Assembly: GCA_963667785.2 (NCBI GenBank)
Contig: CAXXMU010000001.1
Location: 192,001-256,000, forward strand
Direction of reading: 5' to 3'
DNA: 64,000 bases
From: Alphaproteobacteria bacterium
GTDB taxonomy: Bacteria > Pseudomonadota > Alphaproteobacteria > UBA828
The notes beneath the pieces were generated by a model. That model saw only the letters and a list, made by a program, of their open reading frames with translations, ran no database searches and had not been told where the DNA came from. Numbering within the stretch: the stretch's first letter is position 1; each line of letters opens with the position of its first letter. Shown here one piece after another: positions 1 to 64,000 of the stretch. The position numbers were made by a program, and so were the translations under genes.

Positions 1-44
1 GTGCCGGTGCGGCAGACGTCGATCCAGCCGTCGAGTGCGCTCAT
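1..44 (-). CDS. 5' end of a probable Mu-like head maturation protease (gpI-like), running out of the window
   Basis: Minus-strand ATG at 44 reads MSALDGWIDVCRTG(T), resembling the WI(E/D)xxRxGT N-terminus of Mu-like proteases; it sits behind the late-promoter palindrome. Only 14 codons are visible. Confidence 0.55.
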   Translation of the reverse strand, partial: MSALDGWIDVCRTG

Positions 45-51
45 GCACCCG

Positions 52-101
52 AGTCTGCCGCGCCCGGAACGAATTGTTCACGGGACCATGGTCCCGTGAA
101 C
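52..101 (-). promoter_or_regulatory. Putative Mor/C-activated late promoter: 26-bp perfect palindrome GTTCACGGGACCATGGTCCCGTGAAC (76-101), 18 nt spacer, -10 CAGACT (52-57)
   Basis: Perfect palindrome; 25 bp identical to 13629-13653; same 18-nt spacing to a -10-like hexamer; ATG 7 nt further on (leaderless). Confidence 0.7.
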
Positions 102-165
102 TTTTGCCGCCCGGCATGCTCGAATCAGGCCCGCTGCTCCCGCCGGCGGGCTCCCTGAAGGGCCG

Positions 166-263
166 GGCGGGGGTCGGGGTGTTGGGGACACCCCAACCGG
201 GAGAGAGACCTCCCACGACCGCAACCGGCCGCATCGCGGCCGTCCCGCCACCCCGATCGGGGC
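166..263 (-). ncRNA. Putative structured antisense RNA in the dam leader
   Basis: Minus-strand promoter TCGACG(293-298)-N17-GATAAT(270-275); closing stem 166-171/244-249 encloses hairpins 172-198, 199-214 and 227-241; one pair is G.U on the minus strand but C.A on the plus strand. Confidence 0.5.
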
Positions 264-288
264 GGGAGCATTATCGTGGGGGCGCTCC

Positions 289-1110
289 GTGCCGTCGACT
301 CAGGATTCCACTCCCGGCCCGTTCCGCGACGTCGAGCCGGCGAAGCCGCTGGCGCCCTGGCTCGGCGGGAAGCGCAACCTCGCCGGGCGCATCGTGGAGC
401 GCATCGAGGCGGTGCCGCACGAGTGCTATGCGGAGCCCTTCTGCGGCATGGGCGGGATCTTCCTGCGCCGCGGCAGGCGGCCGAAGAGCGAGATCCTCAA
501 CGACATCGACGGCGATATCGTCAACCTCTTCCGCATCGTCCGCGAGCACCCCGACGAGCTGAACCGCCAGTTCGACTGGGCGGTCGCCTCGCGGGCCGAG
601 TTCCGCCGCCTGCTCGAGACGCCGCCCGCGACCCTCACCGACGTCCAGCGCGCGGCCCGCTTCGCCTATCTACAGAGCCTCCGCTTCGGCGGCAGGCCGG
701 ACAGCACCAGCACCAACTTCGGCGTCCATCACCCGAACAGGATGAGGCCGAAGCGCCTGCGGCAGCTCATTCGGGGCATGCACGAGCGGCTGGCCGGTGT
801 CCACGTCGAGTGCCTGGAGTGGGAGGAGTTCATCCGCCGCTACGACCGGCCCTTCACCCTCTTCTACATTGACCCGCCCTACTGGGGGCACGAGGGCGAC
901 TACGGCAAGGGCCTCTTCGCCCGCGACGACTTCGCGCGCATGGCCGAGCTGCTCGCCGGCCTCAAGGGCCGCTTCATCCTCAGCCTCAACGACCGCCCCG
1001 AGGTGCGGGAGCTCTTCGCCGACTTCGCGATCGAGGAGGTGGCCACCACCTATTCCGCGAACGCCAAGAGCGCCAAGCGGCGGGTGGGAGAGCTGCTGAT
1101 CGGAAATTGA
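289..1110 (+). CDS. D12-class N6-adenine DNA methyltransferase (phage Dam-like)
   Basis: GGK, EPFCGMG (motif I), LNDID and YIDPPY (motif IV). Confidence 0.93.
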   Translation: MPSTQDSTPGPFRDVEPAKPLAPWLGGKRNLAGRIVERIEAVPHECYAEPFCGMGGIFLRRGRRPKSEILNDIDGDIVNLFRIVREHPDELNRQFDWAVASRAEFRRLLETPPATLTDVQRAARFAYLQSLRFGGRPDSTSTNFGVHHPNRMRPKRLRQLIRGMHERLAGVHVECLEWEEFIRRYDRPFTLFYIDPPYWGHEGDYGKGLFARDDFARMAELLAGLKGRFILSLNDRPEVRELFADFAIEEVATTYSANAKSAKRRVGELLIGN

Positions 1111-1120
1111 CCGAAGAGGA

Positions 1121-2095
1121 CTATTGGTCCTCGATCTCATCAGCGCGGGCCAAGCCGGCCGATATCAGCGTCGCCCTGAGTATCCGACTTCCGCGGCGCT
1201 CTATGTTGATGTTCATCCTGAGCGGGACCTTCTCCCATTCGCCGCTTTGAAGCGCGCGTATCTGTTCGGCGGGAAGCGTGCCCCTCGGGATCAAGACCGG
1301 GAGTTCCTGGCGCGTCCTGAGGTCGCGAACCTGGACTCGGTAGCCGTCGCGGATCTTCCCGGAATCCACGGAAAGGATGATGAAGGTCGAATCGAGGCGG
1401 TCCTCCACCCGTTCTGGATGCTGTGGCCGCGCGATCTGCCTGGCGATCTCACCGTTCACAATCTCCTCGCCGCCAATCACGAGTCTGTCGTCATCTTGAA
1501 GGCGCTTCATGAATTCGCCTTGCGTCCGGTGCGTATCGTCCAAATAGGAGGCGATTGCCTCATCGCCTTCGACAAGGGCCGCAACAATCCCCAGGCGCCT
1601 CGTCTCCAGCTCACTCATCTCCACACGGTGCTCGATGTTGCGCCGCTCTGTCTCTTCGTTGATGTATGCCGCCCACATGTATGTGCCGGCGCCGATCGCG
1701 GCGACGCCCAATATGGTGATGACTGCTTGACGGCCGGTCATGTTCGCTAGCGCTGCATTGAGTCCGGGGGCCAGGTCAGACCAAAATTTCGTGGAGCCGG
1801 GCTCCAGGCGGACGATCAGCTCTGTTCGCCTGAGATCCTCATCAGACAGGCGCCGCAGCGCGACTCCATAGACGCTGCGAGAGTATGCCTTGTTGATCGT
1901 CCTTTGAAGAAGCAGCAACGCGGGCATGATCCGGGTGGGGACACCCCCATCGAAGTCCTCGCCCCGGATGGTGATCTCGTAGCGAGGCCAGTCGACGAAG
2001 CGCGGAAGCAGATCTGCCGGCCACTCCCCGTCCCGAGCTAAATCAATCGCGCGGAAAAGATCGTCTTCATTCCGGATTTCAAATAGCTCTGCCAT
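1121..2095 (-). CDS. Hypothetical moron protein, 324 aa, one central TM helix
   Basis: Long ORF with lower GC than its neighbours, GGAG RBS upstream, hydrophobic VITILGVAAIGAGTYMWAAYI segment. Confidence 0.8.
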   Translation of the reverse strand: MAELFEIRNEDDLFRAIDLARDGEWPADLLPRFVDWPRYEITIRGEDFDGGVPTRIMPALLLLQRTINKAYSRSVYGVALRRLSDEDLRRTELIVRLEPGSTKFWSDLAPGLNAALANMTGRQAVITILGVAAIGAGTYMWAAYINEETERRNIEHRVEMSELETRRLGIVAALVEGDEAIASYLDDTHRTQGEFMKRLQDDDRLVIGGEEIVNGEIARQIARPQHPERVEDRLDSTFIILSVDSGKIRDGYRVQVRDLRTRQELPVLIPRGTLPAEQIRALQSGEWEKVPLRMNINIERRGSRILRATLISAGLARADEIEDQ

Positions 2096-2308
2096 GAGAC
2101 ATGTACTCCATCCTGCTATCGATAAGCGAGCAGCGCCGGAGCCAACAAGCCATGTGCTCGGCGCTGGCGATCAATCGCACCACCCGTCTCGCGCCTCGCC
2201 GTCATAGAGTCGACCGTGCCCGGCCCCGCACCAAGGCAGGCGCAGGCGATCGCGAGTAGCGCGACAAGAGCTCGCGCGCCGCGCCCCATTCGTCCCGGAC
2301 CTTTCGCC

Positions 2309-2650
2309 TCACCAATCCACTACTGGCGGCGGGGAAATGCTGTATCGAATCGAAAGGCGCGCATTCAACGGGACTCGTTCCGCGAGCGCCTTGAATGCAT
2401 GGCCATCTACGGTTCCGTCGGCGATTCCGAGGAATTGCGCATCGGAGCCAGCCCCGTCATACAGGCGAATCCTGATATTTCCCTTATCACAGGTTGTGCT
2501 CCCCTCGAGCACAATGAAGCTGCCTTCTGGTAGCGGGGAGCGCCACCGCCAATCCTCAATCTCGCAGTCGCCGACATGATCGTCGCAGGCCAGGGCCGAG
2601 CCCAGACAAAGCGGGATGGCGGCGAGTAGCATGAATATCTTCCACACCAC
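2309..2650 (-). CDS. Small secreted protein (signal peptide, Cys pair)
   Basis: MVWKIFMLLAAIPLCLGSALA signal, GGAG RBS, located downstream of the repressor. Confidence 0.7.
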   Translation of the reverse strand: MVWKIFMLLAAIPLCLGSALACDDHVGDCEIEDWRWRSPLPEGSFIVLEGSTTCDKGNIRIRLYDGAGSDAQFLGIADGTVDGHAFKALAERVPLNARLSIRYSISPPPVVDW

Positions 2651-2715
2651 GGCTCTCCTAGCTTGATGAATGTCGGGGCAGCGTTCGCGCGACCCGGCGG
2701 ACCTCGCCGAGCGCC

Positions 2716-3564
2716 CTACTCGTCGTCATTGAAAACGCCGTCCAGCGCCATCTCTGATTTAATGTCCGCCATGGCTTGATCAATGCTGGCCGCCGCGCCG
2801 GTTTCTACCCGATGATTCGCAAATATCTCAAATAGCCTCTCTAAATCGGCGATCTCTTTGGCTCCGGCCAACCCCTCGCCTAGCCACGTCCCCCTCCAGA
2901 CGACCTGGCCGATCAGGGTGGCGCCGACGCTCATGCTGATTGGCTCATAGCTCTTATTGTCGCTGGTCAGTATCCACCCGCCTTCCGACTGCCTCTCCAG
3001 GCGCTTAACCAGCAGATCGCTCTCTATGCCAACCGCGAAAACCTTGCCCTGCCGTGCTTCGTTGCGACGATGGTCGACAAGAACGGTATCCCCGTCGATC
3101 AGCAGGGGCTCCATGCTGTCGCCCACGATTTCGACGGCGCTCACCAGCCCTGGCTGCAGTCCATGTCTCTGCATCCACTCGCGCCGAAACGCGAGAAGCG
3201 CCACAGGCTCCTCTTCCTGGAGCGTCGCGGCACCGTGCCCGGCAGCAAGGCGCACGGGGAGTTTAGGCACCAGGACATGCTCGGCATCGTCGCTGTCGGA
3301 ATCGTAGGGGCGAGCTTCAGCGGCGTCCGGGGCGGCGTTCCTCCCCACAACCATCCCTGTTCGCGGAGGTCCGATGTAGAATTCAAGACCCAAGGCGTCG
3401 CAGAGCCGCCGTAGCGTTTCAAATTTCGGGTCGAATCCTTTCTTGCGAAAGTTGTAGATCAGATAGGGGTTTCCAACCGCCGCGCGCGACGCGGTTGCCG
3501 GAGACAATCCCCTCTCCTCCATCCGCCGTTCGATCACGTCAAGCAAGTCAGCTGCGCTGGGCAT
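2716..3564 (-). CDS. CI-like repressor: XRE HTH plus S24 peptidase domain
   Basis: N-terminal HTH, AG cleavage site (LAAGHG), GDSMEP serine and LVKRL lysine; start placed at MPSAAD. Confidence 0.92.
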   Translation of the reverse strand: MPSAADLLDVIERRMEERGLSPATASRAAVGNPYLIYNFRKKGFDPKFETLRRLCDALGLEFYIGPPRTGMVVGRNAAPDAAEARPYDSDSDDAEHVLVPKLPVRLAAGHGAATLQEEEPVALLAFRREWMQRHGLQPGLVSAVEIVGDSMEPLLIDGDTVLVDHRRNEARQGKVFAVGIESDLLVKRLERQSEGGWILTSDNKSYEPISMSVGATLIGQVVWRGTWLGEGLAGAKEIADLERLFEIFANHRVETGAAASIDQAMADIKSEMALDGVFNDDE

Positions 3565-3565
3565 G

Positions 3566-3654
3566 TTGGCACAACTACCAATGCATCGGCCGCCCGGCAA
3601 ATTATTCTTGCATGTTGGTTCCCATACCAATATGGTCGTTGGTATGCAGGCCAA
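3566..3654. promoter_or_regulatory. Lysis/lysogeny switch: three operators TTGG-N8-CCAA (3566-3581, 3615-3630, 3639-3654) and a rightward promoter TTGCAT-N17-TATGGT (3608-3636)
   Basis: Three palindromic repeats with identical spacing between the divergent cI and cro starts. Confidence 0.8.
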
Positions 3655-3907
3655 CGATGTCGCGCTGATCATCCGCCTCGCCCGCCTCTACGGTGCGGCC
3701 CAGGGCTACTCTCTGAGCACGGTTAGCCTGCGAATTGCGGGCCAGGGCAGCCTCTTCGGTCGCTTGGAGGGCGGTAACGCCGATCTCACGATCGGCCGCC
3801 GCGATCGGATCCTCCAGAAGTTCTCCGACCACTGGCCTGAGGGCGCCGACTGGCCCGCCGACATCCCGCGCCCCGCGCCCTCGCCCGAGCGAGAGAACGC
3901 CGCGTGA
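3644..3907 (+). CDS. Cro/Ner-like early regulator
   Basis: Divergent from cI; small HTH with a FSDHWP..WP.DIPRP tail typical of alphaproteobacterial phage Cro-like proteins; leaderless ATG. Confidence 0.8.
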   Translation: MQANDVALIIRLARLYGAAQGYSLSTVSLRIAGQGSLFGRLEGGNADLTIGRRDRILQKFSDHWPEGADWPADIPRPAPSPERENAA

Positions 3908-4305
3908 TGCTGACGCGCCGTCGCTTCTTTGCGCTCTTCGCGGCCGCGCCCGTGGCGCTGATCACGGCGCCCACGGCGGCGGCGCATCGCCCGGCGCCCA
4001 TTCGGGGAGCCACCGCGTTCAGGGTGATGTTCGACGAGATCGGCGACGTCATTCGTCGTCGGCCTGCCTGCCCCAGGGTCGTCGAGGTAATCCGGCAGGA
4101 AGTGGATCGGGCGATCTCGGCCGGGTCCGGCTTCCGGGAATTCAGGCTCCGGACGGAGCCGCGGCTCGGGCGCCTGCCGTGTCTCCCAGGGCGCTGCATA
4201 TGGTGCGATCCCCTGCCGCCGGGTGGCCCATGGCGCGGGCTGAGCGAATTCACCGCAGAAGAGCGGGCGGTCATGGCCGCCAGGACGGTAGATGCCGATC
4301 GCTAG
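3904..4305 (+). CDS. Early hypothetical protein with a Tat-like signal and a MuF-like segment
   Basis: TRRRFF plus hydrophobic stretch; 17/30 identity of an internal segment to the MuF gene in this window. Confidence 0.65.
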   Translation: MMLTRRRFFALFAAAPVALITAPTAAAHRPAPIRGATAFRVMFDEIGDVIRRRPACPRVVEVIRQEVDRAISAGSGFREFRLRTEPRLGRLPCLPGRCIWCDPLPPGGPWRGLSEFTAEERAVMAARTVDADR

Positions 4306-4519
4306 CGCGCTGCCCGAAGTGCGCCGCCACGGGGTCCATCAGGGCCTCGTAGGCCACCGCCGCGCCCTCGTGACCTTCGGCGCGGAGCCCGTTGTGCCCG
4401 CGCCTCATGCGCTCGAACAGCTCCTTCGCGGGAAGCGTGTTCGTTTCGCACAGGGCGCCCGCCAGGTCCTGCAGCGCCTGGCCGAGCGCCATGATGCAGT
4501 CGTCCGTGGGGTAATTCAT
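4271..4519 (-). CDS. Small antisense-oriented gene inside the early operon
   Basis: GGAGGGG RBS, start MNYPTDD, own promoter ATGACG-N17-TACCAT upstream. Confidence 0.6.
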   Translation of the reverse strand: MNYPTDDCIMALGQALQDLAGALCETNTLPAKELFERMRRGHNGLRAEGHEGAAVAYEALMDPVAAHFGQRASDRHLPSWRP

Positions 4520-4654
4520 TTCTTCCCCTCCATCTGTGATGTCGGATTCCCGATGGTAGGGGAGGCGCGGCCCGGCGTCATGCAGGCGCCGGGCCGCATC
4601 GCCCCGATCCCCCTCCCTGCTGGGGGGGGCAGTGAGTGACGCGGGGCGCGCCGC

Positions 4655-5413
4655 GTGAGCGGGCCGGGCGATCTCCGCGTGGTGGAGCCCGGCGCGGCCG
4701 ACGCGCCGGCCCCGGCGGATCGCGAGGCGTGGGTCGCCGCCGGCCGGGCCTTCGGCCAGAGCCGCTCGGACGCCTCCTGGGAATTCGCCGACTGGCTCGC
4801 GGCTGGCGTCGAGAGCTTCGGCAAGCAGGCGCTGGAGCAGGCTGCCGCAACCACCGGCGCGTCCCGGACAAAAATTTCCCACTATCTAAGAGTTGCAACG
4901 GCTTACCCAATTGTGCGCCGGCGCACACCCCTTGGATTTTCCCACCACCTGGAGGTTGCGCGCCTCCCCGAGGCCGAGGCCGACCGCCTGCTGGACCAGG
5001 CCGAGGCCGAGGGCTGGAGCCGCGCCACGCTGCGCGAGGTCGTGCGCGAGGGACGCGAAGCGGAGACCGATCGCCTGCGCGCGGAGAACCGCCGCCTGCG
5101 CGCCCAGGTCGAGCTGCTGAGAAGCGGCCCGGAGGCGCGGGAGAAGGCCAACATGGAGGGCCAGCGCCTCCGCGAGGACCTCGGCGCGGACATTCGGGCG
5201 TACCTCACGGCGGGCCGGCGGATTGCCGAGCGCCTCGAGGCGGCGGCGGAGTCGCCGCTGCTCGTGCACCTGCACGGCAACGCGAGGCCGGCGCTGGTGA
5301 AATGGATTCGCAAGGCGCTGAAGGACGCCGGCGCGAAGCAGGCGGAGATCGCGACGGCGCGCACGCTGCGGGCCGTGGCGCGCCTGGCCGGCGAGAAGGC
5401 TGCGGAGGAATGA
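4655..5413 (+). CDS. LmbU-like phage DNA-binding protein
   Basis: W.FADWL..G and RR..LGFSHH.EVA.L motifs, coiled-coil tail; stop overlaps the transposase start. Confidence 0.6.
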   Translation: MSGPGDLRVVEPGAADAPAPADREAWVAAGRAFGQSRSDASWEFADWLAAGVESFGKQALEQAAATTGASRTKISHYLRVATAYPIVRRRTPLGFSHHLEVARLPEAEADRLLDQAEAEGWSRATLREVVREGREAETDRLRAENRRLRAQVELLRSGPEAREKANMEGQRLREDLGADIRAYLTAGRRIAERLEAAAESPLLVHLHGNARPALVKWIRKALKDAGAKQAEIATARTLRAVARLAGEKAAEE

Positions 5414-7176
5414 GCCTCGCGGACAATCCTTTCGCCGGCGATGCACCGCCCCCGCAGGCGCCGTGCGCGCCCGGTGCAACGCCCGATCTCGGCGACGCCT
5501 GGGCGCAGGCGTCCGAAGACGAGCGCGACGTCGCCCGCGCCAGGCTCGCGGCGGTCCGCCATGCCGACGACCTCGCGGCCGCCGGGATGCGGCGCATGGC
5601 GGCCGACGCCGCTGCGGCCGGCGCGGCCGGGGTGTCGGCTTCCGCCCTCGGCGCCTGGCGCCGCCGGGCGCGGCGCGCCCCCGAGGCGACCTGCGTCGCC
5701 GCACTGCTGGACGCGCGCCGCACCGGCCGGCCGCACTCGATCGGATCGTGGCCGGCCGCGCGCGAGGCCCTCGCGGCGCTCGGGCTGGAGTTCGCCGGGC
5801 ACCTCACGGCCGAGCAGGCACGGGACGCGCTGCTCGCCGACAGCGGGTGGGCGCCGTCGGTCAGCACCGTGGCCCGCTGGCTGGCGCGATGGCGCGCCGA
5901 GAACAAGCGCGCCATCGGCGCCGTGACCAATCCCGACCGCCACCGCTCGCGCGGGAGGCCGGCCCTCGGCAGGGCCGACGAGGCGGTCACGGCGCTCAAC
6001 CAGCTCTGGGAGGTCGACAGCACCATCGCGGACATCCGCTGCGCCGACGGGAAGCGCTACGCGCTGATCGTGGTGGTCGACGTCTACTCGCGCCGCGCCG
6101 CGGTGCTGGTGACGCCGAGGAGCCGCGCCCAGGCCATCGCCGCCCTGATCCGCCGCTGCCTGCTGGAGTGGGGCGTCCCGGCGGTCGTGAAGACGGACCA
6201 GGGCAAGGACTACGTCTCCCGCTACCTCAGCGGCGCCTTCGAGGACCTGGACGTCACCCACGCGACCTGCCTGCCCTACCGTCCCGAGCTGAAGCCGTTC
6301 GTCGAGCGCTTCATCGGCACCCTCTCCCGCGCGCTCTTCCCGATGCTGCCCGGCTTCACCGGCCACTCGGTCGCCGACGCCCAGGCGCTCCGCGAGCGCG
6401 TGAGCTTCGCCGCCCGGCGCGGGGAGCCGCCGCTCCAGTTTGGCGTCGCGCTCACGCCGGCCGCGCTGCAGCACCGCGTCGACACGTGGTGCGGCGCGAT
6501 GTACGAGCGCCGCGCCCATGCCGGGCTCGACGGCGAGACGCCCTTCCTCCGCGCCGCGTCCTGGCCGGGTGCCGTGCGGCGAATCGAGGACGCCCGCGCT
6601 CTCGACGCCCTGCTGGCCCCGGCACCGCGCGGCGGCGGGCGGAAGATCGCCAGGGGCGGAATCTCGGTCGGCGGCCGCGAGTACATCGCGGCCGAGCTGG
6701 GCGCGCACGTCGGCGCCGACGTCACGGTTCGGCTCGACCCGACCAACCCCGGCCGCATCCACGTCTACCGCCGGACCGGCGTCGAGGGCCGCAGGACGGA
6801 GTTCCTCTGCATCGCCGAGGACCCGGAGGTCACCGGCGCCGATCGCGCGGAGATCGCGGCGCGCGCCCGCGCGCTGGCCGACACCGCCGACAGGGAGGCG
6901 CGGCAATGGGCGGCCGATCTGAAGCGCCGCTACGAGCCCGAGGGCGCGATGGACCGCATGCTCGCCCGCGCCGCCGAGGAGGCGGAGAACGTGGTGGCGC
7001 TGCCCCGCCGGGGCGAGGCGCACGAGACGCCGGCGCTGGCCGAGGCCGCGCGCGCCGCCGGGGCCGCCGCCGCGAAGGGGCCGCGCGAGGGCACCGGCGA
7101 CGGGCCGTCGGCGCGCATGAAGTCCGCGCGCAGGCGCATCGCCGCCGCCAACCGTCACTTCATGGAGGACGACTGA
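5410..7176 (+). CDS. MuA-like DDE transposase
   Basis: WEVDST, KTDQGKDY and KPFVER catalytic motifs; Mu transposase C-terminal region; ATGA coupling at 5410. Confidence 0.93.
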   Translation: MSLADNPFAGDAPPPQAPCAPGATPDLGDAWAQASEDERDVARARLAAVRHADDLAAAGMRRMAADAAAAGAAGVSASALGAWRRRARRAPEATCVAALLDARRTGRPHSIGSWPAAREALAALGLEFAGHLTAEQARDALLADSGWAPSVSTVARWLARWRAENKRAIGAVTNPDRHRSRGRPALGRADEAVTALNQLWEVDSTIADIRCADGKRYALIVVVDVYSRRAAVLVTPRSRAQAIAALIRRCLLEWGVPAVVKTDQGKDYVSRYLSGAFEDLDVTHATCLPYRPELKPFVERFIGTLSRALFPMLPGFTGHSVADAQALRERVSFAARRGEPPLQFGVALTPAALQHRVDTWCGAMYERRAHAGLDGETPFLRAASWPGAVRRIEDARALDALLAPAPRGGGRKIARGGISVGGREYIAAELGAHVGADVTVRLDPTNPGRIHVYRRTGVEGRRTEFLCIAEDPEVTGADRAEIAARARALADTADREARQWAADLKRRYEPEGAMDRMLARAAEEAENVVALPRRGEAHETPALAEAARAAGAAAAKGPREGTGDGPSARMKSARRRIAAANRHFMEDD

Positions 7177-8153
7177 TGGCCGACATCATCCCGATCGACG
7201 ACATCGCCCAGGCGCGGGTTGCATGCCGCGCCGAGATGGACCGGCGCGGGCTCAGCATCAAGCGCGCCTCGCGCGAGATCGGCGTGAGCAGCTCCAGGCT
7301 GAGCCGGTGGCTCGCCGAGAAGTACACCGGCGACGTTCCCCGCGTGACGGCCCTGGTCGGCGCGTGGCTCACCACCGCGCAGGAGAGCGCGGCACGGTCG
7401 CTGGAGGCCGCCGGGCTGGACGTCTTCGCCGAAACGGGCAGCGCCAGCGAAGTCATGGACGCGCTCGCCTGCGCTCAGGCGAACGGTGACATGGCCCTGG
7501 TCTACGGGCCGTCCGGCCGGGGCAAGACGCGGGCCGCCGAGCACTACTGCGCGACCAACGCCGGCGTCGTGCGAATGGAGGCCACCGAAGCCATGAGCAC
7601 CATGGCGGGGTTTCTCGGCTGCGTCGCCGAGGCGCTCGGCGGTCATCGTGACCACGGCTCGGGGCTGGAGGCGGAGCGCGCCATCATCGACGATCTGCGC
7701 GGGCGGCGCGCGCTCCTGATCATCGACCAGGCCCACACGCTGAAGCCCTTCCTGCTGAACGAGCTCTGCTCGATCCGGAACATCTCCAGGGCCGGCGTGG
7801 CGCTCATCGGCGAGGAGAAGCTCCGCGGGGCGGTGGCGCGTTGCCCGTCGATCCTGGGGCGCATCGCCATGCGGGTCGACCTCCGCGTGCTACCGGCCGC
7901 CGACGTGGCCGCGATCGCCGCCGGGCCGCTCCGACGCCAGCCGAGCGCGGCCGAGACCAGGCGGCTGACGCGGGCGGCCTCCGGCGACAGCGGCCTCCAC
8001 ACCCTCCGGCGCATCCTCGCCGACGCTTGGCGGCTGGCCCGCTACGAGGGCCGGGACGGCATCGACGCCGACTGCCTGCGGACTGCGATCGAGAGCGTGA
8101 TCGAGCAGGAGGGCAGCGACGCTGCCGACGAGACGGCGCGGAAGGTCGCATGA
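7176..8153 (+). CDS. MuB-like AAA+ transposition ATPase (Walker B DQ variant)
   Basis: N-terminal HTH, GPSGRGKT, LLIIDQA; coupled to the transposase. Confidence 0.9.
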   Translation: MADIIPIDDIAQARVACRAEMDRRGLSIKRASREIGVSSSRLSRWLAEKYTGDVPRVTALVGAWLTTAQESAARSLEAAGLDVFAETGSASEVMDALACAQANGDMALVYGPSGRGKTRAAEHYCATNAGVVRMEATEAMSTMAGFLGCVAEALGGHRDHGSGLEAERAIIDDLRGRRALLIIDQAHTLKPFLLNELCSIRNISRAGVALIGEEKLRGAVARCPSILGRIAMRVDLRVLPAADVAAIAAGPLRRQPSAAETRRLTRAASGDSGLHTLRRILADAWRLARYEGRDGIDADCLRTAIESVIEQEGSDAADETARKVA

Positions 8154-8428
8154 GGCCCACCGACCCCACGCCCACGATCCTTGACGGTGCCACCCCGCTC
8201 GCCAGGCAGCGGATGACGCGCCTCTACGACGCGCTCTGCCACGCGCCAAGCGGCGGCCTCGATACGCGCGCGCTGGCCGACCGCACCGGCATCAAGCGCC
8301 GCGAGGCGCTCAAGCTGCTGGAGCGCATGGAGGGCTGGGGCGTCGTCTGGAGCGTGCTCGGGAATCCGCCGATCGAGCGGTCGCGGACTGGCATCGTGCG
8401 CTGGTGGCGGCGCACGGGAGCCGCCTGA
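8150..8428 (+). CDS. Small winged-HTH protein
   Basis: TRALADRTGIKRREALKLLERMEGWGVV; coupled starts and stops. Confidence 0.6.
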   Translation: MRPTDPTPTILDGATPLARQRMTRLYDALCHAPSGGLDTRALADRTGIKRREALKLLERMEGWGVVWSVLGNPPIERSRTGIVRWWRRTGAA

Positions 8429-8649
8429 TGCTCTCCGACGAGCTCCGCGAGGCGCAGCGCGCCGTGGATTTCGAGATCCGCCGCGGCACCTGCTCGCTGC
8501 AGATCTGGACCGCCTACTGCGAGCGCATCGAAGAGATCGCCGAGCGGCTGGCGGCCTACGAGCACGCGGCCGGCCCCGGCCCGGCCTCTCGCGGCGACAT
8601 CCCCGCCGGCGCCAACGTGGTGATGCTGCGCCCGGAGGCGCCGGCATGA
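8428..8649 (+). CDS. Hypothetical phage protein
   Basis: TGATG coupling; NVVML tail. Confidence 0.6.
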   Translation: MLSDELREAQRAVDFEIRRGTCSLQIWTAYCERIEEIAERLAAYEHAAGPGPASRGDIPAGANVVMLRPEAPA

Positions 8650-9530
8650 CGCCCCCCCCCCCCGACAGCGCGCCGGACGAAAGCGTGCCGACGTTGACGC
8701 CCGACCTCGTCTACAAGCGCGACGTCCTGCGGCGCCGGCTCGGGGACGAGCTGGGCGATCGCACCTTCCGCGCGTGGCTGGAGCGCAGCCTTGCCGCGGT
8801 GACGCCGGCACCCGAGCCGGAGGAGCCGCTTGTGGCTGAGCCGCAGGCAGAGCCGGCGCCGACGAACGACGCGGGGAACGGTTGCGACGGGAGAGCGCCT
8901 TGCCCGGCTGCCTCTCCCGTCGCCGCCGGTTCGATTCCGGCGCGCCGCACCGAACGCACGGGGCCGGCCATCGCCGCCGCGACACAGCGCGGCGATCTGC
9001 GGGGCCGGCCCTGGTCGGAGGAGGAGAAGCAGGCCGTCCGCGAGCGCTACATCGCCGGCGACGCCGTGCTGGATATCGCCGCAGCACTCGGCCGCACGCG
9101 GAACTCTGTGCTGTACGCGATCAACAAGATGGGCCTCTACGGACACCCCGATCGCCCCTGCCGCCGGGCGCGGCGCGGAGGCACCCGCCGGCGGCCCGCA
9201 CCCGATCCCGAGCGCGAGGCTCTCGCCGAGCAGATCGTGGTGGCCTCGGCGCGGCACGCGGCGGAGCCGGACACCGGGCCGGAAGACGAGGACGAGGAGC
9301 CGGAAAGCGACATCCCCGAGCCGGCGCCCGCGCCGCTGCGGGGCTGCCTCTGGATCGAGGGCGACGAGTGGACGCCCACCTGGTGCGGCGCGCCGAGATC
9401 GCCCGGCAGGCCCTACTGCATCGATCACTGCGTGCGGGCCTACGTCACCAGCTCCGGCCGGCGCTTCCCGCGCGGCCATTTCGAGCGACCGCCGGAGCCG
9501 ATGGCGGCGCCCAGGAGGGCATCGGCGTGA
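8646..9530 (+). CDS. GcrA-like cell-cycle regulator with a DnaA-domain-I-like N-terminal extension
   Basis: WSEEEK...IAAALGRTRNSV HTH and C.W..G....CG......PYC..H...AY C-terminus of GcrA. Confidence 0.8.
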   Translation: MTPPPPDSAPDESVPTLTPDLVYKRDVLRRRLGDELGDRTFRAWLERSLAAVTPAPEPEEPLVAEPQAEPAPTNDAGNGCDGRAPCPAASPVAAGSIPARRTERTGPAIAAATQRGDLRGRPWSEEEKQAVRERYIAGDAVLDIAAALGRTRNSVLYAINKMGLYGHPDRPCRRARRGGTRRRPAPDPEREALAEQIVVASARHAAEPDTGPEDEDEEPESDIPEPAPAPLRGCLWIEGDEWTPTWCGAPRSPGRPYCIDHCVRAYVTSSGRRFPRGHFERPPEPMAAPRRASA

Positions 9531-9970
9531 GCACGCCGTCGCCCGCCAGAATCCAGCGGGAGGTCGCGCGGGCCTACGGGCTCAGCATGATCGACCTGAT
9601 CTCCCAGCGCCGCTCGCGGGAGGTCGTCTGGGGCCGGCACGTGGCGATGTATCTCTGCCGCCTGCTCACGCCCCTCTCGTATCCCGCCGTCGGGAGGTAC
9701 TTCGGCAACCGCGATCACACGACCGTGATGTACGCCGTCGGGCGCGTCGCCGCCCGGCTCCACGTGGATGCGGAAGAGGCGGCGCGGGTCGAGACGCTCG
9801 CCGCCGAGATCGCCGCGCCGGCGGCGCAGGTGCGGAGCGAGCCTCGCCTCTACGCCGACGACCGGGCGGCGCGCCGGCAGCTCCTGCTGTCGGTGCTGCT
9901 GGACGTGCACCACGGGCGGCTGGCGCGCCAGCAGCAGGCACTCGAGCGCCTGGAGGCGCAGGCCGTATGA
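9527..9970 (+). CDS. Stand-alone DnaA domain IV (C-terminal HTH) protein
   Basis: RHVAMYLCR...SYPAVGRYFGNRDHTTVMYA matches the DnaA signature. Confidence 0.88.
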   Translation: MSTPSPARIQREVARAYGLSMIDLISQRRSREVVWGRHVAMYLCRLLTPLSYPAVGRYFGNRDHTTVMYAVGRVAARLHVDAEEAARVETLAAEIAAPAAQVRSEPRLYADDRAARRQLLLSVLLDVHHGRLARQQQALERLEAQAV

Positions 9971-10071
9971 CGCGCCGCCGGGGAGCGCTCTGGGTGCTGC
10001 GCCAGCAATTCGTCTGGTGGCGCTGCGCGTGGCTCGCGCCGCGCCGGACCGTCGAGAGGAGGAGCCGATGA
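9967..10071 (+). CDS. 34-aa basic peptide
   Basis: ATGA overlaps at both ends fill the operon gap exactly. Confidence 0.45.
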   Translation: MTRRRGALWVLRQQFVWWRCAWLAPRRTVERRSR

Positions 10072-10610
10072 CCGACACCGTCGCGCTGGAGCGGCCGACC
10101 ATGGACGATATCTTTGCGCTCGCGCGCTCCTACGCGCGCGCCCGCGACGCCCTGGAGGCCGCCGGGGAGGAGATCAGGCAGTTACAGCGCCGGGCGGTCC
10201 GCGACCGCCTGCGCGGGCTGCGGAGCCGCGTGGCCGAGGTCGCGGCGGCCGATGACGCGCTGAGGGCGGCGATCAGGTCCAGCCCCGGCCTGTTCGTGCG
10301 GCCGCGCACGGTCGCGGTCGACGGCGTGAAGGTCGGCCTGCGCAAGCAGGTCGGCGCGCTGGCCGTGGGCGACGAGGCCGCCGCGATCGAGCTGCTGCGG
10401 AAGCGGCTGCCGGGGCTGGCGGACACGTTGATCGTCACGAAGGAGAGCCTCGATCGGAAGGGCCTCCGCAAGCTGCCGGCCGCCGACCTGGCGCGGATCG
10501 GCGTCACCATCGGCGACCCCACCGACGAGGTGGTGATCGCGGCGGCCGAGAGCGATATCGACAAGCTCGTCGACGCCCTGCTCGACGACAGCGTGGAGGA
10601 GGAGGCGTGA
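10068..10610 (+). CDS. Gam-like host-nuclease inhibitor
   Basis: Coiled-coil N-terminus, then FVRPRT...GVKVGLRK...LIVTKESLDR; usual Mu position. Confidence 0.7.
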   Translation: MTDTVALERPTMDDIFALARSYARARDALEAAGEEIRQLQRRAVRDRLRGLRSRVAEVAAADDALRAAIRSSPGLFVRPRTVAVDGVKVGLRKQVGALAVGDEAAAIELLRKRLPGLADTLIVTKESLDRKGLRKLPAADLARIGVTIGDPTDEVVIAAAESDIDKLVDALLDDSVEEEA

Positions 10611-11035
10611 AGTCGCGGCTCAGTAGGCTCCAGCATGCCGAGCTGCAGTTCCTCGCGGGTACCCACACCCGCGTCGGCATGCGCCCACGGCGCCAGGGGA
10701 TGGAGCGGCTGAAGAACCTGGGGCTCATCACTGAGCACGGCAGCGTGACGCTCCTCGGCATGATCGCACTGCATCTCGACGGCCGCCTGCCAGATGCGCG
10801 GATACAGCGCCTCCTCATCGCCCTGGCGGACGCCGACGTCGAGCGCTCCAACAGCTACCGACTGACCGGCGCGCGGGTGCGCGCGCCGGCGGCCGTCCTC
10901 GATCGCTTCGTGGACGCCGGGTTCGCGACCCAGAGGTGGCAGCGCGGCGCGATCCTCTGCCGCGCGACGGGTCTGTGCTGCGAACTCGCCGTCCGCCTCC
11001 GCCAACAGACGCTGCCCCCCCCTGTGGGGGCTTGA
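10607..11035 (+). CDS. Hypothetical phage protein
   Basis: GTGA-coupled ORF with GGAGG RBS. Confidence 0.6.
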   Translation: MKSRLSRLQHAELQFLAGTHTRVGMRPRRQGMERLKNLGLITEHGSVTLLGMIALHLDGRLPDARIQRLLIALADADVERSNSYRLTGARVRAPAAVLDRFVDAGFATQRWQRGAILCRATGLCCELAVRLRQQTLPPPVGA

Positions 11036-11050
11036 GCGGGAGGTGAGGCC

Positions 11051-11266
11051 GTGAAGCGCTGTCTGATCTGCGGCTGCACCGAGGAGTGGGCCTGCGTCGA
11101 CGACCACGGCGACGCCTGCGCCTGGTCGCAGTGCGATCCCCGCATCTGCAGCTTCTGCGACGAGGGCGTGCCCTGCCAGCATGGCGGCGCCTGGCCGCCG
11201 GTCCGCGCGGCCTTCGCCGGCGCGGGCGCCCAGGGCGTGGTGCGCCGGCCGGAGGCCGGGCAGTGA
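11051..11266 (+). CDS. Cys-rich zinc-finger-like phage protein
   Basis: CxxCGC...AC...C.W...CSFC. Confidence 0.7.
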   Translation: MKRCLICGCTEEWACVDDHGDACAWSQCDPRICSFCDEGVPCQHGGAWPPVRAAFAGAGAQGVVRRPEAGQ

Positions 11267-11473
11267 CGAACCTCGAGCTCCGCGTCGAGGACATCGTGAG
11301 GGGGGGGCATCCTCCCCACGGACCACGCTCACCGCGAGACGAACGACGGCACCTGCAGCCGCTGCCGCCGCGCGGTCCGCGAGGACGACGTGCCGCTGAT
11401 GCTCTGGACCGACGACGGCGACACGCTGTGGATCTACTGCGGCGACTGCTGCGCATGGGAGGGCGCGCGATGA
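11263..11473 (+). pseudogene. CxxC...CxxC small protein frameshifted at a G8 tract (11300-11307)
   Basis: Removing one G joins MTNLELRVEDIVRG to GILPTDH...CSRC...YCGDCCAWEGAR*, which ends in an ATGA overlap with the next gene. Confidence 0.6.
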
Positions 11474-11727
11474 AGTTCGACATCTGGGCGAGTCCGGAGG
11501 GTGAGACGCCGGACCCCGACGGCGGATTCGAGGAGCACGTGGACCGCTACACCACGCGGGAGGGCGCGCTCGCCAAGGCCCGCGCGCTGCTCAACGAGGG
11601 CCGCGCAGTCGGGATCGTCCCGGTGGCCGACGACGCGGACCCGCCGGGGGGGGGGGGCGAGGAGCTGAGCGACCCGCTGGATATCCCGCCGCTGCTGCAG
11701 CGTTGCACTGAGGGGGCGAGGCCGTGA
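11470..11727 (+). CDS. Hypothetical phage protein containing a G12 tract
   Basis: Coupled ORF starting MKFDIWASPEG. Confidence 0.6.
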   Translation: MKFDIWASPEGETPDPDGGFEEHVDRYTTREGALAKARALLNEGRAVGIVPVADDADPPGGGGEELSDPLDIPPLLQRCTEGARP

Positions 11728-12160
11728 CCGCACCGCTTCACCTCCTGCGCGCCTTCACGGGGTGGGGCAACGAGCGGCGCCAGCCGATCAGGACCGTCGA
11801 CGGGGCGGAAGCCTGGGTCCGTCACATCGCCGAGCTTGGCTTCGACCGCTTCTACACCTGGTCGAGCCGGACGCCCCGCCGCGCCGACGAATTGAGGGGC
11901 GGCTCCGTCTATTTCGTGGCGAAGCGCCGGGCGCTCTTCCGCATGCCCTTCTCCGAGGTCGAGCCGGACGGTGACGGCTGCGCGATCCGTATGCGGCCCG
12001 AACTGATCCGGGTGCGCCAGGACTACGTCGGCATGGTGCGCGGCCCGGCGCTACCTCCGCGACGCGGACGCCCGGCCCGACCTGCCCGCGATCGCCGGCC
12101 GCCGCCGGCGATGCACCGCCCGAGATGGCGGCCGAGCTGAAGGAGTTGGGCCTTGCCTGA
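11724..12160 (+). pseudogene. DUF1489-like protein with two apparent frameshifts (~12045, ~12100)
   Basis: PRR.DEL.GGSVYFV in frame 1; RYLRDADARPDL and PPEMAAELKELGLA* in other frames. Confidence 0.6.
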
Positions 12161-12836
12161 CCGCGCCCCCGACGAGCGCAAGCGCCTCATCCGCCAGGTG
12201 CACGCCGAGGCGCGCCGCCTCGGCATCGATACCGACGAGCGCCGGGCGCTGCAGGTCCGCGCCGTCGGCAAGGAGAGCTGCGCCGACATGTCCGCCTCGG
12301 AGCTCCGCAGCGTCGTCGCCGCCATGGGCGAGGGCCGGGATCGCCTGCCGGACCACCCCTCGGCGCGGAAGCTGCAGGCGCTCTGGATCAGCGGCTGGTG
12401 CCTCGGCGTGATCGAGGACCGCCGCGACAGCGCCCTCTGCGCCTGGCTGCGCCGCCAGGCCAAGGTCGACGCGGCGCGGTGGATCACGCCGGGCCGCGCG
12501 GCGAAGGCGGTCGACGCGCTCCAGCAGTGGCTCACGCGGGAGGCCGGCGTGGACTGGTCGCCCTATATCCTCGTCGGCCGCGACGGCGTGAATCGCGAGG
12601 TGCACCAGCCGCAGGCCCGCGTGCTGGAAGCGCAGTGGCGCCTGCTGCACAAGCTGGGCTGGGTGCGGAATCCCGACCTGAGCGCGCTGGCCTCCTACGC
12701 CACCCGGCACGGCCGCCTCGCGCATGCGGGCTCGCATACCGAGCTCCGCGACAAGGAGGCCGTCGCGCTGATGCAGGACCTCGGGACGCAGATCCGAGAG
12801 GCGAAGGGCGGCGATGCCGATCAGTCGCGAAGCTGA
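12153..12836 (+). CDS. GemA/gp16-like (DUF1018) regulator
   Basis: LIRQVH...LGID...GKESCADMS..EL; RKLQALW; position before mor. Confidence 0.8.
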   Translation: MPDRAPDERKRLIRQVHAEARRLGIDTDERRALQVRAVGKESCADMSASELRSVVAAMGEGRDRLPDHPSARKLQALWISGWCLGVIEDRRDSALCAWLRRQAKVDAARWITPGRAAKAVDALQQWLTREAGVDWSPYILVGRDGVNREVHQPQARVLEAQWRLLHKLGWVRNPDLSALASYATRHGRLAHAGSHTELRDKEAVALMQDLGTQIREAKGGDADQSRS

Positions 12837-13260
12837 GCGGGCCTATCCCGGCGGCTCTCTCCGCTCGCCGGAGTGGCTCGCGATCCGTCGCGCCATCCTC
12901 GGCCGGGCCGGCCGATTCTGCGAATGCCGGGGGGAATGCGGGATCGACCACCGTGACGAGCGGGCCGACGAGGCGCTCGCCTTCTCGCCGGCGATCGAGT
13001 TGGCGATCGAGCCGCAGCGCTGCTGGGCCATGCACGGCGATGCTCACCCCGTCACCGGCTCCCGCGTGGTGCTGACCATCGCCCACCTCGATCAGGATCC
13101 GGCGAACAATACGCCCGACAACCTCCGCGCCCTCTGCCAGCGGTGTCACAACCGCCTCGACGCGCCCCACAGGCGCGCACACGCGGCCGAGACGCGCAGG
13201 CGGCGCCTGGCGTGCGGAGACCTCTTCGACGGCCCCTACGACGCCCAGGGGGCGCCGTGA
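12814..13260 (+). CDS. HNH-like zinc-binding protein
   Basis: VVLTIAHLDQDPANN..DNLRALCQRCHN. Confidence 0.75.
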   Translation: MPISREAERAYPGGSLRSPEWLAIRRAILGRAGRFCECRGECGIDHRDERADEALAFSPAIELAIEPQRCWAMHGDAHPVTGSRVVLTIAHLDQDPANNTPDNLRALCQRCHNRLDAPHRRAHAAETRRRRLACGDLFDGPYDAQGAP

Positions 13261-13278
13261 GCGCGCCGGGGGGGGGCT

Positions 13279-13620
13279 GTGAGCGGTGAGCCGGCGCTGC
13301 CGGGGGTGCTGGCGGATATCGAGCGCCTGGCGGGGCGCGGAGCCGCAATCGACCTGGCCCTTCAGCACGGCGGCCGGGAGGTCTACTTCCCGGCGGAGAA
13401 GGCGATCGCCGGCGGGGACGACCATCCGCTGCTCCACGTGCTCGGCGCGGCCGCTGCGCTCGTGGTCTGCCGGCACGTGGGTGGGAACGCCATCTATGTG
13501 CCGAGAGCGCGCCGCGCCTGCGCGCTCGAGCTCGCGCGCCGGGGCAAGACGCCGGCCGAGATCGCCGGCCTCCTGAAGACGTCCATCTACACCGCGCGGC
13601 GCTATATCCGACGCTCCTGA
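13279..13620 (+). CDS. Mor/C-family late transcription activator
   Basis: GGREVYFP and GGNAIYVP repeats plus C-terminal HTH; last gene before the lysis block. Confidence 0.8.
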   Translation: MSGEPALPGVLADIERLAGRGAAIDLALQHGGREVYFPAEKAIAGGDDHPLLHVLGAAAALVVCRHVGGNAIYVPRARRACALELARRGKTPAEIAGLLKTSIYTARRYIRRS

Positions 13621-13628
13621 GCGACACC

Positions 13629-13677
13629 TTCACGGGACCATGGTCCCGTGAACATTCCTCGCGCGACTCCATACCAT
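13629..13677 (+). promoter_or_regulatory. Putative late (Plys-like) promoter: palindrome TTCACGGGACCATGGTCCCGTGAA plus -10 TACCAT
   Basis: Second copy of the 76-101 palindrome, 18 nt from GTGAAC to TACCAT (13672-13677). Confidence 0.72.
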
Positions 13678-13720
13678 CCCCCTCATCTGACAACAGCCCC
13701 CCCCCTGAGGAGGATACGAA

Positions 13721-14464
13721 ATGGGCTTTCTCAAGAGGTCGCCTGCCAGGCGACACGTTCTGGCGGCTGCGGCCGCCATCGCCATGGGCGCCGCGCTTCT
13801 CGCCGCCCCGCCGGCCTGGGCCGAGCTCGACGTCGACCACTTCGCACTGGAGTTCGATCGGGCGCTCGCTGAGAGTTCCGCGGCCTTCGATCTGGAGTAC
13901 GCCGATCATCCGATCGTCCTCGCCCACGCCGGACAGCTCTCGCCGAAGGACGACTGCCACAAGCACAAGGCCGCGGGCGAGCGCCACTGGCATCTCGCCG
14001 GGACCGACGATCGCGGCGGCGAGTGCGTCAAGCGCGATGGCGTCACGGTGAAGGTCGGTGCCGAGGCCGAGGTGCTGAAGCAGCGGCTTGCGGCGGCCGA
14101 GGCCGAGGCCATCAACGCCCGGCGCCAGGTCGAGGACCTGACGCGGCAGCGCAATGGCTATGCCGCCGAGGCCGACCGCTGGGAGCGCCGGGCGCTGGAA
14201 GCCGAGGCCCGGATCGACGAGGCGGAACGCGCGGCCATGCGCGCCGCATCGCTGGCGACGACGGCCCAGGCGGAAGCGGAAGCGTCCCGCACCATCGCGG
14301 AGGAGGCCGAGCGCCGCGCTCGGGGCATCGGACCGCGCGTCGACCTGCGGTGCCGCACGGCGGTGGAGAAGATCGTCCACGGCGACACCGGCTGGCTGAG
14401 CTCCTCCGTCTCGGTCGACGAGGAGGAGCGCATCGCGCTGTCCCGCGACTGCCTCGCCCCCTAG
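13721..14464 (+). CDS. Exported coiled-coil protein with a YHYH-like His/Cys motif
   Basis: RRHVL plus signal peptide; AHAGQLSPKDDCHKHKAAGERHWH; long coiled coil; GAGGAGG RBS. Confidence 0.7.
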   Translation: MGFLKRSPARRHVLAAAAAIAMGAALLAAPPAWAELDVDHFALEFDRALAESSAAFDLEYADHPIVLAHAGQLSPKDDCHKHKAAGERHWHLAGTDDRGGECVKRDGVTVKVGAEAEVLKQRLAAAEAEAINARRQVEDLTRQRNGYAAEADRWERRALEAEARIDEAERAAMRAASLATTAQAEAEASRTIAEEAERRARGIGPRVDLRCRTAVEKIVHGDTGWLSSSVSVDEEERIALSRDCLAP

Positions 14465-14474
14465 GAGCGCTCCC

Positions 14475-14906
14475 GTGCTCCATGCCCGCCTCGCGCGGGA
14501 TCGATCCGGCGACCAGGGCACTCTGGGTGTCCTGGTCGCCCGCGATCTCCCGCCGGTCCACATCATGGAGCCGCCCTGGCGGGACAACCGCCGCAACCGC
14601 TCCTGCATCCCGGCCGGCCTCTACGAGGTCGTGCCGCACATCTCGCCCAGATTCAAACGCTGCCTGCTGGTGACGAACGTGCCCGGCCGCAGCCACATCC
14701 TCTTTCACGCCGGCAACCTGGGCGGAGACTCCGAACGCGGCTGGCACACCCACACCGCAGGCTGCCTCCTGCCGGGACTGCGCCGGGGCCGCATCGAGGT
14801 CCGAGGCCGCATCCAGGAGGCCGTCGTCTCGTCGCGCTCCGCCTTTCGCCACCTCATGACCTGGGCCGCCGGCCGGCCCTTCACACTGGAGATCGTCGAT
14901 GCTTGA
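14475..14906 (+). CDS. DUF5675-like putative endolysin
   Basis: EPPW..N....SCIPAG.Y; VPGRSHILFHAGN...HTAGCLL. Confidence 0.75.
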   Translation: MLHARLARDRSGDQGTLGVLVARDLPPVHIMEPPWRDNRRNRSCIPAGLYEVVPHISPRFKRCLLVTNVPGRSHILFHAGNLGGDSERGWHTHTAGCLLPGLRRGRIEVRGRIQEAVVSSRSAFRHLMTWAAGRPFTLEIVDA

Positions 14907-15426
14907 CACGCTCCTCGATGTCGGTGCTTCCATCCTCGCCGGCGGCACCACCGGCCTCCTCGGCACCGCCGTCTCCGGTGTCATCGACTTCTTCCAGGGC
15001 CGCGCTGAGCACAAGCGCGAGCTGGAGCTCCGGCGCCTCGATATCGACCTGGCCAACGCCGAGGGCGCCTCGGCCGAGCGCGTGGCCGCGATAGAGGCCG
15101 AGGGAGAGCGCGATCGCGCCGAGCTTAGGGCGATGGAGGCCTCCTACCGGGAGGCGGGATCGCGGATCTCGCGCCCCGGCGACGGCTTCCTGCTGAAGCT
15201 GGTGGACTTCGTGCGCGGCATGACCCGGCCGGTGCTGACCTGGGGCCTGGTCGCCCTGGTGGGCGTCATCTACTTCACCCTCGGCGCCGAGTTCATAGAG
15301 CCGGGCAGCGTGAAGCCGCGCATCGTCGACACGGTGCTCTACCTCACCACCGCCGCCGTGCTTTGGTGGTTCGGCCAGCGCCAGATCGAGAAGCGGCGCG
15401 CCCAGGGCGTGCCGGGGGTGAAGTGA
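14899..15426 (+). CDS. Putative holin (3TM-type)
   Basis: Hydrophobic N-terminus, RPVLT plus two TM helices, WWFG.R tail; follows the lysin. Confidence 0.7.
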   Translation: MLDTLLDVGASILAGGTTGLLGTAVSGVIDFFQGRAEHKRELELRRLDIDLANAEGASAERVAAIEAEGERDRAELRAMEASYREAGSRISRPGDGFLLKLVDFVRGMTRPVLTWGLVALVGVIYFTLGAEFIEPGSVKPRIVDTVLYLTTAAVLWWFGQRQIEKRRAQGVPGVK

Positions 15427-15453
15427 GCGCCGCCGGGGGGGGGCTGATCCGGC

Positions 15454-15864
15454 ATGGCCATTCCTGACGGCGACGCCTGGCAGGCGTTCGCCAGCTTCGG
15501 GGGCGTGATCGTCTTCCTCGGCGCCGTCGTGGTCGCGCTCCGGCGCCTCGGCGTCATGGGCACGCGGCCCGCGCCGGCGCCCAAGCCGGCGGCCCAAACG
15601 ACAGCCCCGGCCTCCGCATCGGAGTCGGACCTCACCGATATCAAGGAGGGCATAGCCGACGTCAAGGAGCGCCTCGCGCGCGTGGAAACCAGGCTCGAAT
15701 CCCGCAGCGTCGACCACCTTTGGAAGGAACATCGCAAGGTGGAGACGATCGCCAACGAGAACCGCGCCGCCCTGGCCAAGCAGGAAGGGGTGCTGGAGGA
15801 GCTGCGCCCGCTCTTGCGATCACTCAACGAGTATCTCACCCGCGGGAAGGGGGGGGCTGAATGA
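15454..15864 (+). CDS. Membrane-anchored coiled-coil protein (Mu gp25-like position)
   Basis: Single N-terminal TM helix plus coiled coil. Confidence 0.6.
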   Translation: MAIPDGDAWQAFASFGGVIVFLGAVVVALRRLGVMGTRPAPAPKPAAQTTAPASASESDLTDIKEGIADVKERLARVETRLESRSVDHLWKEHRKVETIANENRAALAKQEGVLEELRPLLRSLNEYLTRGKGGAE

Positions 15865-16163
15865 CGTCGTGGGCGCAATGGGAAGAGGAGCGCTGCCGGC
15901 TCGACTGCCTGCGCCTGCTCGACGAGCTCCCCGCCTATTCGGCGAACCACCGCACGCTCGCCGCCGCGTTGCAAACCCGCGGCCACAACCCCTCCGCCGA
16001 CGCCCTGGCCGACACCCTCAACTGGCTGGCCGGGCGGGGCCTCCTGGAGACCCGCGAGGAGGCCGGCTACGTCGTGGCGCGGCTGACCGATCGCGGCGCC
16101 GACGTCGCGGCCGGGCGTGAGACGGTGCCCGGCGTCGCACGCCCCGCACCGGGCGATGACTGA
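15861..16163 (+). CDS. Mu gp26-like protein
   Basis: RL..LRLL...Y.AN...LNWL...GL...ARLT.RGADVA.GR..VPGVARP. Confidence 0.8.
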   Translation: MTSWAQWEEERCRLDCLRLLDELPAYSANHRTLAAALQTRGHNPSADALADTLNWLAGRGLLETREEAGYVVARLTDRGADVAAGRETVPGVARPAPGDD

Positions 16164-16722
16164 GGCCGGCAAGGTGACGCGCGGCCGCATGGGCCGCATC
16201 GATCAGCTCCGCGAGGATCTGCGCGACGCGATTCACAAGTCCCTGCGCGGCGGCGTGCCGCAGAAGACGATCCTCCAGGAGGTGAACGCGGCGCTGGCGG
16301 AGAGCGGCGACAAGCCGATCAGCGCTGCGAGCCTCAACCGCTACGTCAACCGCCCGGCGATCCGGGCGCTGGCCGAGCGCGCGCGCATCGCCTGCGAGAT
16401 CGGCGACGCGGTCGCCCGCTCGGCCGAGGAGGGCGGTGGCACCAACCTCGATCGGGGGCTGGTGCAGGCCGGCCAGACCCTCGCCATGGAGGCGCTGGCG
16501 GAGATCGACTGGGACGGGTTCGAGCCCGAGGACCGCGTGAAGATGGTCGCCAACTTCGGTCTGGCCGTTCGACGCTTCGCCGCGTCCGCCGCCGTCACCG
16601 ACGCGCGCGAGCGGGCGATCCGCGCTGAGGTCGCTGAGGTCGCGGCGAAGGAGGCGCGCAGGCAGGGGCTGTCGGCCGAGGGCGCGGCGAAGATCCGGGC
16701 CAAGGTCGAGGGGGCGGAATGA
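16156..16722 (+). CDS. Small terminase, Mu gp27/DUF3486-like
   Basis: IDQL...ISAASLNRY and GLS.E...IR tail; immediately upstream of the terminase. Confidence 0.8.
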   Translation: MTEAGKVTRGRMGRIDQLREDLRDAIHKSLRGGVPQKTILQEVNAALAESGDKPISAASLNRYVNRPAIRALAERARIACEIGDAVARSAEEGGGTNLDRGLVQAGQTLAMEALAEIDWDGFEPEDRVKMVANFGLAVRRFAASAAVTDARERAIRAEVAEVAAKEARRQGLSAEGAAKIRAKVEGAE

Positions 16723-18167
16723 CGCGGTCGCTCCTGCCCTATCAGCGACGCTGGGTCGCCGATGGCACGCAGCTTAAGATCGTGGAGAAGTCGCGTCGCA
16801 TCGGGCTGAGTTGGGCCGAGGCCTACGACGCGGTGATGCACGCGGCCGAGGGACGCGGCAACGTCATCTATCAGTCCTACGACAAGGAGATGACGCGCGG
16901 CTTCATCGACGACTGCGCCGAGTGGGCCGAGCACCTGGAGTTCGAGGCCGGCGCGATCGGCGAGAGCGTCATAGATGACGGGGATTCGGGGGCCGTTCAG
17001 GTCTTCCGCATCCGGCTCGCGTCGGGGAAGACCATCACGTCGATGACCAGCGCACCGCGTGCGCTCAGGTCGAAGGGGCGGCCGGGAGACCGCGCGATCA
17101 TCGACGAGGCCGCCTTCGTCGACGACCTGGATGAGGTGCTGAAGGCGGCGCTCGCCTTTCTCACCTGGGGCGGCCGCGTCCACGTGATCTCGACCCACAA
17201 CGGCGAGGCCTCGCCCTTCAACCTGCTTCTGCGCGACGTGCGCGACGGCAGGCAGCCGGGATCGGTCCATACCATCACCTTCCGCCAGGCGATCGACGAG
17301 GGTCTCGGCCGGCGGATCTTCGAGGTGACCGGCCGCGAGTGGACGCCGGAGGCCGAGGCGGAGTGGGAAGCCGGGATCCGGCGCACCTACGGCCACCGCG
17401 GCAAGGAGGAGCTCGACTGCGTGCCCTCCGCCGGCTCCGGCGCCTGGCTCACCTGGGAGATGATCCGGGCCTGCGAGGACAAGACCGGCGAGGCCGGAGA
17501 GGCGGAGCACTTCGCCGGGAACATCACCTATATCGGCGTCGACGTCGCCCGCCGGCGCGACCTGTGGGTCGCCGCCGTGCTGGAGCGCGTGGGCGACGTG
17601 CTCTGGCTGCGCGAGCTCGTCGTGCGGCAGGGAATCTCCTTCAGCGAGCAGCGGGCCATCGTCCGCAACCTGGTCGTCCACTATCGTCCCACGCGGATCG
17701 CCGTCGACCAGACCGGCATGGGCGAGGCCGTGGTCGAGCAGCTGCAGGAGGACCACGGCACGAGCCGGGTCGAAGGCGTGCTGATGACCGGCCCGCGCCG
17801 CCTCGACGTGGCCACGGCGCTGCGCGAGGCGGTCGAGGACAAGCGACTGCGGATCCCGGCCGACGACGATCTGCGCCGCGATCTCCACTCGATCCGCACC
17901 GAGGCCGGCCCGACCGGCCAGCCACGCCTGCTGGCCGACACGGCGGAGACCGACGGCCACGCCGACCGCTTCTGGTCTATGGCCCTGGCCTGCGCCGCCG
18001 CGGCGCAGGGCACCGGCCCGATCGAGGGCGCGATCGCCGGCCCGAGCGTGGCGAGCGGCCTCTTCGCGCAGATCGACGCCGCCGGCCGGCCGGTAGACCG
18101 GCAGTCGATCGACTACGACCGCGGCATCGTCTATGGCATATCCTCCCGCATGCGGGGCTTCAGCTGA
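16719..18167 (+). CDS. Terminase large subunit (Mu gp28-like)
   Basis: LLPYQ, EKSRRIGLSW, IIDEAAF, GVDVAR, HADRFW. Confidence 0.93.
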   Translation: MTRSLLPYQRRWVADGTQLKIVEKSRRIGLSWAEAYDAVMHAAEGRGNVIYQSYDKEMTRGFIDDCAEWAEHLEFEAGAIGESVIDDGDSGAVQVFRIRLASGKTITSMTSAPRALRSKGRPGDRAIIDEAAFVDDLDEVLKAALAFLTWGGRVHVISTHNGEASPFNLLLRDVRDGRQPGSVHTITFRQAIDEGLGRRIFEVTGREWTPEAEAEWEAGIRRTYGHRGKEELDCVPSAGSGAWLTWEMIRACEDKTGEAGEAEHFAGNITYIGVDVARRRDLWVAAVLERVGDVLWLRELVVRQGISFSEQRAIVRNLVVHYRPTRIAVDQTGMGEAVVEQLQEDHGTSRVEGVLMTGPRRLDVATALREAVEDKRLRIPADDDLRRDLHSIRTEAGPTGQPRLLADTAETDGHADRFWSMALACAAAAQGTGPIEGAIAGPSVASGLFAQIDAAGRPVDRQSIDYDRGIVYGISSRMRGFS

Positions 18168-19684
18168 TGCGCCTGCCCCGGTTCATGCGCCCGGCGCAGG
18201 CGCCCGCGGGCGAGGTGGCGCCGGCAGGGATCGCGGGGCGCATGGCGCCCTACATCGGCGAGCTGCCGGCGGATCCCCGCTCGCCGGCGCGGTACGCCGA
18301 CGCCTGGCGGGACGAGAGCAACGCGCTGCGCCTCTATCGCGACACCCTGAAGGACGAGCGCTGCCAGGCGGCGCTGGACCAGCGCCTGGATGCCGCGATC
18401 GCGCGGCCCTGGGAGGTCGAGCCCGGCGGGGACGACGATGAAGACAAGGTAGCCGCGCAGCATCTCACCGAGCAGCTGCATGCGATCGACTTCAACCCGG
18501 TCTGCCGGCAGCTGCTCTTCGGCGTCTGGTACGGCTACGCCGTCGCTGAGGTGATGTGGGGCACCGCCGACAATAAGGTGGTCATCGAGGACGTGAGGGT
18601 CCGCTCCGTCGACCGCTTCAGATGGTCCCCCGAGGGCGCGCTCCTGCTGCGCACCGACAGCCGGCCCCAAGGCGAGGAGGTGCCGGACGGCAAGTTCGTG
18701 CTGCTGGCCCGGCCGGGCGAGCACGACGACCTGCCGCACGGGCCGGGCCTCGCCAGGTGGTGCTACTGGCCCGTCTGGATGCGCCGGCACGGCCTCCTGT
18801 TCTGGTCGGTCGCGTTGGAGAAGTTCGGGGCGCCGAGCGCGAAGGGCACCTATCCGTCCGGCGCCAGCGAGAAGGAGAAGAGCGAGCTCCTCGACCTCGT
18901 CCAGGCGTTCGCGACGTCCAAGGGGATCACGATCCCGGAGGGGCAGGACGTCGAGCTCGTCGAGAGCGCGCGGCGCGCCGGCGGCGACTTCGAGGCGTTC
19001 TGCCAGTACCTCGACCGCTCCGTCACGACCACGATCCTCGGCCAGTCGTCCACCACCGACCAGGGACCCTGGAAGGGCACCGCCGAGGTGCAGAAGGACG
19101 TGCGCGACGAGACCGTGGCCGCCGACTGCCGGCTCCTCGACGACGCGCTGACCTCGACGATCGCGGCATGGCTCACCGCGTGGAACTTTCCCAGGGCCGC
19201 GCTGCCCAGGATCGTCCGCGACGCGTCTCCGGCCGAGGACCTCGACGCCAGGGCGACGCGCGAGGAGACCGTCTCGCGCACGACCGGGCTGCGGCCGACG
19301 AAAGAGCACATCGAGCAGGTCTACGGCGGCGAGTGGGAGGAGGCTCCGGCTCCGCCGCCCTCGCCGGTCCCGCCTCCCGGCCCCCGCGAGGACGATGACG
19401 ACGAGGCCGAGCTCGCAGCGCGGCGCGACCGGGACGCCATTGGCCGCGCGGTCACCGAGCTCATCTTCGGCGACGGCTGGGAGCCGATGATGTCGCCGGT
19501 CATCGAGCCCGTCCTCCAGGAGGCCGCCGCCGCCCTCGGGCGCGGCGAGAGCCTGGAGGAGTTCCGGGACCGCCTGCCCGCCCTCTTCGCCGAGATGGAT
19601 TCCTCGCGCATGGTCGAGACGCTCCGGCGCATGGGCTTCAGCGCGAACCTCTCCGGCAACGAGGGCCTGGTAGACCCCCGCTAG
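18167..19684 (+). CDS. Portal protein (DUF935, Mu gp29-like)
   Basis: GYAVAE, EKFGAP, ILGQ motifs; coupled to the terminase. Confidence 0.9.
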   Translation: MRLPRFMRPAQAPAGEVAPAGIAGRMAPYIGELPADPRSPARYADAWRDESNALRLYRDTLKDERCQAALDQRLDAAIARPWEVEPGGDDDEDKVAAQHLTEQLHAIDFNPVCRQLLFGVWYGYAVAEVMWGTADNKVVIEDVRVRSVDRFRWSPEGALLLRTDSRPQGEEVPDGKFVLLARPGEHDDLPHGPGLARWCYWPVWMRRHGLLFWSVALEKFGAPSAKGTYPSGASEKEKSELLDLVQAFATSKGITIPEGQDVELVESARRAGGDFEAFCQYLDRSVTTTILGQSSTTDQGPWKGTAEVQKDVRDETVAADCRLLDDALTSTIAAWLTAWNFPRAALPRIVRDASPAEDLDARATREETVSRTTGLRPTKEHIEQVYGGEWEEAPAPPPSPVPPPGPREDDDDEAELAARRDRDAIGRAVTELIFGDGWEPMMSPVIEPVLQEAAAALGRGESLEEFRDRLPALFAEMDSSRMVETLRRMGFSANLSGNEGLVDPR

Positions 19685-19696
19685 GACGCCGCGCCG

Positions 19697-20890
19697 ATGC
19701 CCGAGCCGGAGATCCTCGCCGTCCCGCCCAGGGAGGCGGTCGCCCACTTCAGGGCCAAGGGCTATCACGTCGGCTACAGCTGGCTCGACACGGCCGCCGG
19801 CGAGCACACGCGCTCCTTCACCGTTGCCAAGGCCATGCGCCTCGACGTCCTGGAGGCGATCCGCGGCGAGGTCGACCGGGCGATCGCGGACGGCATCACC
19901 TTCGAGGACTTCGAGAAGGCGCTCGAACCGCGCCTGAGGGAGATGGGGTGGTGGGGGCGCGGCCAGATGGTCGACCCGCTCACCGGCGAGCTCCGCAACG
20001 TGCAGCTCGGCTCGCGGCACCGGCTGCGCACGATCTTCGACACCAACCTCCGCATGTCCTACGCCAAGGGGCGCTGGGAAATGATCGAGCGCGACGCCGC
20101 GGCCGCGCCGTATCTCATGTACGACGCCGTCAACGACGCGCTGACGAGGCCCGAGCACCTGGCCTGGGACGGCACCGTGCTGCGCTGGGACGATCCGTGG
20201 TGGCGCTCCCACTACCCGCCGAACGGGTGGTTCTGCCGGTGCCGGGTGATCCAGATGTCGGAGGAGGACCTGGAGGAGTTCGGCATCGAGCCCTCGGGCG
20301 GGCCGCCTGCCGAATCACTCAGGACGCGGCCGTGGACCAACAAACGCACCGGCGAAACGCACCAGGTGCCGATCGGGATCGATCCGGGCTTCCAGGACAA
20401 CGTGGGGCTCGTGGGCGGCGGCCGGGACACGGCGGACCGTCTGATCGGGAAGATGGATGCCGCGTCGCCCGATATGGCGCGGGCGGTCGTGGGCTCGCCC
20501 TGGCGCACGGCGCTGTTCCACCGCCACCTGGCGGGGCGGGACGAGGGAGACTGGCCCGTGGCTGCAGCACCGGCTGCGGTTCTGGCCGCCGCCGGTGGGC
20601 AGTCGCAGACGGTGCGGCTTTCGGGCGCGTCTGCGGCGAAGCAGGCCGAGCGGCACGGCGACCTCTCCCCGGAGGACTATGCCCGCGTCCAGGCGATCAT
20701 CGATCAGGGCGAGTTCTTCGAGGCCGGCGGCCACCATGTGATGGGGTTCCTGGAGATGGACGGCCGCCCCTGGCGCGCGGTGGTGAAGGCGACGCGCGAC
20801 GGCGCGGAGACCTACGTCGTCAGCTTCCACAAGGCTCAGCCATACGACCTCGAGGCCGCGCGGCGGCACCTGCCGACGATCTCCCGCTGA
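19697..20890 (+). CDS. MuF (gp30) head morphogenesis protein with a C-terminal nuclease-like (PBECR-like) extension
   Basis: SFTVAK, RLRTIFDTN, TRPEH, PPNGWFCRC; extra ~130 aa with K..RH.DL..EDY and RAVVK.T......VVSFHK. Confidence 0.88.
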   Translation: MPEPEILAVPPREAVAHFRAKGYHVGYSWLDTAAGEHTRSFTVAKAMRLDVLEAIRGEVDRAIADGITFEDFEKALEPRLREMGWWGRGQMVDPLTGELRNVQLGSRHRLRTIFDTNLRMSYAKGRWEMIERDAAAAPYLMYDAVNDALTRPEHLAWDGTVLRWDDPWWRSHYPPNGWFCRCRVIQMSEEDLEEFGIEPSGGPPAESLRTRPWTNKRTGETHQVPIGIDPGFQDNVGLVGGGRDTADRLIGKMDAASPDMARAVVGSPWRTALFHRHLAGRDEGDWPVAAAPAAVLAAAGGQSQTVRLSGASAAKQAERHGDLSPEDYARVQAIIDQGEFFEAGGHHVMGFLEMDGRPWRAVVKATRDGAETYVVSFHKAQPYDLEAARRHLPTISR

Positions 20891-20896
20891 GAGGGG

Positions 20897-20970
20897 TGGA
20901 TGGCGCCGGGCGGGCCACAACCCCCGCGCTCGCCCGAAGGCATGAGAGTATTGCGAATGCTTCCGGCGCC
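20897..20970 (-). ncRNA. Putative 74-nt tRNA-like small RNA convergent on muF
   Basis: Promoter TCGACG(21000-21005)-N17-TATAGT(20977-20982); 8-bp closing stem 20963-70/20902-09; cUUCGg arm; 5-bp T-like arm; ends AUCCA. Confidence 0.55.
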
Positions 20971-21029
20971 GGCCCCACTATAGCCGCGTCGTCGGCGGCC
21001 GTCGACTGCGGCGGCAGGCGCTGCACCCC

Positions 21030-21279
21030 TGGTTGATTCACACCCCGTCGCGGGCGACGATTTTCCGGCCGATTCACGCCCTGTGAACGGCTCGATTATT
21101 TGTCGTTTCTGGCCAGTCCACAGCCCCTGCACCGCCCGATTCCCAGAGACTTATGCGCGGTGCCTCTCAGCGCTTTGCGCCTTCGAGGACGTCGCACGCC
21201 GCGGTCACCGCGCGATTCCACGAGCGTTCACGAGATTCCGGACGATTTCGCGATTCCGTCCGACTTCTGCTTCCCGACA
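21030..21279. repeat. Putative right end of the prophage with transposase-binding repeats
   Basis: GATTCAC x2; roughly 10-bp periodic CG(A/C)GATTCC-like units 21211-21258; terminal ACA at 21277-21279. Confidence 0.55.
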
Positions 21280-21346
21280 GCGACGTGCCGCCCCGCAATC
21301 CCGGGGTTGCGCCCGGCCCGGGCCGTTGCGGCATACTCGCGGTGCG

Positions 21347-22249
21347 ATGACCGAAGCCTGGACCGTTCCCGAGCCCGAAGACGCGCACGAGGTGCGCACG
21401 GCGGACGGCTACCCCATCGCGCTGCGCCGATACGGAAATCCCGACGGTCCCAGGCTCGTCATGAGCCACGGGAACGGCTTCGCGATCGATGCCTACTGGC
21501 CCTACTGGTCCCGCTTCATCCGGGAGTTCGACGTCTTCGTGCACGACATCCGCAGTCACGGCCGCAATCCCGTCGGCGACCTGGACGTGCACAGCATCCC
21601 CATGATCGCGGAGGACTTCACCTGCGTCTCGCGCCACATCGACCGGCGCTTCGGCGCGAGGCCCAAGGTTGGCGTGTTCCATTCGCTCTCGGCGCTGGCG
21701 GTGCTGCACGCGCCCATCGTCCACGACTGTGCCGCCCTGGTGCTGTTCGACCCGCCGATCCTGCTGCCGGGCAGGACCACGGGCGATCTGGAGAAAGTCG
21801 GGTCCACGATGGGGAAGGCGACGCGCAAGCGGCAGGAGCGCTTCGAGACGCCCGCGGCCTACGCGGCGTTTCTCTCGACCAGGGACGCGTTCGCCGGCCT
21901 GGACGCGGGTGGGCTCGACCTCCTCGCGCGTACCACGCTCCGGCCCGTCGGCAGCGGCGCCGGCTACCGGCTGAGCTGTCCGCCCGAGCACGAGGCCCGG
22001 ATGTGGGATTCCCTCTATCCCTTCGCGCGGATGGTGGACTACGGCGCGATCCCCTGTCCGATCAAGGTGATCGGCTCCGATCCGACCATGCGCAACTCGT
22101 TCCTTCCGAGCACCGAAGTGCCGGAGCTGCTGCGCCTGGACTACGACTTCGTTCCCGAAACGACGCACCTGCTGCAGTTGGAGAACCCGGAGGCGTGCGC
22201 CGCCTTCACCCTCGACTACCTCGCCAGGCGAGGACCTGGCGCCGGCTAG
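21347..22249 (+). CDS. Alpha/beta hydrolase
   Basis: SHGNG, DIRSHG, GVFHSLSA nucleophile elbow, THLLQLE. Confidence 0.85.
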   Translation: MTEAWTVPEPEDAHEVRTADGYPIALRRYGNPDGPRLVMSHGNGFAIDAYWPYWSRFIREFDVFVHDIRSHGRNPVGDLDVHSIPMIAEDFTCVSRHIDRRFGARPKVGVFHSLSALAVLHAPIVHDCAALVLFDPPILLPGRTTGDLEKVGSTMGKATRKRQERFETPAAYAAFLSTRDAFAGLDAGGLDLLARTTLRPVGSGAGYRLSCPPEHEARMWDSLYPFARMVDYGAIPCPIKVIGSDPTMRNSFLPSTEVPELLRLDYDFVPETTHLLQLENPEACAAFTLDYLARRGPGAG

Positions 22250-22320
22250 CGCAAGTTCTGACCGGACGGGGTCACGTCCGGTTGTCGCACGCTCACCCGT
22301 TGGCATGCAGTGCGGCTGAA

Positions 22321-22436
22321 GACTCCCCCACCTCACCCTGGCCCTCTCCGCCCCCAGGGGCGGAGAGGGAAAGCAGCCGGCGCCGTCACGTTCCCCCTCC
22401 GCCTTTGGGGGAGGGGGATAGGGGGAGGTGGGAGTC
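22321..22436. repeat. Alphaproteobacterial REP/RIME-like palindromic element
   Basis: Terminal IR GACTCCC..ACCTC/GAGGTGGGAGTC enclosing CCCTCTCCGCCCC-CA-GGGGCGGAGAGGG and a second hairpin. Confidence 0.7.
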
Positions 22437-22575
22437 GTTCAAGCCGTGGTGACCTCGTGTGGTCGGACAATGCTATAGCGGCCACTTCCTCCATCGCGCC
22501 GCGGGGCGCGATATGGCACGCGAACCGTGCCGCTGCTAAGCTGGCGGCCGCGCGCAACGAGACGGGACGAGGGCG

Positions 22576-23280
22576 ATGGCTGAGCGGATGGTCGACCTGA
22601 CGTTGACGCTGACCGACAACATGCCGGCGCACAAGCTCTTCCAGCGGCCGGTCATCGTGCCCCACTACACCCACGAGCAGACCCGCGAGCAGTTCTTCCT
22701 GGGCGTCGAGGACGACCGCCTCTCCTTCGCCACCACCTACATGGGCATGATCGACCATATAGGCACCCACGTGGATGCCTTCTACCACGTCAATCCCGAC
22801 GGCGCGCCGGTGGACCAGATGCCGCTCGACATGTTCATGGGCAAGGCGGTCTGCTGGGACCTGACCCATATCCCCGACCTCGGCGACATCGACGTGGCCG
22901 ACTTCGAGGCGGCGGAGGAGAAGGGAGGGGTCAAGGTGGACGGCCACATCGTGCTGCTCAACACCGGCCTCCACAACCGCCACTACCCGGACGTGAAGTC
23001 GGTCTGGAGCAATCCCGGCATCACCGCGGCCGCGACCCACTGGCTGGCGGACCGGGGCTCGAAGCTGCACGGCGTCGAGGGCCCGTCGACCGACAAGCCG
23101 TCGGACAATCTCTTCCCCAACCACCGCGTCTGCCGCGACCGCGGCATCGCCCACTACGAGTGGCTCATCAACCTGGAGGAGCTGGTCGGCAAGGGCGAGT
23201 TCATGTTCTACGGGCCGCCCATCAAGCTCGGCAACGGCAGCGGCGCGCCCGTCCGCGCCTGGGCGATCGTCGACGAGTAG
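22576..23280 (+). CDS. Cyclase-family metal-dependent hydrolase (KynB-like)
   Basis: DHIGTHVDA motif; GSGAPVRA. Confidence 0.9.
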   Translation: MAERMVDLTLTLTDNMPAHKLFQRPVIVPHYTHEQTREQFFLGVEDDRLSFATTYMGMIDHIGTHVDAFYHVNPDGAPVDQMPLDMFMGKAVCWDLTHIPDLGDIDVADFEAAEEKGGVKVDGHIVLLNTGLHNRHYPDVKSVWSNPGITAAATHWLADRGSKLHGVEGPSTDKPSDNLFPNHRVCRDRGIAHYEWLINLEELVGKGEFMFYGPPIKLGNGSGAPVRAWAIVDE

Positions 23281-23318
23281 GTCGCGCCGGCCGCCGCTCG
23301 GTACCGGGAGAGGCGCCG

Positions 23319-24407
23319 GTGACACGCATCGACGAGCGCACGGTCGACGAGCGGATCCCCATCACGCTGCTCACGGGCTTCCTCGGCGCCGGCAAGACCA
23401 CCCTCGTCAACCGCCTGCTCGCAGCGCCTAACGCCGGCAGGATCGCCGTCATCGTCAACGAGTTCGGCGAGATCGGCATCGACGGCGACCTCATCGCCCG
23501 CGCCAGCGAGGACATGCTGGAGCTGACCAACGGCTGCATCTGCTGCGCCGCCCAGGGCGATCTGATGGACGGGCTCAACCGTCTGTTCCTGCGCAAGGTG
23601 GGCCTCGCCGAGCCTAGCATCGACTTCGACAAGATCGTGATCGAGACCACGGGGATCGCCGATCCCTCGCCGCTGGCCCGGCTGTTCTACACCGACATGA
23701 AGCTCGACCTCACCTTCCGCCTCGACGCGGTGCTGACAGTGGTGGACCTCAAGCACGTGCGAGGCCAGCTCGCGCGCTCGCCGGAGGCGGAGAAGCAGGT
23801 CGCCATCGCCGACAAGCTGATCTTCAACAAGCGCGACCTGGTGGACGACGACGAATTCGCCACCGCCGTGGCGGCGGTCGAGCGCCTCAACCCCTTCTCG
23901 GTCAAGGAGGTCACCACCCACGGCGCGCTGCCGGCAGACCGGCTGCTCGACCTCGACCTCTTCGAGCCCAAGCGCCGTGACGACATGGTGGGAGCCTGGA
24001 TCGGCGCCGACCGGCCGGCGGAGGCCGGCGCCAGCGACGAGGGTCACGGCCACGACGACCCTGTCCACACGCCAGGCGTGGGCGCGGTCTGCCTGCAGGG
24101 CCGGGAGCCGCTCGAGTGGAACGCGCTGCTCCGCTTCCTCCTGGAGCTGACGCAGGAGAAGGGCGAGGACCTCTTCCGGGTCAAGGGCATGGTCCATTTC
24201 CAGAACGTCGAGAAGCCGGTGATCCTGCAGGGCGTGCAGGCGACCTTCAGCCCGCCGACCTATGCCGAGGCGTGGCCGCGCGGCGAGGTCGCGACGCGGA
24301 TCGTGGTGATCGGCCGCGACCTCGACGAGGCGGCGATGCAGGCGCGCTTCAAGGCATGCGTGGCGAGGCGGGACGCCGTGCTCGATCGCGGCCTCGGCGC
24401 CATCTGA
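23319..24407 (+). CDS. CobW/COG0523 metallochaperone GTPase
   Basis: GFLGAGKTT, NEFGE, NGCICC, ETTG, NKRD, RVKG. Confidence 0.92.
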   Translation: MTRIDERTVDERIPITLLTGFLGAGKTTLVNRLLAAPNAGRIAVIVNEFGEIGIDGDLIARASEDMLELTNGCICCAAQGDLMDGLNRLFLRKVGLAEPSIDFDKIVIETTGIADPSPLARLFYTDMKLDLTFRLDAVLTVVDLKHVRGQLARSPEAEKQVAIADKLIFNKRDLVDDDEFATAVAAVERLNPFSVKEVTTHGALPADRLLDLDLFEPKRRDDMVGAWIGADRPAEAGASDEGHGHDDPVHTPGVGAVCLQGREPLEWNALLRFLLELTQEKGEDLFRVKGMVHFQNVEKPVILQGVQATFSPPTYAEAWPRGEVATRIVVIGRDLDEAAMQARFKACVARRDAVLDRGLGAI

Positions 24408-24432
24408 ACGACGATCCGGGCAGGAGAGGACC

Positions 24433-25827
24433 ATGAGCTTCGCCTACATGACGGCGCTCGAACTGAAGGACCTGCTGGCCAGGGGCAGCATCTCGCCGGT
24501 GGAGCTGGTCGCCGACACGCTCGCCCGCCAGGAGGCGCTGGAGCCCCGGATCAACGCCTTCGTCACGGCGACGCCGGAGGTGGCGCTCGCCGCGGCCCGC
24601 GCGCAGGAGCGCGCCATCGCTGCGGGCGAGGGGGGCGCGATCGCCGGCCTGCCGGTCTCGGTCAAGGACCTGGTGGCCATGGCCGGCGTGCCGCTCACCT
24701 TCGGCTCGCGCCCTTTCGCGGACAACGTGGCGGATGCCGACGCGCCGGCGGTGGAGCGGATCAGGGAGGCCGGCGGCTGCATCGTCGGCAAGACCACCAC
24801 CAGCGAGTTCGGCTGCAAGGCGGTCTGCGACAGCCCGCTCACCGGCATCACCCGCAACCCCTGGGACCTGGAGAGGACCCCCGGCGGCTCCAGCGGCGGC
24901 GCCGGCGCGAGCGTCGCCGCCGGGCTCACGCCGTTTGCGCTCGGCACCGACGGCGGCGGCTCGGTGCGGATTCCGTCGGCGCTCTGCGGCCTCTTCGGCA
25001 TCAAGGCGCAGTTCGGCCGCGTCCCCGTGTTCCCGGTCTCCGCCGCGCCCACCCTCTCCCACGTCGGCTCGATGGCGCGCACGGTGCGGGATGCCGCGCT
25101 GCTGCTCGGCGTCATGGCCGGCCACGACCGTCGCGATGCCTTCGGCGTCGCCGGGCCCACGCCGGATTTCCTCGCCGCCTGCGATGCGGGCGCGGACGGG
25201 ATGCGGATCGCCTGGAGCCCCACCTTCGGCTACGCCGCGCCGGAGCCCGAGGTCGCGGCCCTCTGCGAAGCGGCCGCCCGGCGCTTCGAGGCGCTGGGCT
25301 GCACCGTCGAGCTGGTGGAGGACGCGCTGGGCGCCGACCCGGTCGAGATCTGGATGGCGGAGTTCTACGGCGGCATCGGCACCAAGCTGAAGGACCTGAT
25401 GGCGGAAAGGCCCGAGGAGCTGGACCCCGCCGTGGTCGCGACGCTCGGCGCCGGGCTCGACCGCTCGATGGTGGCGTATTTCGAGCAGCTCTTCGCCCGC
25501 TACGAGTTCCGCGAGCGCATGCGCCAGCTCTTCGAGCGCTACGACCTGCTGCTCTCGCCGACGCTGCCGTGCGCCGCGTTCGCGGCGGGCCACGACACGC
25601 CGCCGGGGCTGGGGGCGCGCAACATCGTCTCCTGGGTCTACTACACCTATCCCTTCAACCTGACCGGCCAGCCGGCGGCCTCGATCCCGGCGGGCTTCAC
25701 CGAGGCCGGGCTGCCGGTGGGCCTGCAGATGGTCGCCGGCATCAATCGCGAGGCGGACATCCTGCGCGCCGCCGCGGCCTACGAGGAAGCGGCGCCTTGG
25801 GCGGACCGCCGGCCGCCGCTGGGCTGA
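24433..25827 (+). CDS. Amidase signature family enzyme
   Basis: VKD, GGSSGG, GTDGGGSVRIP. Confidence 0.93.
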   Translation: MSFAYMTALELKDLLARGSISPVELVADTLARQEALEPRINAFVTATPEVALAAARAQERAIAAGEGGAIAGLPVSVKDLVAMAGVPLTFGSRPFADNVADADAPAVERIREAGGCIVGKTTTSEFGCKAVCDSPLTGITRNPWDLERTPGGSSGGAGASVAAGLTPFALGTDGGGSVRIPSALCGLFGIKAQFGRVPVFPVSAAPTLSHVGSMARTVRDAALLLGVMAGHDRRDAFGVAGPTPDFLAACDAGADGMRIAWSPTFGYAAPEPEVAALCEAAARRFEALGCTVELVEDALGADPVEIWMAEFYGGIGTKLKDLMAERPEELDPAVVATLGAGLDRSMVAYFEQLFARYEFRERMRQLFERYDLLLSPTLPCAAFAAGHDTPPGLGARNIVSWVYYTYPFNLTGQPAASIPAGFTEAGLPVGLQMVAGINREADILRAAAAYEEAAPWADRRPPLG

Positions 25828-25874
25828 TCCCGGCCGAGGGCTCAACGCGAAGCAGACAGCAAGGGGAGGCGGCG

Positions 25875-26561
25875 ATGCCGCTCGATGACGAGGTCCGCAA
25901 GGCGCTCGACACCATCTTCTCCGGCGACGCCGGGCTCTACCGGACGCGCGGCTGGAACCAGCGCTCCGGCTTCGGCACGCGGCCGGCGCTTCTCAACATC
26001 GACCTCGCCAACGCCTGGACCCGCCCGGGCCACCGCTTCTCCTGCGAGGACATGGACGAGCGGATCATCCCCGGCGTGCAGCGCCTGCTCGCAGCCGCCC
26101 GGGCCAAGCGGGTGCCGATCGTCTACACCACCACCGCCTTCTGCAGCCGCTTCGACATGGGCGCCTTCCCGCTCAAGAAACCCTTCGAGGATCTCATGCT
26201 GGGGACGGAAGCGACCGAGATCGACGACCGCGTCGCGCCGGAAGAGGGCGTCGACACGCTGATCGTCAAGAAGCGGCCGAGCGCCTTCGCCGGCACCCAT
26301 CTCGGCGGCATCCTGCGCGCCGGCGGCATCGACACGCTGATCTGCACCGGCGTCACCATGGCGAGCTGCGTCCGGCACACGGTGGAGGATGCGCTTGGCG
26401 AGGGCTTCCGCACCGTGCTGGTGCGCGAGTGCGTCGGCGACCGCGTGCCCGCCGCGATCGAGTGGAACCTGTTCGACCTCGACATGAAGTATTGCGACGT
26501 CGAGCCGCTTGAGCGGGTGTTGGCCTACCTCGACGATCTGGAGCCCTTCGTCGACGGCTAG
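25875..26561 (+). CDS. Isochorismatase-family cysteine amidohydrolase
   Basis: NIDL, KKRPSAF and ASCV catalytic D-K-C. Confidence 0.88.
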   Translation: MPLDDEVRKALDTIFSGDAGLYRTRGWNQRSGFGTRPALLNIDLANAWTRPGHRFSCEDMDERIIPGVQRLLAAARAKRVPIVYTTTAFCSRFDMGAFPLKKPFEDLMLGTEATEIDDRVAPEEGVDTLIVKKRPSAFAGTHLGGILRAGGIDTLICTGVTMASCVRHTVEDALGEGFRTVLVRECVGDRVPAAIEWNLFDLDMKYCDVEPLERVLAYLDDLEPFVDG

Positions 26562-27238
26562 CCTTCCCCGCCCGTCAGCGGGACGAAGGCGACCGGCAGC
26601 ACGCGGCGTACCTCGGTGGTGCCGTCGGCGCGCTTGCCGATGCGCTGCAGGCTCTGGGTCCTCGCGGCCCGGCCCACGGGGATGACGAGGCGTCCGCCGG
26701 GCCCGAGCTGTGCCACCAGCGCGGGCGGCACCGAGGGCGCGGCGGCGGTGACGATGATGCCGTCGAAGGGGGCCCGCTCGGGCCAGCCGGCATGGCCGTC
26801 GCCGGTGCGTATGGCGGCGTCCGCATGCCCCAGTGCCGCGAGGCGTGCCGCCGCGGCCTCCGCCAGCGGCGCCACGATCTCGAGCGAGTGGACCGCAGCA
26901 CCGAGCGCGCAGAGGATCGCGGTCTGGTAGCCGCAGCCGGTGCCGACCTCGAGGATGCGCGCGCCCGGCTCGATGTCGAGCAGCTCGGTCATCAGCGCGA
27001 CGATGAAGGGCTGGGAGATGGTCTGCCTGTGGCCGATGGGGAGCGGCCGGTTCTCGTAGGCGAGCGCCCTATCCGCCTCGGCCACGAAGGCCTCGCGGGG
27101 GACGCTGCGCATGGCGTCCAGCACCGCCGCCGCGATCTCCGGCCGCCCGGTGAGCGCGCCGGTCTCCCGCGCATCGCGCGCGATCGCCTCCAGCATCGTG
27201 TCTGCGGTCGCGTGCCGTTCGGCCGGGCGGCGGAACAT
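26558..27238 (-). CDS. pcm: Protein-L-isoaspartate O-methyltransferase (copy 1)
   Basis: QTISQP, LEVGTGCGY, APFD.I.VTAA, FVPL. Confidence 0.9.
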   Translation of the reverse strand: MFRRPAERHATADTMLEAIARDARETGALTGRPEIAAAVLDAMRSVPREAFVAEADRALAYENRPLPIGHRQTISQPFIVALMTELLDIEPGARILEVGTGCGYQTAILCALGAAVHSLEIVAPLAEAAAARLAALGHADAAIRTGDGHAGWPERAPFDGIIVTAAAPSVPPALVAQLGPGGRLVIPVGRAARTQSLQRIGKRADGTTEVRRVLPVAFVPLTGGEG

Positions 27239-27366
27239 CGTCCGGGTGCGCTCCTCGCGGCGAGGATGGCACAGTCGCGCCCGGCCCGCCATGCGCGGGC
27301 GCGCCCGCCGTGCTAAACCCCCGGCGCAGACGGCGCGCTGCCCGGTTCCGACGAGCGACGGCGAGC

Positions 27367-28704
27367 ATGAGCAAGCGGCAGATGGTCCTGGTGGGCTTCC
27401 TCCAGGCGCAGAACTGTTCCAACTACCCCGCGTCCTGGCGTCACCCGGAATCCGCCTCCGACTTCCTCAGCGCCGACTACTACCAGCGGATCGCGCGCAT
27501 CCTCGAGGCCGGCAAGTTCCACATCGCCTTCTTCGACGACCGCCTGGCCCTACCCGACATCTATGGCGGCGACCACGCCGAGGCGGTGCGCCACGGCGTG
27601 CGGGTGGTCAAGATGGACCCGCTCCCGGTGCTGACGATGATGGGGGCGGCGACGGCGCGGCTCGGGCTGGGCGCCACCTGCTCGACCACCTACTACCAGC
27701 CGTTCCACGTGGCGCGCATGTTCTCCACCCTCGATCACATGAGCGGCGGCCGCGCGGCCTGGAACGTGGTGACCTCGCTCAACGATTCCGAGGCCGCCAA
27801 CTATGGCGCCGACAGCGTGATCGAGCACAACGAGCGCTACGACCGCGCCGACGAGTTCATGGAGGTGGTGCTCGGCCACTGGGATGCGTGGGACGAGCAC
27901 GCGATCGTCCTCGACAAGGAGCGTGGCCTCTTCGCCGAGCCTTCAGCCGTGCGCAGGCTGGACCACGAGGGCCGCTTCCTCCGCTCGCGCGGGCCCTTCA
28001 CGGTGCCGCGCACGCCGCAGGGGCGCCCCATCGTCATTCAGGCGGGGCAGAGCGGGCGCGGGCGGCAGTTCGCCGCGCGCTGGGCCGACGTGATCTTCGC
28101 GATCTATCCGACCCTCGAGTTCGGCCAAAAGGCCTATGCCGCGACCCGCGAGGCCGCCGCCGAGGCCGGACGCGGGACAGACTCCTTCCGGCTCACGCCG
28201 GCGATCTACGTCACGGTGGCCGAGAGCCAGGCGGAGGCAGACGAGAAGGCCGCCTTCATCGCCGGGCTCGCGCGCCCGATCGACACGCTGGCGCTGCTTT
28301 CCGAGGCGCTCAACTACGACTTCGCGGCCAAGCCGCCGGATGAGCCCTTCAGCGACGAGGAGATGGCCTCGATCAGCGGCCTCCAGGCGATCCGCGACAG
28401 GGTGGTGACGCTGAGCGGCAATCCGCACCCGACCGTCGAGGACTTCGTCACCTACAGCCGGCGCGGCACGGTGGGCGAGATGCCCCACTTCGTCGGCACG
28501 CCGGCGGGCGTCGCCGACCAGATGGCGGCATGGTTCGAGGGCGGGGCCTGCGACGGCTTCGTGCTCGCCGCCACGCACATGCCGGGCGCCTACGAGGATG
28601 TCGTGCGCCTCGTGGTGCCCGAGCTACAGCGACGTGGGCTTTTCCACGAGGACTATGCCGGCCCGACGCTCAGGGAGAACCTCGGCCTGCCGCCCGCGCC
28701 GTAA
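27367..28704 (+). CDS. NtaA/DszA-family FMN-dependent monooxygenase
   Basis: SWRHP, GRAAWNVVTS, RYDRADEF, QAGQS, TLRENLGL. Confidence 0.9.
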   Translation: MSKRQMVLVGFLQAQNCSNYPASWRHPESASDFLSADYYQRIARILEAGKFHIAFFDDRLALPDIYGGDHAEAVRHGVRVVKMDPLPVLTMMGAATARLGLGATCSTTYYQPFHVARMFSTLDHMSGGRAAWNVVTSLNDSEAANYGADSVIEHNERYDRADEFMEVVLGHWDAWDEHAIVLDKERGLFAEPSAVRRLDHEGRFLRSRGPFTVPRTPQGRPIVIQAGQSGRGRQFAARWADVIFAIYPTLEFGQKAYAATREAAAEAGRGTDSFRLTPAIYVTVAESQAEADEKAAFIAGLARPIDTLALLSEALNYDFAAKPPDEPFSDEEMASISGLQAIRDRVVTLSGNPHPTVEDFVTYSRRGTVGEMPHFVGTPAGVADQMAAWFEGGACDGFVLAATHMPGAYEDVVRLVVPELQRRGLFHEDYAGPTLRENLGLPPAP

Positions 28705-28737
28705 GGGGAGCGGGGCGGGGTTCCGCTCAGCCCGTGG

Positions 28738-29607
28738 TCAGCACTTGAGGATCGGGCGGGCGGGCTTGCCGGCGATCGCGGGCCTGAGCGCGGACCAGGC
28801 GTTGAACAGTGCCTCGTGGGCCTGCCACGTCTCCTGGCTCAGGACGCGGACGATCACCAGTTGGCCGATGCGGGTGACGCCGGCCTCGGTGCCGTCGACA
28901 CCCGCGATCGCCTCGTGCACCTCATCCTCGACGCCGGGCGCGAGGTCCGGCGCGTAGGCAAAGGCGGTCGCCATGTGCAGCCGGCCGAGCCAGAGCCGCT
29001 CCAGCGCCGCGATGGTCTCGGGCTCGGTCGCGACCAGGCGGTCGAGGGCGACCGGGCGGCCGTCGACGGCGATGCGGAACTCCGAGACCAGATGGTGGAA
29101 GCGGAAGACCTCGCCGTCGCCGTAGTGCACGCGGCCGGCCGAGACCATGTCGGTGGCGAAGAGTCGCGAGGACGGCGCCAGCTCGATCCGGTTGAGCCGG
29201 TGCACGCGGCTGCGGGCGAAGGGGATCGCCTCGTCCGGGCAGAACTCCAGCAGCGCGCCTTCGCCCACGTGAAGGTCGACGATCTCGCGCGAGACGGCGC
29301 CGCCGGGGCACTTGTAGAACTTGCTCGACGCCGTGGTGGTGAAGAGCGCGCGGGTGCCCGGCTCCAGCACCGCATGGAAGTGCGAGACGTCGCCCTCGAC
29401 GAAGCCGCCGCCGCTGTTGACCAGCAGCATGAACGGCTGGTCGTCGTGATCCTGGTAGTGGTAGCCCTGCCACTGGAAGGGGATGCGCCAGCTGTGGGGG
29501 TCGATCTCCGTGCGCCCCAGGCGGGCCTGGGCGCGCACGTTCATCAGCGCGTACTTGCCGACGATCCACTCCGGATCAGGCAGTACCGGCGCGCCGCTCG
29601 GCTCCAC
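28738..29607 (-). CDS. ureD: Urease accessory protein UreD
   Basis: [26 protein letters not shown]; operon context. Confidence 0.85.
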
Positions 29608-30220
29608 CGTGGCCTTCCATCAGGAGAACGTCGCGCTCGATCCAGCCGATCACGTCTGCCAGCCCCTCGCCGGCGCGCAGGTTGGTGAAGAGGAAGGGCC
29701 GCTCGCCCCGCATCCTCTTCGAATCGCGCTCCATCACGCCGAGGTCCGCGCCCACCATCGGCGCGAGGTCGATCTTGTTGATGACGAGCAGCGGCGACTT
29801 GGTGATGCCTGGCCCCCCCTTGCGCGGGATCTTGTCGCCCTCGGCCACGTCGATCACGTAGATGTAGCTGTCCACCAGCTCCGGGCTGAAGGTTGCCGCC
29901 AGGTTGTCGCCCCCGCTCTCGACGAAGACGATGTCGAGGTCGGGATGCAGCGCCGCCATCTCCTCGATGGCATGGGCGTTCATGGAGACGTCCTCGCGGA
30001 TGGCGGTGTGCGGGCAGCCGCCCGTCTCCACGCCCGCCACGCGCTCGGGCGCGATGGCGCCGCTCCTGACGACGAACTCGGCGTCCTCCTTGGTGTAGAT
30101 GTCGTTGGTGATGGCGGCCAGCGAATGGTGCTCGCCCATGCTGCGGCAGAGCGACACCAGAAGCGCCGTCTTGCCCGATCCCACCGGCCCGCCGATGCCG
30201 ATCCTCACCGGCTTGCGCAT
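29576..30220 (-). CDS. ureG: Urease accessory GTPase UreG
   Basis: [24 protein letters not shown]. Confidence 0.96.
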
Positions 30221-30256
30221 TCCGCGATCCTCCTCGCTCGTCCCGTGTCTAACCTA

Positions 30257-30955
30257 TCATGACATGCAGAGCCGCGTGTGCAGGCGCTCGTGCCGCATGC
30301 TGGCGACGTCGAGGCCGGCGGTCGCGCTGCCGAGCGCGTCCAGCTCCATGGCGCAGGCCGCGTCCGCCCCTTCCGTGAGCAGCGGCCAGGCCTCGCGGAT
30401 GATCCTCTGGCTCTCGATCTGGCCGAGCGGGATCAGCCGCGCGCCGACGCCGACGAGGTTGGAGAGGCCAGCGTGCAGGAAGGCGAGGGTTGCCTCGCCG
30501 ACGGCGATGCCCTGCGCCTCGGCGGCTGCGCCGAAGATCACGGCCTGATGCCCTTCGCAGCGCCGCTCGCGCACCGCGTCCGCGAAGGGCGCGAGCGGAT
30601 CGGCCGAGAAGACGTCGCGATAGGCGCCCAGCAGGGCGCGGCCGGTCTTGAACGAGGCCTCGCGCGATTCCCGGCTGAGCTTGAGCGCGCCGACGACACG
30701 GTCGAGTTCCACCAGCGCGTCGAGGTCGCCTGCCACAGCGAGACGATGAGCGTGGGCGACGGCGGCGCCATCCGTCGGCGCGGCGCCGTAGCGGAGCCAG
30801 TCCCGGCAGGCGCTCTCGAAGCGCGCGCCGTCGTCGAGCGTGCCCGCGTCGATCCAGGTCTCGAAGCCGTAGGAGTGGTTGAACGCGCCTGTGGGGAACG
30901 AGGCGTTCGCGACCTGCAGCAGGTAGAGCAGCCGGTCGGGCGCGTCAGTGGTCAT
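30257..30955 (-). CDS. ureF: Urease accessory protein UreF
   Basis: FPTGAFNHSYGFE; HERLHTRLCMS tail. Confidence 0.92.
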   Translation of the reverse strand: MTTDAPDRLLYLLQVANASFPTGAFNHSYGFETWIDAGTLDDGARFESACRDWLRYGAAPTDGAAVAHAHRLAVAGDLDALVELDRVVGALKLSRESREASFKTGRALLGAYRDVFSADPLAPFADAVRERRCEGHQAVIFGAAAEAQGIAVGEATLAFLHAGLSNLVGVGARLIPLGQIESQRIIREAWPLLTEGADAACAMELDALGSATAGLDVASMRHERLHTRLCMS

Positions 30956-31427
30956 GGTGATGGTCGTGGTGATCGTGATGGTGGTGCGCGCCGTGGGCGC
31001 CGAAGCGCCGGCCGACGAAGGGCATGGTGCGCTCCTCGAAGGCGATGCCGAGGCGCGTGAGCAGGTCGGCCACCATGGGATCGGCCGGCGTCAGCATGCC
31101 GGCCTCGGTGAAGCGGACGGGCCTGTGCAGGTTGCCGAGCTGGTAGCCCGCGACGCCCCAGGTGAAGGCGTCGTCGGGGCTGACGACATAGAGCGCCTCC
31201 GGCGCCGCGCGGGCCACCACGGCGGTGGTGCCGTCGAGCGCCAGCACGTCGCCGTCGTTGATCTCGGTGCCGCGCGGCAGCGAGATGCGCACGGCGCGGC
31301 CGCCCTCCGAACGCGCGGCCAGGTGGGCGCTTGCGCGCTCCTCCGAGTTCAGCAGGATCGGGTCCTCGCTCGCGATGCGCCCGCGCATGCTGTCCACGGT
31401 GCCGAGCACCGCCGTGACGATCGCCAT
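30945..31427 (-). CDS. ureE: Urease Ni chaperone UreE
   Basis: LGNLH motif and His-rich C-terminus. Confidence 0.9.
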   Translation of the reverse strand: MAIVTAVLGTVDSMRGRIASEDPILLNSEERASAHLAARSEGGRAVRISLPRGTEINDGDVLALDGTTAVVARAAPEALYVVSPDDAFTWGVAGYQLGNLHRPVRFTEAGMLTPADPMVADLLTRLGIAFEERTMPFVGRRFGAHGAHHHHDHHDHHHDH

Positions 31428-31451
31428 GCGCGCTAAGGCCCGCCGGGCCCC

Positions 31452-33158
31452 CTAGCGGAAGTAGAAGAGCTGGGTCAGCGGCAGGGTCTTGGCCGGCTTC
31501 ACCGTGATGCGCTCGCCATCGACGTAGACGTTGTAGGTCTCGGGGTCGATCTCGATGTCGGGCAGCGCGTCGTTGTGGATCATGTCGCGCTTGGAGATGG
31601 TGCGGCAGCGCTTCACCGGCTTGAGCTGCTGGGTCTCGATCCGGTTCGCGAGCCCGTTGTCGAGCGCGGCCTTGGTCACGAACGAGTAGCTCGTCCGCTT
31701 CGGGTTCACGCCGAGGGAGCCGTACTGCGGGCGGTACTTGAGCGGCTGCCCGGTCATCAGCGAGCCGGCGGGATCGCCCATGACCGCGTGCGAGATGAAG
31801 CCGCCCTTCAGCGTCACCTCGGGCTTGGCGATGAAGAACTCCGGCCGCCAGAAGACGAGATCCGCGAGCTTGCCCGGCGTGATCGAGCCCACGTAGGAAT
31901 CGACGCCGAAGCAGATCGACGGGTTGATCGTCACCTTGGCGAGGTAGCGCTTGATCCGGAAGTTGTCGTTGCCGGTGCCGTCCTCGGAGAGACGGCCGAA
32001 GCGCACCTTGTTGACGGCGGCGAGCTGGAAGGAGCGCTGCGCGCTCTCGGCCGCGCGGCCCACGCCCTGGCTGTCGGAGCCGATCATGCTGATGGCGCCC
32101 ATGTCGTGCAGCACGTCCTCGGCCCGCATGGTCTCGGCCCGGGCACGGCCCTGGATGAAGGCGATGTCCGTCGGCACGCTCTTGTTCAGGTTGTGGCAGG
32201 TGATCAACATGTCGATCTCTTCGTCGTACGTGTTGATCGAGAACGGGTTGGTGGGGTTGGTCGAGCTCGGCAGCAGGTTCGGCTCGCCGCAGACCCGCAT
32301 CATGTCGGGCGCGTTGCCGCCGCCGGCGCCCTCGCAGTGATAGATGTGCATGACGCGGCCGTTGATGGCGGCGATCGTGTCCTCGTAGTAGCCGGTCTCG
32401 TTCAGCGTGTCGGCGTGGATCTGGACCTGGAAGTCGTACTCGTCGGCGAGCTCCATGGTGGTCTCGATGGCGGCCGGCGAGGACGACCAGTCCTCGTGGA
32501 TCTTGAGCCCCGTGGCGCCGGCCAGGATCTGCTCCACCAGCGAGCCCGGCGTCGCCGCGTTGCCCTTGCCGAAGTTGCCGAAGTTGAGCGGGATGTCGGC
32601 CATCGCCTCCAGCATGCGCTGGATGTTGAAGACGCCGGGGCATTCGATGCCCACCGTCTTCGGCCCCGAGCCGCCGCCGATCACCGTGGTGAAGCCCGCG
32701 TTCTGATACTCGTAGAGCTGCTGCACGGAATCGAAGTGGGGGTGGATGTCGACGAAGCCCGGCGTGCAGATCATCCCCTCCACCGAGAGGATGTCGGTGT
32801 TGGGCGAGACGATCAGCCCCGGCGTGATGTTCATGGTGTCGGGGTTGCCGGACTTGCCGACGCCGACGATCTCGCCGTCCAGCACGCCGATGTCGCCCTT
32901 CACGACGCCGAGGACGGGGTCGATGATCACGGCGTTGGTGATCACCATGTCGAGCCCGCCGTCACTCTGCTTCCACTTCGACGCCTGGCCCATGCCGTCG
33001 CGGATGGTCTTGCCGCCGCCGAAGACGAGCTCGTCGCCGTAGGTGGTGTAGTCGTGCTCGATCTCGGCCACGAGGCCGGTGTCGGCGAGGTGGATCCTGT
33101 CTCCGGTGGTCGGCCCGTACTGCGCGGCGTAGTCCGGGCGGGCGATCTTCGTGCTCAT
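31452..33158 (-). CDS. ureC: Urease alpha subunit, divergent clade
   Basis: YGPTTGD, DIHPH, GLKIHED, HADTLNE, HIYH, SDSQ; pocket residues altered. Confidence 0.9.
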   Translation of the reverse strand: MSTKIARPDYAAQYGPTTGDRIHLADTGLVAEIEHDYTTYGDELVFGGGKTIRDGMGQASKWKQSDGGLDMVITNAVIIDPVLGVVKGDIGVLDGEIVGVGKSGNPDTMNITPGLIVSPNTDILSVEGMICTPGFVDIHPHFDSVQQLYEYQNAGFTTVIGGGSGPKTVGIECPGVFNIQRMLEAMADIPLNFGNFGKGNAATPGSLVEQILAGATGLKIHEDWSSSPAAIETTMELADEYDFQVQIHADTLNETGYYEDTIAAINGRVMHIYHCEGAGGGNAPDMMRVCGEPNLLPSSTNPTNPFSINTYDEEIDMLITCHNLNKSVPTDIAFIQGRARAETMRAEDVLHDMGAISMIGSDSQGVGRAAESAQRSFQLAAVNKVRFGRLSEDGTGNDNFRIKRYLAKVTINPSICFGVDSYVGSITPGKLADLVFWRPEFFIAKPEVTLKGGFISHAVMGDPAGSLMTGQPLKYRPQYGSLGVNPKRTSYSFVTKAALDNGLANRIETQQLKPVKRCRTISKRDMIHNDALPDIEIDPETYNVYVDGERITVKPAKTLPLTQLFYFR

Positions 33159-33228
33159 GCTCTGCTTCCCTGCTCCTGGCCCCGCTCCCGGCGCGGCCGG
33201 CGCCCCTTCGTCGTTCCTGCCTCGCGCG

Positions 33229-33738
33229 TCAGTCGCCGTCCGAGCCTGCGCCGAACTTCTCGTCGGGCGGCGTCTCGATCGGATAGCGCTCGCCCTCGAA
33301 GCAGTAGCCCTCGGCCCTGAGGCGGCGCATGGTCTGCTCCTTGATGATGCCGGAGCGGACCGAGCCGTTGGTCATGTTGTTCATGCCGTAGGCGACCTGG
33401 CGGCCGACGTAGCCGGTGATCCTCACCTTGCGGCTCTGGCCCGGCTCGAAGCGCACGGCGCTGCCGGAAGGCACGTCGAGGCGCATGCCGAAGGCCGCCG
33501 CCCGGTCGAAGGCCATCGCCTTGTTGCACTCGGCGAGGTGGTAGTGGGCGCCGATCTGGATCGGCCGGTCGCCGGTGTTGACCATGACGATCTCCAGCGA
33601 CGGCCGGTCGGCGTTGATCTCGATGTCGCCGTCGGCGAAATCGATCGCGCCGCACCTCTCCGGCTCGCCCACCTCGAACGCCTCGTCCGGCACGACCGAG
33701 TCCGGCAGCGGCGGCGGGCTCCATTTCTTCCTGGCCAT
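33229..33738 (-). CDS. ureB: Urease beta subunit
   Basis: NTGDRPIQIG.HYH..E.N; GMRLDVPSGSAVRFEPG. Confidence 0.93.
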   Translation of the reverse strand: MARKKWSPPPLPDSVVPDEAFEVGEPERCGAIDFADGDIEINADRPSLEIVMVNTGDRPIQIGAHYHLAECNKAMAFDRAAAFGMRLDVPSGSAVRFEPGQSRKVRITGYVGRQVAYGMNNMTNGSVRSGIIKEQTMRRLRAEGYCFEGERYPIETPPDEKFGAGSDGD

Positions 33739-33763
33739 CGGCCTTCTCCTCCCTCGGTCCGCG

Positions 33764-34075
33764 CTAGTCGCGGATCGGGTTCATGACCGTGACGAGCTTC
33801 GTCCCGTCCGGGAACAGCGCCTCGACCTGGACGATCTTCATCATCTCGGGCACCCCGGTCATCACGTCGTCCCGTTTCAGGATCGTCGCGCCGTATTCCA
33901 TCATGTCGGTCAGCATGGGGATGCTGCCTTCGCGCGCGCGCTCGAGGATCTCGTCGCAGATCAGCGCGATCGCCTCCGGGTAGTTCAGCTTGATGCCGCG
34001 ATCGAGACGCCGCCGCGCCATTTCGGCGGCGGCCCAGATCTGGATGCGTTCCTCTTCCCGTACAGTGAGATGCAT
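33764..34075 (-). CDS. ureA: Urease gamma subunit
   Basis: MHLT.RE, LNYPEA, FPDGTKLVTV. Confidence 0.95.
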   Translation of the reverse strand: MHLTVREEERIQIWAAAEMARRRLDRGIKLNYPEAIALICDEILERAREGSIPMLTDMMEYGATILKRDDVMTGVPEMMKIVQVEALFPDGTKLVTVMNPIRD

Positions 34076-34175
34076 GTGCCCCCACTCCCTCTAGCTCGCG
34101 ACACGCCTGAAAACCGGGCGACGGCCCAATTCCATACTACAGGGCGCGACTCCGGGCCACCCCGCGTGCCCGCGC

Positions 34176-34835
34176 TCAGTCGATCTCGTCTTCCGGCACG
34201 ATCCAGGGCTCCTGCAGGGCCGCGTCGCGCCACTCGATGAAGGCCGGCAGGCTAAGCACGGCGCGGCTGTAGGCGTCGCAGGTCTCGTCGAGGTCGACGC
34301 CGTAGGTCTCGAGCCGGGTGACCACCGGCGCGTACATGGCGTCGGCCGCGCCGAAGGCGCCGAACAGGAAGTCGCCGCCGGCGCCCCAGCGGGCCCGGCA
34401 CTCGCGCCAGATCGCGCAGATGCGGGCGATGTCGTCGTCGACCCCCGGCCCGCGGCCCTTCCCCTTGAGATCGAGGCGGCGCAGGTTCATGGGCATGTGG
34501 TTGCGAAGGGCGCCGAAGCCCGCGTGCATCTCGTGGGCGACGGCGCGGGCCGCGGCGCGCGCGTCGCGATCCTCGGGCCAGAGGCCGGCGTCCGGGAACA
34601 GCTCGTTTGCGTACTCGATGATCGCGAGCGTCTCCCACACGGTGCGCTCGCCGTGCAGCAGCACAGGCACGCGCCCGGAGGGCGAGACGGCGGCGATCGC
34701 CTCCTTCCAGTTCTCGTCGAAGAGCAGGAGCAGGCGCTCGTCGAAGGGGATTCCGGCGTGGCGCAGCGCAAGCCAGGGCCTGAGCGACCAGGACGAGTAG
34801 TTTTTGTTGCCGATGACCAGGGTGAAGTCGCTCAT
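34176..34835 (-). CDS. Glutathione S-transferase family protein
   Basis: NKNYSSWSLRPW, GRVPVL, ADAMYAPV. Confidence 0.92.
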   Translation of the reverse strand: MSDFTLVIGNKNYSSWSLRPWLALRHAGIPFDERLLLLFDENWKEAIAAVSPSGRVPVLLHGERTVWETLAIIEYANELFPDAGLWPEDRDARAAARAVAHEMHAGFGALRNHMPMNLRRLDLKGKGRGPGVDDDIARICAIWRECRARWGAGGDFLFGAFGAADAMYAPVVTRLETYGVDLDETCDAYSRAVLSLPAFIEWRDAALQEPWIVPEDEID

Positions 34836-34957
34836 GGCGATCCGCGCGCACGCTCCGCATTGCTTTGTGCGGCCGGACTATAGCGCCGCCCTCCGCACCG
34901 GCAATGCGCTCGCGCGGATCGCGCCGGGTCGGGCCAGCGGCGTGCCGCCTGCGCCGT

Positions 34958-35016
34958 GTGCACCGCACCATGGTGCGGTGCACGGCGCGGAGCGCCTGCG
35001 CCAGACTCGCGCCATG
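34958..35016 (+). promoter_or_regulatory. Orphan phage-type late promoter: palindrome GTGCACCGCACCATGGTGCGGTGCAC, 18 nt, CAGACT, 6 nt, ATG
   Basis: 26-bp perfect palindrome, 20/26 identical to 76-101 with symmetric substitutions; same spacing and same -10 hexamer. Confidence 0.6.
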
Positions 35017-35084
35017 CGGTGCGTGAGAGAGCGGGGCAGTGAAGACGGGGCGACGGGAGACGCCCGGCGCCACCTCGCGGTCGC

Positions 35085-35350
35085 GGGATTCATCCCGGAA
35101 ACCCGCCCGGATATCCCGGCGGAATCCCACCTTCTTCGGAAAATGTCCCGCGCTGAATCCCTCGTCATCCCGGCGAATCCCGCATGCCCCCCCCCTTTCT
35201 GGCGAATCCCACTTTCGCCCCCCGTCCGGGTCTGCCGCGCGCACATCGGCGCCGAGCCGCCGTTCGCCCCTCCTTTGTGCCGCTTCGTGCCGCTTTGTCC
35301 CGGGACATCCCGCATAGAAAACGAGAGGGGGGTGTGCCACTTTGCGCCCC
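35085..35350. repeat. Arrays of (A/G)TCCC and 10-bp tandem units resembling transposable-phage ends
   Basis: ATCCC at 35092, 35113, 35124, 35157, 35167, 35177, 35206, 35307; tandem TTTGTGCCGC/TTCGTGCCGC/TTTGTCCCGG/GACATCCCGC at 35274-35313. Confidence 0.6.
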
Positions 35351-35391
35351 CGCCGCCTGGCCGCCCGGCGCGCCGGCAGCGCGGCAGGGGG

Positions 35392-35805
35392 CTAGCGGGT
35401 GGCGTCGATGGTCTGAACGTGGCCGCCCGCGGCGTAGGAGAGGATGGCGAAATCGGCGGTCAGCAGCGGTGCGCCGCATTGGCGGGCGGTGGCGACGAGG
35501 AGGCGGTCGGCGGGATCGGCCCGCAGCGCCCCCGGCAGCCGCGCGCTGTCGGTGGCGATGGCGGGGTCGATGGGCAGCAGCCTGATGCCCGGCAGAGCGA
35601 GCGCCGCCCGAATCCAGGCGCCGGCCTCCTGTGCCAGGCGAAGGCGCCCGCTCTCGGCCAGCAGCGCGATCTCCCACGGCGTGATGGCGGAAATACCAAT
35701 GTCGTCCGTCTCTCCCGCCGCGGTGATCGCCGCGCGCGCCTCGGCGCCGAGCCGCCGTTCGTCGTTGACGGCCCAGACCAGCACGTGGGTGTCCAGAACG
35801 ATCAC
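35392..35805 (-). CDS. vapC: VapC-family PIN toxin
   Basis: VLDTHVLVW, SAITPWEI, DPADR, LLTAD. Confidence 0.92.
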   Translation of the reverse strand: MIVLDTHVLVWAVNDERRLGAEARAAITAAGETDDIGISAITPWEIALLAESGRLRLAQEAGAWIRAALALPGIRLLPIDPAIATDSARLPGALRADPADRLLVATARQCGAPLLTADFAILSYAAGGHVQTIDATR

Positions 35806-36044
35806 GGCGCGGAGCCCCGGTCGGCGGGACCTGTGGCGGGCAGGAAGGGATCGTCGTAGGCCAGCACCGATCCCTCCATGGCGCCGATGATGGATCGAAC
35901 CGCGCGCTCCGGTCGCACCGGCGACAACAGCGCGACCGGACGGCCGCGGTTGGTGATCGTCACGACCTCGCCGTCCTCGCTCATGTCATTGATAATACGG
36001 AGACATTTCGCCTGAAACTCGGCCGCCGCGATGGTCTTGCCCAT
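35802..36044 (-). CDS. Phd/YefM-family antitoxin
   Basis: AAEF.AKCL...ITNRGRPVA; overlaps the vapC start. Confidence 0.9.
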   Translation of the reverse strand: MGKTIAAAEFQAKCLRIINDMSEDGEVVTITNRGRPVALLSPVRPERAVRSIIGAMEGSVLAYDDPFLPATGPADRGSAP

Positions 36045-36229
36045 GGCCTTCGCCCGCGCATAAATATGTATAGATTATATGTACGTATAATTGGTGGGGC
36101 CGTCAAGGGGTAATCGGACCATCAAGGGGCAGGGGGCAAGGGGAGGGTGCGCGACGGCGGCCGTTCGCGTCGCGGGCCATTCCGGGGCTGCGACGATGCC
36201 GACGATGCCGTGCGCCCCGGCGTGGCAGC

Positions 36230-36934
36230 TCAGCCGTCGTCGTCCGCAGCGTCGGCGCCGCTCACGAGCTGGGAGAAGCGCACCGGCAGGATCTCCTCGG
36301 TCTCGAAGCGCCCGCCCTCGTCCTTGGTGACCAGCAGCAGGCGCTGATCGTCCTCGAGTCCTGCTGGGATCACCATGCGCCCGCCGGCCTTCAACTGCTG
36401 CAGCAGCGCCGGCGGAAGGAGATCGGGTGCCGCGGTCGCGATGATGCGGTCGAAGGGCGCATGCTCGGGCCAGCCCAGGCTGCCGTCGCCGATGCGGAAG
36501 CGCACGTTGCCGTAGCCCTGCTCGGCGAGCCGGCGGCGCCCGCTCTGCGCCAGCTCCTCGATCACCTCCACGGTGAACACCTCGGCCGCGAGCTCGGCCA
36601 GCAGCGCCGCCTGATAGCCGAGGCCCGTGCCGATCTCGAGCACCCGGTCCTCCGCGCCGATCTCCAGCAGGTCGGTCATCAGCGCGACGATGAAGGGCTG
36701 CGAGATCGTCTTGCCGCAGCCGATCGGCAGCGGCGAATCGAGATAGGCGTAGAGCGCCATCTCCACCGGCACGAAGGCGTGGCGCGGCACCCGCCCGATC
36801 GCGTCCATCACCGGCCCGGCGATCTCGGCGCGGCCGGTCCTGACGCCGACATGGTCGGCATGCAGCGCCACCTGCTCGACCATGGTCCGGCGCAGGATCG
36901 CGAATTGGTCTTCGTTGGAGTTCGCCGCCGTCAT
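36230..36934 (-). CDS. pcm: Protein-L-isoaspartate O-methyltransferase (copy 2)
   Basis: KTISQP, LEIGTGLGY, APFDRI. Confidence 0.88.
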   Translation of the reverse strand: MTAANSNEDQFAILRRTMVEQVALHADHVGVRTGRAEIAGPVMDAIGRVPRHAFVPVEMALYAYLDSPLPIGCGKTISQPFIVALMTDLLEIGAEDRVLEIGTGLGYQAALLAELAAEVFTVEVIEELAQSGRRRLAEQGYGNVRFRIGDGSLGWPEHAPFDRIIATAAPDLLPPALLQQLKAGGRMVIPAGLEDDQRLLLVTKDEGGRFETEEILPVRFSQLVSGADAADDDG

Positions 36935-37079
36935 GGTCCGCCACCGCGCCTGCGCCCGCGTCCGCACTAAGCTGCTATAACTATCGCATTAGCGGTGGAG
37001 CCGCGAGCCTTGCAGGCGCGCCCTGCCGCCGCGTCTCCGGCGGCTGCCGCCCGCAGCAGGCCACCCACGGGAGTTGTGC

Positions 37080-38519
37080 ATGACCGGCTCGCTCGCGCTG
37101 CCGCTCTGGATCCTCGCGGTGGTCGGCGCGCTCGCACTCTGGGCCGCGCTGGATCGCATCTTCATGCCGGGCGCCCGCTGGTTCCTGCGGCGCCGCCTCA
37201 ATCGCATGATCGACGAGGTCAACACGCGGCTCGAGCTGGAGATCCCGCCGTTCCTGCAGACCCGGCGCCGCGTGCTCATCGACCAGCTCAGCTACGACCC
37301 GCAGGTGATGGAGGCGATCGATGCGGAGGCGCAGGCCACCGGCATCCCGCGCGAGGTGCTGAGCCGGCAGGTCGAGCGCTACGCCCGCGAGATCGTGCCC
37401 TCCTTCAACGCCTATGCCTATTTCCGCATCGGCTACCACATCGCGCGGCGCGCGGTGGAGAGCCTCTACCGCGTGCGGCTCGGCTACTCCGACGACGAGG
37501 CGCTCGGCCGCATCGAGCCCGGCGCCAGCGTCGTCTTCGTGATGAACCACCGCAGCAACATGGACTACGTGATCGTCGCCTACATGGCGGCGCACCGGTC
37601 TGCGCTGAGCTACGCCGTCGGCGAGTGGGCGCGGGTCTGGCCGCTCAGGATGCTGGTGCGCTCGCTCGGCGCCTATTTCGTCCGCCGCGGCTCGGGCAGC
37701 CGGCTCTATCGCCAGGTGCTCGCGCGCTACGTGCAGGCGGCGACGGCGGGCGGCGTGGTCCAGGCGGTCTATCCCGAGGGCGGCCTCAGCCGCGACGGCC
37801 GCCTGCGCAAGCCCAAGCTCGGCCTCATCAGCTACATGGTCTCGTCATTCGACCCGGAGGGCTCCCGCGATCTCGTCTTCGTGCCCGTGGGCATCAACTA
37901 CGACCGCGTGCTGGAGGACCGCATGCTGGTGCGCGCGCCGCGCCCCGGGGAGCCCAGGCGCAGCAGGCTGCGGGTGCTCATGACCGCGCTCCGCTTCGCC
38001 GGCCACAACGTGAGCCTCATGGTCAGGCGGCGCTGGTACCGCTTCGGCTATGCCTGCGTGAACTTCGCCGCGCCGATCTCCATGCGGGAGTACGCGAAGA
38101 CCCGCGGCATCGATTTCCGCGCGCTGGAGGCCGACGCCCGCCACGAGGCCGTGGAGACACTCGGCGGCGAGCTGCTGGAGGCGATCGCCGCGGCGATTCC
38201 GGTGTTGCCGGTCTCGCTCGTGGCGTCGGTCTTCGTCCGCGCGGACGGTGCGCTCGACCTGCTGGAGATCAAGGGGCGGACCCAGGCGCTGATCGACGGT
38301 CTGGAACGCCGGGGCGCCTACGTGCACATCCCCAGGGCCGACCGCGACTACGCCGTCACCGTGGGCCTTCGCATGCTGACGCTCAGGCACTTCGTGACGG
38401 AGGAGGACGGGCTCTTCCGCGCCAACGAGGGCGAGCGCGACATGCTGCGCTACTACGCCAACGCCATCGAGCATTTTCTCGCCGACGCCGACGCGCCGGC
38501 CGAGCGGGCGGCCGAATAG
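37080..38519 (+). CDS. Glycerol-3-phosphate/phospholipid acyltransferase
   Basis: NHRSNMD (HX4D), PEGGLSRDG. Confidence 0.88.
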   Translation: MTGSLALPLWILAVVGALALWAALDRIFMPGARWFLRRRLNRMIDEVNTRLELEIPPFLQTRRRVLIDQLSYDPQVMEAIDAEAQATGIPREVLSRQVERYAREIVPSFNAYAYFRIGYHIARRAVESLYRVRLGYSDDEALGRIEPGASVVFVMNHRSNMDYVIVAYMAAHRSALSYAVGEWARVWPLRMLVRSLGAYFVRRGSGSRLYRQVLARYVQAATAGGVVQAVYPEGGLSRDGRLRKPKLGLISYMVSSFDPEGSRDLVFVPVGINYDRVLEDRMLVRAPRPGEPRRSRLRVLMTALRFAGHNVSLMVRRRWYRFGYACVNFAAPISMREYAKTRGIDFRALEADARHEAVETLGGELLEAIAAAIPVLPVSLVASVFVRADGALDLLEIKGRTQALIDGLERRGAYVHIPRADRDYAVTVGLRMLTLRHFVTEEDGLFRANEGERDMLRYYANAIEHFLADADAPAERAAE

Positions 38520-38554
38520 GGCGCGCCGGCGGCGGGAGCCGTCGGCGCGGCAGA

Positions 38555-38848
38555 CTACTCGACGGCCTCGACGAAGTAGACGCTGCTGTTGGCGGCCCGG
38601 AAGCGCATCGGCAGCACCGCCTGGTACTCGGGCGAGTTGTACCACTCCTTCGCCCGTTCCATGCTCGGGAAGCGGATGATCACGATCCTGGGCGGCTTCG
38701 ACATGCCGTCCATGTGGGCGACGTTGGTGGTGGCTGCGATCAGCTCGCCGTCATGGGCCGCGACCGAGGGGCCGGCCTTTTCGGCGTACTCGTCCATCAG
38801 GGCCTGATCGGTCACTTGCGATTCCGAGATGAGGTAGGCGGCGGGCAT
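38555..38848 (-). CDS. DUF1330 protein
   Basis: AYLI...IIRFPSME.AK.WYNSPEYQ. Confidence 0.88.
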   Translation of the reverse strand: MPAAYLISESQVTDQALMDEYAEKAGPSVAAHDGELIAATTNVAHMDGMSKPPRIVIIRFPSMERAKEWYNSPEYQAVLPMRFRAANSSVYFVEAVE

Positions 38849-38908
38849 GGTGGTTCTCCCTGGATTGAGGTGTGCCGTTTACGAGCGGGTCACAGCCTGC
38901 GGAAAGGG

Positions 38909-40936
38909 TCAGAGCTTGCGGGCCTGGCGGTGGCCTTCGTAGACGGCCTCGTAGGCGGTGCGGGGCGCGGTGGCGTCGCCGATGGTCTCCACCGGGATGC
39001 CGCGGGCGGCGACGGCGCCCTGCAACGCGTTCTCGGAGCGCCGGCCGGTCGCCATGACGATCCAGTCCGCCTCCAGCGTGCGCTCGGCCTCTTCGTGGTG
39101 GACGTTGTAGAGCGTCACGCTGCTGCCCTCGATGCGGCGGACGAAGTGGTCGACGCAGACCGTCACCCCGGTCTGGTAGAGCTTGGGCAGGATCCAGTCG
39201 AGATAGACGTCGAGGATGGTCTCCATGCCGACCATGGGCCAGCGGGTGACCAGCGTCACTTCGTCCGCGCCGGCATCCATGCAGGCGACGGCGGTGAGCG
39301 GCGCCACCACGTCGCAGAGGTCGTCCAGCACCATCACCCTGCCGCGCGGCCGGGCCTGGCCCTGGGCGACCGCGTCCCAGCCGACGCAGTTGCCGCTCTC
39401 CCAGCCGGGCAGCGCCTCGCCGGTCCAGCCCTGGAAGCCGTCGACGGCGACGGCGGAGCCGGTGGCGACCACCACATGGTCGGGCTTCACGGCCTCCAGC
39501 GCCTGGTCGAGGTCGTCCTCGGTCACCGGCGCGCCGGTGACGATGCGGGTGCCGTTCTTCTCGGCCTGCGCCGCGAGCCAGCGGCCGATCTCGCCGTACT
39601 CGGCCCGGGTCGGCAGCAGCGACTGCACACGCACGTGGCCGCCGGTCTCGCCTTCGGCCTCGTAGAGCGTCACGTCGTGGCCCCGGGCGGACGCGATGCG
39701 CGCATATTCGAGCCCCGCCGGGCCGCCGCCGATGACCAGCACGCGCTTCGGCTCCGCCACCTTGACCAGCGTGCCCTCGCCCCAGGCCTCCTCGCGGCCC
39801 ACGGCGGGGTTGTAGATGCATTGCACCCGCCCGCCCCGGCTCACGCTCTTCCAGCAGAAGTTGGCAGCCACGCATGAGCGGATGTCGTCGGTGTGGCCTT
39901 CCTGCGCCTTCTTGGCCCAGTGGGGATCGGTGAAGAGCTGGCGCGCGAGGCAGATGGCATCGCCGTCGCCGGCCTCCAGAAGCTGCTCGGCCACGTCCGG
40001 CGTGGTGATGCGGCCGACCAGCAGCACCGGCTTCGACGAGACCTCGCGGATCTTGCGGGCGTAGCCGCGCTCCCAGCCCGCCTCGAACTCCATCGGCGTG
40101 TGGATGAAGGCGTGATGGACGCCGGCCGAGACGTTGACGTAGTCGATGTCGGCCCGCTTCTCGATGTCGGCGACGATGTCGCGCACCTCGTCGATTTCGA
40201 GATCGCCCGGCCAGAACGAGGTCGAGTTGATGCGGTAGCCGACGAACCTGTCGTCGCCGGCGGCGGCGCGCATCCGCTTTAACGCCTCGAGCGGGAAGCG
40301 CAGGCGGTTCTCCTGCGAGCCGCCCCAGCGGTCGGTGCGCTTGTTGTAGAGCGGCGAGATGAACTGCCAGGGCAGGTAGCCGTGGCTCAGGTGAAGCTCG
40401 ACCCCGTCGAGGCCTGCCGCGAACGCGCGCGTCGCGGCGCTGCCGAAGGCCTCGAGCAGCTCCTCGATCTCGTCCTCGTCGAGCTCCTTGGGCGTGGACG
40501 CGCCGGGGAACTCGCCCAAGGGCACCTGGCTCGGCGAAAGCGTGTACCAGGTCGCGTCCGGGTCGTAGGTGGCTTCCTGCTTGAAGGTGGGGAAGCCGCG
40601 CACGCCCGAGTGCCAGAGCTGGATCGCCAGCTTGCAGCCCTCGGCGTGGACCGCGTCCGCGATTTTCGACAGCGGCTCGATCTGCCGGTCGTCGAAGAGC
40701 TGCGGCATGAGCAGCGGCGCCATGATCGAGCTCTGATGGACATGGGTCCCGCCGATGATGATGAGGCCGACGCCGCCCTCGGCGCGCTCCCGGTAGTAGT
40801 GGGTGGCCATGTCGATGAAGAGCCCGTTCCACGGGTCCGAGACCCAGCTCGGGCAGGTCGGCGGGAACACCACCCGGTTCTTGATGGTGGTGTTGCGAAT
40901 CTTCCATTCCGAGAAAAGCCGTGGATAGGCCGCCAT
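38909..40936 (-). CDS. NADH:flavin oxidoreductase (OYE plus FAD-binding domains, TMADH/DCR-like)
   Basis: HLSHGYL, NKRTD.WGGS..NR.R, Cys cluster, GGGPAG. Confidence 0.9.
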   Translation of the reverse strand: MAAYPRLFSEWKIRNTTIKNRVVFPPTCPSWVSDPWNGLFIDMATHYYRERAEGGVGLIIIGGTHVHQSSIMAPLLMPQLFDDRQIEPLSKIADAVHAEGCKLAIQLWHSGVRGFPTFKQEATYDPDATWYTLSPSQVPLGEFPGASTPKELDEDEIEELLEAFGSAATRAFAAGLDGVELHLSHGYLPWQFISPLYNKRTDRWGGSQENRLRFPLEALKRMRAAAGDDRFVGYRINSTSFWPGDLEIDEVRDIVADIEKRADIDYVNVSAGVHHAFIHTPMEFEAGWERGYARKIREVSSKPVLLVGRITTPDVAEQLLEAGDGDAICLARQLFTDPHWAKKAQEGHTDDIRSCVAANFCWKSVSRGGRVQCIYNPAVGREEAWGEGTLVKVAEPKRVLVIGGGPAGLEYARIASARGHDVTLYEAEGETGGHVRVQSLLPTRAEYGEIGRWLAAQAEKNGTRIVTGAPVTEDDLDQALEAVKPDHVVVATGSAVAVDGFQGWTGEALPGWESGNCVGWDAVAQGQARPRGRVMVLDDLCDVVAPLTAVACMDAGADEVTLVTRWPMVGMETILDVYLDWILPKLYQTGVTVCVDHFVRRIEGSSVTLYNVHHEEAERTLEADWIVMATGRRSENALQGAVAARGIPVETIGDATAPRTAYEAVYEGHRQARKL

Positions 40937-41071
40937 GCTGCGCTCCCCCTGTCGCGGGCGCCTCGCAGGCCGGGCGCCCCTGTCCATCACCGCCGCCGTC
41001 CATTACACTCGCCTTGGCGTGCGAATGCCAGTTTCGCGGCCTCTGGCCGGCTTGGATGCAGGAGGGTGGCC

Positions 41072-42487
41072 ATGTCCGACACCTATCGCGCGGTGATCCC
41101 CTACGAATCCCTGGACCCGCTCACCATCGGCTCGGCCGACGACCCGGCCATGGTCTACCGCGAGACGCTCACCCTCGAGATTCCCGAGGCGAACCTGCTG
41201 GCGGCGCTCTACCCCGAGGAGCCTGCCCCCATCGCGAACCCGACGGAGGCCGCGGCGGCCGCGCTGGAGGCGCCGCACTCGGGGCCGCCCTTCTCCCAGA
41301 TGATCGGGCCGGACAAGAGCCTCGCCATCATCATCGACAACCAGTTCCGCCCGACGCCCACCTCCAAGCTGCTGCCGGCGGTGCTCGACGCCGTCGAGGC
41401 GCACGGCATCAGGGACGCCCGCGTCGTCTGCGCCAACGGCAAGGTCTTCCCCATGTCGGAGCGCGACACCGAGCTGAAGCTGGGGCGGGAGAACCTCGCG
41501 CGCATGGAACGGCTCGGCATTCCCTTCTTCCAGAACGAGCCGCGCGAGCCCGAGCAGTACGTCTTCATCGGCATGACCACGGGCGGCACGCCGGTCTGGC
41601 TGCACAAGGAGGTCGCGAAGTCCGACGTGACCCTTTCCATGGGCCAGGCGCAGTCCAACCACTGGGGCGCCGGCGGGGGCGGCAAGCTGATCCTCCCCGG
41701 CGTGGTCTCCGACGAGACCATCGAATCCAACCACTGCGCCTTCGTGATGTCGCCCAAGACCCACTACGGCGCCATGGCCGGGCCGATGCGGACGGACATC
41801 GACGAGGCCGCCACCATGTGTGGGCTCTCGGCGACGCTGAACAGCGTGCTGGATACGCGGGGCCGGCTCAGCTTCATCAATTTCGGCGCCCATCCGGACG
41901 CGCACCGCGAGGCGATCCGCGTCTTCAACGGCGTCTACGCCTACGAACGCCCCGCCGGCGGGCCGGCGGACATCGCCATCTGCGGCGTCTTCGCGCCCAC
42001 CGACCACCTCTTCTTCCACACCGGCTGGGGCTGCATGTCGTCGGACCTGCTGGTCAAGGACGGCGGCACGCTCATCTATTGCAGTCCGTCGCCCGGCGTG
42101 AGCACGCATCTCGGCGACTTTCCGGGCCTCGCGCTGATGGACCTGATGAAGCCCTACATGCCGCCTTCGCGGGCGAACCTCGAGCGCGTCTACCGCGACA
42201 TCCACAGCCGCACCATCGAGATGTGGGCGGGCTGCATCTGGGTGCCGATCTACGAGGTCATGGTGCGCAAGCACCTCCACGTGGTGACGCTGGAGGAAAA
42301 CCTGGAGATGGCCGCCGATATCGGCATCGAGGCCGGCACCTCGCTGGAGGATGCGTTCGCCGCCGCGCTCGCCCGCCACGGGCCGGATGCCAAGGTCGCG
42401 GTGCTGCCCTTCGCGCGCTACCAGCTTCCGCGCGATGCGATCCGCATGCCGCTGGAGGCCGAGCCGCTGAGCCAGGCGGCGGAGTAG
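41072..42487 (+). CDS. LarA (DUF2088) nickel-pincer superfamily enzyme, divergent
   Basis: D...RPTP, GGGKLILPG, ESNH; C-terminal VAVLP. Confidence 0.78.
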   Translation: MSDTYRAVIPYESLDPLTIGSADDPAMVYRETLTLEIPEANLLAALYPEEPAPIANPTEAAAAALEAPHSGPPFSQMIGPDKSLAIIIDNQFRPTPTSKLLPAVLDAVEAHGIRDARVVCANGKVFPMSERDTELKLGRENLARMERLGIPFFQNEPREPEQYVFIGMTTGGTPVWLHKEVAKSDVTLSMGQAQSNHWGAGGGGKLILPGVVSDETIESNHCAFVMSPKTHYGAMAGPMRTDIDEAATMCGLSATLNSVLDTRGRLSFINFGAHPDAHREAIRVFNGVYAYERPAGGPADIAICGVFAPTDHLFFHTGWGCMSSDLLVKDGGTLIYCSPSPGVSTHLGDFPGLALMDLMKPYMPPSRANLERVYRDIHSRTIEMWAGCIWVPIYEVMVRKHLHVVTLEENLEMAADIGIEAGTSLEDAFAAALARHGPDAKVAVLPFARYQLPRDAIRMPLEAEPLSQAAE

Positions 42488-42498
42488 GGCAGGCGGTG

Positions 42499-42825
42499 AT
42501 GTCTCCCTCCGGCGCGGCCGGGGAGTCCGCGCCCGAGCCGATCACCGGCTCGACCACGATCGTCGACTTGCTGCAGCGCTTCCCCGGCGGGGAGGCGGCC
42601 CAGCTCATGGCGCGCCTCGCCTGGCCCTGCGCCCACTGCTCGGGCGCGTTGCACGAGCCGATCTCCATCGCCGCCAAGCGCCATGCCAACCGGGCCGGCC
42701 CCGTGGTCCGCGCCTTCCGGGCGCTGGAGCGGGGCGGCCCGAGCGAGGCGGAGATCGCCGAGGCTGCGGCCAAGCACGACAAGCGCCAGGACCCGGCCGC
42801 CCTCTGGGCGCGCTACGCCCGCTAA
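42499..42825 (+). CDS. DUF1858-like CxxC small protein
   Basis: TTIVDLL..FP...CAHC....E.I..AAK.H. Confidence 0.65.
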   Translation: MSPSGAAGESAPEPITGSTTIVDLLQRFPGGEAAQLMARLAWPCAHCSGALHEPISIAAKRHANRAGPVVRAFRALERGGPSEAEIAEAAAKHDKRQDPAALWARYAR

Positions 42826-42864
42826 GGCGTCTTCGTCTCGTACGGAGACGCCCTGGCCCGGCGT

Positions 42865-43608
42865 TCAGCCCCGGCGCTTTCTGAACAGCAGCGAGAGCGC
42901 CGCCTTCCTCTTGGCGAAGGCCTTGAGCAGATCGAAGCCGTAGCCGTCGAACAGGCGCGTCATGTTGGCCCGGTTGAACCACTGCAGGTGCTCCGGCGGG
43001 CAGATTTCGCTCCAGTCCAGGGTGGTCTCGGGCACCACGGGATGGCCGATGTCCGGAGTCGACACGTAGATGACGGTGCCCGGCCGCGACAGGGCGTCGA
43101 TCATCCGCAGGCAGTCGTGCGGCCCGGCGAGATGCTCCATGACCTCGGCCGTGAACATGAAGTCGAAGACGAGATCGCGTCTCGCCATCGCGCCGAAGTC
43201 CTCGCAGTAGAAGGTGGCGCGCGGGAAACGGTTGCGCGCGAAGGCGATGGAGTTGGCACTGATGTCCATCCCGTGGGCGTCGGCGCCGACACGGCGAAAC
43301 GCATCGACCATGATCCCGCCGCCGCAGCCGATGTCGAGCACCCTCCTGCCCGCGACATGCCTCCAGAATCGTATCGACTTGACGAAGGCGCGCCGCCGCC
43401 GCGAGCGCAGCTTGGGATAGAAGGTCGCGGTGCTCCCCCGGTAGTTGTCCGAATAGCGCTCGTTCAGCGCCTGCGCGCTCGGGAACGGATGAACGAACCA
43501 GAAGCCGCAGTCTCCGCAGGCGCGGACCTCGTACCCGCGCTTCGTCCCGGCGGGCGCGGAGTCGCCGCCGCACAGCGGGCAGCGCACGGTCGCGGGTTCG
43601 CTCGCCAT
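42865..43608 (-). CDS. Class I SAM methyltransferase with N-terminal Zn ribbon
   Basis: CPLC..CGDC, VLDIGCGGG, EVMEHL. Confidence 0.88.
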   Translation of the reverse strand: MASEPATVRCPLCGGDSAPAGTKRGYEVRACGDCGFWFVHPFPSAQALNERYSDNYRGSTATFYPKLRSRRRRAFVKSIRFWRHVAGRRVLDIGCGGGIMVDAFRRVGADAHGMDISANSIAFARNRFPRATFYCEDFGAMARRDLVFDFMFTAEVMEHLAGPHDCLRMIDALSRPGTVIYVSTPDIGHPVVPETTLDWSEICPPEHLQWFNRANMTRLFDGYGFDLLKAFAKRKAALSLLFRKRRG

Positions 43609-43629
43609 GGCCCGTCTGCCGCCGCGCCG

Positions 43630-43938
43630 CTACTTGTTGGGCGCCGCGATGCGGTGGCCGAGGGCGAACATCTCGAACTCGCCGTCGACCATGTGGGCCG
43701 TCCGTTCCATCTGGCGCTTGAACCAGGGGGTCTGCGTGTGGGCCTCGAAGTCGGCCTCGCTGATGTAGATCTCGTAGAAGATGAAGCGCCGCGGATCGTC
43801 CTTGTCGACGCTCACCTCGAAGGCGACGCAGCCCGGCTCCCTGGTAATCGAGTTGGCGGCGTGGCGCTTCACCAGCCGGGTGAACTCGGCGACGTGCTTC
43901 TTCTTGATTCTCAGCGCTGCGGCGACGGTGTAGGGCAT
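43630..43938 (-). CDS. ABM-domain (LsrG-like) protein
   Basis: EPGC..FEV, FYEIY...AH..TP.F. Confidence 0.85.
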   Translation of the reverse strand: MPYTVAAALRIKKKHVAEFTRLVKRHAANSITREPGCVAFEVSVDKDDPRRFIFYEIYISEADFEAHTQTPWFKRQMERTAHMVDGEFEMFALGHRIAAPNK

Positions 43939-43975
43939 GGGATCCTCCCGTGGTGGATGGTGGCGGCGGCGAACC

Positions 43976-45580
43976 TCAGGCGGCGGCGCGGATCATCTCC
44001 GCCGCGCGCTCGCCGATCATGATGCAGGTGGCGTTGAGGTTGGCGCTGACGACGGCCGGCATGATCGAGGCGTCGGCTACGTAGAGGCCGTCGATCCCGC
44101 GCACCTTGAGGCGGTCGTCCACCACCGCCATCGCGTCGTGCCCCATCCCGCAGGTGCCGGCGGGGTGATAGACGCCGATGGCGCTGGCGCGGATGTAGGC
44201 GCGCCACTCGTCGTCGCTCTGCACGTCCGCGCCGGGCAGATGCTCGCCGACGATCGAGCGCGAGATGGGCTCGCTGCCGAGGACCGTGCGGAAGAAGCGG
44301 GCGCCGAGCAGCAGGGTCTCCACGTCGCGCTCGTCGGCAAGCAGGTTCGGCTGGATCGCGGGCTGCGCGAGGGGATCGGCCGAGGCGAGCCGCACCCGGC
44401 CGCGGGAATAGGGCCGGTGCAGGTTGGTGAGCCCCGTGATCGCGGGCCTGTCGAAGAGCTCCGGGCCGTCGGCGGTCAGGTCGTAGCCGGCGGGCGAGAA
44501 GAGGTACTGCACGTGGCTGCGCGACTTGCCCGGGTCGCAGCGCCTGTAGCCGCAGACCTGGGCGATCGGCGTCGACGCCGGTCCGCCGCCGGTCAGCAGC
44601 CACTGGGCGCCGTAGAAGAGGGTGCTGAGCGGCCCGGTCATCACGTTGTAGGTCCGGCGGTTGACCCACATGGTCTGGCTGATCCCGGCATGGTCCTGCA
44701 GGTTCTCGCCCACGCCGGGGAGGTCGTGGCGCACCTCGATACCGTGCTCGTGCAGGTGGCCGGCGGGGCCCACGCCCGAGAGCATCAGGAGCTGCGGCGA
44801 GCCGAAGGTGCCGGCCGAGAGGACCACTGCCCTGGCCGCCGTCGCGCGCCGGCGCTTGCCCCGCCGCAGGTACTCCACGCCCGTGGCGCGCGCGCCGTCG
44901 AAGGTGAGTCCCAGCACGTGCGCGTGGGTGACGACGCATAGGTTGTCGCGGCCCCTGGCCGGCCAGAGATAGGCGCGCGCGGCGCTGTGCCGGCGGCCCC
45001 GGCGCTGGGTCGCCTGGACGTAGCCGACGCCCATCTGCGGCGGCGCGTTGATGTCCTCGCGGAAGGGCATGCCGGCCTTGACGCAGGTCTCGACGAGCAC
45101 GCGGGAGAGCGGATGCAGCGAGCGGATGTGGGAGACCGAGAGAGGTCCGCCGGCGCCCCGGTATTCGTCGGCGCCGCCCTCGTAGTCCTCCAGCCGGCGG
45201 AAGTAGGGGAGCACGCTCTCGAAGTCCCAGCCGCGGCAGCCGAGCTGTGACCAGCCGTTGTAGTCCTCCGGCGCGCCCCGCACGTACGAGGTGGCGTTGA
45301 TCGAGCTGGTGCCGCCCAGCACCTTGCCGCGCGGCATGTAGTCCTCGCGCCCGCCCCGCGTCGGGTCGGGCTCCGCCATGAAGCGCCAGTCGTAGCGGGG
45401 GTTGGTGATGCCGACGAGCATGGTCGCCACCGGCATCTGGATGACGAGGCGGCGGTCCGAGCCGCCTGCCTCCAGCAGCAGCACCCGGCGCCGCCCGTCC
45501 TCCGAGAGCCTTGCGGCGATCACGCTGCCGGCCGAGCCTGCGCCGACGACGATGTAGTCGGCCTGCTGGTCCGCCCGCAT
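43976..45580 (-). CDS. GMC family oxidoreductase
   Basis: GAGSAG, RGKVLGGTSSIN, GENLQDH, YHPAGT, N.NA. Confidence 0.93.
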   Translation of the reverse strand: MRADQQADYIVVGAGSAGSVIAARLSEDGRRRVLLLEAGGSDRRLVIQMPVATMLVGITNPRYDWRFMAEPDPTRGGREDYMPRGKVLGGTSSINATSYVRGAPEDYNGWSQLGCRGWDFESVLPYFRRLEDYEGGADEYRGAGGPLSVSHIRSLHPLSRVLVETCVKAGMPFREDINAPPQMGVGYVQATQRRGRRHSAARAYLWPARGRDNLCVVTHAHVLGLTFDGARATGVEYLRRGKRRRATAARAVVLSAGTFGSPQLLMLSGVGPAGHLHEHGIEVRHDLPGVGENLQDHAGISQTMWVNRRTYNVMTGPLSTLFYGAQWLLTGGGPASTPIAQVCGYRRCDPGKSRSHVQYLFSPAGYDLTADGPELFDRPAITGLTNLHRPYSRGRVRLASADPLAQPAIQPNLLADERDVETLLLGARFFRTVLGSEPISRSIVGEHLPGADVQSDDEWRAYIRASAIGVYHPAGTCGMGHDAMAVVDDRLKVRGIDGLYVADASIMPAVVSANLNATCIMIGERAAEMIRAAA

Positions 45581-45616
45581 CCCCCGGCCCGTTCCCGAAC
45601 GCGCGCCGCCTCGGGC

Positions 45617-46231
45617 TCAGGGGGCGGTGCCGGCCGACACCTTCTCGATGACCACGGGCTCCTGCGGCACGTCGCTCGGGAACGGCCCGCCGGACCCGGT
45701 CTGCAGCGCGGCGATGCGGTCCACCGTCTCCATGCCGTCCACCACCCGGCCGAAGGCGGCATAGCCCCATCCTTGCGGGTTCTTGCCGCGATGGTTGAGG
45801 AAGTCGTTGTCGACGACGTTGATGAAGAACTGCGCGGTGGCGGAGTGGGGGTCGGCGGTGCGCGCCATGGCGATCGTCCCCCTGTCGTTGCCGGGCGCGT
45901 CCGGGGCCTCGTTCTGGATCGGCGCACCCGTGGGCTTCTGCTCGTAGCGCTCGGTATAGCCGCCGCCCTGGATCATGAAGCCCGCGATCACGCGGTGGAA
46001 GATGGTCCCGTCATAGTGGCCGTCGCGGACGTAGGCGAGGAAGTTCTCGACAGTCTCGGGCGCGGCCCCGGGCTCGAGCGCCACCGTAAAGGCGCCGTGG
46101 GTGGTCTCGAAGGTCACGCGCGGGCTTGCGCCCTCGTCGGCATGGCTCTCGGTCTGATCGGTCATCGTGGTTCCTATCGCGGCGGCGAGCGCGAGACATG
46201 CGAAGAGCCGCCGAACTCTGGGTGTGAACAA
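45617..46231 (-). CDS. Cyclophilin-type peptidyl-prolyl isomerase, exported
   Basis: [26 protein letters not shown]. Confidence 0.93.
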
Positions 46232-46343
46232 GGCTCCGCTCCCGAATCGTGATGGTACGCGCCGGCGCGCAGTCTACACGCCGCGTGCGGGGAAAGGACA
46301 GGCGCGCCCCGGCCGCCCCCGGTCGCCCTGCAGGGTCGCTTTC

Positions 46344-46372
46344 TTGACAGCATCCGGCGGCACCCGTAGCGT
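46344..46372 (+). promoter_or_regulatory. sigma70 promoter of the ABC operon
   Basis: TTGACA-N17-TAGCGT. Confidence 0.6.
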
Positions 46373-46429
46373 TTTTGCAGGTTGCACGTTTTGATCGGTC
46401 CGACACAGCCATAATCAGGGGAGGCACAT

Positions 46430-47854
46430 ATGCGGACATCAGACAGAGACAACCGGGCCTATGACAATGCGATAAAACGCATCAGGCACTTCCGCGAGCG
46501 GGAGCTGACCCGCCGCCAGGTGCTGAAGGCCTCGGCAGCGACGGCGCTGGGTGCGACGCTCGCGTCGCAGTTCGTGCCCAAGGAGGTGCACGCCGACGTC
46601 GGCGGCACCATCGTCCACTTCGCGTCGTCCGGGAAGCGGCTCGCCAACTCGCTCAGGGCGGTCAAGCCGCTCTTCGACAAGGTGTACCCGAACGTGACGC
46701 TCGAGGTCGTCTCGAAGCCGATGAGCGAGGCGTTGACCCAGATCAACACCTACATGCGCTCGAAGAGCGACGCCTTCGACGTCGTCACCCAGGACCACGC
46801 CCAGTTCGCGTCGCTCGACGCCATGGGCGCGCTGACCGACCTCGGCCCCTATCTGGAGCCGTTCCCGGACTGGCTCGCGGACTACAGGGAGGACGTGCCG
46901 GAGGCCTACCGGCACATGTGGAACCTGCCCAAGGGGCCGGCACCGCCAGGCTACATCGCAGCGCTGGCGCCCGACGGCAACGCGATGATGACGTTCTATC
47001 GCAAGGACGTCTTCGAGAAGGCGGGCATCCCCGTGCCGGAGACCTGGGACGACGTGATCGACGCCTGCAAGGAGATCCACGACCCGGACAACGAGCGCTA
47101 CGCCTACTGCGCGGCGATGGCGCGCAACTTCTGGGCCGGCTACCAGTACTACGGTTCGCTTCGCAGCATGGGCGGCGACGTCTTCGCGGACGAGGCCAAC
47201 CAGGACTGGACGGTGGCGATCAATACCGAGGAGGGCTTCCAGGCGCTCAAGGTGCTGGTCGATCTCCAGAAGTACGCCCACCCCGTCTCCGCCAACGCCG
47301 GCGAGGACGAGGTCAACCTGGTGTTCGCCCAGGGCACGGCGCTCTACAGCCCGCTCACCTGGGGCACGGCGGTGCTCAACGACCCGACCTACACCGACCT
47401 GCACGAGCACTGGCACATGGACCTCTCGCCGAGAGGCACCGGGCCCAAGGGCGGGCACCGCGCGCTTACCGGCGGCTTCGGCCAGTTCATGCCGACCTGG
47501 GGCGGCAACCGGGAGACCGCGTTCGCCTGGATCAAGTTCCTCAACTCGGGCGATCGCGAGGATCTCGACGGCAGTCCGCTCATCGCCGATGCGATCGTGG
47601 GTGCCGGTGGCCAGCTCTCGCGGCGTTCCACGCTCAGCCGCTGGGCCGACCGCAAGCCCTTCTTCGTCGGCCTGATGAAGGCCTATCCGGTCTGCGTCGT
47701 GAACGCGCCGGTGATCCCGGAGGCGTACTCCATCATGGGCGCCATGGGCGAAGAGGTGGCCGACGCGGTCAACGAGGAGCAGAGCATCGAGGATGCGCTC
47801 GCCGCCATGGACAAGCGGGTCAAGCGCATCATGGAGGACGCCGGCTACGCTTAG
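46430..47854 (+). CDS. Carbohydrate ABC substrate-binding protein (Tat signal)
   Basis: TRRQVLK; YRKD.F...PETWD. Confidence 0.88.
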   Translation: MRTSDRDNRAYDNAIKRIRHFRERELTRRQVLKASAATALGATLASQFVPKEVHADVGGTIVHFASSGKRLANSLRAVKPLFDKVYPNVTLEVVSKPMSEALTQINTYMRSKSDAFDVVTQDHAQFASLDAMGALTDLGPYLEPFPDWLADYREDVPEAYRHMWNLPKGPAPPGYIAALAPDGNAMMTFYRKDVFEKAGIPVPETWDDVIDACKEIHDPDNERYAYCAAMARNFWAGYQYYGSLRSMGGDVFADEANQDWTVAINTEEGFQALKVLVDLQKYAHPVSANAGEDEVNLVFAQGTALYSPLTWGTAVLNDPTYTDLHEHWHMDLSPRGTGPKGGHRALTGGFGQFMPTWGGNRETAFAWIKFLNSGDREDLDGSPLIADAIVGAGGQLSRRSTLSRWADRKPFFVGLMKAYPVCVVNAPVIPEAYSIMGAMGEEVADAVNEEQSIEDALAAMDKRVKRIMEDAGYA

Positions 47855-47897
47855 GAGCCGCGGTGTGTGAGGCCAGGGGCTCCCCGGAGCCTCGGGC

Positions 47898-48863
47898 GTG
47901 ACCGCTGTTACCGTTGAGGCCCGGCCGCCGCGCGCGGCCGGGCCGTCCGGTCCGCTGCGCCCGGGGGCCGTGGCGCGTCAGCAGCGGCGCACGGCCTACC
48001 TGCTGCTCGCGCCCTGCGTGATCATCCTGCTGGCGCTCGCGATCTTTCCGCTGATCTTCTCAGGCACGCTCTCCTTCAAGGTCGATTCTCTCTACAACCC
48101 GGACATCGCCCGCTTCGTCGGGTGGCGCAACTACAACGACCTGTTCGACGACCGCCGCTTCTGGAACAGCATCGAGCTCACGGTGATGTGGTCCGCCATC
48201 GTCGTCTCGATCCAGATGGTGCTCGGCTTCTTCCTTGCGGTGCTGCTGGACCGCAAGATGCGGGGGGCCGGGCTGCTGCGCACCCTCATCATCATCCCGG
48301 TGTTCGTCTCGCCCATCGCCATGGGGCTCACCTGGCGCTTCATCTTCGAGCCGGTCTCGGGCCTCGCCAACTGGATCCTCAACACCGGCTTCGGCCTGGA
48401 GAAGTGGACCTGGCTCTCGCACAAGGACACCGCGCTGGCGACGCTGATGTTCGTCGACTGCTGGCAGTGGACGCCCTTCATCGCGCTGATCCTGCTCGCC
48501 GGCATGCAGAGCATCTCGCCGGAAATAACGGAGGCGGCGCGGCTCGACCGGGTGCGCGGCATCACCTACTACTGGCGCATCGTCATTCCGCTGATCCGCC
48601 CGGTCATCATGGTCGTGATCCTGATCCGGCTGGTGGATTCGATCCGCATCTTCGATCTCAACTTCATCATGACCAAGGGCGGGCCGGGATCGTCGACGCT
48701 GCTCGCCAGCGTCTATGACTACACCATCTTCGAGCAGGGCCATCTCGGCCTGATGGCGGCCTACGGGTTCCTGATCCTGATCCTGATCAACATCGTCGTG
48801 CTCGCCTTCCTCAACACGCTCTACCGAACGGAGAAGGCGGCGCGTGCCGCCGATGCGCCATGA
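47898..48863 (+). CDS. Carbohydrate ABC permease
   Basis: EAA.LD loop, TKGGPG. Confidence 0.9.
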   Translation: MTAVTVEARPPRAAGPSGPLRPGAVARQQRRTAYLLLAPCVIILLALAIFPLIFSGTLSFKVDSLYNPDIARFVGWRNYNDLFDDRRFWNSIELTVMWSAIVVSIQMVLGFFLAVLLDRKMRGAGLLRTLIIIPVFVSPIAMGLTWRFIFEPVSGLANWILNTGFGLEKWTWLSHKDTALATLMFVDCWQWTPFIALILLAGMQSISPEITEAARLDRVRGITYYWRIVIPLIRPVIMVVILIRLVDSIRIFDLNFIMTKGGPGSSTLLASVYDYTIFEQGHLGLMAAYGFLILILINIVVLAFLNTLYRTEKAARAADAP

Positions 48864-49681
48864 TGTCGTCGATCTACATGCGCGCGATCAACGTGCTCGC
48901 GGTCGTCGTCGTCGTCGTCTGGCTGATCCCGGTGGCGTGGGTGGCGATCACCTCGATCAAGCCCACCAACGTCATCAATGCCGAGACCCCCACCTTCTAC
49001 TCGTTCGAGCCGACCGGCGAGCACTATGTCGAGATCTTCGACCGCTTCCGCTTCGACCGCGCCATCGCGAACAGTTTGATCACGGTCGGGGTGTCCACGC
49101 TGATCGTGATGATTCTGGCGCTCCCGGCGGCCTACGCGGTCGCGCGCATGGGGCTCATGGGGGGCGATACCTGGGCCCTTGTCATATTGTCATTGCGGTT
49201 CCTGCCGGGCGTGGTCGTCGTGCTGCCCTACTTCAAGATGGCCACCTGGTTCAGCCTGATCGACACGCAGATCGTGCTCATCGTCGTCTATGTCGCCTTC
49301 GGTCTGCCGTTCGCGGTCTGGATTCTGCGCGGATTCCTGCTGGATTTGCCGAAGGAGGTGGAGGAGGCGGCCCGGCTCGACGGGCTGAGCTGGCTGCAGA
49401 TCATCTTCCGGCTGATTCTGCCCATGGCGGCGCCCGGTATCGCGGTGACGGCCATCTTCACCTTTGTCTTCAGCTGGAACGAGTATCTCTACGCGCTGTT
49501 CCTCACCTACGACAGCGCGACGACCATGCCGGTCGCGCTGCAGAAGACCATCGACCTCTACAACGTGCTGTGGGGTTCGCTCAGCGCCGGCGCGGTGATA
49601 CAGCTGTTGCCGATGATCGCCGTCGTCTTCCTGCTCCAGCGACACATCGCGCGCGGGCTCGCGCTCGGCGCGGTGAAGTAG
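48860..49681 (+). CDS. Carbohydrate ABC permease
   Basis: EEAARLDG, WNEY, GAVK end. Confidence 0.9.
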   Translation: MMSSIYMRAINVLAVVVVVVWLIPVAWVAITSIKPTNVINAETPTFYSFEPTGEHYVEIFDRFRFDRAIANSLITVGVSTLIVMILALPAAYAVARMGLMGGDTWALVILSLRFLPGVVVVLPYFKMATWFSLIDTQIVLIVVYVAFGLPFAVWILRGFLLDLPKEVEEAARLDGLSWLQIIFRLILPMAAPGIAVTAIFTFVFSWNEYLYALFLTYDSATTMPVALQKTIDLYNVLWGSLSAGAVIQLLPMIAVVFLLQRHIARGLALGAVK

Positions 49682-49688
49682 GGCCGCC

Positions 49689-50786
49689 ATGAACGTCACG
49701 CTCAGAGGACTGGTGAAGCGGTTCCGCGACGGCACCGAGGCCGTGAAGGGGATCGACCTCGACATCGCCAAGGGCGAGTTCCTGACCCTGCTGGGGCCGT
49801 CTGGCTGCGGCAAGACGACCACGCTCCGTCTCATCGCGGGCCTGGAGGAGCCGACCGAGGGCTCCATCGCCATCGGCGAGCGCGACGTCACCCACGTCAA
49901 TCCGGGCGACCGCGATGTGGCGATGGTGTTCCAGACCTACGCGCTCTATCCTCACATGACGGCGCTGCAGAACATGACGCTCGGCCTCACGGTCGCAGGC
50001 ATGTCCAAGGCGGAGGCGGCGGAGAAGGCGCGCGAGACGGCGCGGCTCCTCAACATCGAGCCGCTGCTCGACCGCAAGCCGGCCAAGCTCTCCGGCGGCG
50101 AGCGCCAGCGCGTCGCCCTCGGCCGCGCCATGGTGCGCAGCCCCGCCTGCTACCTGATGGACGAGCCGCTGTCGAACCTCGACCTCAAGCTGCGCGAGCA
50201 CATGCGGACCGAGCTGAAACGCCTCCACCAGGCCTACAAGGTCACCACCATCTACGTGACCCACGACCAGGCCGAGGCGCTGATCCTGTCCGACCGCGTG
50301 GCCGTGCTCAACAAGGGCGAGGTCCAGCAGGTGGCCGATCCGGTGGCGATCTACGAGCGCCCCGTCAACATGTTCGTCGCCGATTTCATCGGCAGCCCCG
50401 GCATCAACTTCCTGAGCGGCGCGCTCGGCGGGGGCGCGGTCAGCGTCGCCGGCAAGCCGCTCGACGGCGTGGACATCGCTGCAGGCGCAGGCGACGCGGG
50501 CGCGATCGTTCTCGGCATCCGGCCCGAGGACGTGCGCCTGCAGGAGGCCGGCGCCGGCCTCATCGACGGCACCATCGAGTTCACGGAATCCTATGGCGGC
50601 GTCATCATTGCCTTCATCGCGGTGGACGGCGCCGACGGCCTGCTGGTCAACCGCGAATACGTGGCGGCGAGCATCGACGTTCACGAGCGCGTCACCGTCG
50701 GCGCCCGGGTGGGCCTCGCTTTCCGCGCGAGCCGGATCACGCTCTTCGACGCCGAGTCCGGGCGGTCGCTGCACCCGGCGGGATGA
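49689..50786 (+). CDS. MalK-like ABC ATPase
   Basis: GPSGCGKT, LSGGERQR, DEPLSNLD. Confidence 0.93.
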   Translation: MNVTLRGLVKRFRDGTEAVKGIDLDIAKGEFLTLLGPSGCGKTTTLRLIAGLEEPTEGSIAIGERDVTHVNPGDRDVAMVFQTYALYPHMTALQNMTLGLTVAGMSKAEAAEKARETARLLNIEPLLDRKPAKLSGGERQRVALGRAMVRSPACYLMDEPLSNLDLKLREHMRTELKRLHQAYKVTTIYVTHDQAEALILSDRVAVLNKGEVQQVADPVAIYERPVNMFVADFIGSPGINFLSGALGGGAVSVAGKPLDGVDIAAGAGDAGAIVLGIRPEDVRLQEAGAGLIDGTIEFTESYGGVIIAFIAVDGADGLLVNREYVAASIDVHERVTVGARVGLAFRASRITLFDAESGRSLHPAG

Positions 50787-50792
50787 GCGGTC

Positions 50793-50860
50793 GCCCGATG
50801 GCGGGCGCGGATAGGTGAGCCCGATGGCGGGCGCGGAATCGTGAGTCCGACGGCGGGCGC
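50793..50860. repeat. ~2.6 copies of a 26-bp tandem repeat
   Basis: GCCCGATGGCGGGCGCGGATAGGTGA / GCCCGATGGCGGGCGCGGAATCGTGA / GTCCGACGGCGGGCGC. Confidence 0.8.
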
Positions 50861-50878
50861 TCGGGCAGCGCGGACGCG

Positions 50879-52816
50879 ATGACGCGGCGCGAACGGCGGC
50901 GAGCACGGAGCCGAGCCGGCGGTGCCGGCAGTGCCGGCCCGGCCGCGGCCGGTCCGGTGGACGACATGCTCCGGGCCGCGTTCGCCCATCACCGGGCAGG
51001 GCGGGCGGAGGCAGCGGCGGCGCTCTACGAGCGGGTGCTGCAACAGAACCCCGGCCATGCCGACGCCCTGCATCTCTACGGCGTGCTCCACGCCCAGGCG
51101 GGCCGGCTGGAGACGGCGCTGCCGCTCCTGACCAGGGCCGCGCGCCGGGCGCCGCGCAACGCCGGCTTCCTGAGCGATCTCGGCAACGTCCTGAGACGCC
51201 TCGGCCGCCTCGACGAGGCGCTGGCCCGCTACCGCCGCGCGGCCTCGCTCGACCCCGGCAACGCCGACATTCCCTACAATGCCGGCCACGCGCTGCGTGC
51301 CGCCGGCCGCCCGGCCGAGGCGACGGCCTGGTTCGAGAGGGCGCTCGCGATCCGGCCCGATCACGGGCCGGCGCTGTCGCAGCTCGGTCTCGCCCTGCTG
51401 GAGGAGGGACGGACCGAGGAGGCGGTGGCGGCGCTCAGGCAGGCGCTTGCGGTGGACGAGGGGGCCGCGAACGCCCATTCCGACCTCGGCAACGCGCTGC
51501 GCGAGAGCGGCGCGCTCGACGAGGCCGAAGCGAGCCTCAGGCGTGCCGTCGCCCTCGAGCCCGCCCATGCCGCGGCCCACGCTAATCTCGGCAACGTGCT
51601 GCAGGACCTCCACCGCCTGGAGGAGGCCGAGGCCGCCTATCGCCAAGCCATCGATCTCGACCCCGAACACGCGGCGGCGCACGCCAACCTCGGCAACGCG
51701 CTGAAGCGTCTCGGCCGCACCGAGGCGGCGGCGGCGAGCGTGGAGCGCGCGCTTGCGCTCAAGCCCGACAATGCCACCTATCGCGCCAATCTCGGCATGA
51801 TCCACGTGGCCCGGAGCGACAGGGGCACGGCGCTCGCCTGCCTCGGCCGCGCTGCCGCGTTGCGCCACGGGCCGCCGCTCGCGCCCGCCGCGCTCGCGCG
51901 CGGAAAGGAGGAGAGGCCGGCAGTCCCGGTGGCGCCCTTCAAGCTCCAGCACGACGCCGAGCAGATCCGCTGGCTCTGCCGTGAGGGCGGCCTGGATGCG
52001 TCCTTCGGCCGTATCGCGGAGAGCTACGAGACGCTGCTGGCCGCGCTGCCCCCGGATGCGCCGCCCGAGGAGCCGATCGCGCTCGAGGCCGCGGACTGGC
52101 GGCGAATCCGGGCGGTCTACAACCGCCCGCTCCATCTGCCCGGGGCGCCGGCAGCGGCGGCGGGCGCCCTCAACCCCGACCTCGACGCCGACGAGATCGA
52201 GAGGACCTGGCGCGAGAGCACCCCCAATCTGGTGGTGGTAGACGATTTCCTGTCGAGGGACGCGCTGGAACGGCTCTGGCGCTTCTGCCTCGATGCCACG
52301 GTCTGGTACCAGGTGAAGCGCGGCTATCTCGGCGCCTATCTCGTGGACGGCTTTGGCACGGCGCTCGCGCTGCAGATCGCGGACGAGTTCAGGACCCGGC
52401 TCCCCGGCATCTTCGGCTCCCATCGGCTGGAGCAGCTCTGGGCCTACAAGTACGATTCCCGGCTGCAGGGAATCGCCACTCATGCCGACTTCGCCGCCGT
52501 CAACGTCAACTTCTGGGTGACCCCCGACGAGGCCAATTGCGATGCGGCCTCCGGCGGGCTGGTGGTGCACACCGCCCACGCGCCCACCGACTGGGCCTTC
52601 CGCACGTATAACGCCGACAGCGCCCGCATGGCGCGCTTTCTCGAAGAGGCCGGCAGCGAGCCGGTGACGGTGCCCTATCGGCGGAACCGGGTCGTGATCT
52701 TCGATTCCGATCTCTTCCACCGCACCGACGATCTCGACTTCCGGCCGGGCTACGAGAACCGGCGCATCAACGTCACGATGCTCTTCGGCGACCGCAGCGA
52801 GCGCAGACCGCGCTAG
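50879..52816 (+). CDS. TPR-repeat protein with a C-terminal 2OG-Fe(II) oxygenase-like domain
   Basis: About 8 TPRs; HAD...FH...RR.N motifs. Confidence 0.82.
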   Translation: MTRRERRRARSRAGGAGSAGPAAAGPVDDMLRAAFAHHRAGRAEAAAALYERVLQQNPGHADALHLYGVLHAQAGRLETALPLLTRAARRAPRNAGFLSDLGNVLRRLGRLDEALARYRRAASLDPGNADIPYNAGHALRAAGRPAEATAWFERALAIRPDHGPALSQLGLALLEEGRTEEAVAALRQALAVDEGAANAHSDLGNALRESGALDEAEASLRRAVALEPAHAAAHANLGNVLQDLHRLEEAEAAYRQAIDLDPEHAAAHANLGNALKRLGRTEAAAASVERALALKPDNATYRANLGMIHVARSDRGTALACLGRAAALRHGPPLAPAALARGKEERPAVPVAPFKLQHDAEQIRWLCREGGLDASFGRIAESYETLLAALPPDAPPEEPIALEAADWRRIRAVYNRPLHLPGAPAAAAGALNPDLDADEIERTWRESTPNLVVVDDFLSRDALERLWRFCLDATVWYQVKRGYLGAYLVDGFGTALALQIADEFRTRLPGIFGSHRLEQLWAYKYDSRLQGIATHADFAAVNVNFWVTPDEANCDAASGGLVVHTAHAPTDWAFRTYNADSARMARFLEEAGSEPVTVPYRRNRVVIFDSDLFHRTDDLDFRPGYENRRINVTMLFGDRSERRPR

Positions 52817-52859
52817 ACATGGCCGCAGGCAGGACCCACATAGGGCGCGGAGAGAGCGC

Positions 52860-54218
52860 ATGAGTGATGACCACCGGGCGATCGAGGCCTGGCTCAGAGA
52901 GCGGAACATCGTCGAGGTCGAGTGCATGGTGCCGGACCTCGCGGGCGTTCCGCGCGGCAAGATCCTGCCCACGGACAAGTTCATCGAGGGCCTCGGCGGC
53001 GGCCAGCACCGGCTGCCCAAGAACGTGCTCGTGCATACGCTCACCGGCGACTTCCCGCCGGCCGGCGCCGTCTCAGTCGACGCGAGCGACGGCGACCTCG
53101 TGATGGAGCCGGACCCGGCGACGCTCGCGCTCGTCCCCTGGTACGACGAGCCCACCGCGCAGGTGATCTGCGACTGCGTGCTGCGTGACGGCGGACACTC
53201 GCCCTTCTATTCGCGCCGTGTGCTCGCCGGCCTGCTCGAGCGCTTCGGCGAGCGCGGCTGGCACCCGGTCATCGCGCCGGAGATCGAGTTCTACCTGGTG
53301 GAGAAGAACACGGATCCCGACCAGCCGCTGAAGCCGCCGATCGGCGCCTCCGGCCGGCGCGAGGCGGGGCGCCAGGAGTTCGGCATCGACGCGGTCAACG
53401 AGTTCGATCCCTTCTTCGTGGACCTCTACGACTATTGCGAGAGCCAGGGGCTGGACATCGACACGCTCAACCACGAGAGCGGGGCGGGCCAGGTGGAGAT
53501 CAACTTCCGCCACGGCGACGCGCTCAGGCTCGCCGACCAGGTGTTCGTCTTCAAGCGCACGGTGCGCCAGACCGCGCAGCGCCACGGCTTCTACGCGACC
53601 TTCATGGCGAAGCCGATGCAGGGCGAGCCGGGCAGCGCCATGCACGTCCACCAGTCAGTCTACGAGGGGCCCGAGCGGCGCCCGCTCTTCTCCGATGGCG
53701 ACGGGGCCGAGTCGGCGGCGTTTCGCCACTATCTCGGCGGGTTGCAGCGTTTCCTGCCGGTGTTCACGCCGCTGATGGCGCCCAACGTCAACTCGTACCG
53801 CCGGCTCCGCTTCGGCGCGAGCAAGCCGTTCAACGTCGGCTGGGGCTACGACAACCGCATCGCCGGGCTGCGCGTTCCCGACGCGGCACCCCGGAACCGC
53901 CGGGTCGAGAACCGCCTGCCGGGCTCGGACACCAACCCCTATCTCACCATCGCGGCCACGCTCGGCGCGGGCCTCCTCGGCATGATGCAGGCGCTGGAGC
54001 CGTCGCGTCCGGTCACGGGCGATACCACCGAAGGCTTCGAGACGCTGCCTCTCGACCTCAGGACCGCGCTTGAGCAGTTCGAGTCCTCGGCCGAGGCCAA
54101 GGACATGTTCGGCGAGCGCTTCGTGAGCGGCTTCACCGAGGTGGTCCGCGCCGAGTACGACGCCTATCTGCGCGTCGTGAGCTCGTGGGAGCGCAAGTTC
54201 CTCCTGCTCGCCGTCTGA
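52860..54218 (+). CDS. puuA: Gamma-glutamylpolyamine synthetase (GS family)
   Basis: RGK, EIEFY, HESG.GQ.E, MAKP...GS.MH.H, ENR; adjacent to puuB and pot genes. Confidence 0.78.
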   Translation: MSDDHRAIEAWLRERNIVEVECMVPDLAGVPRGKILPTDKFIEGLGGGQHRLPKNVLVHTLTGDFPPAGAVSVDASDGDLVMEPDPATLALVPWYDEPTAQVICDCVLRDGGHSPFYSRRVLAGLLERFGERGWHPVIAPEIEFYLVEKNTDPDQPLKPPIGASGRREAGRQEFGIDAVNEFDPFFVDLYDYCESQGLDIDTLNHESGAGQVEINFRHGDALRLADQVFVFKRTVRQTAQRHGFYATFMAKPMQGEPGSAMHVHQSVYEGPERRPLFSDGDGAESAAFRHYLGGLQRFLPVFTPLMAPNVNSYRRLRFGASKPFNVGWGYDNRIAGLRVPDAAPRNRRVENRLPGSDTNPYLTIAATLGAGLLGMMQALEPSRPVTGDTTEGFETLPLDLRTALEQFESSAEAKDMFGERFVSGFTEVVRAEYDAYLRVVSSWERKFLLLAV

Positions 54219-55528
54219 TGGGCACGCGCGAGCGCGCCCGGCGCTACGCCCAGCACGACGGCGCGGCCCCCACCTGGTACGAGGCGAGCGCGCGGGCGCG
54301 ACCTGCCTGGCCCGCACTCGACGGCGACCTGCGCGCGGACGTCTGCGTCATCGGCGGTGGCTATACCGGCCTCTCCTGCGCTCTCCATCTCGCCGAGCGC
54401 GGCTACGATACCCTGCTGCTGGAGGCGCGACGCATCGGCAACGGCGCCTCCGGCCGCAATGGCGGCCAGCTCGGCAGCGGGCACCGGCGCGACCAGTCCA
54501 CCCTGGAGCGGGAGCTCGGCGCTGAGCCGGCGCGTCTCCTCTGGTCGCTCGCCGAGGAGGCGAAGGCGCTGGTGCGCACGCGCATCGCCCGGCACGGGAT
54601 CGCCTGCGACCTGAAGCCCGGCATCGCCATCGCCGCGCACCGCCCGCGCTACGCCCGCGAGCTCGCCCGCGAGGCGGCGCGTCTGCGGGACGTATACGGC
54701 TATGACGAGATCGACGTGCTCGACCACGCGGGCATGCGCGCCGAAGTGGAGTCCGAGGATTTCTGCGGCGGCCTGCTCGACCGCGGTGCGGGCCATCTGC
54801 ACCCGCTCGACTATGCGCTGGGCCTCGCCCGCGCGGCCGCCGACGCCGGCGTCGACATCCGCGAGGGCACGCCCGTCACCGGGCTCGTGCCCGGCGCGCC
54901 CTGCCGGGTCCGGGCCGGGCCGCACACGGTGAGCGCGGATGCGGTCGTGCTCGCCTGCAACGGCTATCTCGACGCGCTCGACCCCGGCATCGGCGGCGGC
55001 GTCATGCCGATCAACAACTTCATCCTGGCGACCGAGCCGCTGGGCGAGGAGCGCGCAAGGGCGCTGATCCCGCGCGACGTCGCCGTGGTCGATACGCGCT
55101 TCGTGGTGAACTACTTCCGCCTCTCGGCCGACCGGCGCCTCCTCTTCGGCGGCGGCGAGAAGGCGAGCACGCGCCTCCCGGCCGATCCCGGCCCCCTCGT
55201 GCGGCGCTGCATGCTGCGCATCTTCCCGCAGCTCGCCGATGTGCGCGTCGACCATGCCTGGGGCGGCACTCTCGCCATCACCTGGACGCGGATGCCGAGC
55301 ATCGGCAGGCTGCCGGGCGGGCTCTACTACGCGCAAGGCTATTCGGGCCACGGCGTGGCGCTCGCGACGCTTGGCGGCGCGCTGGTGGCCGAGGCGATCT
55401 GCGGCACGCTCGAGCGCTTCGATGTCTTCGCCCGGCTGCCGCACCGGCCCTTCCCCGGAGGCGCGCTCCTGCGCTGGCCAACGCTCGCGCTCGCGCTCGC
55501 CTACGGAGCGCTGCGCGACCGGCTGTGA
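54218..55528 (+). CDS. puuB: Gamma-glutamylputrescine oxidase-like FAD oxidoreductase
   Basis: GGGYTG, GASGRNGG, GYSGHGV. Confidence 0.8.
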   Translation: MGTRERARRYAQHDGAAPTWYEASARARPAWPALDGDLRADVCVIGGGYTGLSCALHLAERGYDTLLLEARRIGNGASGRNGGQLGSGHRRDQSTLERELGAEPARLLWSLAEEAKALVRTRIARHGIACDLKPGIAIAAHRPRYARELAREAARLRDVYGYDEIDVLDHAGMRAEVESEDFCGGLLDRGAGHLHPLDYALGLARAAADAGVDIREGTPVTGLVPGAPCRVRAGPHTVSADAVVLACNGYLDALDPGIGGGVMPINNFILATEPLGEERARALIPRDVAVVDTRFVVNYFRLSADRRLLFGGGEKASTRLPADPGPLVRRCMLRIFPQLADVRVDHAWGGTLAITWTRMPSIGRLPGGLYYAQGYSGHGVALATLGGALVAEAICGTLERFDVFARLPHRPFPGGALLRWPTLALALAYGALRDRL

Positions 55529-55538
55529 GAGGCGCAGG

Positions 55539-56351
55539 TCAGACGGCCTGCTGCGCCTCCCGTTCGCGCACGACCATGGCGCGCTTGTTGATGAGGCTCG
55601 CGGCAATGACGCCCGTGGCGACGATCCCCACCAGCACCGTGGAGACCGCGTTGATCTCCGGCGTCACGCCGAGGCGCACCTGGGAATAGATCTTCATCGG
55701 CAGCGTCGTCGAGCCGGGGCCGCTGGTGAAGGACGCGATCACCAGATCGTCGAGGGAGAGGGTGAAGGCCAGCAGCCAGCCGGCGACCAGCGCGGGGCTG
55801 ATGACCGGCAGCGTGACGGCGAAGAAGGTCCGGACCGGCGGCGCGCCGAGGTCCATCGCCGCCTCCTCCAGCGAGCGGTCCATGGTGAGCAGCCGCGACT
55901 GCACCACCACGGCGACGTAGGCCATCGAGAAGGTGATGTGGGCGACCGTCACGGTCCAGTAGCCGCGCGCCCAGGAGAGCGCGACGAAGAGCAGAAGCAT
56001 TGCGAGCCCGGTGATCACCTCCGGCATGACCAGCGGCGCGTAGACCATGCCGGAGAAGAGCGTGCGGCCGGGGAAGCGCCCGAGCCGCGCCAGCGCGAGG
56101 CCCGCGAGCGTGCCGAGTACCAGCGCCACGGTCGACGAGACGAAGGCGACCTTCAGCGTCATCCAGGCGGCGTCGAGCAGCAGCTCGTTCTCCACCATCG
56201 CGGCGTACCACTTGGTGGAGAATCCGGCCCACACGGTCACCAACTTCGATTCGTTGAAGGAGTAGATGATGAGCAGAAGAATCGGGATGTAGAGGAAGGC
56301 GAAGCCCAAAGTGAGCGCCGCCAGGTTGACCCCGCTGAGCCCCCGCCGCAT
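55539..56351 (-). CDS. potI: Putrescine ABC permease
   Basis: FLYIP, PLVMPEVI, EEAAMDLGA, SLDD. Confidence 0.88.
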   Translation of the reverse strand: MRRGLSGVNLAALTLGFAFLYIPILLLIIYSFNESKLVTVWAGFSTKWYAAMVENELLLDAAWMTLKVAFVSSTVALVLGTLAGLALARLGRFPGRTLFSGMVYAPLVMPEVITGLAMLLLFVALSWARGYWTVTVAHITFSMAYVAVVVQSRLLTMDRSLEEAAMDLGAPPVRTFFAVTLPVISPALVAGWLLAFTLSLDDLVIASFTSGPGSTTLPMKIYSQVRLGVTPEINAVSTVLVGIVATGVIAASLINKRAMVVREREAQQAV

Positions 56352-56356
56352 CGGGC

Positions 56357-57286
56357 CTAGGCCTCTCTCTCTCGTTGGGCCTGCTGGTGGCGCTGGAACA
56401 GCACGATGGGCACGATCAGCACCAGCAGCAGGATCACGGCCACCGCAGAGGCCACCGGCCAGTCGCGGTTGCTGAAGAACTCGGTCCAGAGCGTCCGCCC
56501 GATCATCAGCGTGCCGGAGCCGCCGAGCAGGTCGGGGATCACGAACTCGCCGACCGCCGGGATGAACACCAGGAAGCAGCCGGCGACGATGCCGGGCCTC
56601 GCCAGCGGCACGGTGATCTTCCAGAAGGCACCGGCGGGCCGGCAGCCGAGATCGGCCGCGGCCTCCAGCAGCGAGCGGTCCATCCGCACCAGGTTGGCGT
56701 AGAGCGGCAGCACCATGAACGGCAGGTACGAGTAGACGATGCCGATATAGACCGCGATGTCGGTGTTGAGGATGACCAGCGGCCGGTCGATCACGCCGAT
56801 CCAGCGCAGGACCCCGTTGAGCATGCCCTCGTTCTTGAGGATCCCGATCCAGGCGTAGACCCGGATCAGGAAGGAGGTCCAGAAGGGCAGGATGACCAGC
56901 ATCACCAGGCTCGCCTGCCAGGCGCGCGGCGCGCGGGCCATGGCATAGGCGAGCGGGAAGCCGACCAGCAGCGTGAGGAGGGTCGAGATGGCAGCGATCT
57001 TGAGGCTGTTCGCGTAGGCGCGGATGTAGAGGCTGTCCTCGATCAGGAGCCGGTAGTTGTCGCCGACGGCGAAGAGCTCTAGGGAGCCGCCCTCGGGCCA
57101 AGCGAAGAGCGGCGTGTAGGGCGGTATCGCGAGCCTGACCTCGGCCACGCTGATCTTCAGCACGATGGCGAACGGAACGAGGAAGAAGATCAGCAGCCAG
57201 AGATAGGGGCTCGCGATCACCGAGCCGCGCCCGATCAACCCCCATCCCGCGCGCGCCGGCTTGCGGCGGTCGCGTTCGCTGCTCAT
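56357..57286 (-). CDS. potH: Putrescine ABC permease
   Basis: PFWTSFLIRVYAW, EAAADLG. Confidence 0.88.
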   Translation of the reverse strand: MSSERDRRKPARAGWGLIGRGSVIASPYLWLLIFFLVPFAIVLKISVAEVRLAIPPYTPLFAWPEGGSLELFAVGDNYRLLIEDSLYIRAYANSLKIAAISTLLTLLVGFPLAYAMARAPRAWQASLVMLVILPFWTSFLIRVYAWIGILKNEGMLNGVLRWIGVIDRPLVILNTDIAVYIGIVYSYLPFMVLPLYANLVRMDRSLLEAAADLGCRPAGAFWKITVPLARPGIVAGCFLVFIPAVGEFVIPDLLGGSGTLMIGRTLWTEFFSNRDWPVASAVAVILLLVLIVPIVLFQRHQQAQREREA

Positions 57287-58431
57287 GCGCGGAGCAGGAT
57301 GCTCGCCTCGACCGGCCAGGAGAGGTGAACGCGCGCGCCCCGGCCGATGGCCTCGCCGCCGTGACGGAGGCGGTTGGTCTGGGTGGAGACGACCGTCTTG
57401 CCGCTGTCGAGGCGCACGCGATAGGTCGACGTGCTCCCCAGATAGGCGATCTCGGTCACCTGGCCCGCGATCACGTTCACGGTGCCGGGCGGCGGCGGCG
57501 CGGACGCGATCTCGATCTTCTCCGGCCGCACCGCGAGCAGCACCGTGTCGCCCGCAGCCGGACCGTCTGCGCGGGCGGGTGCCGCGAGCCCGCAAGGCGC
57601 CTCCGCGAGCGCCACCGCGAGGTCGCCTCCGTTCACGGCCTGCGCCCTGCCCTCGAAGATGTTCACGTCGCCGATGAACTCGGCCACGTAGCGCGAGCGC
57701 GGCGCCTCGTAGATCGCGGCCGGCGTATCGACCTGGGCGATGCGGCCTTCCTCCATGACCGCGATGCGGTCGGCGACGGTCATCGCCTCGTCCTGATCGT
57801 GGGTCACGATCACGAAGGTGATGCCGACCCGCTGCTGGATCTCCATGAGCTCGAACTGGGTCTGCTCGCGGAGCTTCTTGTCGAGCGCAGCCAGCGGCTC
57901 GTCGAGCAGCAGCAGCTTGGGACGCTTGACCAGGCTGCGGGCGAGCGCCACCCGCTGGCGCTGCCCGCCGGAAAGCTGGTGCGGCTTGCGCCGCGCGAGC
58001 GGGGAAAGCTCCACCAGCGCCAGCGCCTCCGCCACCCGGGCGGCGATCTCGGCCCGCGGCACCCGGTCCTGACGGAGGCCGAAGGCGACGTTGCCGGCCA
58101 CCGTCATGTGGGGGAAGAGGGCATAGGACTGGAACATCATGTTGACCGGCCGCCGGTAGGGCGGCAGCGCGGCGAGGTCCACGCCGTCGAGCAGGATAGC
58201 GCCGCCGCTCGGCGTCTCGAAGCCGGCCAGCATGCGGAGCAGCGTCGTCTTGCCGCAGCCGGACGGCCCGAGCAGGGCGAAGAACTCACCGCGCGCGATG
58301 TCGAGCGAAACGTCGTCGACCGCGACGACGGCGCCGAAATGCTTGCTGACGCCTTCGATGCGGAGGAACGCGTCCCCGTTGCCGGGGGCGAGCGGAGCCT
58401 CTCCCCCGGCGTCCTGCGTTCTCCCGCTCAC
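57283..58431 (-). CDS. potG: Putrescine ABC ATPase
   Basis: GPSGCGKT, RPVNMMFQSYALFPH, LSGGQ. Confidence 0.88.
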   Translation of the reverse strand: MSGRTQDAGGEAPLAPGNGDAFLRIEGVSKHFGAVVAVDDVSLDIARGEFFALLGPSGCGKTTLLRMLAGFETPSGGAILLDGVDLAALPPYRRPVNMMFQSYALFPHMTVAGNVAFGLRQDRVPRAEIAARVAEALALVELSPLARRKPHQLSGGQRQRVALARSLVKRPKLLLLDEPLAALDKKLREQTQFELMEIQQRVGITFVIVTHDQDEAMTVADRIAVMEEGRIAQVDTPAAIYEAPRSRYVAEFIGDVNIFEGRAQAVNGGDLAVALAEAPCGLAAPARADGPAAGDTVLLAVRPEKIEIASAPPPPGTVNVIAGQVTEIAYLGSTSTYRVRLDSGKTVVSTQTNRLRHGGEAIGRGARVHLSWPVEASILLRA

Positions 58432-58475
58432 GAGCGCCGCGCCCGCGGGCGCCCGTGCGGCGTCTGTGCCTCGGC

Positions 58476-59573
58476 CTATTCCGCGCCCTTGATACGGGTC
58501 CAGAGCCTCGTGATGAAGCGCTGCACCTTGGGCGGGTAGGGGTTCGTCACGTAGAGCCCCTTCCGCGCCTCCTCGGTCGGGTAGATGCCGGGATCCTCGG
58601 TGATCTCGGCGTCCAGCAGCGGCGTCGAGGCGGCGTTGCCGTTGGCGTAGTAGACGTAGTTGGAGGCCTTGGCGATCACCTCGGGCCGCATGATGTAGTC
58701 GAGGAAGGTGTGCGCGTTACCGGGATGCGGCGCATCGGCCGGAATCGCCATCATGTCGAACCACGTCAGCGCGCCCTCGTCCGGGATCACGTAGGCGATC
58801 TCGACGTCGTTCTCGGCCTCCCAGGCGCGGTCGCGGGCCTGCAGCATGTCGCCCGACCAGCCCATGGTGAGGCAGATGTCGCCGTTGGCGAGATCGTTGA
58901 TCTGGGCCGAGTTGTGGAAGCGGCGGATGTGGGGCCGGACCGCCAGCAGCACCGGCTCGACCTTGGCGATCACGTCGGTGTCGTGGCTGTTGGGGTCCTC
59001 GCCGATGAAGTTGAGCACGGCCGGGACCACCTCGTCCGGCTCGTCCATCATGTAGACCCCGCAATCGGCGAACTTGGAGACCACGTCAGGGTCGAAGAGC
59101 ATGCGCCAGGAGCCGGTGGGCGCCTCGGGCGCGCGCTCGGCGATCTTCGCGGTGTTGTAACCGAAGCCCGTGGTGCCCCACATGTAGTTGATGGCGTAGC
59201 CGTTGCCCGGGTCCCACTGGCTCACGACCGCCATGATGGTCTCGTCCAGGTTGCCGAGGTTGGCGAGCTTGCCCTTGTCGAGGGGCTGGAAGATGCCCGC
59301 CTGGATCTGGCGCGCGAGGAAGGTCCCGCTGGGCACCACCACGTCGTAGCCGGTGCTGCCGGTGAGCAGCTTGGTCTCGAGGATGTTGTTGGAATCGAAG
59401 ACGTCGTAGACGACCTTGATGCCGGTCTCGGCCTCGAACTCGGTGAGGATCTCCTCGTCGATGTAGTCGGACCAGTTGTAGACGTTGACCACCGCCTCCT
59501 CCTCGGCGAAGGCTGTGGTCGTGGCCAGGAGCGCCGCGGCGGCGACTCCGGCGGCAAACGGCATTTTCGTCAT
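58476..59573 (-). CDS. potF: Putrescine-binding periplasmic protein
   Basis: YNWSDYI, YD.FDSN, WSGD. Confidence 0.88.
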   Translation of the reverse strand: MTKMPFAAGVAAAALLATTTAFAEEEAVVNVYNWSDYIDEEILTEFEAETGIKVVYDVFDSNNILETKLLTGSTGYDVVVPSGTFLARQIQAGIFQPLDKGKLANLGNLDETIMAVVSQWDPGNGYAINYMWGTTGFGYNTAKIAERAPEAPTGSWRMLFDPDVVSKFADCGVYMMDEPDEVVPAVLNFIGEDPNSHDTDVIAKVEPVLLAVRPHIRRFHNSAQINDLANGDICLTMGWSGDMLQARDRAWEAENDVEIAYVIPDEGALTWFDMMAIPADAPHPGNAHTFLDYIMRPEVIAKASNYVYYANGNAASTPLLDAEITEDPGIYPTEEARKGLYVTNPYPPKVQRFITRLWTRIKGAE

Positions 59574-59704
59574 GGTGCTTGTCCTCCCTTGCCCGGCCTT
59601 GTCAGCGGGCCGTGGTGGCGTTCGGTCGATTCAGGCGCTTCGCGGCGCCCCTGTCAACGCGCCGTGCCGTGTCGTCGCGGTGCGCCGGCCCGGCACGGGG
59701 CCTC

Positions 59705-60499
59705 TCATCGGGCGAAACTCACGCTGGCCTCGCCGAGGCCGGCGATCGCGACCCGGACGATATCGCCCGGCTCCACCCACTTGGTCTCGACGACGCTGCC
59801 GGTCAGCACCACGTCGCCGGCCGCGAGCGGGCGCCCCCTTTCGGCGGCGTGGTTCGCGAGCCAGGTCAGCGCCTCGAAGGGATGGCCCATCACGTCGGCG
59901 CCGGTGCCGGCACCCACGGTCTCGCCGTTGATCGCCATCGTGCCCGCTACCGCCGCGAGGTCGAGGCCGCGCCACGCGGAGACCGGCGGGCCGAGCACGG
60001 CGCCGGCGCTGAAGAAGTCGTCCGCAATCAGCGTCGGCGTGTCGAGCGCGCGGAAGTCGTCATAGCGGTCGTCCACGATCTCGATGGCCGCCATGCAGGC
60101 GCCGACCGCATCTGCCACGGCAGCGCGGTCGAAGGGCGCCTCCGCCCCGGCCAGCGGACGGGCGAGGCGCACCGCGATCTCGCACTCGACGCCGGGCCGC
60201 CAGTGGTCGGCGTGCGCTACCGTCGCAGGTGAGGCGTACGTCCGGTCCTCGTAGAGGGCGCCGGCGCAGGGATGGGCGATCTCCAGATAGCGCTGCATCA
60301 CCGGCGTGGTGCAGCCGATCTTGCGGCCGCAAACGGGGCCGTGCGTGTCGCCGAGGCGCTCGTTGAGCGCGGCCTGCACGGCGTAGGCCTCCGCGAGCGA
60401 GGCGGGCCGGCAATCCTCGGGCAGCACGGCGATCCGCTGCCGGCGGTGCCGCGCGGCGGCGTAGAGCGCGACCGCCTGATCGACGGCGAGCGGAGTCAC
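59705..60499 (-). CDS. 2-keto-4-pentenoate hydratase-like (FAH family)
   Basis: G.KIG.T, ECE, AIEIVD.R, GHP..AL.WLAN, LTGS. Confidence 0.85.
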
Positions 60500-60515
60500 C
60501 CGGCGCCTGCCGCCG

Positions 60516-61463
60516 TCACGCGGCGTCCACCCGCTCGTTCAAGGCCTCGACCGCCGGCTGCACCTCCTCGATCAGGCGCCGCGTCTGGTCGAGGATGTCG
60601 TCGTCGCCGCCGCCGACGGGCCAGAGGACGAACTTCGACGCGCCGGCCGCGACGAATTCCTCGATGCGCCGCATGATGTCGGCAGCGTCGCCCGCGACGA
60701 TGCCGCCTTTCGGATCGCGCTGGAAGCGCGCAGCGTAGGTTTCGGCCATCCGCTGCATCAGCGGCTCGTCCCAGCCGCCGAAGCGGACGTGGAAGCTCGC
60801 GCCGTAATGGTCGGCGTCGATGCGCCGCCCGGTCTCTGCCAGCGCCGCCTTGATCCCGGCGATTGCCGGCGCCACCTGCTCCGGCGTCTCCAGCCCGGCG
60901 ATCCAGCCCGTGCCGGTGCGCGCCGTGCGCCGGATCGCCGCCTTGCTCGAGCCGCCGAGCCAGAGCGGCAGCTCCTTCTGCACCGGCTTCGGCATGATCG
61001 TTGCGCCGCGATAGCAGTAGAACTCGCCCTCGAAGTCGACCGAGTCCTCGGTCCAGAGCCGGGCGATGATCTCCAGCCCCTCGTCGGTGCGCCTGCCCCG
61101 GCCCGCCGTCTCCGTGCCGGTGGCGGCCCAGTCCGGCGCGCGGATCGCGCCGATGCCGAAGGCGGGCAGCAGGCGGCCTTCGCTCAGCACGTCGATGGTC
61201 GCGCACTGCTTGGCCAGCAGCAGCGGGTCGCGCAGCCCGACCGAAGCGACGTTCATGCCGAATTTGATGCGCTCGGTCCGGCCGGCGAGCGCGGCCATCA
61301 CGCTCATCACCTCGAGGAAGGGTTCCTCGGAGACGAGGCGGTCGGTCTGCCACAGCGAATCGACTCCGCCCTCCTCGCAGAGGTCGACCCAGCGCCAGAA
61401 GGCGCCCGCGCCCGAGAACGGGAACGCATTGAGCCCGAGGCCGACGGCGATGGACAGCGTCAC
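60516..61463 (-). CDS. LLM-class flavin-dependent oxidoreductase
   Basis: ATIDVLS.GR, PKPVQ..LPLWLGG. Confidence 0.88.
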
Positions 61464-61604
61464 CTCCCTCTTTACGGCTGCGCATGCCCCGCCGCGCCCG
61501 GCGGGGACCGGTCATTTCTACGCGCAGCAACGGGCAGCGTCCAGACGGGCGGCCGCCGCCGGTCGCATCGCGCGTGCCCGGTGGGAGGCGGGGAGGGGCC
61601 GGCG

Positions 61605-61633
61605 TTGACAGCATTTTGGGCCGGCCCTAGTGT
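61605..61633 (+). promoter_or_regulatory. sigma70 promoter of etfBA
   Basis: TTGACA-N17-TAGTGT. Confidence 0.65.
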
Positions 61634-61706
61634 GCGGCCGCGCGCGCGGCGGGGTGTCCGCGGCGGTGCGAAGGCAGCCTCTCCGTTTCGCCCGGTGGGA
61701 ACGTCC

Positions 61707-62459
61707 ATGAAGGTTCTGGTCGCGGTCAAGCGCACGATCGACCCCAACGTGAAGGTGCGGGTGAAATCTGACCGGACCGGCGTCGAGACCGCGAACGTCA
61801 AGATGGCGATGAATCCCTTCTGCGAGATCGCGGTGGAGGAAGCCGTGCGCATGAAGGAGAACGGCCCGGCGGACGAGGTGGTCGCGGTCTCGGCCGGCGC
61901 CGACAAGGTGCAGGAGACGCTGCGGACGGCGCTTGCCATGGGCGCGGACCGCGCCGTCCATATCGTCACCGAGGCGGAGCTGCAGCCGCTTGCGGTCGCC
62001 CGTCTGCTCAAGGTGATCGTCGAGGAGGAGCAGCCCGGCCTGGTCATCACGGGCAAGCAGGCCATCGACGACGACAGCAACCAGACCGGCCAGATGCTGG
62101 CGGCGCTGCTCGGCTGGCCGCAGGCGACCTTCGCCTCCGAGATCCAGTTCAAGGACGGGACCGCCGACGTGACCCGCGAGATCGACGGCGGGCTCGAGAC
62201 CCTCAACGTCAACCTGCCGGCGGTGATCACCACGGACCTGCGGCTCAACGAGCCGCGCTACGCCTCGCTCCCCAACATCATGAAGGCCAAGAAGAAGCCG
62301 ATCGACCGGCGCGAGGCGGACGAGTTGGGGGTGGACATCAGCCCGCGCCTCGCGGTGCACGCGGTCGACGAGCCGCCCAAGCGCGAGGCGGGGATCAAGG
62401 TGGCCGACGTCGCCGAGCTCGTCGCCAAGCTGCGCGACGATGCCAAGGTGATCGGGTGA
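61707..62459 (+). CDS. etfB: Electron transfer flavoprotein beta subunit
   Basis: [33 protein letters not shown]. Confidence 0.95.
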
Positions 62460-62469
62460 GGGCCGGCGG

Positions 62470-63423
62470 ATGAGCGTCCTCGTCATCGCCGAGCACGACA
62501 ACGCCGAGCTGAAGCGGCCCAGCCTCAACGCGGTGACGGCCGCGGCCGCGCTGGGCGGCGAGGTCCACGTGCTGGTCGCGGGCTCGGGCGCAGGCCCGGT
62601 GGCGGAGGTTGCGGCGCGGGTTTCCGGCGTCGACAAGGTGCTGCACGCCGACGATGCCGCCTACGAGCACGGCCTTGCCGAGAACCTCGCGCCGCTGGTC
62701 ACCGGCCTGGCCGGGGACTACGGCCACCTGGTCGCCGCCGCCACCACCTTCGGCAAGAACGTGATGCCGCGCGTCGCCGCGCTGCTCGACGTGGCCCAGG
62801 TCTCCGACATCATCGAGATCGTCTCGGACAGCGTCTTCGTGCGCCCCACCCATGCGGGCAACGCGCTCGCCAGGGTCGAGAGCGGCGATGCCGTGAAGGT
62901 GGTGACCGTGCGCACCACCGCGTTCGACGTGGCCCCCGCCGAAGGCGGCAGCGCCGCGATCGAGGCGGTGGCCTGCGCCGGCGACCAGGGGCTGGTGCGC
63001 TTCGTGCGCCATGAGCTGAGCAAGTCGGACCGGCCGGAGCTCACCAGCGCCGGAATCGTGATTTCGGGCGGACGCGGCATGCAGAGCGGCGAGAACTTCC
63101 CGCTGATCGAGGCGGTGGCGGATCGGCTCGGCGCTGCCGTCGGTGCCTCGCGGGCCGCCGTCGACGCCGGCTACGTGCCCAACGACTTCCAGGTGGGCCA
63201 GACCGGCAAGGTCGTGGCGCCCGATCTCTACATCGCGGTCGGGATTTCCGGTGCGATCCAGCATCTCGCCGGGATGAAGGACAGTCGGGTCATCTGCGCC
63301 ATCAACAAGGACGAGGAGGCGCCCATCTTCCAGATCGCCGACTTCGGCCTCGTGGCGGATCTGTTCAAGGCCTTGCCGGCGCTCGCCGAAGAGCTCGACC
63401 GCCAGGGCCTCTCGAAGGCCTGA
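62470..63423 (+). CDS. etfA: Electron transfer flavoprotein alpha subunit
   Basis: [30 protein letters not shown]. Confidence 0.95.
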
Positions 63424-63432
63424 TACGCCGTC

Positions 63433-64000
63433 ATGGTGAAATCGATCGCGATCATAGGAGCGGGCCGCATGGGGAGCGGCATCGCCCATGTCGCCGCGCT
63501 CGCGGAATACGACGTGATGCTGACCGATCTCGGCCAGGCCGAGATCGATGCGGCGATGGAGACGATCCGCACCAATCTGGGCCGCCAGGCGCGCAAGGGG
63601 GCGATCAGCGAGGAGCAGCAGGCCGCCGCGCTGCAGCGGATCGGGACCGCGGTCGGACTCGATGCGGTCAAGGGCGCAGACCTCATCATCGAGGCCGTCG
63701 TCGAGGACGAGGCGGTCAAGAAGTCCGTCTTCGCCGAACTCAGGGGTGAGCTGCCCGCGCACACCATCATCTGCACCAACAGCTCCTCGCTCCCGGTCAC
63801 CCGTCTCGCCGTGAGCACGGACCGGCCCGGCAAGTTCATGGGCATGCACTTCATGAACCCGGTGCCAATGATGGAGCTGGTGGAGCTGGTGCGCGGCATC
63901 GCCACCGAGGAGGAGACCTACGAGACCGCGCGCGAGGTCACCGTGCGCATGGGCAAGACCGCCGCCATGGCCGAGGACTTTCCGGCCTTCATCGTGAACC
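63433..64000 (+). CDS. 3-hydroxybutyryl-CoA dehydrogenase (5' part, truncated by the window edge)
   Basis: [32 protein letters not shown]. Confidence 0.9.

What the first reader, a model, noticed from the sequence alone, without database searches (positions are those of the whole stretch)
19697..21005. MuF nuclease-like gene paired with a convergent, self-promoted tRNA-like small RNA (candidate toxin/RNA-decoy system)
Seen: 7 nt past the muF stop, the minus strand carries a 74-nt element GGCGCCGG-AA-GCAUUCGCAAUAC-U-CUCAUGCC(UUCG)GGCGAG-C-GCGGG(GGUUGUGG)CCCGC-CCGGCGCC-AUCCA. It has an 8-bp acceptor-like stem stacked directly on a 5-bp T-like stem, two further arms (one with a cUUCGg tetraloop, which fits the minus strand) and a CCA end. 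A sigma70-like promoter TCGACG-N17-TATAGT puts +1 exactly on the first G of the stem (20970). Established: MuF proteins are virion-packaged and often carry C-terminal toxin domains, including PBECR/colicin E5-D-like RNases related to tRNases, usually with an adjacent immunity gene. No protein immunity gene follows here. Inference: the RNA is a constitutively made tRNA mimic acting as antitoxin, decoy or guide for the MuF extension. It is not a functional tRNA (no TTC loop, no anticodon loop).
Basis: partly seen in the sequence, partly recalled or inferred. Interest (0 to 1): 0.85.

Follow-up and report, generated by a model that had tools for sequence, protein, structure and literature searches.

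The report
Cloverleaf small RNA beside phage RNase
Right after the last gene of a Mu-like prophage lies a conserved, self-promoted, cloverleaf-shaped small RNA gene that nearly always accompanies one kind of phage-carried RNase domain and may be the RNA that keeps that RNase in check.

Summary
Window 20902-20970 (minus strand) encodes a ~69-nt four-way-junction RNA. The single sequence folds no better than shuffles (z -0.07). Comparison with relatives shows it is real: in 43 homologues 97% of pair cells are paired, 11 of 26 pairs show compensatory changes, and a loop-loop kissing helix covaries. G-U versus A-C counts (32:7) place the RNA on the minus strand. A sigma70-type promoter (TTGnnn-N17-TAnnnT, 6 nt before the first G) is conserved. 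A C/U-rich 3' tail follows. The 'CCA end' is not conserved (4 of 45). No Rfam family and no tRNA model matches.

MuF residues ~303-397 form a BECR-fold RNase domain (the published 'MuF-C' PBECR domain) with its Lys/His/His motif intact. Starting from the protein alone, 31 of 32 loci encoding this domain carry the RNA directly downstream. MuF relatives with degenerate motifs lack it. Stand-alone domain+RNA pairs and orphan RNA arrays also exist.

Best reading (about 0.45): an RNA inhibitor or immunity partner of the RNase, like a type III antitoxin or tRNA-shaped decoy. Rivals are a 3'-overlapping antisense RNA, an anti-SD regulatory sRNA, and a co-packaged cofactor. No expression or binding data were available.

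The parts
19697..20890 (+). muF (Mu gp30-type minor head protein, 397 aa). It is the last CDS before the prophage right end.
   Evidence: Pfam Phage_Mu_F covers aa 54-185 with E 5.7e-24. phrog_220 covers aa 6-355 with E 3.5e-89. GC3 frame signal.
20603..20887 (+). C-terminal MuF-C / PBECR-like BECR-fold RNase domain (aa ~303-397). Conserved K315, H320, K364, T366 and H378.
   Evidence: The window sequence itself has no Pfam hit. Of 47 family members, 7 hit PBECR3 (best E 4.3e-6), 2 hit PBECR1, 2 hit PBECR2 and 1 hits BrnT. AF2 model pLDDT 96.3. Foldseek's top hit is BrnT 3u97, prob 0.98, E 0.096. VIA gives 7vd7_A Z 7.1, BrnT Z 6.7, CdiA-CT 5i4q Z 6.5 and colicin D 5znm_B Z 5.5. Conserved columns are from alignment A1.
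20902..20970 (-). Structured core of the small RNA. P1 is an 8-bp closing stem. P4, P3 (UUCG loop, AU bulge) and P2 form a four-way junction. A 4-bp kissing helix joins the P4 loop (CGCA) and the P2 loop (UGUG).
   Evidence: Covariation counts. Strand test. CM R1 scores 95.3 bits. Single copy in its own genome.
20888..20901 (-). C/U-rich, G-poor 3' tail (AUCCACCCCUCUCA). It is antisense to the muF stop codon region.
   Evidence: Tail positions 2-14 are 66-95% C/U, with G in 0-7 of 44 sequences. This also holds in orphan copies and in the flipped copy L022.
20977..21005 (-). sigma70-type promoter of the RNA: -35 TCGACG (21005-21000), 17-nt spacer, -10 TATAGT (20982-20977), then 6 nt to the first G of P1.
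   Evidence: Promoter scan. Position-specific conservation in 45 homologues.
21138..21279 (+). Right end (attR) of the Mu-like prophage. It holds three GATTC..GACTT-type repeats (21138-21152, 21234-21248, 21252-21266) and a terminal CA at 21278-21279. This is context, not part of the RNA gene.
   Evidence: Motif hits. Copies diverge right after the terminal CA. The ends are inverted repeats in G012 copy A. Chromosomal homology with G001 starts at 21303.

Best explanation
**Shown.** A ~85-100-nt small RNA is encoded on the minus strand and transcribed from its own sigma70-type promoter towards the 3' end of muF. Its 5' 69 nt fold into a compact cloverleaf. An 8-bp closing stem encloses three hairpins, and the loops of the first and third hairpins pair with each other, much as the D and T loops meet in tRNA. 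A C/U-rich single-stranded tail follows. The gene is a fixed companion of one subfamily of the MuF-C (PBECR, BECR-fold) RNase domain.

**Inferred.** The RNA is the RNase domain's dedicated inhibitor or immunity factor. It would bind the domain as a folded, uncleavable tRNA-shaped ligand, in which a closed UNCG tetraloop replaces the anticodon loop. This would keep the virion-destined RNase silent in the producing or lysogenic cell. It may also protect lysogens against the same RNase injected by incoming relatives. In effect this is a type III-like (protein-RNA) toxin-antitoxin or immunity pair built into a phage head protein.
For: 1. **Protein-first test.** 32 loci were fetched by peptide patterns of the domain alone.
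   - CM R1 finds the RNA directly downstream and convergent in 30 of them, 28 at E <= 1e-3.
   - L187 is recovered with filters off, at 35.5 bits.
   - The one exception, L174, has the domain cut off by a fusion.
2. **Five genomes of the genus.**
   - 21 domain hits reach E <= 1e-10.
   - 19 have the RNA within about 20 nt.
   - One has a weak hit 313 nt away.
   - One fragment was not checked.
3. **The 62 muF loci.**
   - The RNA occurs only in the 5 whose C-terminal domain keeps the K/H/H motif: L021, L024 and L038 strongly, L022 and L027 in divergent form.
   - It is absent from 6 loci (two lineages) with a degenerate domain lacking those residues.
   - It is not seen next to muF in the other 51, whose C-termini do not align.
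4. **Stand-alone pairs.** ORFs of about 120-180 aa with their own start codons, plus the RNA, persist outside phage contexts in L105, L116 and L133.
5. **Orphan RNA copies and arrays.** They resemble orphan immunity genes. Examples are L106 (5 copies), L110 (2), L124 (2), L027 (3 tandem, each with a promoter-like box) and G012:C13:123495.
6. **Position.** The RNA occupies the slot where MuF/BECR toxins carry protein immunity genes (passages read in PMC5576092, and bioRxiv 10.64898/2026.08.28.747851). No coding signal lies between muF and attR.
7. **Elaborate conserved fold.** The fold includes covarying kissing loops (3 of 4 pairs compensatory) and a retained UNCG loop. This fits protein recognition better than simple antisense pairing.
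8. **Flipped copy.** In L022 the whole RNA gene is flipped to run the same way as muF and keeps a promoter-like box, its tail and an intrinsic terminator. It therefore behaves as an independent trans-acting gene.
Against: - There are no data on transcription, binding, toxicity or neutralisation.
- The orientation is convergent in all but one locus. This could mean that 3' overlap with muF mRNA matters, which would favour the antisense rival.
- The conserved C/U-rich tail suggests base-pairing to purine-rich (SD-like) sequences, which a pure protein-binding model does not need.
- Known inhibitors of BECR-fold toxins are proteins.
- Known type III antitoxins are processed tandem repeats that lie upstream of the toxin and run in the same direction.
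- The fold matches are moderate (Z <= 7.1; Foldseek E 0.096).
- Many loci come from related MAGs, so the counts overstate the number of independent observations.
- Five more distant PBECR relatives in viral contigs have no R1 match.
Confidence: 0.45

Rival explanations
1. Cis-antisense (type I-like) control. The RNA reads into the 3' end of muF. The duplex, or the transcriptional collision, destabilises or silences the muF / late-operon mRNA in lysogens. The cloverleaf only stabilises the RNA.
For: - The RNA is convergent and abuts or overlaps the muF stop codon in all loci but one.
- The tail is complementary to the purine-rich end of muF.
- No terminator lies between the RNA core and muF in the window.
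- There are precedents for sRNA antitoxins of enzyme toxins in prophages. RalR/RalA was seen only as a title in a reference list. Convergent 3'-overlapping type I pairs of Bacillus are recalled from memory.
Against: - In L022 the gene is flipped and cannot be antisense to muF.
- Orphan copies and arrays exist without muF.
- The C/U tail is kept where it is not antisense to any muF sequence.
- Covarying kissing loops and an invariant P3 are unnecessary for antisense action.
- The RNA tracks the catalytic state of the domain rather than muF as such.
Confidence: 0.2
2. A trans-acting regulatory sRNA carried as a phage accessory gene (moron). Its C/U-rich anti-SD-like tail pairs with ribosome-binding sites of host or phage mRNAs. 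Its linkage to muF only reflects its position at the prophage's right end.
For: - It has its own sigma70 promoter.
- It has a conserved CCUCC-like single-stranded tail.
- In L022 it has a typical sRNA layout with an intrinsic terminator.
- It lies at the prophage extremity, where accessory genes often sit.
Against: - The linkage holds outside Mu contexts, with stand-alone domain ORFs.
- The linkage fails where the domain is degenerate although muF and the phage context remain.
- No target was identified.
Confidence: 0.15
3. The RNA is a cofactor rather than an inhibitor. It forms an RNP with the MuF-C domain as a guide, a specificity factor or a cargo. The RNP is packed into the head with MuF and injected into the next host.
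For: - The gene pairing is as strict as under the inhibitor model.
- MuF is a virion-internal, injected protein (stated in PMC5512222 passages).
- Iyer et al. propose an RNA-binding role for the inactive MuF-C domain of Mu itself.
Against: - Orphan RNA arrays without the protein are hard to explain.
- The RNA is missing where the domain is catalytically degenerate, yet an RNA-binding cofactor role should tolerate that.
- There is no precedent and there are no data.
Confidence: 0.1
4. It is not an RNA gene. Instead it is a chance GC-rich palindrome, a plus-strand terminator or 3'-UTR structure of the late operon, or a DNA-level site for transposition.
For: - The single-sequence fold is not better than shuffles on either strand.
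- The stem 8-mer is common in this genome.
- The element lies near the transposase-binding repeats.
Against: - Compensatory changes occur in all helices.
- The 32:7 G-U to A-C asymmetry favours the minus strand.
- A UNCG loop is present only on the minus strand.
- A minus-strand promoter is conserved.
- The element occurs away from Mu ends.
Confidence: 0.03

Closest known systems
Type III toxin-antitoxin systems (ToxIN, CptIN, TenpIN). Details are recalled from memory; the reviews were seen only as search listings.
   Same: A protein endoribonuclease is paired with an adjacent, structured, non-coding RNA thought to bind and inhibit it. Both are found on phages, prophages and defence islands, and RNA units can be multiplied.
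   Different: - Here the RNase is a BECR-fold domain fused to a virion protein, not a ToxN/AbiQ-type protein.
- The RNA is a single 69-nt cloverleaf with kissing loops, not short tandem repeats cut out by the toxin.
- The RNA lies downstream and convergent with its own promoter, instead of upstream in the same operon.
MuF polymorphic toxins and PBECR polyvalent proteins with protein immunity (Jamet 2017, PMC5576092; Iyer 2017, PMC5512222; BECR-Tox3/DUF4926 in bioRxiv 10.64898/2026.08.28.747851). Passages only were read.
   Same: A MuF N-terminal domain is joined to a C-terminal BECR-type RNase in the packaging module of temperate phages, with a partner gene immediately downstream.
   Different: No protein immunity ORF is present here; an RNA gene fills that slot. 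None of the passages read mention an RNA partner. Jamet's 'Ct_MAD' domain of proteobacterial MuF may be this domain, but the supplements could not be opened to check.
Type I toxin-antitoxin pairs with convergent, 3'-overlapping antisense RNAs, and RalR/RalA (recalled; the RalR/RalA title was seen).
   Same: A small RNA with its own promoter is convergent to a prophage toxin gene and overlaps its 3' end.
   Different: The toxin is not a small membrane peptide. The RNA fold is far more elaborate. One homologue is not antisense at all (L022).
tRNA and tRNA mimics. The colicin D immunity protein described as a tRNA mimic, and tRNA-like domains of tmRNA/YrlA, are recalled from memory.
   Same: It has a four-arm cloverleaf with a closing stem stacked on the 3' hairpin. 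The loops of the 5' and 3' hairpins interact as the D and T loops do. BECR relatives such as colicin D and CdiA-CT are tRNases (entry titles).
   Different: - It has no T-loop or anticodon-loop sequence and no conserved CCA.
- It has an 8-bp closing stem and a UNCG tetraloop in the anticodon position.
- ARAGORN and the Rfam tRNA/tmRNA models do not detect it.

Membership tests
tRNA / tRNA-like (Rfam tRNA, tmRNA) | Recognised by tRNA/tmRNA detectors and covariance models | tested here: not met
   ARAGORN finds only a tRNA-His call at 13131-13205. cmscan of 20860-21020 gives 0 matches at E <= 10.
tRNA / tRNA-like (Rfam tRNA, tmRNA) | Cloverleaf with interacting D-like and T-like loops | tested here: met
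   A four-way junction is present, and the P4-loop/P2-loop helix is 95.9% paired with 3 of 4 pairs compensatory. This shows topology only; the sequence motifs (T-loop, anticodon loop, CCA) are absent. CCA occurs in 4 of 45.
Any described RNA family (Rfam 15) | Match to a curated covariance model | tested here: not met
   There is no hit on the element in 19000-23000 or in 20860-21020 at E <= 10.
PBECR / BECR-fold RNase (MuF-C domain) | Sequence-profile membership | tested here: inconclusive
   The window domain has no Pfam hit at E <= 10. Of 47 aligned family members, 7 hit PBECR3 (best E 4.3e-6), 2 hit PBECR1 and 2 hit PBECR2. Iyer 2017 states that Mu gp30 carries a C-terminal PBECR domain.
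PBECR / BECR-fold RNase (MuF-C domain) | BECR fold | tested here: met
   The AF2 model has pLDDT 96.3. The best structural neighbours are all BECR toxins: 7vd7_A Z 7.1, BrnT Z 6.7, CdiA-CT Z 6.5/5.6/5.5, colicin D Z 5.5, and RelE/HigB. The Z values are moderate.
PBECR / BECR-fold RNase (MuF-C domain) | [quoted passage not shown] | tested here: met
   K315, H320, T366 and H378 are invariant or nearly so in A1, and they lie in the positions described. The assignment to catalysis is an inference. The residues are absent in L031-L035 and L037.
Type III toxin-antitoxin | RNA antitoxin made of tandem repeats upstream of the toxin and co-transcribed with it | tested here: not met
   The window has a single copy that is downstream, convergent and has its own promoter. 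Arrays elsewhere have periods of about 110-160 nt or more, each with a promoter-like box.
Type III toxin-antitoxin | RNA binds and inhibits the RNase protein | not testable with these tools
   Only gene linkage is available.
Type I toxin-antitoxin | Antisense RNA base-pairs with the toxin mRNA | tested here: inconclusive
   The tail is antisense to the muF stop region, but the 3' end of the RNA is unknown and L022 is co-directional.
Type I toxin-antitoxin | Toxin is a small hydrophobic peptide | tested here: not met
   The partner is a 397-aa MuF protein or a ~120-180-aa BECR domain.
Polymorphic-toxin / MuF toxin-immunity pair | Small immunity protein gene directly downstream | tested here: not met
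   There is no coding GC3 signal in 20891-21300. The intergenic sequence is conserved only in the RNA, its promoter and the end repeats.

The most novel reading that the evidence does not exclude
A folded, tRNA-shaped RNA with a closed tetraloop in place of the anticodon loop serves as the immunity factor or antitoxin of a virion-delivered BECR RNase. This would be the first RNA, rather than protein, immunity partner for a colicin/CDI-type RNase fold. It would be a new architecture of protein-RNA toxin-antitoxin pair: one that phages build into a head protein, that survives as a free two-gene module, and that leaves orphan 'RNA immunity' arrays. The RNA might also travel in the virion bound to MuF.
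Probability: 0.4. Interest if true: 0.9.

Novelty: new variant of a known kind. Interest (0 to 1): 0.8.

Why it matters
- **An open question becomes testable.** The C-terminal domain of Mu gp30-type MuF proteins was predicted in 2017 to be an RNase, but no partner and no role have been assigned. Proteobacterial MuF 'extensions' were left open as possible toxins lacking recognisable immunity genes. A conserved RNA gene in the immunity slot gives a concrete hypothesis: domain with and without RNA, using a ready covariance model and clear mutational targets (kissing loops, P3, tail).
- **A new mode of inhibition.** If the RNA inhibits the RNase, RNA-based toxin neutralisation extends to the BECR fold and to virion-injected effectors. 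It would also suggest that a substrate-shaped RNA can replace an immunity protein.
- **A new RNA family in any case.** This is an undescribed, well-supported structured RNA family with a tertiary contact. It is spread by Mu-like prophages in several bacterial phyla.

Tried and rejected
- **RNA-seq.** The look-up of sequencing runs listed no RNA holder, only two DNA/contig runs of one study. Read laying was therefore not used. Expression remains untested.
- **Repeat family in the genome.** The element is single-copy in G000.
- **Exact core pattern in viral contigs.** 0 hits. Five distant PBECR loci from viral contigs have no R1 match even with filters off. By eye they carry other stem-closed elements, and L194/L197 carry a convergent promoter. 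This was not tested.
- **Small ORF on the plus strand across the element.** Rejected. The frame is broken by indels and by stops such as TAA in L086-type copies, read from the alignment, and the substitutions are compensatory for RNA pairing.
- **'Prophage truncated after muF, or a capsid-less satellite'.** Considered after and rejected. Head and tail genes lie on the other arm, outside the window.
- **Sequence mimicry of a host RNA.** There is no significant second match in the genome.
- **MuA query in three other genomes.** Nothing was found. This is uninformative, because those copies are right-arm remnants.
- **The search for related loci with the deep alignment A3.** It failed because the alignment has no conserved stretch. 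The search was repeated with A1.
- Corrected.
- **Complex prediction.** Not used, because it scores protein partners only.
- **Supplementary files.** The supplements of the MuF papers were not available. They may define Ct_MAD and list PBECR subfamilies.
Full report
**1. What is in the window**

The window has 70% G+C. Genes from about 4.6 kb to 20.9 kb lie on the plus strand and form the right arm of a Mu-like transposable prophage (PHROGs/Pfam):
- MuA transposase, 5353-7176
- MuB, 7164-8153
- a Gam-like gene
- an HNH gene
- a Mor/C-type late activator, 13279-13620
- TerS (Mu gp27), 16117-16722
- TerL
- Mu-type portal, 18167-19684
- MuF, 19697-20890

After muF come ordinary chromosomal genes: a hydrolase, a cyclase, CobW, an amidase and others.

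The 390 bp after muF show no coding signal. They contain, in order:
- the element under study;
- its promoter;
- three GATTC..GACTT repeats;
- a terminal CA at 21278-21279.

Copies of this region in other genomes diverge from one another exactly after that CA. A deletion derivative in G012 shows the same sequence as an inverted repeat at its other end. A sister genome aligns with the chromosome only from 21303 onward. The RNA gene therefore sits between the last phage CDS and attR.

I first suspected a truncated or capsid-less element, because Mu gpT is not found in four genomes. That was wrong. The head protease, major head, sheath, tube, tape-measure and baseplate genes lie on the other arm, on the minus strand just left of the window. 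A left-end-type repeat lies about 39 kb from attR.

**2. The observation**

On its own the fold is unremarkable. The z-score is -0.07 on the minus strand and -0.76 on the plus strand. The stem 8-mer occurs 50 times in the window. No Rfam model, tRNA included, matches at E <= 10, and ARAGORN is silent there.

What makes the element real is conservation:
- BLAST against relatives' loci showed the 70-nt element at 86-93% identity next to MuF proteins that are only 57-63% identical.
- An exact 23-nt core pattern found 43 copies in 37 stretches of genome contigs. Most are alphaproteobacterial MAGs. Records labelled Arenicellales, Binatia, Vicinamibacteraceae and Gammaproteobacteria also occur. None were found in viral contigs.

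**3. Structure and strand**

On the 43-sequence alignment A2 I tested P1 (8 bp), P4, P3, P2 and a 4-bp pseudoknot between the P4 and P2 loops.
- 97.2% of 1115 cells are paired.
- 11 of 26 pairs have changes on both sides.
- 0 of 500 shuffles reach any measure.
- Slid controls give 38-44% paired.
- P1 has 6 covarying pairs, P4 has 2 of 3, and the kissing helix has 3 of 4.

P2 and P3 are invariant in A2, but that set was selected by a pattern lying in them. Divergent homologues were then found through the protein. With these, P3 and P2 also covary: 13 of 22 pairs are compensatory and 92.6% of cells are paired. That alignment is fitted to the model, so it leans towards the structure. The P3 loop stays UNCG (UUCG, UCCG, UGCG or UACG). 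RNAalifold independently returns P1, P3 and P2.

G-U cells outnumber A-C cells 32 to 7, so the RNA is read from the window's minus strand.

Upstream, 45 homologues share T at -35 (38 of 45), TTGA, a 17-nt spacer, T at -12 (30), A at -11 (30) and T at -7 (26). The -10 box ends 6 nt before the first G of P1.

Downstream of P1, positions 2-14 are 66-95% C/U with almost no G. This holds in orphan copies and in L022, so it is a property of the RNA and not only of muF's last codons.

**4. The protein partner**

The window's C-terminal 128 aa have no Pfam hit and no PDB sequence match. Other evidence places the domain:
- The domain has 481 representative relatives at E <= 1e-3. In those that also carry other sequence, it sits at the C-terminus.
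- Of 47 aligned members, 7 hit PBECR3, 2 hit PBECR1, 2 hit PBECR2 and 1 hits BrnT.
- The AF2 model has pLDDT 96.3. Its best neighbours are BECR RNase toxins: BrnT, a Salmonella TA toxin, CdiA-CT tRNases, colicin D, and RelE/HigB. Z values are 4.5-7.1 and the Foldseek probability for BrnT is 0.98.

The literature agrees, as far as I read it:
- Passages of Iyer et al. 2017 state that Mu gp30 carries a C-terminal PBECR ('MuF-C') domain. They describe it as inactive in Mu itself and predict it to be active in orthologues.
- Passages of a 2026 preprint place a Lys-His pair before the core helix and a His on the last strand as the colicin-like active site.

K315, H320, T366 and H378 fit that pattern and are conserved.

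**5. The link between RNA and domain**

The link was tested without using the RNA to choose loci.
- Peptide patterns of the domain fetched 32 loci. R1 finds the RNA in 30 of them, always just downstream and convergent. A 31st (L187) appears with filters off. The 32nd (L174) has lost the end of the domain to a fusion.
- In five genomes of the genus there are 21 domain hits at E <= 1e-10. Nineteen have the RNA within about 20 nt, one has a weak hit 313 nt away, and one fragment was not examined.
- Among 101 related genomes the RNA occurs in 6, all in one genus, with 1 to 12 copies each. This patchy spread is what a mobile element would give.
- Among the 62 muF loci, only the five with an intact-looking domain have the RNA. 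Six loci in two lineages have C-termini that lost the K/H/H residues, and they lack it. The other 51 have unrelated or unaligned C-termini and show no adjacent match.

Three loci carry a stand-alone domain ORF with its own start codon plus the RNA. One of these lies between cas3 and cse1. Orphan RNA copies and arrays also exist.

**6. Mechanism**

*Shown.* This is a conserved, structured, self-promoted RNA gene genetically coupled to an apparently active BECR RNase domain.

*Inferred (confidence about 0.45).* The RNA binds and restrains that domain as an RNA immunity factor or antitoxin, possibly as a tRNA-shaped decoy that cannot be cleaved.

Three arguments support this:
- The RNA sits in the immunity slot.
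- It tracks the catalytic state of the domain.
- It survives both as a two-gene module and as orphan arrays.

The main rivals each have their own support:
- A 3'-overlapping antisense RNA is favoured by the near-universal convergent layout.
- An anti-SD regulatory sRNA is favoured by the tail.
- A co-packaged cofactor cannot be excluded.

L022 argues against a purely cis-antisense mechanism. There the whole gene is inverted and followed by an intrinsic terminator. It is a single case.

**7. Novelty and limits**

Three searches and the passages read revealed no description of an RNA partner of MuF or PBECR. The library is partial and supplements were closed.

Limits on the evidence:
- Many loci come from related MAGs.
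- E-values from R1 are rough.
- No expression data exist.

Noticed in passing
G000:C1 ~174,085-213,279 (window start to 21279, plus 18 kb to the left of the window; loci L200/L201): The Mu-like prophage is about 39 kb and has an unusual two-arm layout. Head and tail genes (protease, major head, sheath, tube, tape measure, baseplate) run leftward on the minus strand towards attL. Early, lysis and packaging genes run rightward and end with muF at attR. A DNA methyltransferase (289-1110) and a CI/LexA-like repressor (2716-3672, minus strand) lie between the arms.
   Followed up: partly
window 75-100 and 13629-13654: A perfect 26-nt palindrome occurs twice. Each copy lies at the head of a late operon: one before the leftward head/tail operon, the other just after the Mor-like activator gene and before the rightward operon. 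It is a candidate late-activator binding site or bidirectional late promoter element.
   Followed up: no
L105:2523-2982 (= G016:C1 ~3,530,5xx): A stand-alone 121-aa PBECR ORF plus the small RNA sits in the gap between cas3 and cse1 of a type I-E CRISPR-Cas locus. This is interesting because of the published idea that PBECR domains might target CRISPR RNAs. It could also be a relic of a Mu insertion.
   Followed up: no
L194:1873-2010 and L197:1885-2010 (IMG/VR contigs): More distant MuF-PBECR genes are followed by a different stem-closed element and a well-conserved convergent promoter (TTGAAT-N17-TATCTA on the opposite strand). L193 and L195 also show long stem-closed GC-rich elements. This hints at a wider superfamily of RNAs paired with PBECR domains.
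   Followed up: no
L106:2666-4917; L027:5163-5450: Arrays of 5 and 3 copies of the RNA gene occur, with differing P1, P4 and kissing-loop sequences. The L106 array has no PBECR gene nearby and lies beside a type IIG restriction-modification methyltransferase gene.
   Followed up: partly
window 13131-13205 (minus): ARAGORN calls a tRNA-His inside the HNH endonuclease ORF (12814-13260, plus strand; phrog_1571, E 1.9e-30). It is probably a false positive or an overlapping relic.
   Followed up: no
window ~22219-22440: A long GC-rich hairpin or repeat lies downstream of the hydrolase gene. It has at least six further partial copies in the same genome and gives only spurious microRNA-family matches in Rfam. 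It looks like a REP/MITE-type element.
   Followed up: no
G012:C9 ~184,737-189,882 (loci L097/L098); G102:C1 ~1,245,300-1,249,000 (L199): Many relatives are right-arm remnants: truncated TerS/TerL, portal, MuF, RNA and attR. One 5.15-kb copy is flanked by both Mu-type ends, making it a mini-Mu-like deletion derivative. G012 holds 12 copies of the RNA.
   Followed up: partly

Follow-up and report, generated by a model that had tools for sequence, protein, structure and literature searches.

A gene-less putative Mor/C-type late-promoter module in alphaproteobacterial host DNA between gst and vapBC

The locus and the anatomy of the promoter module

The analysed stretch of alphaproteobacterial DNA (64,000 nucleotides, hereafter the window) contained a phage-type promoter module that was located in host DNA between the gst gene and a vapBC toxin-antitoxin pair. 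The promoter of gst, 54 bp left of the module's palindrome (site C), marked host DNA. On the other side, vapBC was convergent with the site C promoter, as had been described in a first-pass annotation of this DNA, and its GC3 (0.78-0.79) was below that of the neighbouring genes. The locus comprised the following features.

34877-34904, minus strand: sigma-70-like promoter of gst (TTGCCG, 16 nt, TATAGT)
34946-34955 and 34993-35002: perfect 10-bp direct repeat CGCCTGCGCC flanking the palindrome
34958-34983, plus strand: perfect 26-bp palindrome GTGCACCGCACCATGGTGCGGTGCAC, presumed dimer site of a Mor/C-type activator (site C)
34984-35001, plus strand: G+C-rich spacer of 18 nt, kept in length but not in sequence between modules
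35002-35007, plus strand: -10-like hexamer CAGACT, with A at position 2 and T at position 6
35014-35048, plus strand: predicted transcription start (ATG 35014) and initial transcribed stretch
35085-35215, plus strand: C-rich block with roughly helically phased (A/G)TCCC
35187-35195, plus strand: C9 run inside the element
35234-35266, plus strand: 33-bp duplicate (31/33) of vapC coding sequence 35729-35761, E 2e-8 to 4e-8
35273-35312, plus strand: repeats of 10-bp period, CTTTGTGCCG / CTTCGTGCCG / CTTTGTCCCG
35312-35352, minus strand (the vapBC strand): imperfect G+C hairpin and then UCUCGUUUUCU
35392-35805, minus strand: vapC, PIN-domain toxin (Pfam 1.1e-17)
35802-36044, minus strand: Phd-family antitoxin

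The palindrome, which the first-pass annotation had already placed outside the prophage, was self-complementary at 26/26 positions, and its centre was 43.5 nt from the A of ATG 35014. Re-alignment with the copy at site A of the resident prophage returned the same 20/26 matches as counted before. It was also true that the six differences were symmetric; however, this provided no extra evidence, since it was automatic for two perfect palindromes. The earlier description of the spacer (18 nt), of CAGACT and of the 6 nt before the ATG was accurate for site C, whereas the last distance was 7 nt at site A. The transcription start of site C was assumed from this ATG and is a predicted position. The CAGACT hexamer was not accompanied by a -35 hexamer, and a scan of the plus strand between 34700 and 36300 found no two-hexamer sigma-70 promoter. 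The same hexamer overlapped a GANTC site (GACTC, from 35004) and recurred at site A and in one of the related loci described below (L005). The length of the direct repeat CGCCTGCGCC was reached in just 4 of 500 shuffles. However, a comparable repeat was present in just two of the ten modules that we aligned, so flanking direct repeats were rejected as general insertion scars.

Copies in the resident prophage and in other genomes

The consensus proposed in the first-pass annotation, searched with at most 3 mismatches, had three matches in the window, compared with 0.00 expected from 100 shuffles. Two of them belonged to the resident prophage, including one (site B) that was absent from that annotation.

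76-101, minus strand: prophage site A, directed leftwards at a leaderless I-like (protease/scaffold) gene
13279-13620, plus strand: gene for the Mor-like protein of the resident prophage, a putative late activator with recognition helix TSIYTARRY
13628-13653, plus strand: prophage site B, lysis-operon promoter directly 3' of the Mor-like gene

On the minus strand, site A was organised as palindrome, 18 nt, CAGACT, 7 nt and ATG 44..42, and a TCGAAT hexamer located 18 nt off its other side was directed at a dam-like gene. Site B lay 8 nt past the end of the Mor-like ORF; downstream of it came a spacer of 18 nt, TACCAT and then ATG 13721 with a Shine-Dalgarno sequence in front.

Profile matches suggested that ORF 13279-13620 belonged to the Mor family. 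It matched PHROG 836 at 2.5e-15, a family annotated as 'late transcriptional activator'. PF08765 was present in 17 of its 26 relatives, with the ORF's own Pfam Mor score being 23.6 bits, below the cut-off of 24.9. Sequence comparison with Mu Mor in PDB (1rr7) gave E values of 0.14 and 0.25. The structural model had a pLDDT of 54 when built from the single sequence and 88 when built from the alignment; a fold search with it returned no significant match, and Mor 1rr7 ranked fourth (E 0.31, TM about 0.2). No match to the protein was found by tblastn among 50,697 phage records. The solved structure of Mor is an intertwined dimer.

It has been reported in two studies of phage Mu that Mor binds a dyad centred at -43.5 in the middle promoter, stated as a 16-bp element with two 5-bp repeats, and that the late promoters have a -10 but no typical -35 hexamers (PMC4390567, PMC2582627). 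Similarly, the dyad of site C overlapped the -35 region about 43.5 nt upstream of the predicted start, with a -10 and without a -35. The phage copies preceded lysis and head (I) genes, like Plys and PI of Mu, and directly upstream of the lysis promoter (site B) lay a putative Mor-family gene. On the other hand, site C was a 26-bp palindrome rather than a 16-bp element, the window encoded one activator rather than two, and several starts were leaderless. Moreover, site C was gene-less and about 12-14 kb outside the prophage.

We scanned 185,579 species genomes (596 Gb) and found seven related loci (L003-L009), all of them in Rhodospirillales-like MAGs. Together with sites A, B and C they formed a set of ten aligned modules with the core pattern CACNGNACCATGGTNCNGTG, 17-18 nt and xAxxxT. 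The core positions of the palindrome did not vary in any of the ten, and the xAxxxT hexamer was 17-18 nt from the palindrome in all of them; the spacer was 18 nt in nine, while L006 fitted better with 17. The distance from the palindrome centre to the ATG was 43.5 nt at site C and L007 and 44.5-45.5 nt at site A and L004. Assuming equal base composition, we roughly estimated that about 9 chance matches to the 18-base pattern would occur in 596 Gb. Two candidates, L001 (Chryseobacterium) and L002 (Streptomyces), were discarded as chance matches: their palindromes were asymmetric, they lacked an xAxxxT hexamer at 18 nt, and they came from unrelated taxa. A search of the window and all the loci for palindromes with up to 5 mismatches found none beyond the ten known. 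The possibility, raised in the first-pass annotation, that the palindrome was an ordinary high-copy host repeat was ruled out by its three copies in the window and seven loci in the whole genome collection.

Three of the seven loci (L003, L004 and L007) preceded homologous phage late genes. The L004 module, with a layout homologous to site A, started a gene for a Mu-like I protein. In L007, the ATG located 6 nt after CATGAT started a DUF5675 gene that was 78% identical to window positions 14475-14906. Since real phage genes started in this way in L007 and L004, the ATG position was likely to mark leaderless starts. L007 was the sole partial prophage among the loci: it had GemA, Mor, a repressor-like gene and the promoter with three lysis-region genes, adjoined by host genes. 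The recognition helix of its Mor (LSPSAARRY) represented a different clade from that of the resident Mor. The window encoded one activator, of the TSIYTARRY clade, and none of the LSPSAARRY clade that would match the site C palindrome. Judging by sequence, two putative activator clades with matching operator variants were documented.

The other four loci (L005, L006, L008 and L009) were orphans between ordinary host genes, and no phage genes were detected within 10 kb of them with 18 probe proteins. They faced groES-groEL, an MBL-rhodanese gene, an amidase gene and the 3' end of rnhA. With site C included, half of the modules (5/10) were orphans; gene-less copies occurred here and at four further loci of three related MAGs. 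The left edges of the orphans were within 12-54 bp of host features.

The palindrome of site C was closest to these external copies, matching the L005 orphan at 25/26 positions and the L007 phage lysis promoter at 24/26, but resident sites A and B at just 19-20/26. The asymmetric core CACCGGACCATGGTGCGGTG was common to L005, L006, L007 and L009, and the promoter-proximal half of site C was the same, which argued for common descent with a phage promoter rather than convergence. The initial transcribed stretch of site C could be aligned with L009 and L008 to about +35 (L009 and site C: 76 bp, 75% identity; L009 and L008: 87 bp, 71%); the ATG was not conserved and was missing in both.

The DNA downstream of site C

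The repeat blocks and the C9 run that had been noticed downstream of the promoter proved to be a genuine local anomaly. In the C-rich block, GAATCCC was present four times in direct and once in inverted orientation, creating five GANTC sites. There were 132 ATCCC/GGGAT in the 64 kb, nine of which fell within one 300-bp stretch here, while the best stretch elsewhere had three. Ten (A/G)TCCC between 35092 and 35307 were spaced by 21, 11, 21, 12, 10, 10, 29, 91 and 10, and of the 9 periods tried, 10.7 bp gave the strongest phasing (Rayleigh p of 0.003). With 41% C and 25% G, positions 35085-35330 were among the most C-rich stretches of the window. Runs of at least eight G or C occurred ten times in the window: nine were in the prophage, the tenth was the C9 run of the site C element, and the other host DNA (roughly 42 kb of the window) had none. 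Among the other loci, such runs were found in the L007 remnant (four) and in L004 (one), and not in L003 or the four host-only loci.

The resemblance of the repeats to the prophage terminus, which had been suggested earlier, did not survive comparison. Local alignment of 35040-35400 with the two strands of 20891-21200 scored 20 and 24, when shuffles had means of 21-22 and a maximum of 31, and the sole feature common to the two was an 8-mer, CGGAAAAT, at 35137 and 21060. The ACA at 35243-35245 was not a phage end since it fell inside the 33-bp duplicate of vapC coding sequence. By this comparison, the element had no transposase-binding-like repeats of a Mu-type phage end that matched 20891-21200 above shuffles. 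The vapC duplicate was the only similarity between the element and the rest of the window, and it may represent filler DNA inserted where an old repair or deletion took place. A DNA search with 34940-35391 against phage and plasmid collections returned short chance matches only (E of at least 0.01). The hairpin followed by UCUCGUUUUCU was a possible vapBC terminator, although a consensus terminator scan did not call it.

There was no gene between site C and the convergent vapC, and no known RNA. As stated in the first-pass annotation, the frame from ATG 35014 did not look like a real protein: its GC3 was 0.76, compared with about 0.9 in the genes of the window, and Pfam and PHROG scans of the three frames downstream of site C had no match. 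When 12 phage and toxin-antitoxin proteins were compared with the five orphan regions by tblastn at low stringency, the known vapC duplicate was the only match above noise. A search of Rfam with 34700-36300 (E up to 5) returned sub-threshold microRNA-type matches, most of them on the palindrome, and even the best of them reached 14.9-20.1 bits, where the gathering thresholds were 40-168. When folded, the transcripts predicted for site C, L005 and L006 were no stabler than shuffles (z of +0.57, +0.17 and -0.74).

Origin and possible roles of the module

On balance, we favoured the explanation that site C was a solo Mor/C-type late-promoter relic of a second Mu-like phage type. Its architecture was equal to that of the two resident prophage promoters, which preceded a lysis-type operon and an I-like head gene, and since a few related bacteria had similar stray copies, it was most likely left behind by an earlier phage. 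According to this model, an activator dimer would bind the 26-bp palindrome overlapping the -35 region and bring in the host RNA polymerase at CAGACT, a weak -10 hexamer; transcription would begin at or next to ATG 35014 and proceed rightwards. The module would originate from the lysis-promoter lineage of the second phage type, as in L007, and not from the resident prophage. It was embedded in about 400 bp of non-coding, phage-flavoured DNA (the C9 run, the phased C-rich repeats and the 33-bp vapC filler) that together with the low-GC3 vapBC may form a small acquired islet between gst and pcm. The islet would be the remains of an earlier transposable-phage (or phage-derived) insertion. The transcript would be non-coding, unstructured, C-rich and G-poor, and Rho would probably terminate it near the 3' end of vapC. 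Since all the promoter parts were intact, site C could probably still be activated by a cognate Mor.

Of the first-pass interpretation, the phage-type late promoter in host DNA was retained, but it was not a copy of the resident phage's promoter, as both the palindrome (19-20/26) and the Mor clade indicated. The sensor, decoy and mini-element readings offered there lacked support.

Like known prophage remnants, the locus had phage-type sequence left in host DNA, L007 being an intermediate state, and the 33-bp filler from a gene 500 bp away would suggest an old repair junction. Unlike them, site C was unusually clean and compact with all the promoter parts intact, and the gene-less module recurred in four other loci. 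Three observations counted against a plain relic. The perfect palindrome and the conserved core, described below, could mean that function was selected for. There were five clean orphans and one partial prophage (L007), while random decay should leave more gene fragments. In addition, L005 and L006 shared the module and the array without the interior, which simple decay did not explain.

It is usually assumed that the late activator of a temperate phage acts on nothing but the phage's own genes. Gene-less intact promoter copies in host DNA would mean either that prophage decay regularly leaves working switches behind or that hosts or phages tie chromosomal loci to the late phase. A literature search, at the level of search results, returned no description of orphan Mor-type promoters or of the site C palindrome. 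For the unstudied Mu-like phages of Alphaproteobacteria, the window documented an operator, a fixed 18-nt spacing, apparently leaderless late genes and two putative activator clades. If site C was only a relic, its value would be mainly for annotation, and it should not be taken to show that the prophage regulates vapBC.

The sharing between L005 and L006 would fit a non-autonomous mini-element, in which the promoter module and the phased 3' repeats were copied to new sites, for example by a Mu-like transposase, with the repeats serving as protein-binding sites (for transposase, target immunity or packaging). L005 and L006 came from one MAG together with L008. Their arrays, located 115-190 bp downstream in the same orientation, were near-identical (94-95% over 65-71 bp), contained GGGCCACYTT 4-5 times, GGCCGGARTA twice and an A-tract, and were the sole two such arrays within the 36.6 kb of that MAG examined. 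The L005 array was flanked by a 37-nt inverted repeat (81%), the architecture of the 10-bp repeats at 35273-35312 resembled these arrays, and the left edges were always near the palindrome. Such an element would be short, non-coding and present in several intergenic copies per genome, like MITEs, and two copies in one MAG shared their end modules. Nevertheless, we considered it rather improbable. There were no terminal inverted repeats in the window, L006 or L009, the surroundings of vapBC and of the element offered no convincing inverted repeats, and a consistent target-site duplication was lacking; the copy number was low and the interiors were unrelated even inside one genome. L008 was a promoter module without any array, the repeat units varied between genomes and were unlike the resident prophage end, and part of the 3' block in the window could be read as the vapBC terminator.

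Selection for function could be reflected in the perfect palindrome and the core that was identical in four loci when the spacers had diverged by about half. The orphans might be dispersed outposts of a Mor-type late activator in Rhodospirillales chromosomes, with the operator and the -10 under selection, that couple host loci (vapBC here and groES-groEL, the amidase, the MBL-rhodanese gene and rnhA elsewhere) to the late phase of transposable phages. Hosts would benefit from eavesdropping or abortive-infection triggers, or the promoters would be planted by phages; a second phage protein would dock at the phased arrays. We regarded this as rather unlikely too. In P4 with P2, satellite late promoters answer the activator of the helper phage. 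Similarly, site C was a promoter outside the phage genome with the activator's site and would fire only with the late activator; unlike those satellites, it was gene-less, with no recognisable satellite and another activator family.

A narrower version was proposed in the first-pass annotation, namely a host sensor in which the late activator would fire an antisense transcript into a toxin-antitoxin locus. In the form considered here, the transcript would enter vapC-vapB, the antitoxin supply would drop and the freed PIN toxin would cause abortive infection; more broadly, host loci would listen to the phage late activator. The intact promoter with its perfect palindrome and the conservation of the orphan core against diverged spacers were consistent with it, and so was the geometry: the promoter was convergent with vapBC, 378 nt separated its predicted start from the vapC stop, and no intrinsic terminator was called on the plus strand. 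However, none of the other four orphans adjoined a toxin-antitoxin pair, and no vapB or vapC match was found in any of the other loci. The palindrome was of a type that suited a different Mor clade from the resident phage's, and an untranslated C-rich transcript was, by its composition, a likely Rho substrate before or at vapC. No sign of site C control over the toxin genes was found, and we infer that site C had no role for vapBC. The convergence with vapBC was genuine, but a purposeful design directed at the pair lacked support, and the sensor itself was quite unlikely.

It was very unlikely that the palindrome was the operator of a host transcription factor borrowed by phages, with the host copies being ordinary host promoters. 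Five of the ten sites were indeed in host DNA, and three of these five (L005, L006 and L009) pointed at a host gene that lay downstream in the same orientation. However, the sole regulator repeatedly linked to the sites was Mor, whose gene abutted site B and was present in the L007 remnant. The next start codon was 250-510 nt away from the host copies, or the copies ran antisense to a gene; either would be unusual for host promoters. The family was also rare, with seven loci in the species collection.

The least credible explanation was that the promoter served a gene for a small leaderless protein or for a structured small RNA, given the ATG missing in L009 and L008, unrelated peptides of different length (21 and 57 codons, or open), the low GC3, the lack of family or near-gathering Rfam matches and the unremarkable folds. 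In its favour, the predicted start of site C coincided with an ATG, as it did for the leaderless genes of L007, L004 and site A, and the peptides of site C and L006 both started with MRCV, encoded by different codons.

A probable late-promoter module between gst and vapC

The interval between gst and vapC was 556 bp long, lacked a convincing gene and held site C, a 26-bp palindrome at the head of a promoter-like module.

Features of the gst-vapC interval
34176-34835, minus strand: gst
34958-34983: site C palindrome GTGCACCGCACCATGGTGCGGTGCAC, self-complementary at 26/26 positions
35002-35007: CAGACT hexamer, 18 nt after the palindrome and followed by 6 nt and an ATG at 35014
35085-35215: C-rich block with four direct and one inverted GAATCCC
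35187-35195: C9 run
35234-35266: copy of vapC codons, 31/33 identical to 5' coding sequence of vapC (35729-35761) and 126 bp past the vapC stop
35273-35312: three 10-bp repeats
35352-35312, vapBC strand: possible vapBC terminator, an imperfect hairpin followed by UCUCGUUUUCU, uncalled by a consensus scan
35392-35805, minus strand: vapC

The palindrome centre was 43.5 nt from the A of ATG 35014, which stood 7 nt beyond the hexamer, the position expected of a start. In Mu, the dyad element to which the Mor dimer binds is centred at -43.5 (PMC4390567), and the late promoters carry a -10 hexamer without a typical -35 hexamer (PMC2582627). Judged from this layout, the geometry of site C is that of a Mor/C-type promoter with a predicted start site, and a sigma-70 scan of the same strand found no two-hexamer promoter. 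The palindrome consensus proposed in the first-pass annotation held up well: with at most 3 mismatches it occurred at exactly 3 places in the window, namely at site C and at sites A and B inside the resident Mu-like prophage, and at none in 100 shuffles, which excluded a chance origin. Site C was identical to site A at 20/26 positions and to site B at 19/26.

The resident prophage and its two modules

Prophage genes were assigned from Pfam and PHROG scans; the host genes beyond them included a cyclase, an amidase, the urease operon, gst and others.

Features of the resident prophage
76-101, minus strand: site A, palindrome followed by 18 nt, CAGACT, 7 nt and ATG
289-1110: D12-class adenine methyltransferase (dam-like)
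2716-3672, minus strand: S24 repressor
4636-7176: MuA-like transposase
about 7.2-8.15 kb: AAA+ B-like protein
8646-9530: GcrA-like ORF (Pfam 2.2e-10)
12153-12836: GemA
12814-13260: HNH nuclease
13279-13620: Mor-like ORF (PHROG 836 'late transcriptional activator', 2.5e-15; Pfam Mor 23.6 bits, cut-off 24.9)
13628-13653: site B, 8 nt after the Mor-like ORF, with one mismatch at the first palindrome base
ORFs after the Mor-like ORF: lysis-region genes, including DUF5675 at 14475-14906
16117-16722: gp27
16719-18167: large terminase
to 19684: portal
19697-20890: MuF

The ATG of site A opened an ORF beginning MSALDGWIDVCRTG and running past the window edge. The hexamer TACCAT stood 18 nt behind site B; a C9 run, a leader containing GAGGAGG and then ATG 13721 came next. 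From the placement of the prophage genes, site B, which the first-pass annotation did not list, is therefore the lysis-operon promoter and counterpart of the Mu lysis promoter, and site A is the counterpart of Mu PI.

The gene order differed from that of Mu in that the I-like head gene was read leftwards from site A, pointing away from the dam, repressor, transposase, Mor, lysis, terminase, portal and MuF genes. L004, a related prophage locus from our genome scan, had the same layout without a transposase between its repressor-like gene and terminase. On the other side of site A (window 76-140), TCGAAT stood 18 nt from the palindrome and was aimed at the dam-like gene, and TCAAAT took the equivalent place in L004 (10000-10060); one palindrome may serve two divergent promoters at these sites. 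CAGACT and the next C formed GANTC, the target of CcrM methylation, at sites A (51) and C (35004) and at the host locus L005, and at site B a GANTC (13665) lay just before the hexamer. A GcrA-like protein and a D12 adenine methyltransferase are among the prophage products, and late transcription may be methylation-sensitive. The left end of the prophage was outside the window; its probable right end followed MuF at 21030-21125, which held two GATTCAC copies at a distance of 36 bp, TTCAC/GTGAA as an inverted pair, and stretches rich in A/T.

Related modules and the descent of site C

A scan of 185,579 species genomes, a collection outside which the source genome lay, with an 18-base core pattern returned 9 loci. 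Matches in Chryseobacterium and Streptomyces, whose palindromes were asymmetric and had no hexamer 18 nt away, were set aside as chance. The 7 remaining loci came from Rhodospirillales-like MAGs of 67-71% G+C, and in each (7/7) a spacer of 17-18 nt separated the palindrome from an xAxxxT hexamer.

Phage sites accounted for 3/7. L004 was a homologue of the window prophage (dam 68%, terminase 66%, MuF 62% identical), and its palindrome separated dam from a gene for a Mu-like I protein, an arrangement identical to that of site A. The L003 module drove an I-like gene with the N-terminus of the site A ORF, followed by cement and capsid genes. L007 was a prophage remnant with GemA, a Mor 55% identical to that of the window and a repressor-like gene. 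Behind its palindrome an ATG, 6 nt after CATGAT, opened a DUF5675 gene with 78% identity to window 14475-14906. L007 shows that phages of this group truly start genes without a leader at an ATG so placed.

The other 4/7 were orphans flanked by ordinary host genes, where 18 window probe proteins found no phage gene in the stretches of up to 10 kb on either side. With site C, orphans made up 5/10 modules.

Surroundings of the orphan modules
L005: dehydrogenase gene, module, 510 bp, groES-groEL
L006: alcohol dehydrogenase stop 12 bp before the palindrome, MBL-rhodanese start 326 bp after it
L009: fumarylacetoacetate-hydrolase-family gene ending 20 bp before the palindrome, amidase starting 250 bp after it
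L008: rnhA 3' end 45 nt beyond the hexamer, with the module pointing into it

In the portions of the literature available to us, we found no description of orphan Mor-type promoters or of this palindrome.

The asymmetric core CACCGGACCATGGTGCGGTG was common to L005, L006, L007 and L009, and L008 was one base off. Site C had the promoter-proximal half of this core, and its distal half was altered to match the proximal one. It was identical to L005 at 25/26 positions and to L007 at 24/26, and L005 also had CAGACT followed after 6 nt by ATG. The core and these matches mark the orphans as putative descendants of an L007-type lysis promoter, not of the resident phage sites.

The activators fall into two groups, as judged by the predicted recognition helix. 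A search with the Mor-like protein gave 27 proteins including the window's own, and 17 of the 26 relatives carried precomputed PF08765. Three relatives at 70-73% identity shared the window helix TSIYTARRY, and LSPSAARRY was found in 5 of 6 fetched relatives of lower identity (46-53%) and in the L007 Mor. The window had no second Mor-like gene, and the resident Mor, with a helix other than the L007 type, may or may not act on site C. Profile matches carried the family assignment of the Mor-like ORF. By sequence it matched Mu Mor in the PDB weakly (E 0.14 and 0.25), and its confident model (pLDDT 88) had no significant structural neighbour, Mor 1rr7 ranking fourth (E 0.31); as solved, Mor is an intertwined dimer, which may mask a likeness.

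Origin of site C and of the DNA behind it

On balance, and with moderate confidence, we regard site C as a lone late-promoter module of the Mor type, the remnant of a past insertion by a transposable phage like that of L007 or by a derivative. With palindrome, spacing and hexamer all intact, it would probably still respond to a cognate activator. Some points spoke against a plain relic: many of the modules were clean orphans, the core was identical where spacers were half diverged, and L005 and L006, unrelated in their interiors, had in common both the module and a 3' tandem array of GGGCCACYTT and similar units (94-95% identity across 65-71 bp). In L005, a 37-nt inverted repeat (81%; 10058-10094 and 10386-10422) bracketed the tandem array, and a perfect 14-bp inverted repeat of the CIRCE type (10473-10509) lay just before groES.

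The L005/L006 pair would fit a mini-element mobilised by a phage transposase; however, inverted ends, duplications and copy number were all missing and L008 had no array, and we consider this improbable. Unlikelier still is a host sensor aimed at vapBC, for which the geometry alone speaks. The promoter and vapBC are convergent, as the first-pass annotation had pointed out, but 0/4 other orphans adjoined a toxin-antitoxin pair. Across 35085-35330, the predicted untranslated transcript was 41% C and 25% G, a scan found no plus-strand intrinsic terminator behind site C, and such a C-rich RNA would be a good Rho substrate, which makes antisense transcription far into vapBC doubtful. A host-factor operator borrowed by phages is very improbable: the site is constantly linked to Mor and stands at odd distances from host genes.

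Least probable is a genuine small gene or RNA. The reading frame that ATG 35014 opens had been judged not protein-like, and rightly so: its GC3 was 0.76 vs about 0.9 in window genes, and the three frames behind site C had no Pfam or PHROG match. L005 and L006 had short frames unrelated to that of site C, and L009 and L008 lacked the ATG. In Rfam, nothing in the region came near the gathering score, and on folding, the transcripts predicted for site C, L005 and L006 showed no advantage over shuffled sequences (z = +0.57, +0.17 and -0.74).

The first ~35 nt behind the promoter were conserved and could be aligned with L009 and L008. Ten (A/G)TCCC motifs, spaced mostly by multiples of 10-11 bp, reached 35307, and their cluster was the densest of its kind in the window. 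The C-rich block had five GANTC sites and a sixth lay over the hexamer, the window average being one per 556 bp. A likeness of these repeats to the prophage terminus had been proposed; the region did not align with the resident right end, sharing one rare 8-mer with it, and the supposed ACA end fell inside the vapC copy. This 33-bp copy may have filled the junction of an old deletion. GGGAT/ATCCC motifs also clustered upstream of the L003 palindrome (4925-4975, GGAATCCCTCCCTCATCC), and in the palindrome-dam gap of L004 (about 10085-10110) GGGAT was followed after 9 nt by ATCCC; they may belong to common intergenic repeats.

Signs of phage origin extended beyond the promoter, namely the placement of G/C runs and the low GC3 of vapBC. 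Of ten G or C runs of at least 8 in the window (8-12 bases), nine lay in the prophage (4622-15856), the tenth was the C9 at 35187-35195, and other host DNA had 0. The L007 remnant had four, L004 one, and L003 and the four host-only loci 0. The GC3 of vapBC was 0.78-0.79 vs 0.92-0.94 in its neighbours, and therefore the whole gst-pcm interval looks acquired.

The prophage runs mostly stood a few bases before start codons (G8 at the transposase, G9 at Mor, G9 and G8 before 15454 and 15861), and a C12 lay just inside the GcrA-like ORF; they may be ribosome-binding stretches or slippage-prone tracts. Upstream of the antitoxin, 36060-36150 was A/T-rich, with TCAAGGGG twice 22 bp apart and CAAGGGG. 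It is probably the vapBC promoter/operator, one copy supplying a TTGAC -35-like element on the vapBC strand. Two protein-L-isoaspartate O-methyltransferase genes lay 9 kb apart, at 26558-27292 and, directly beside vapBC, at 36230-36967 (Pfam 2.5e-60 and 2.1e-54). Finally, a dispersed repeat of 106-117 bp with an internal hairpin (86-92% identical across MAGs and the window), probably a small mobile repeat, occurred about 1.2 kb past the window prophage end (22325-22439), 27 nt from the L008 orphan (42-158) and twice in the L007 remnant (7044-7149 and 7930-8033).
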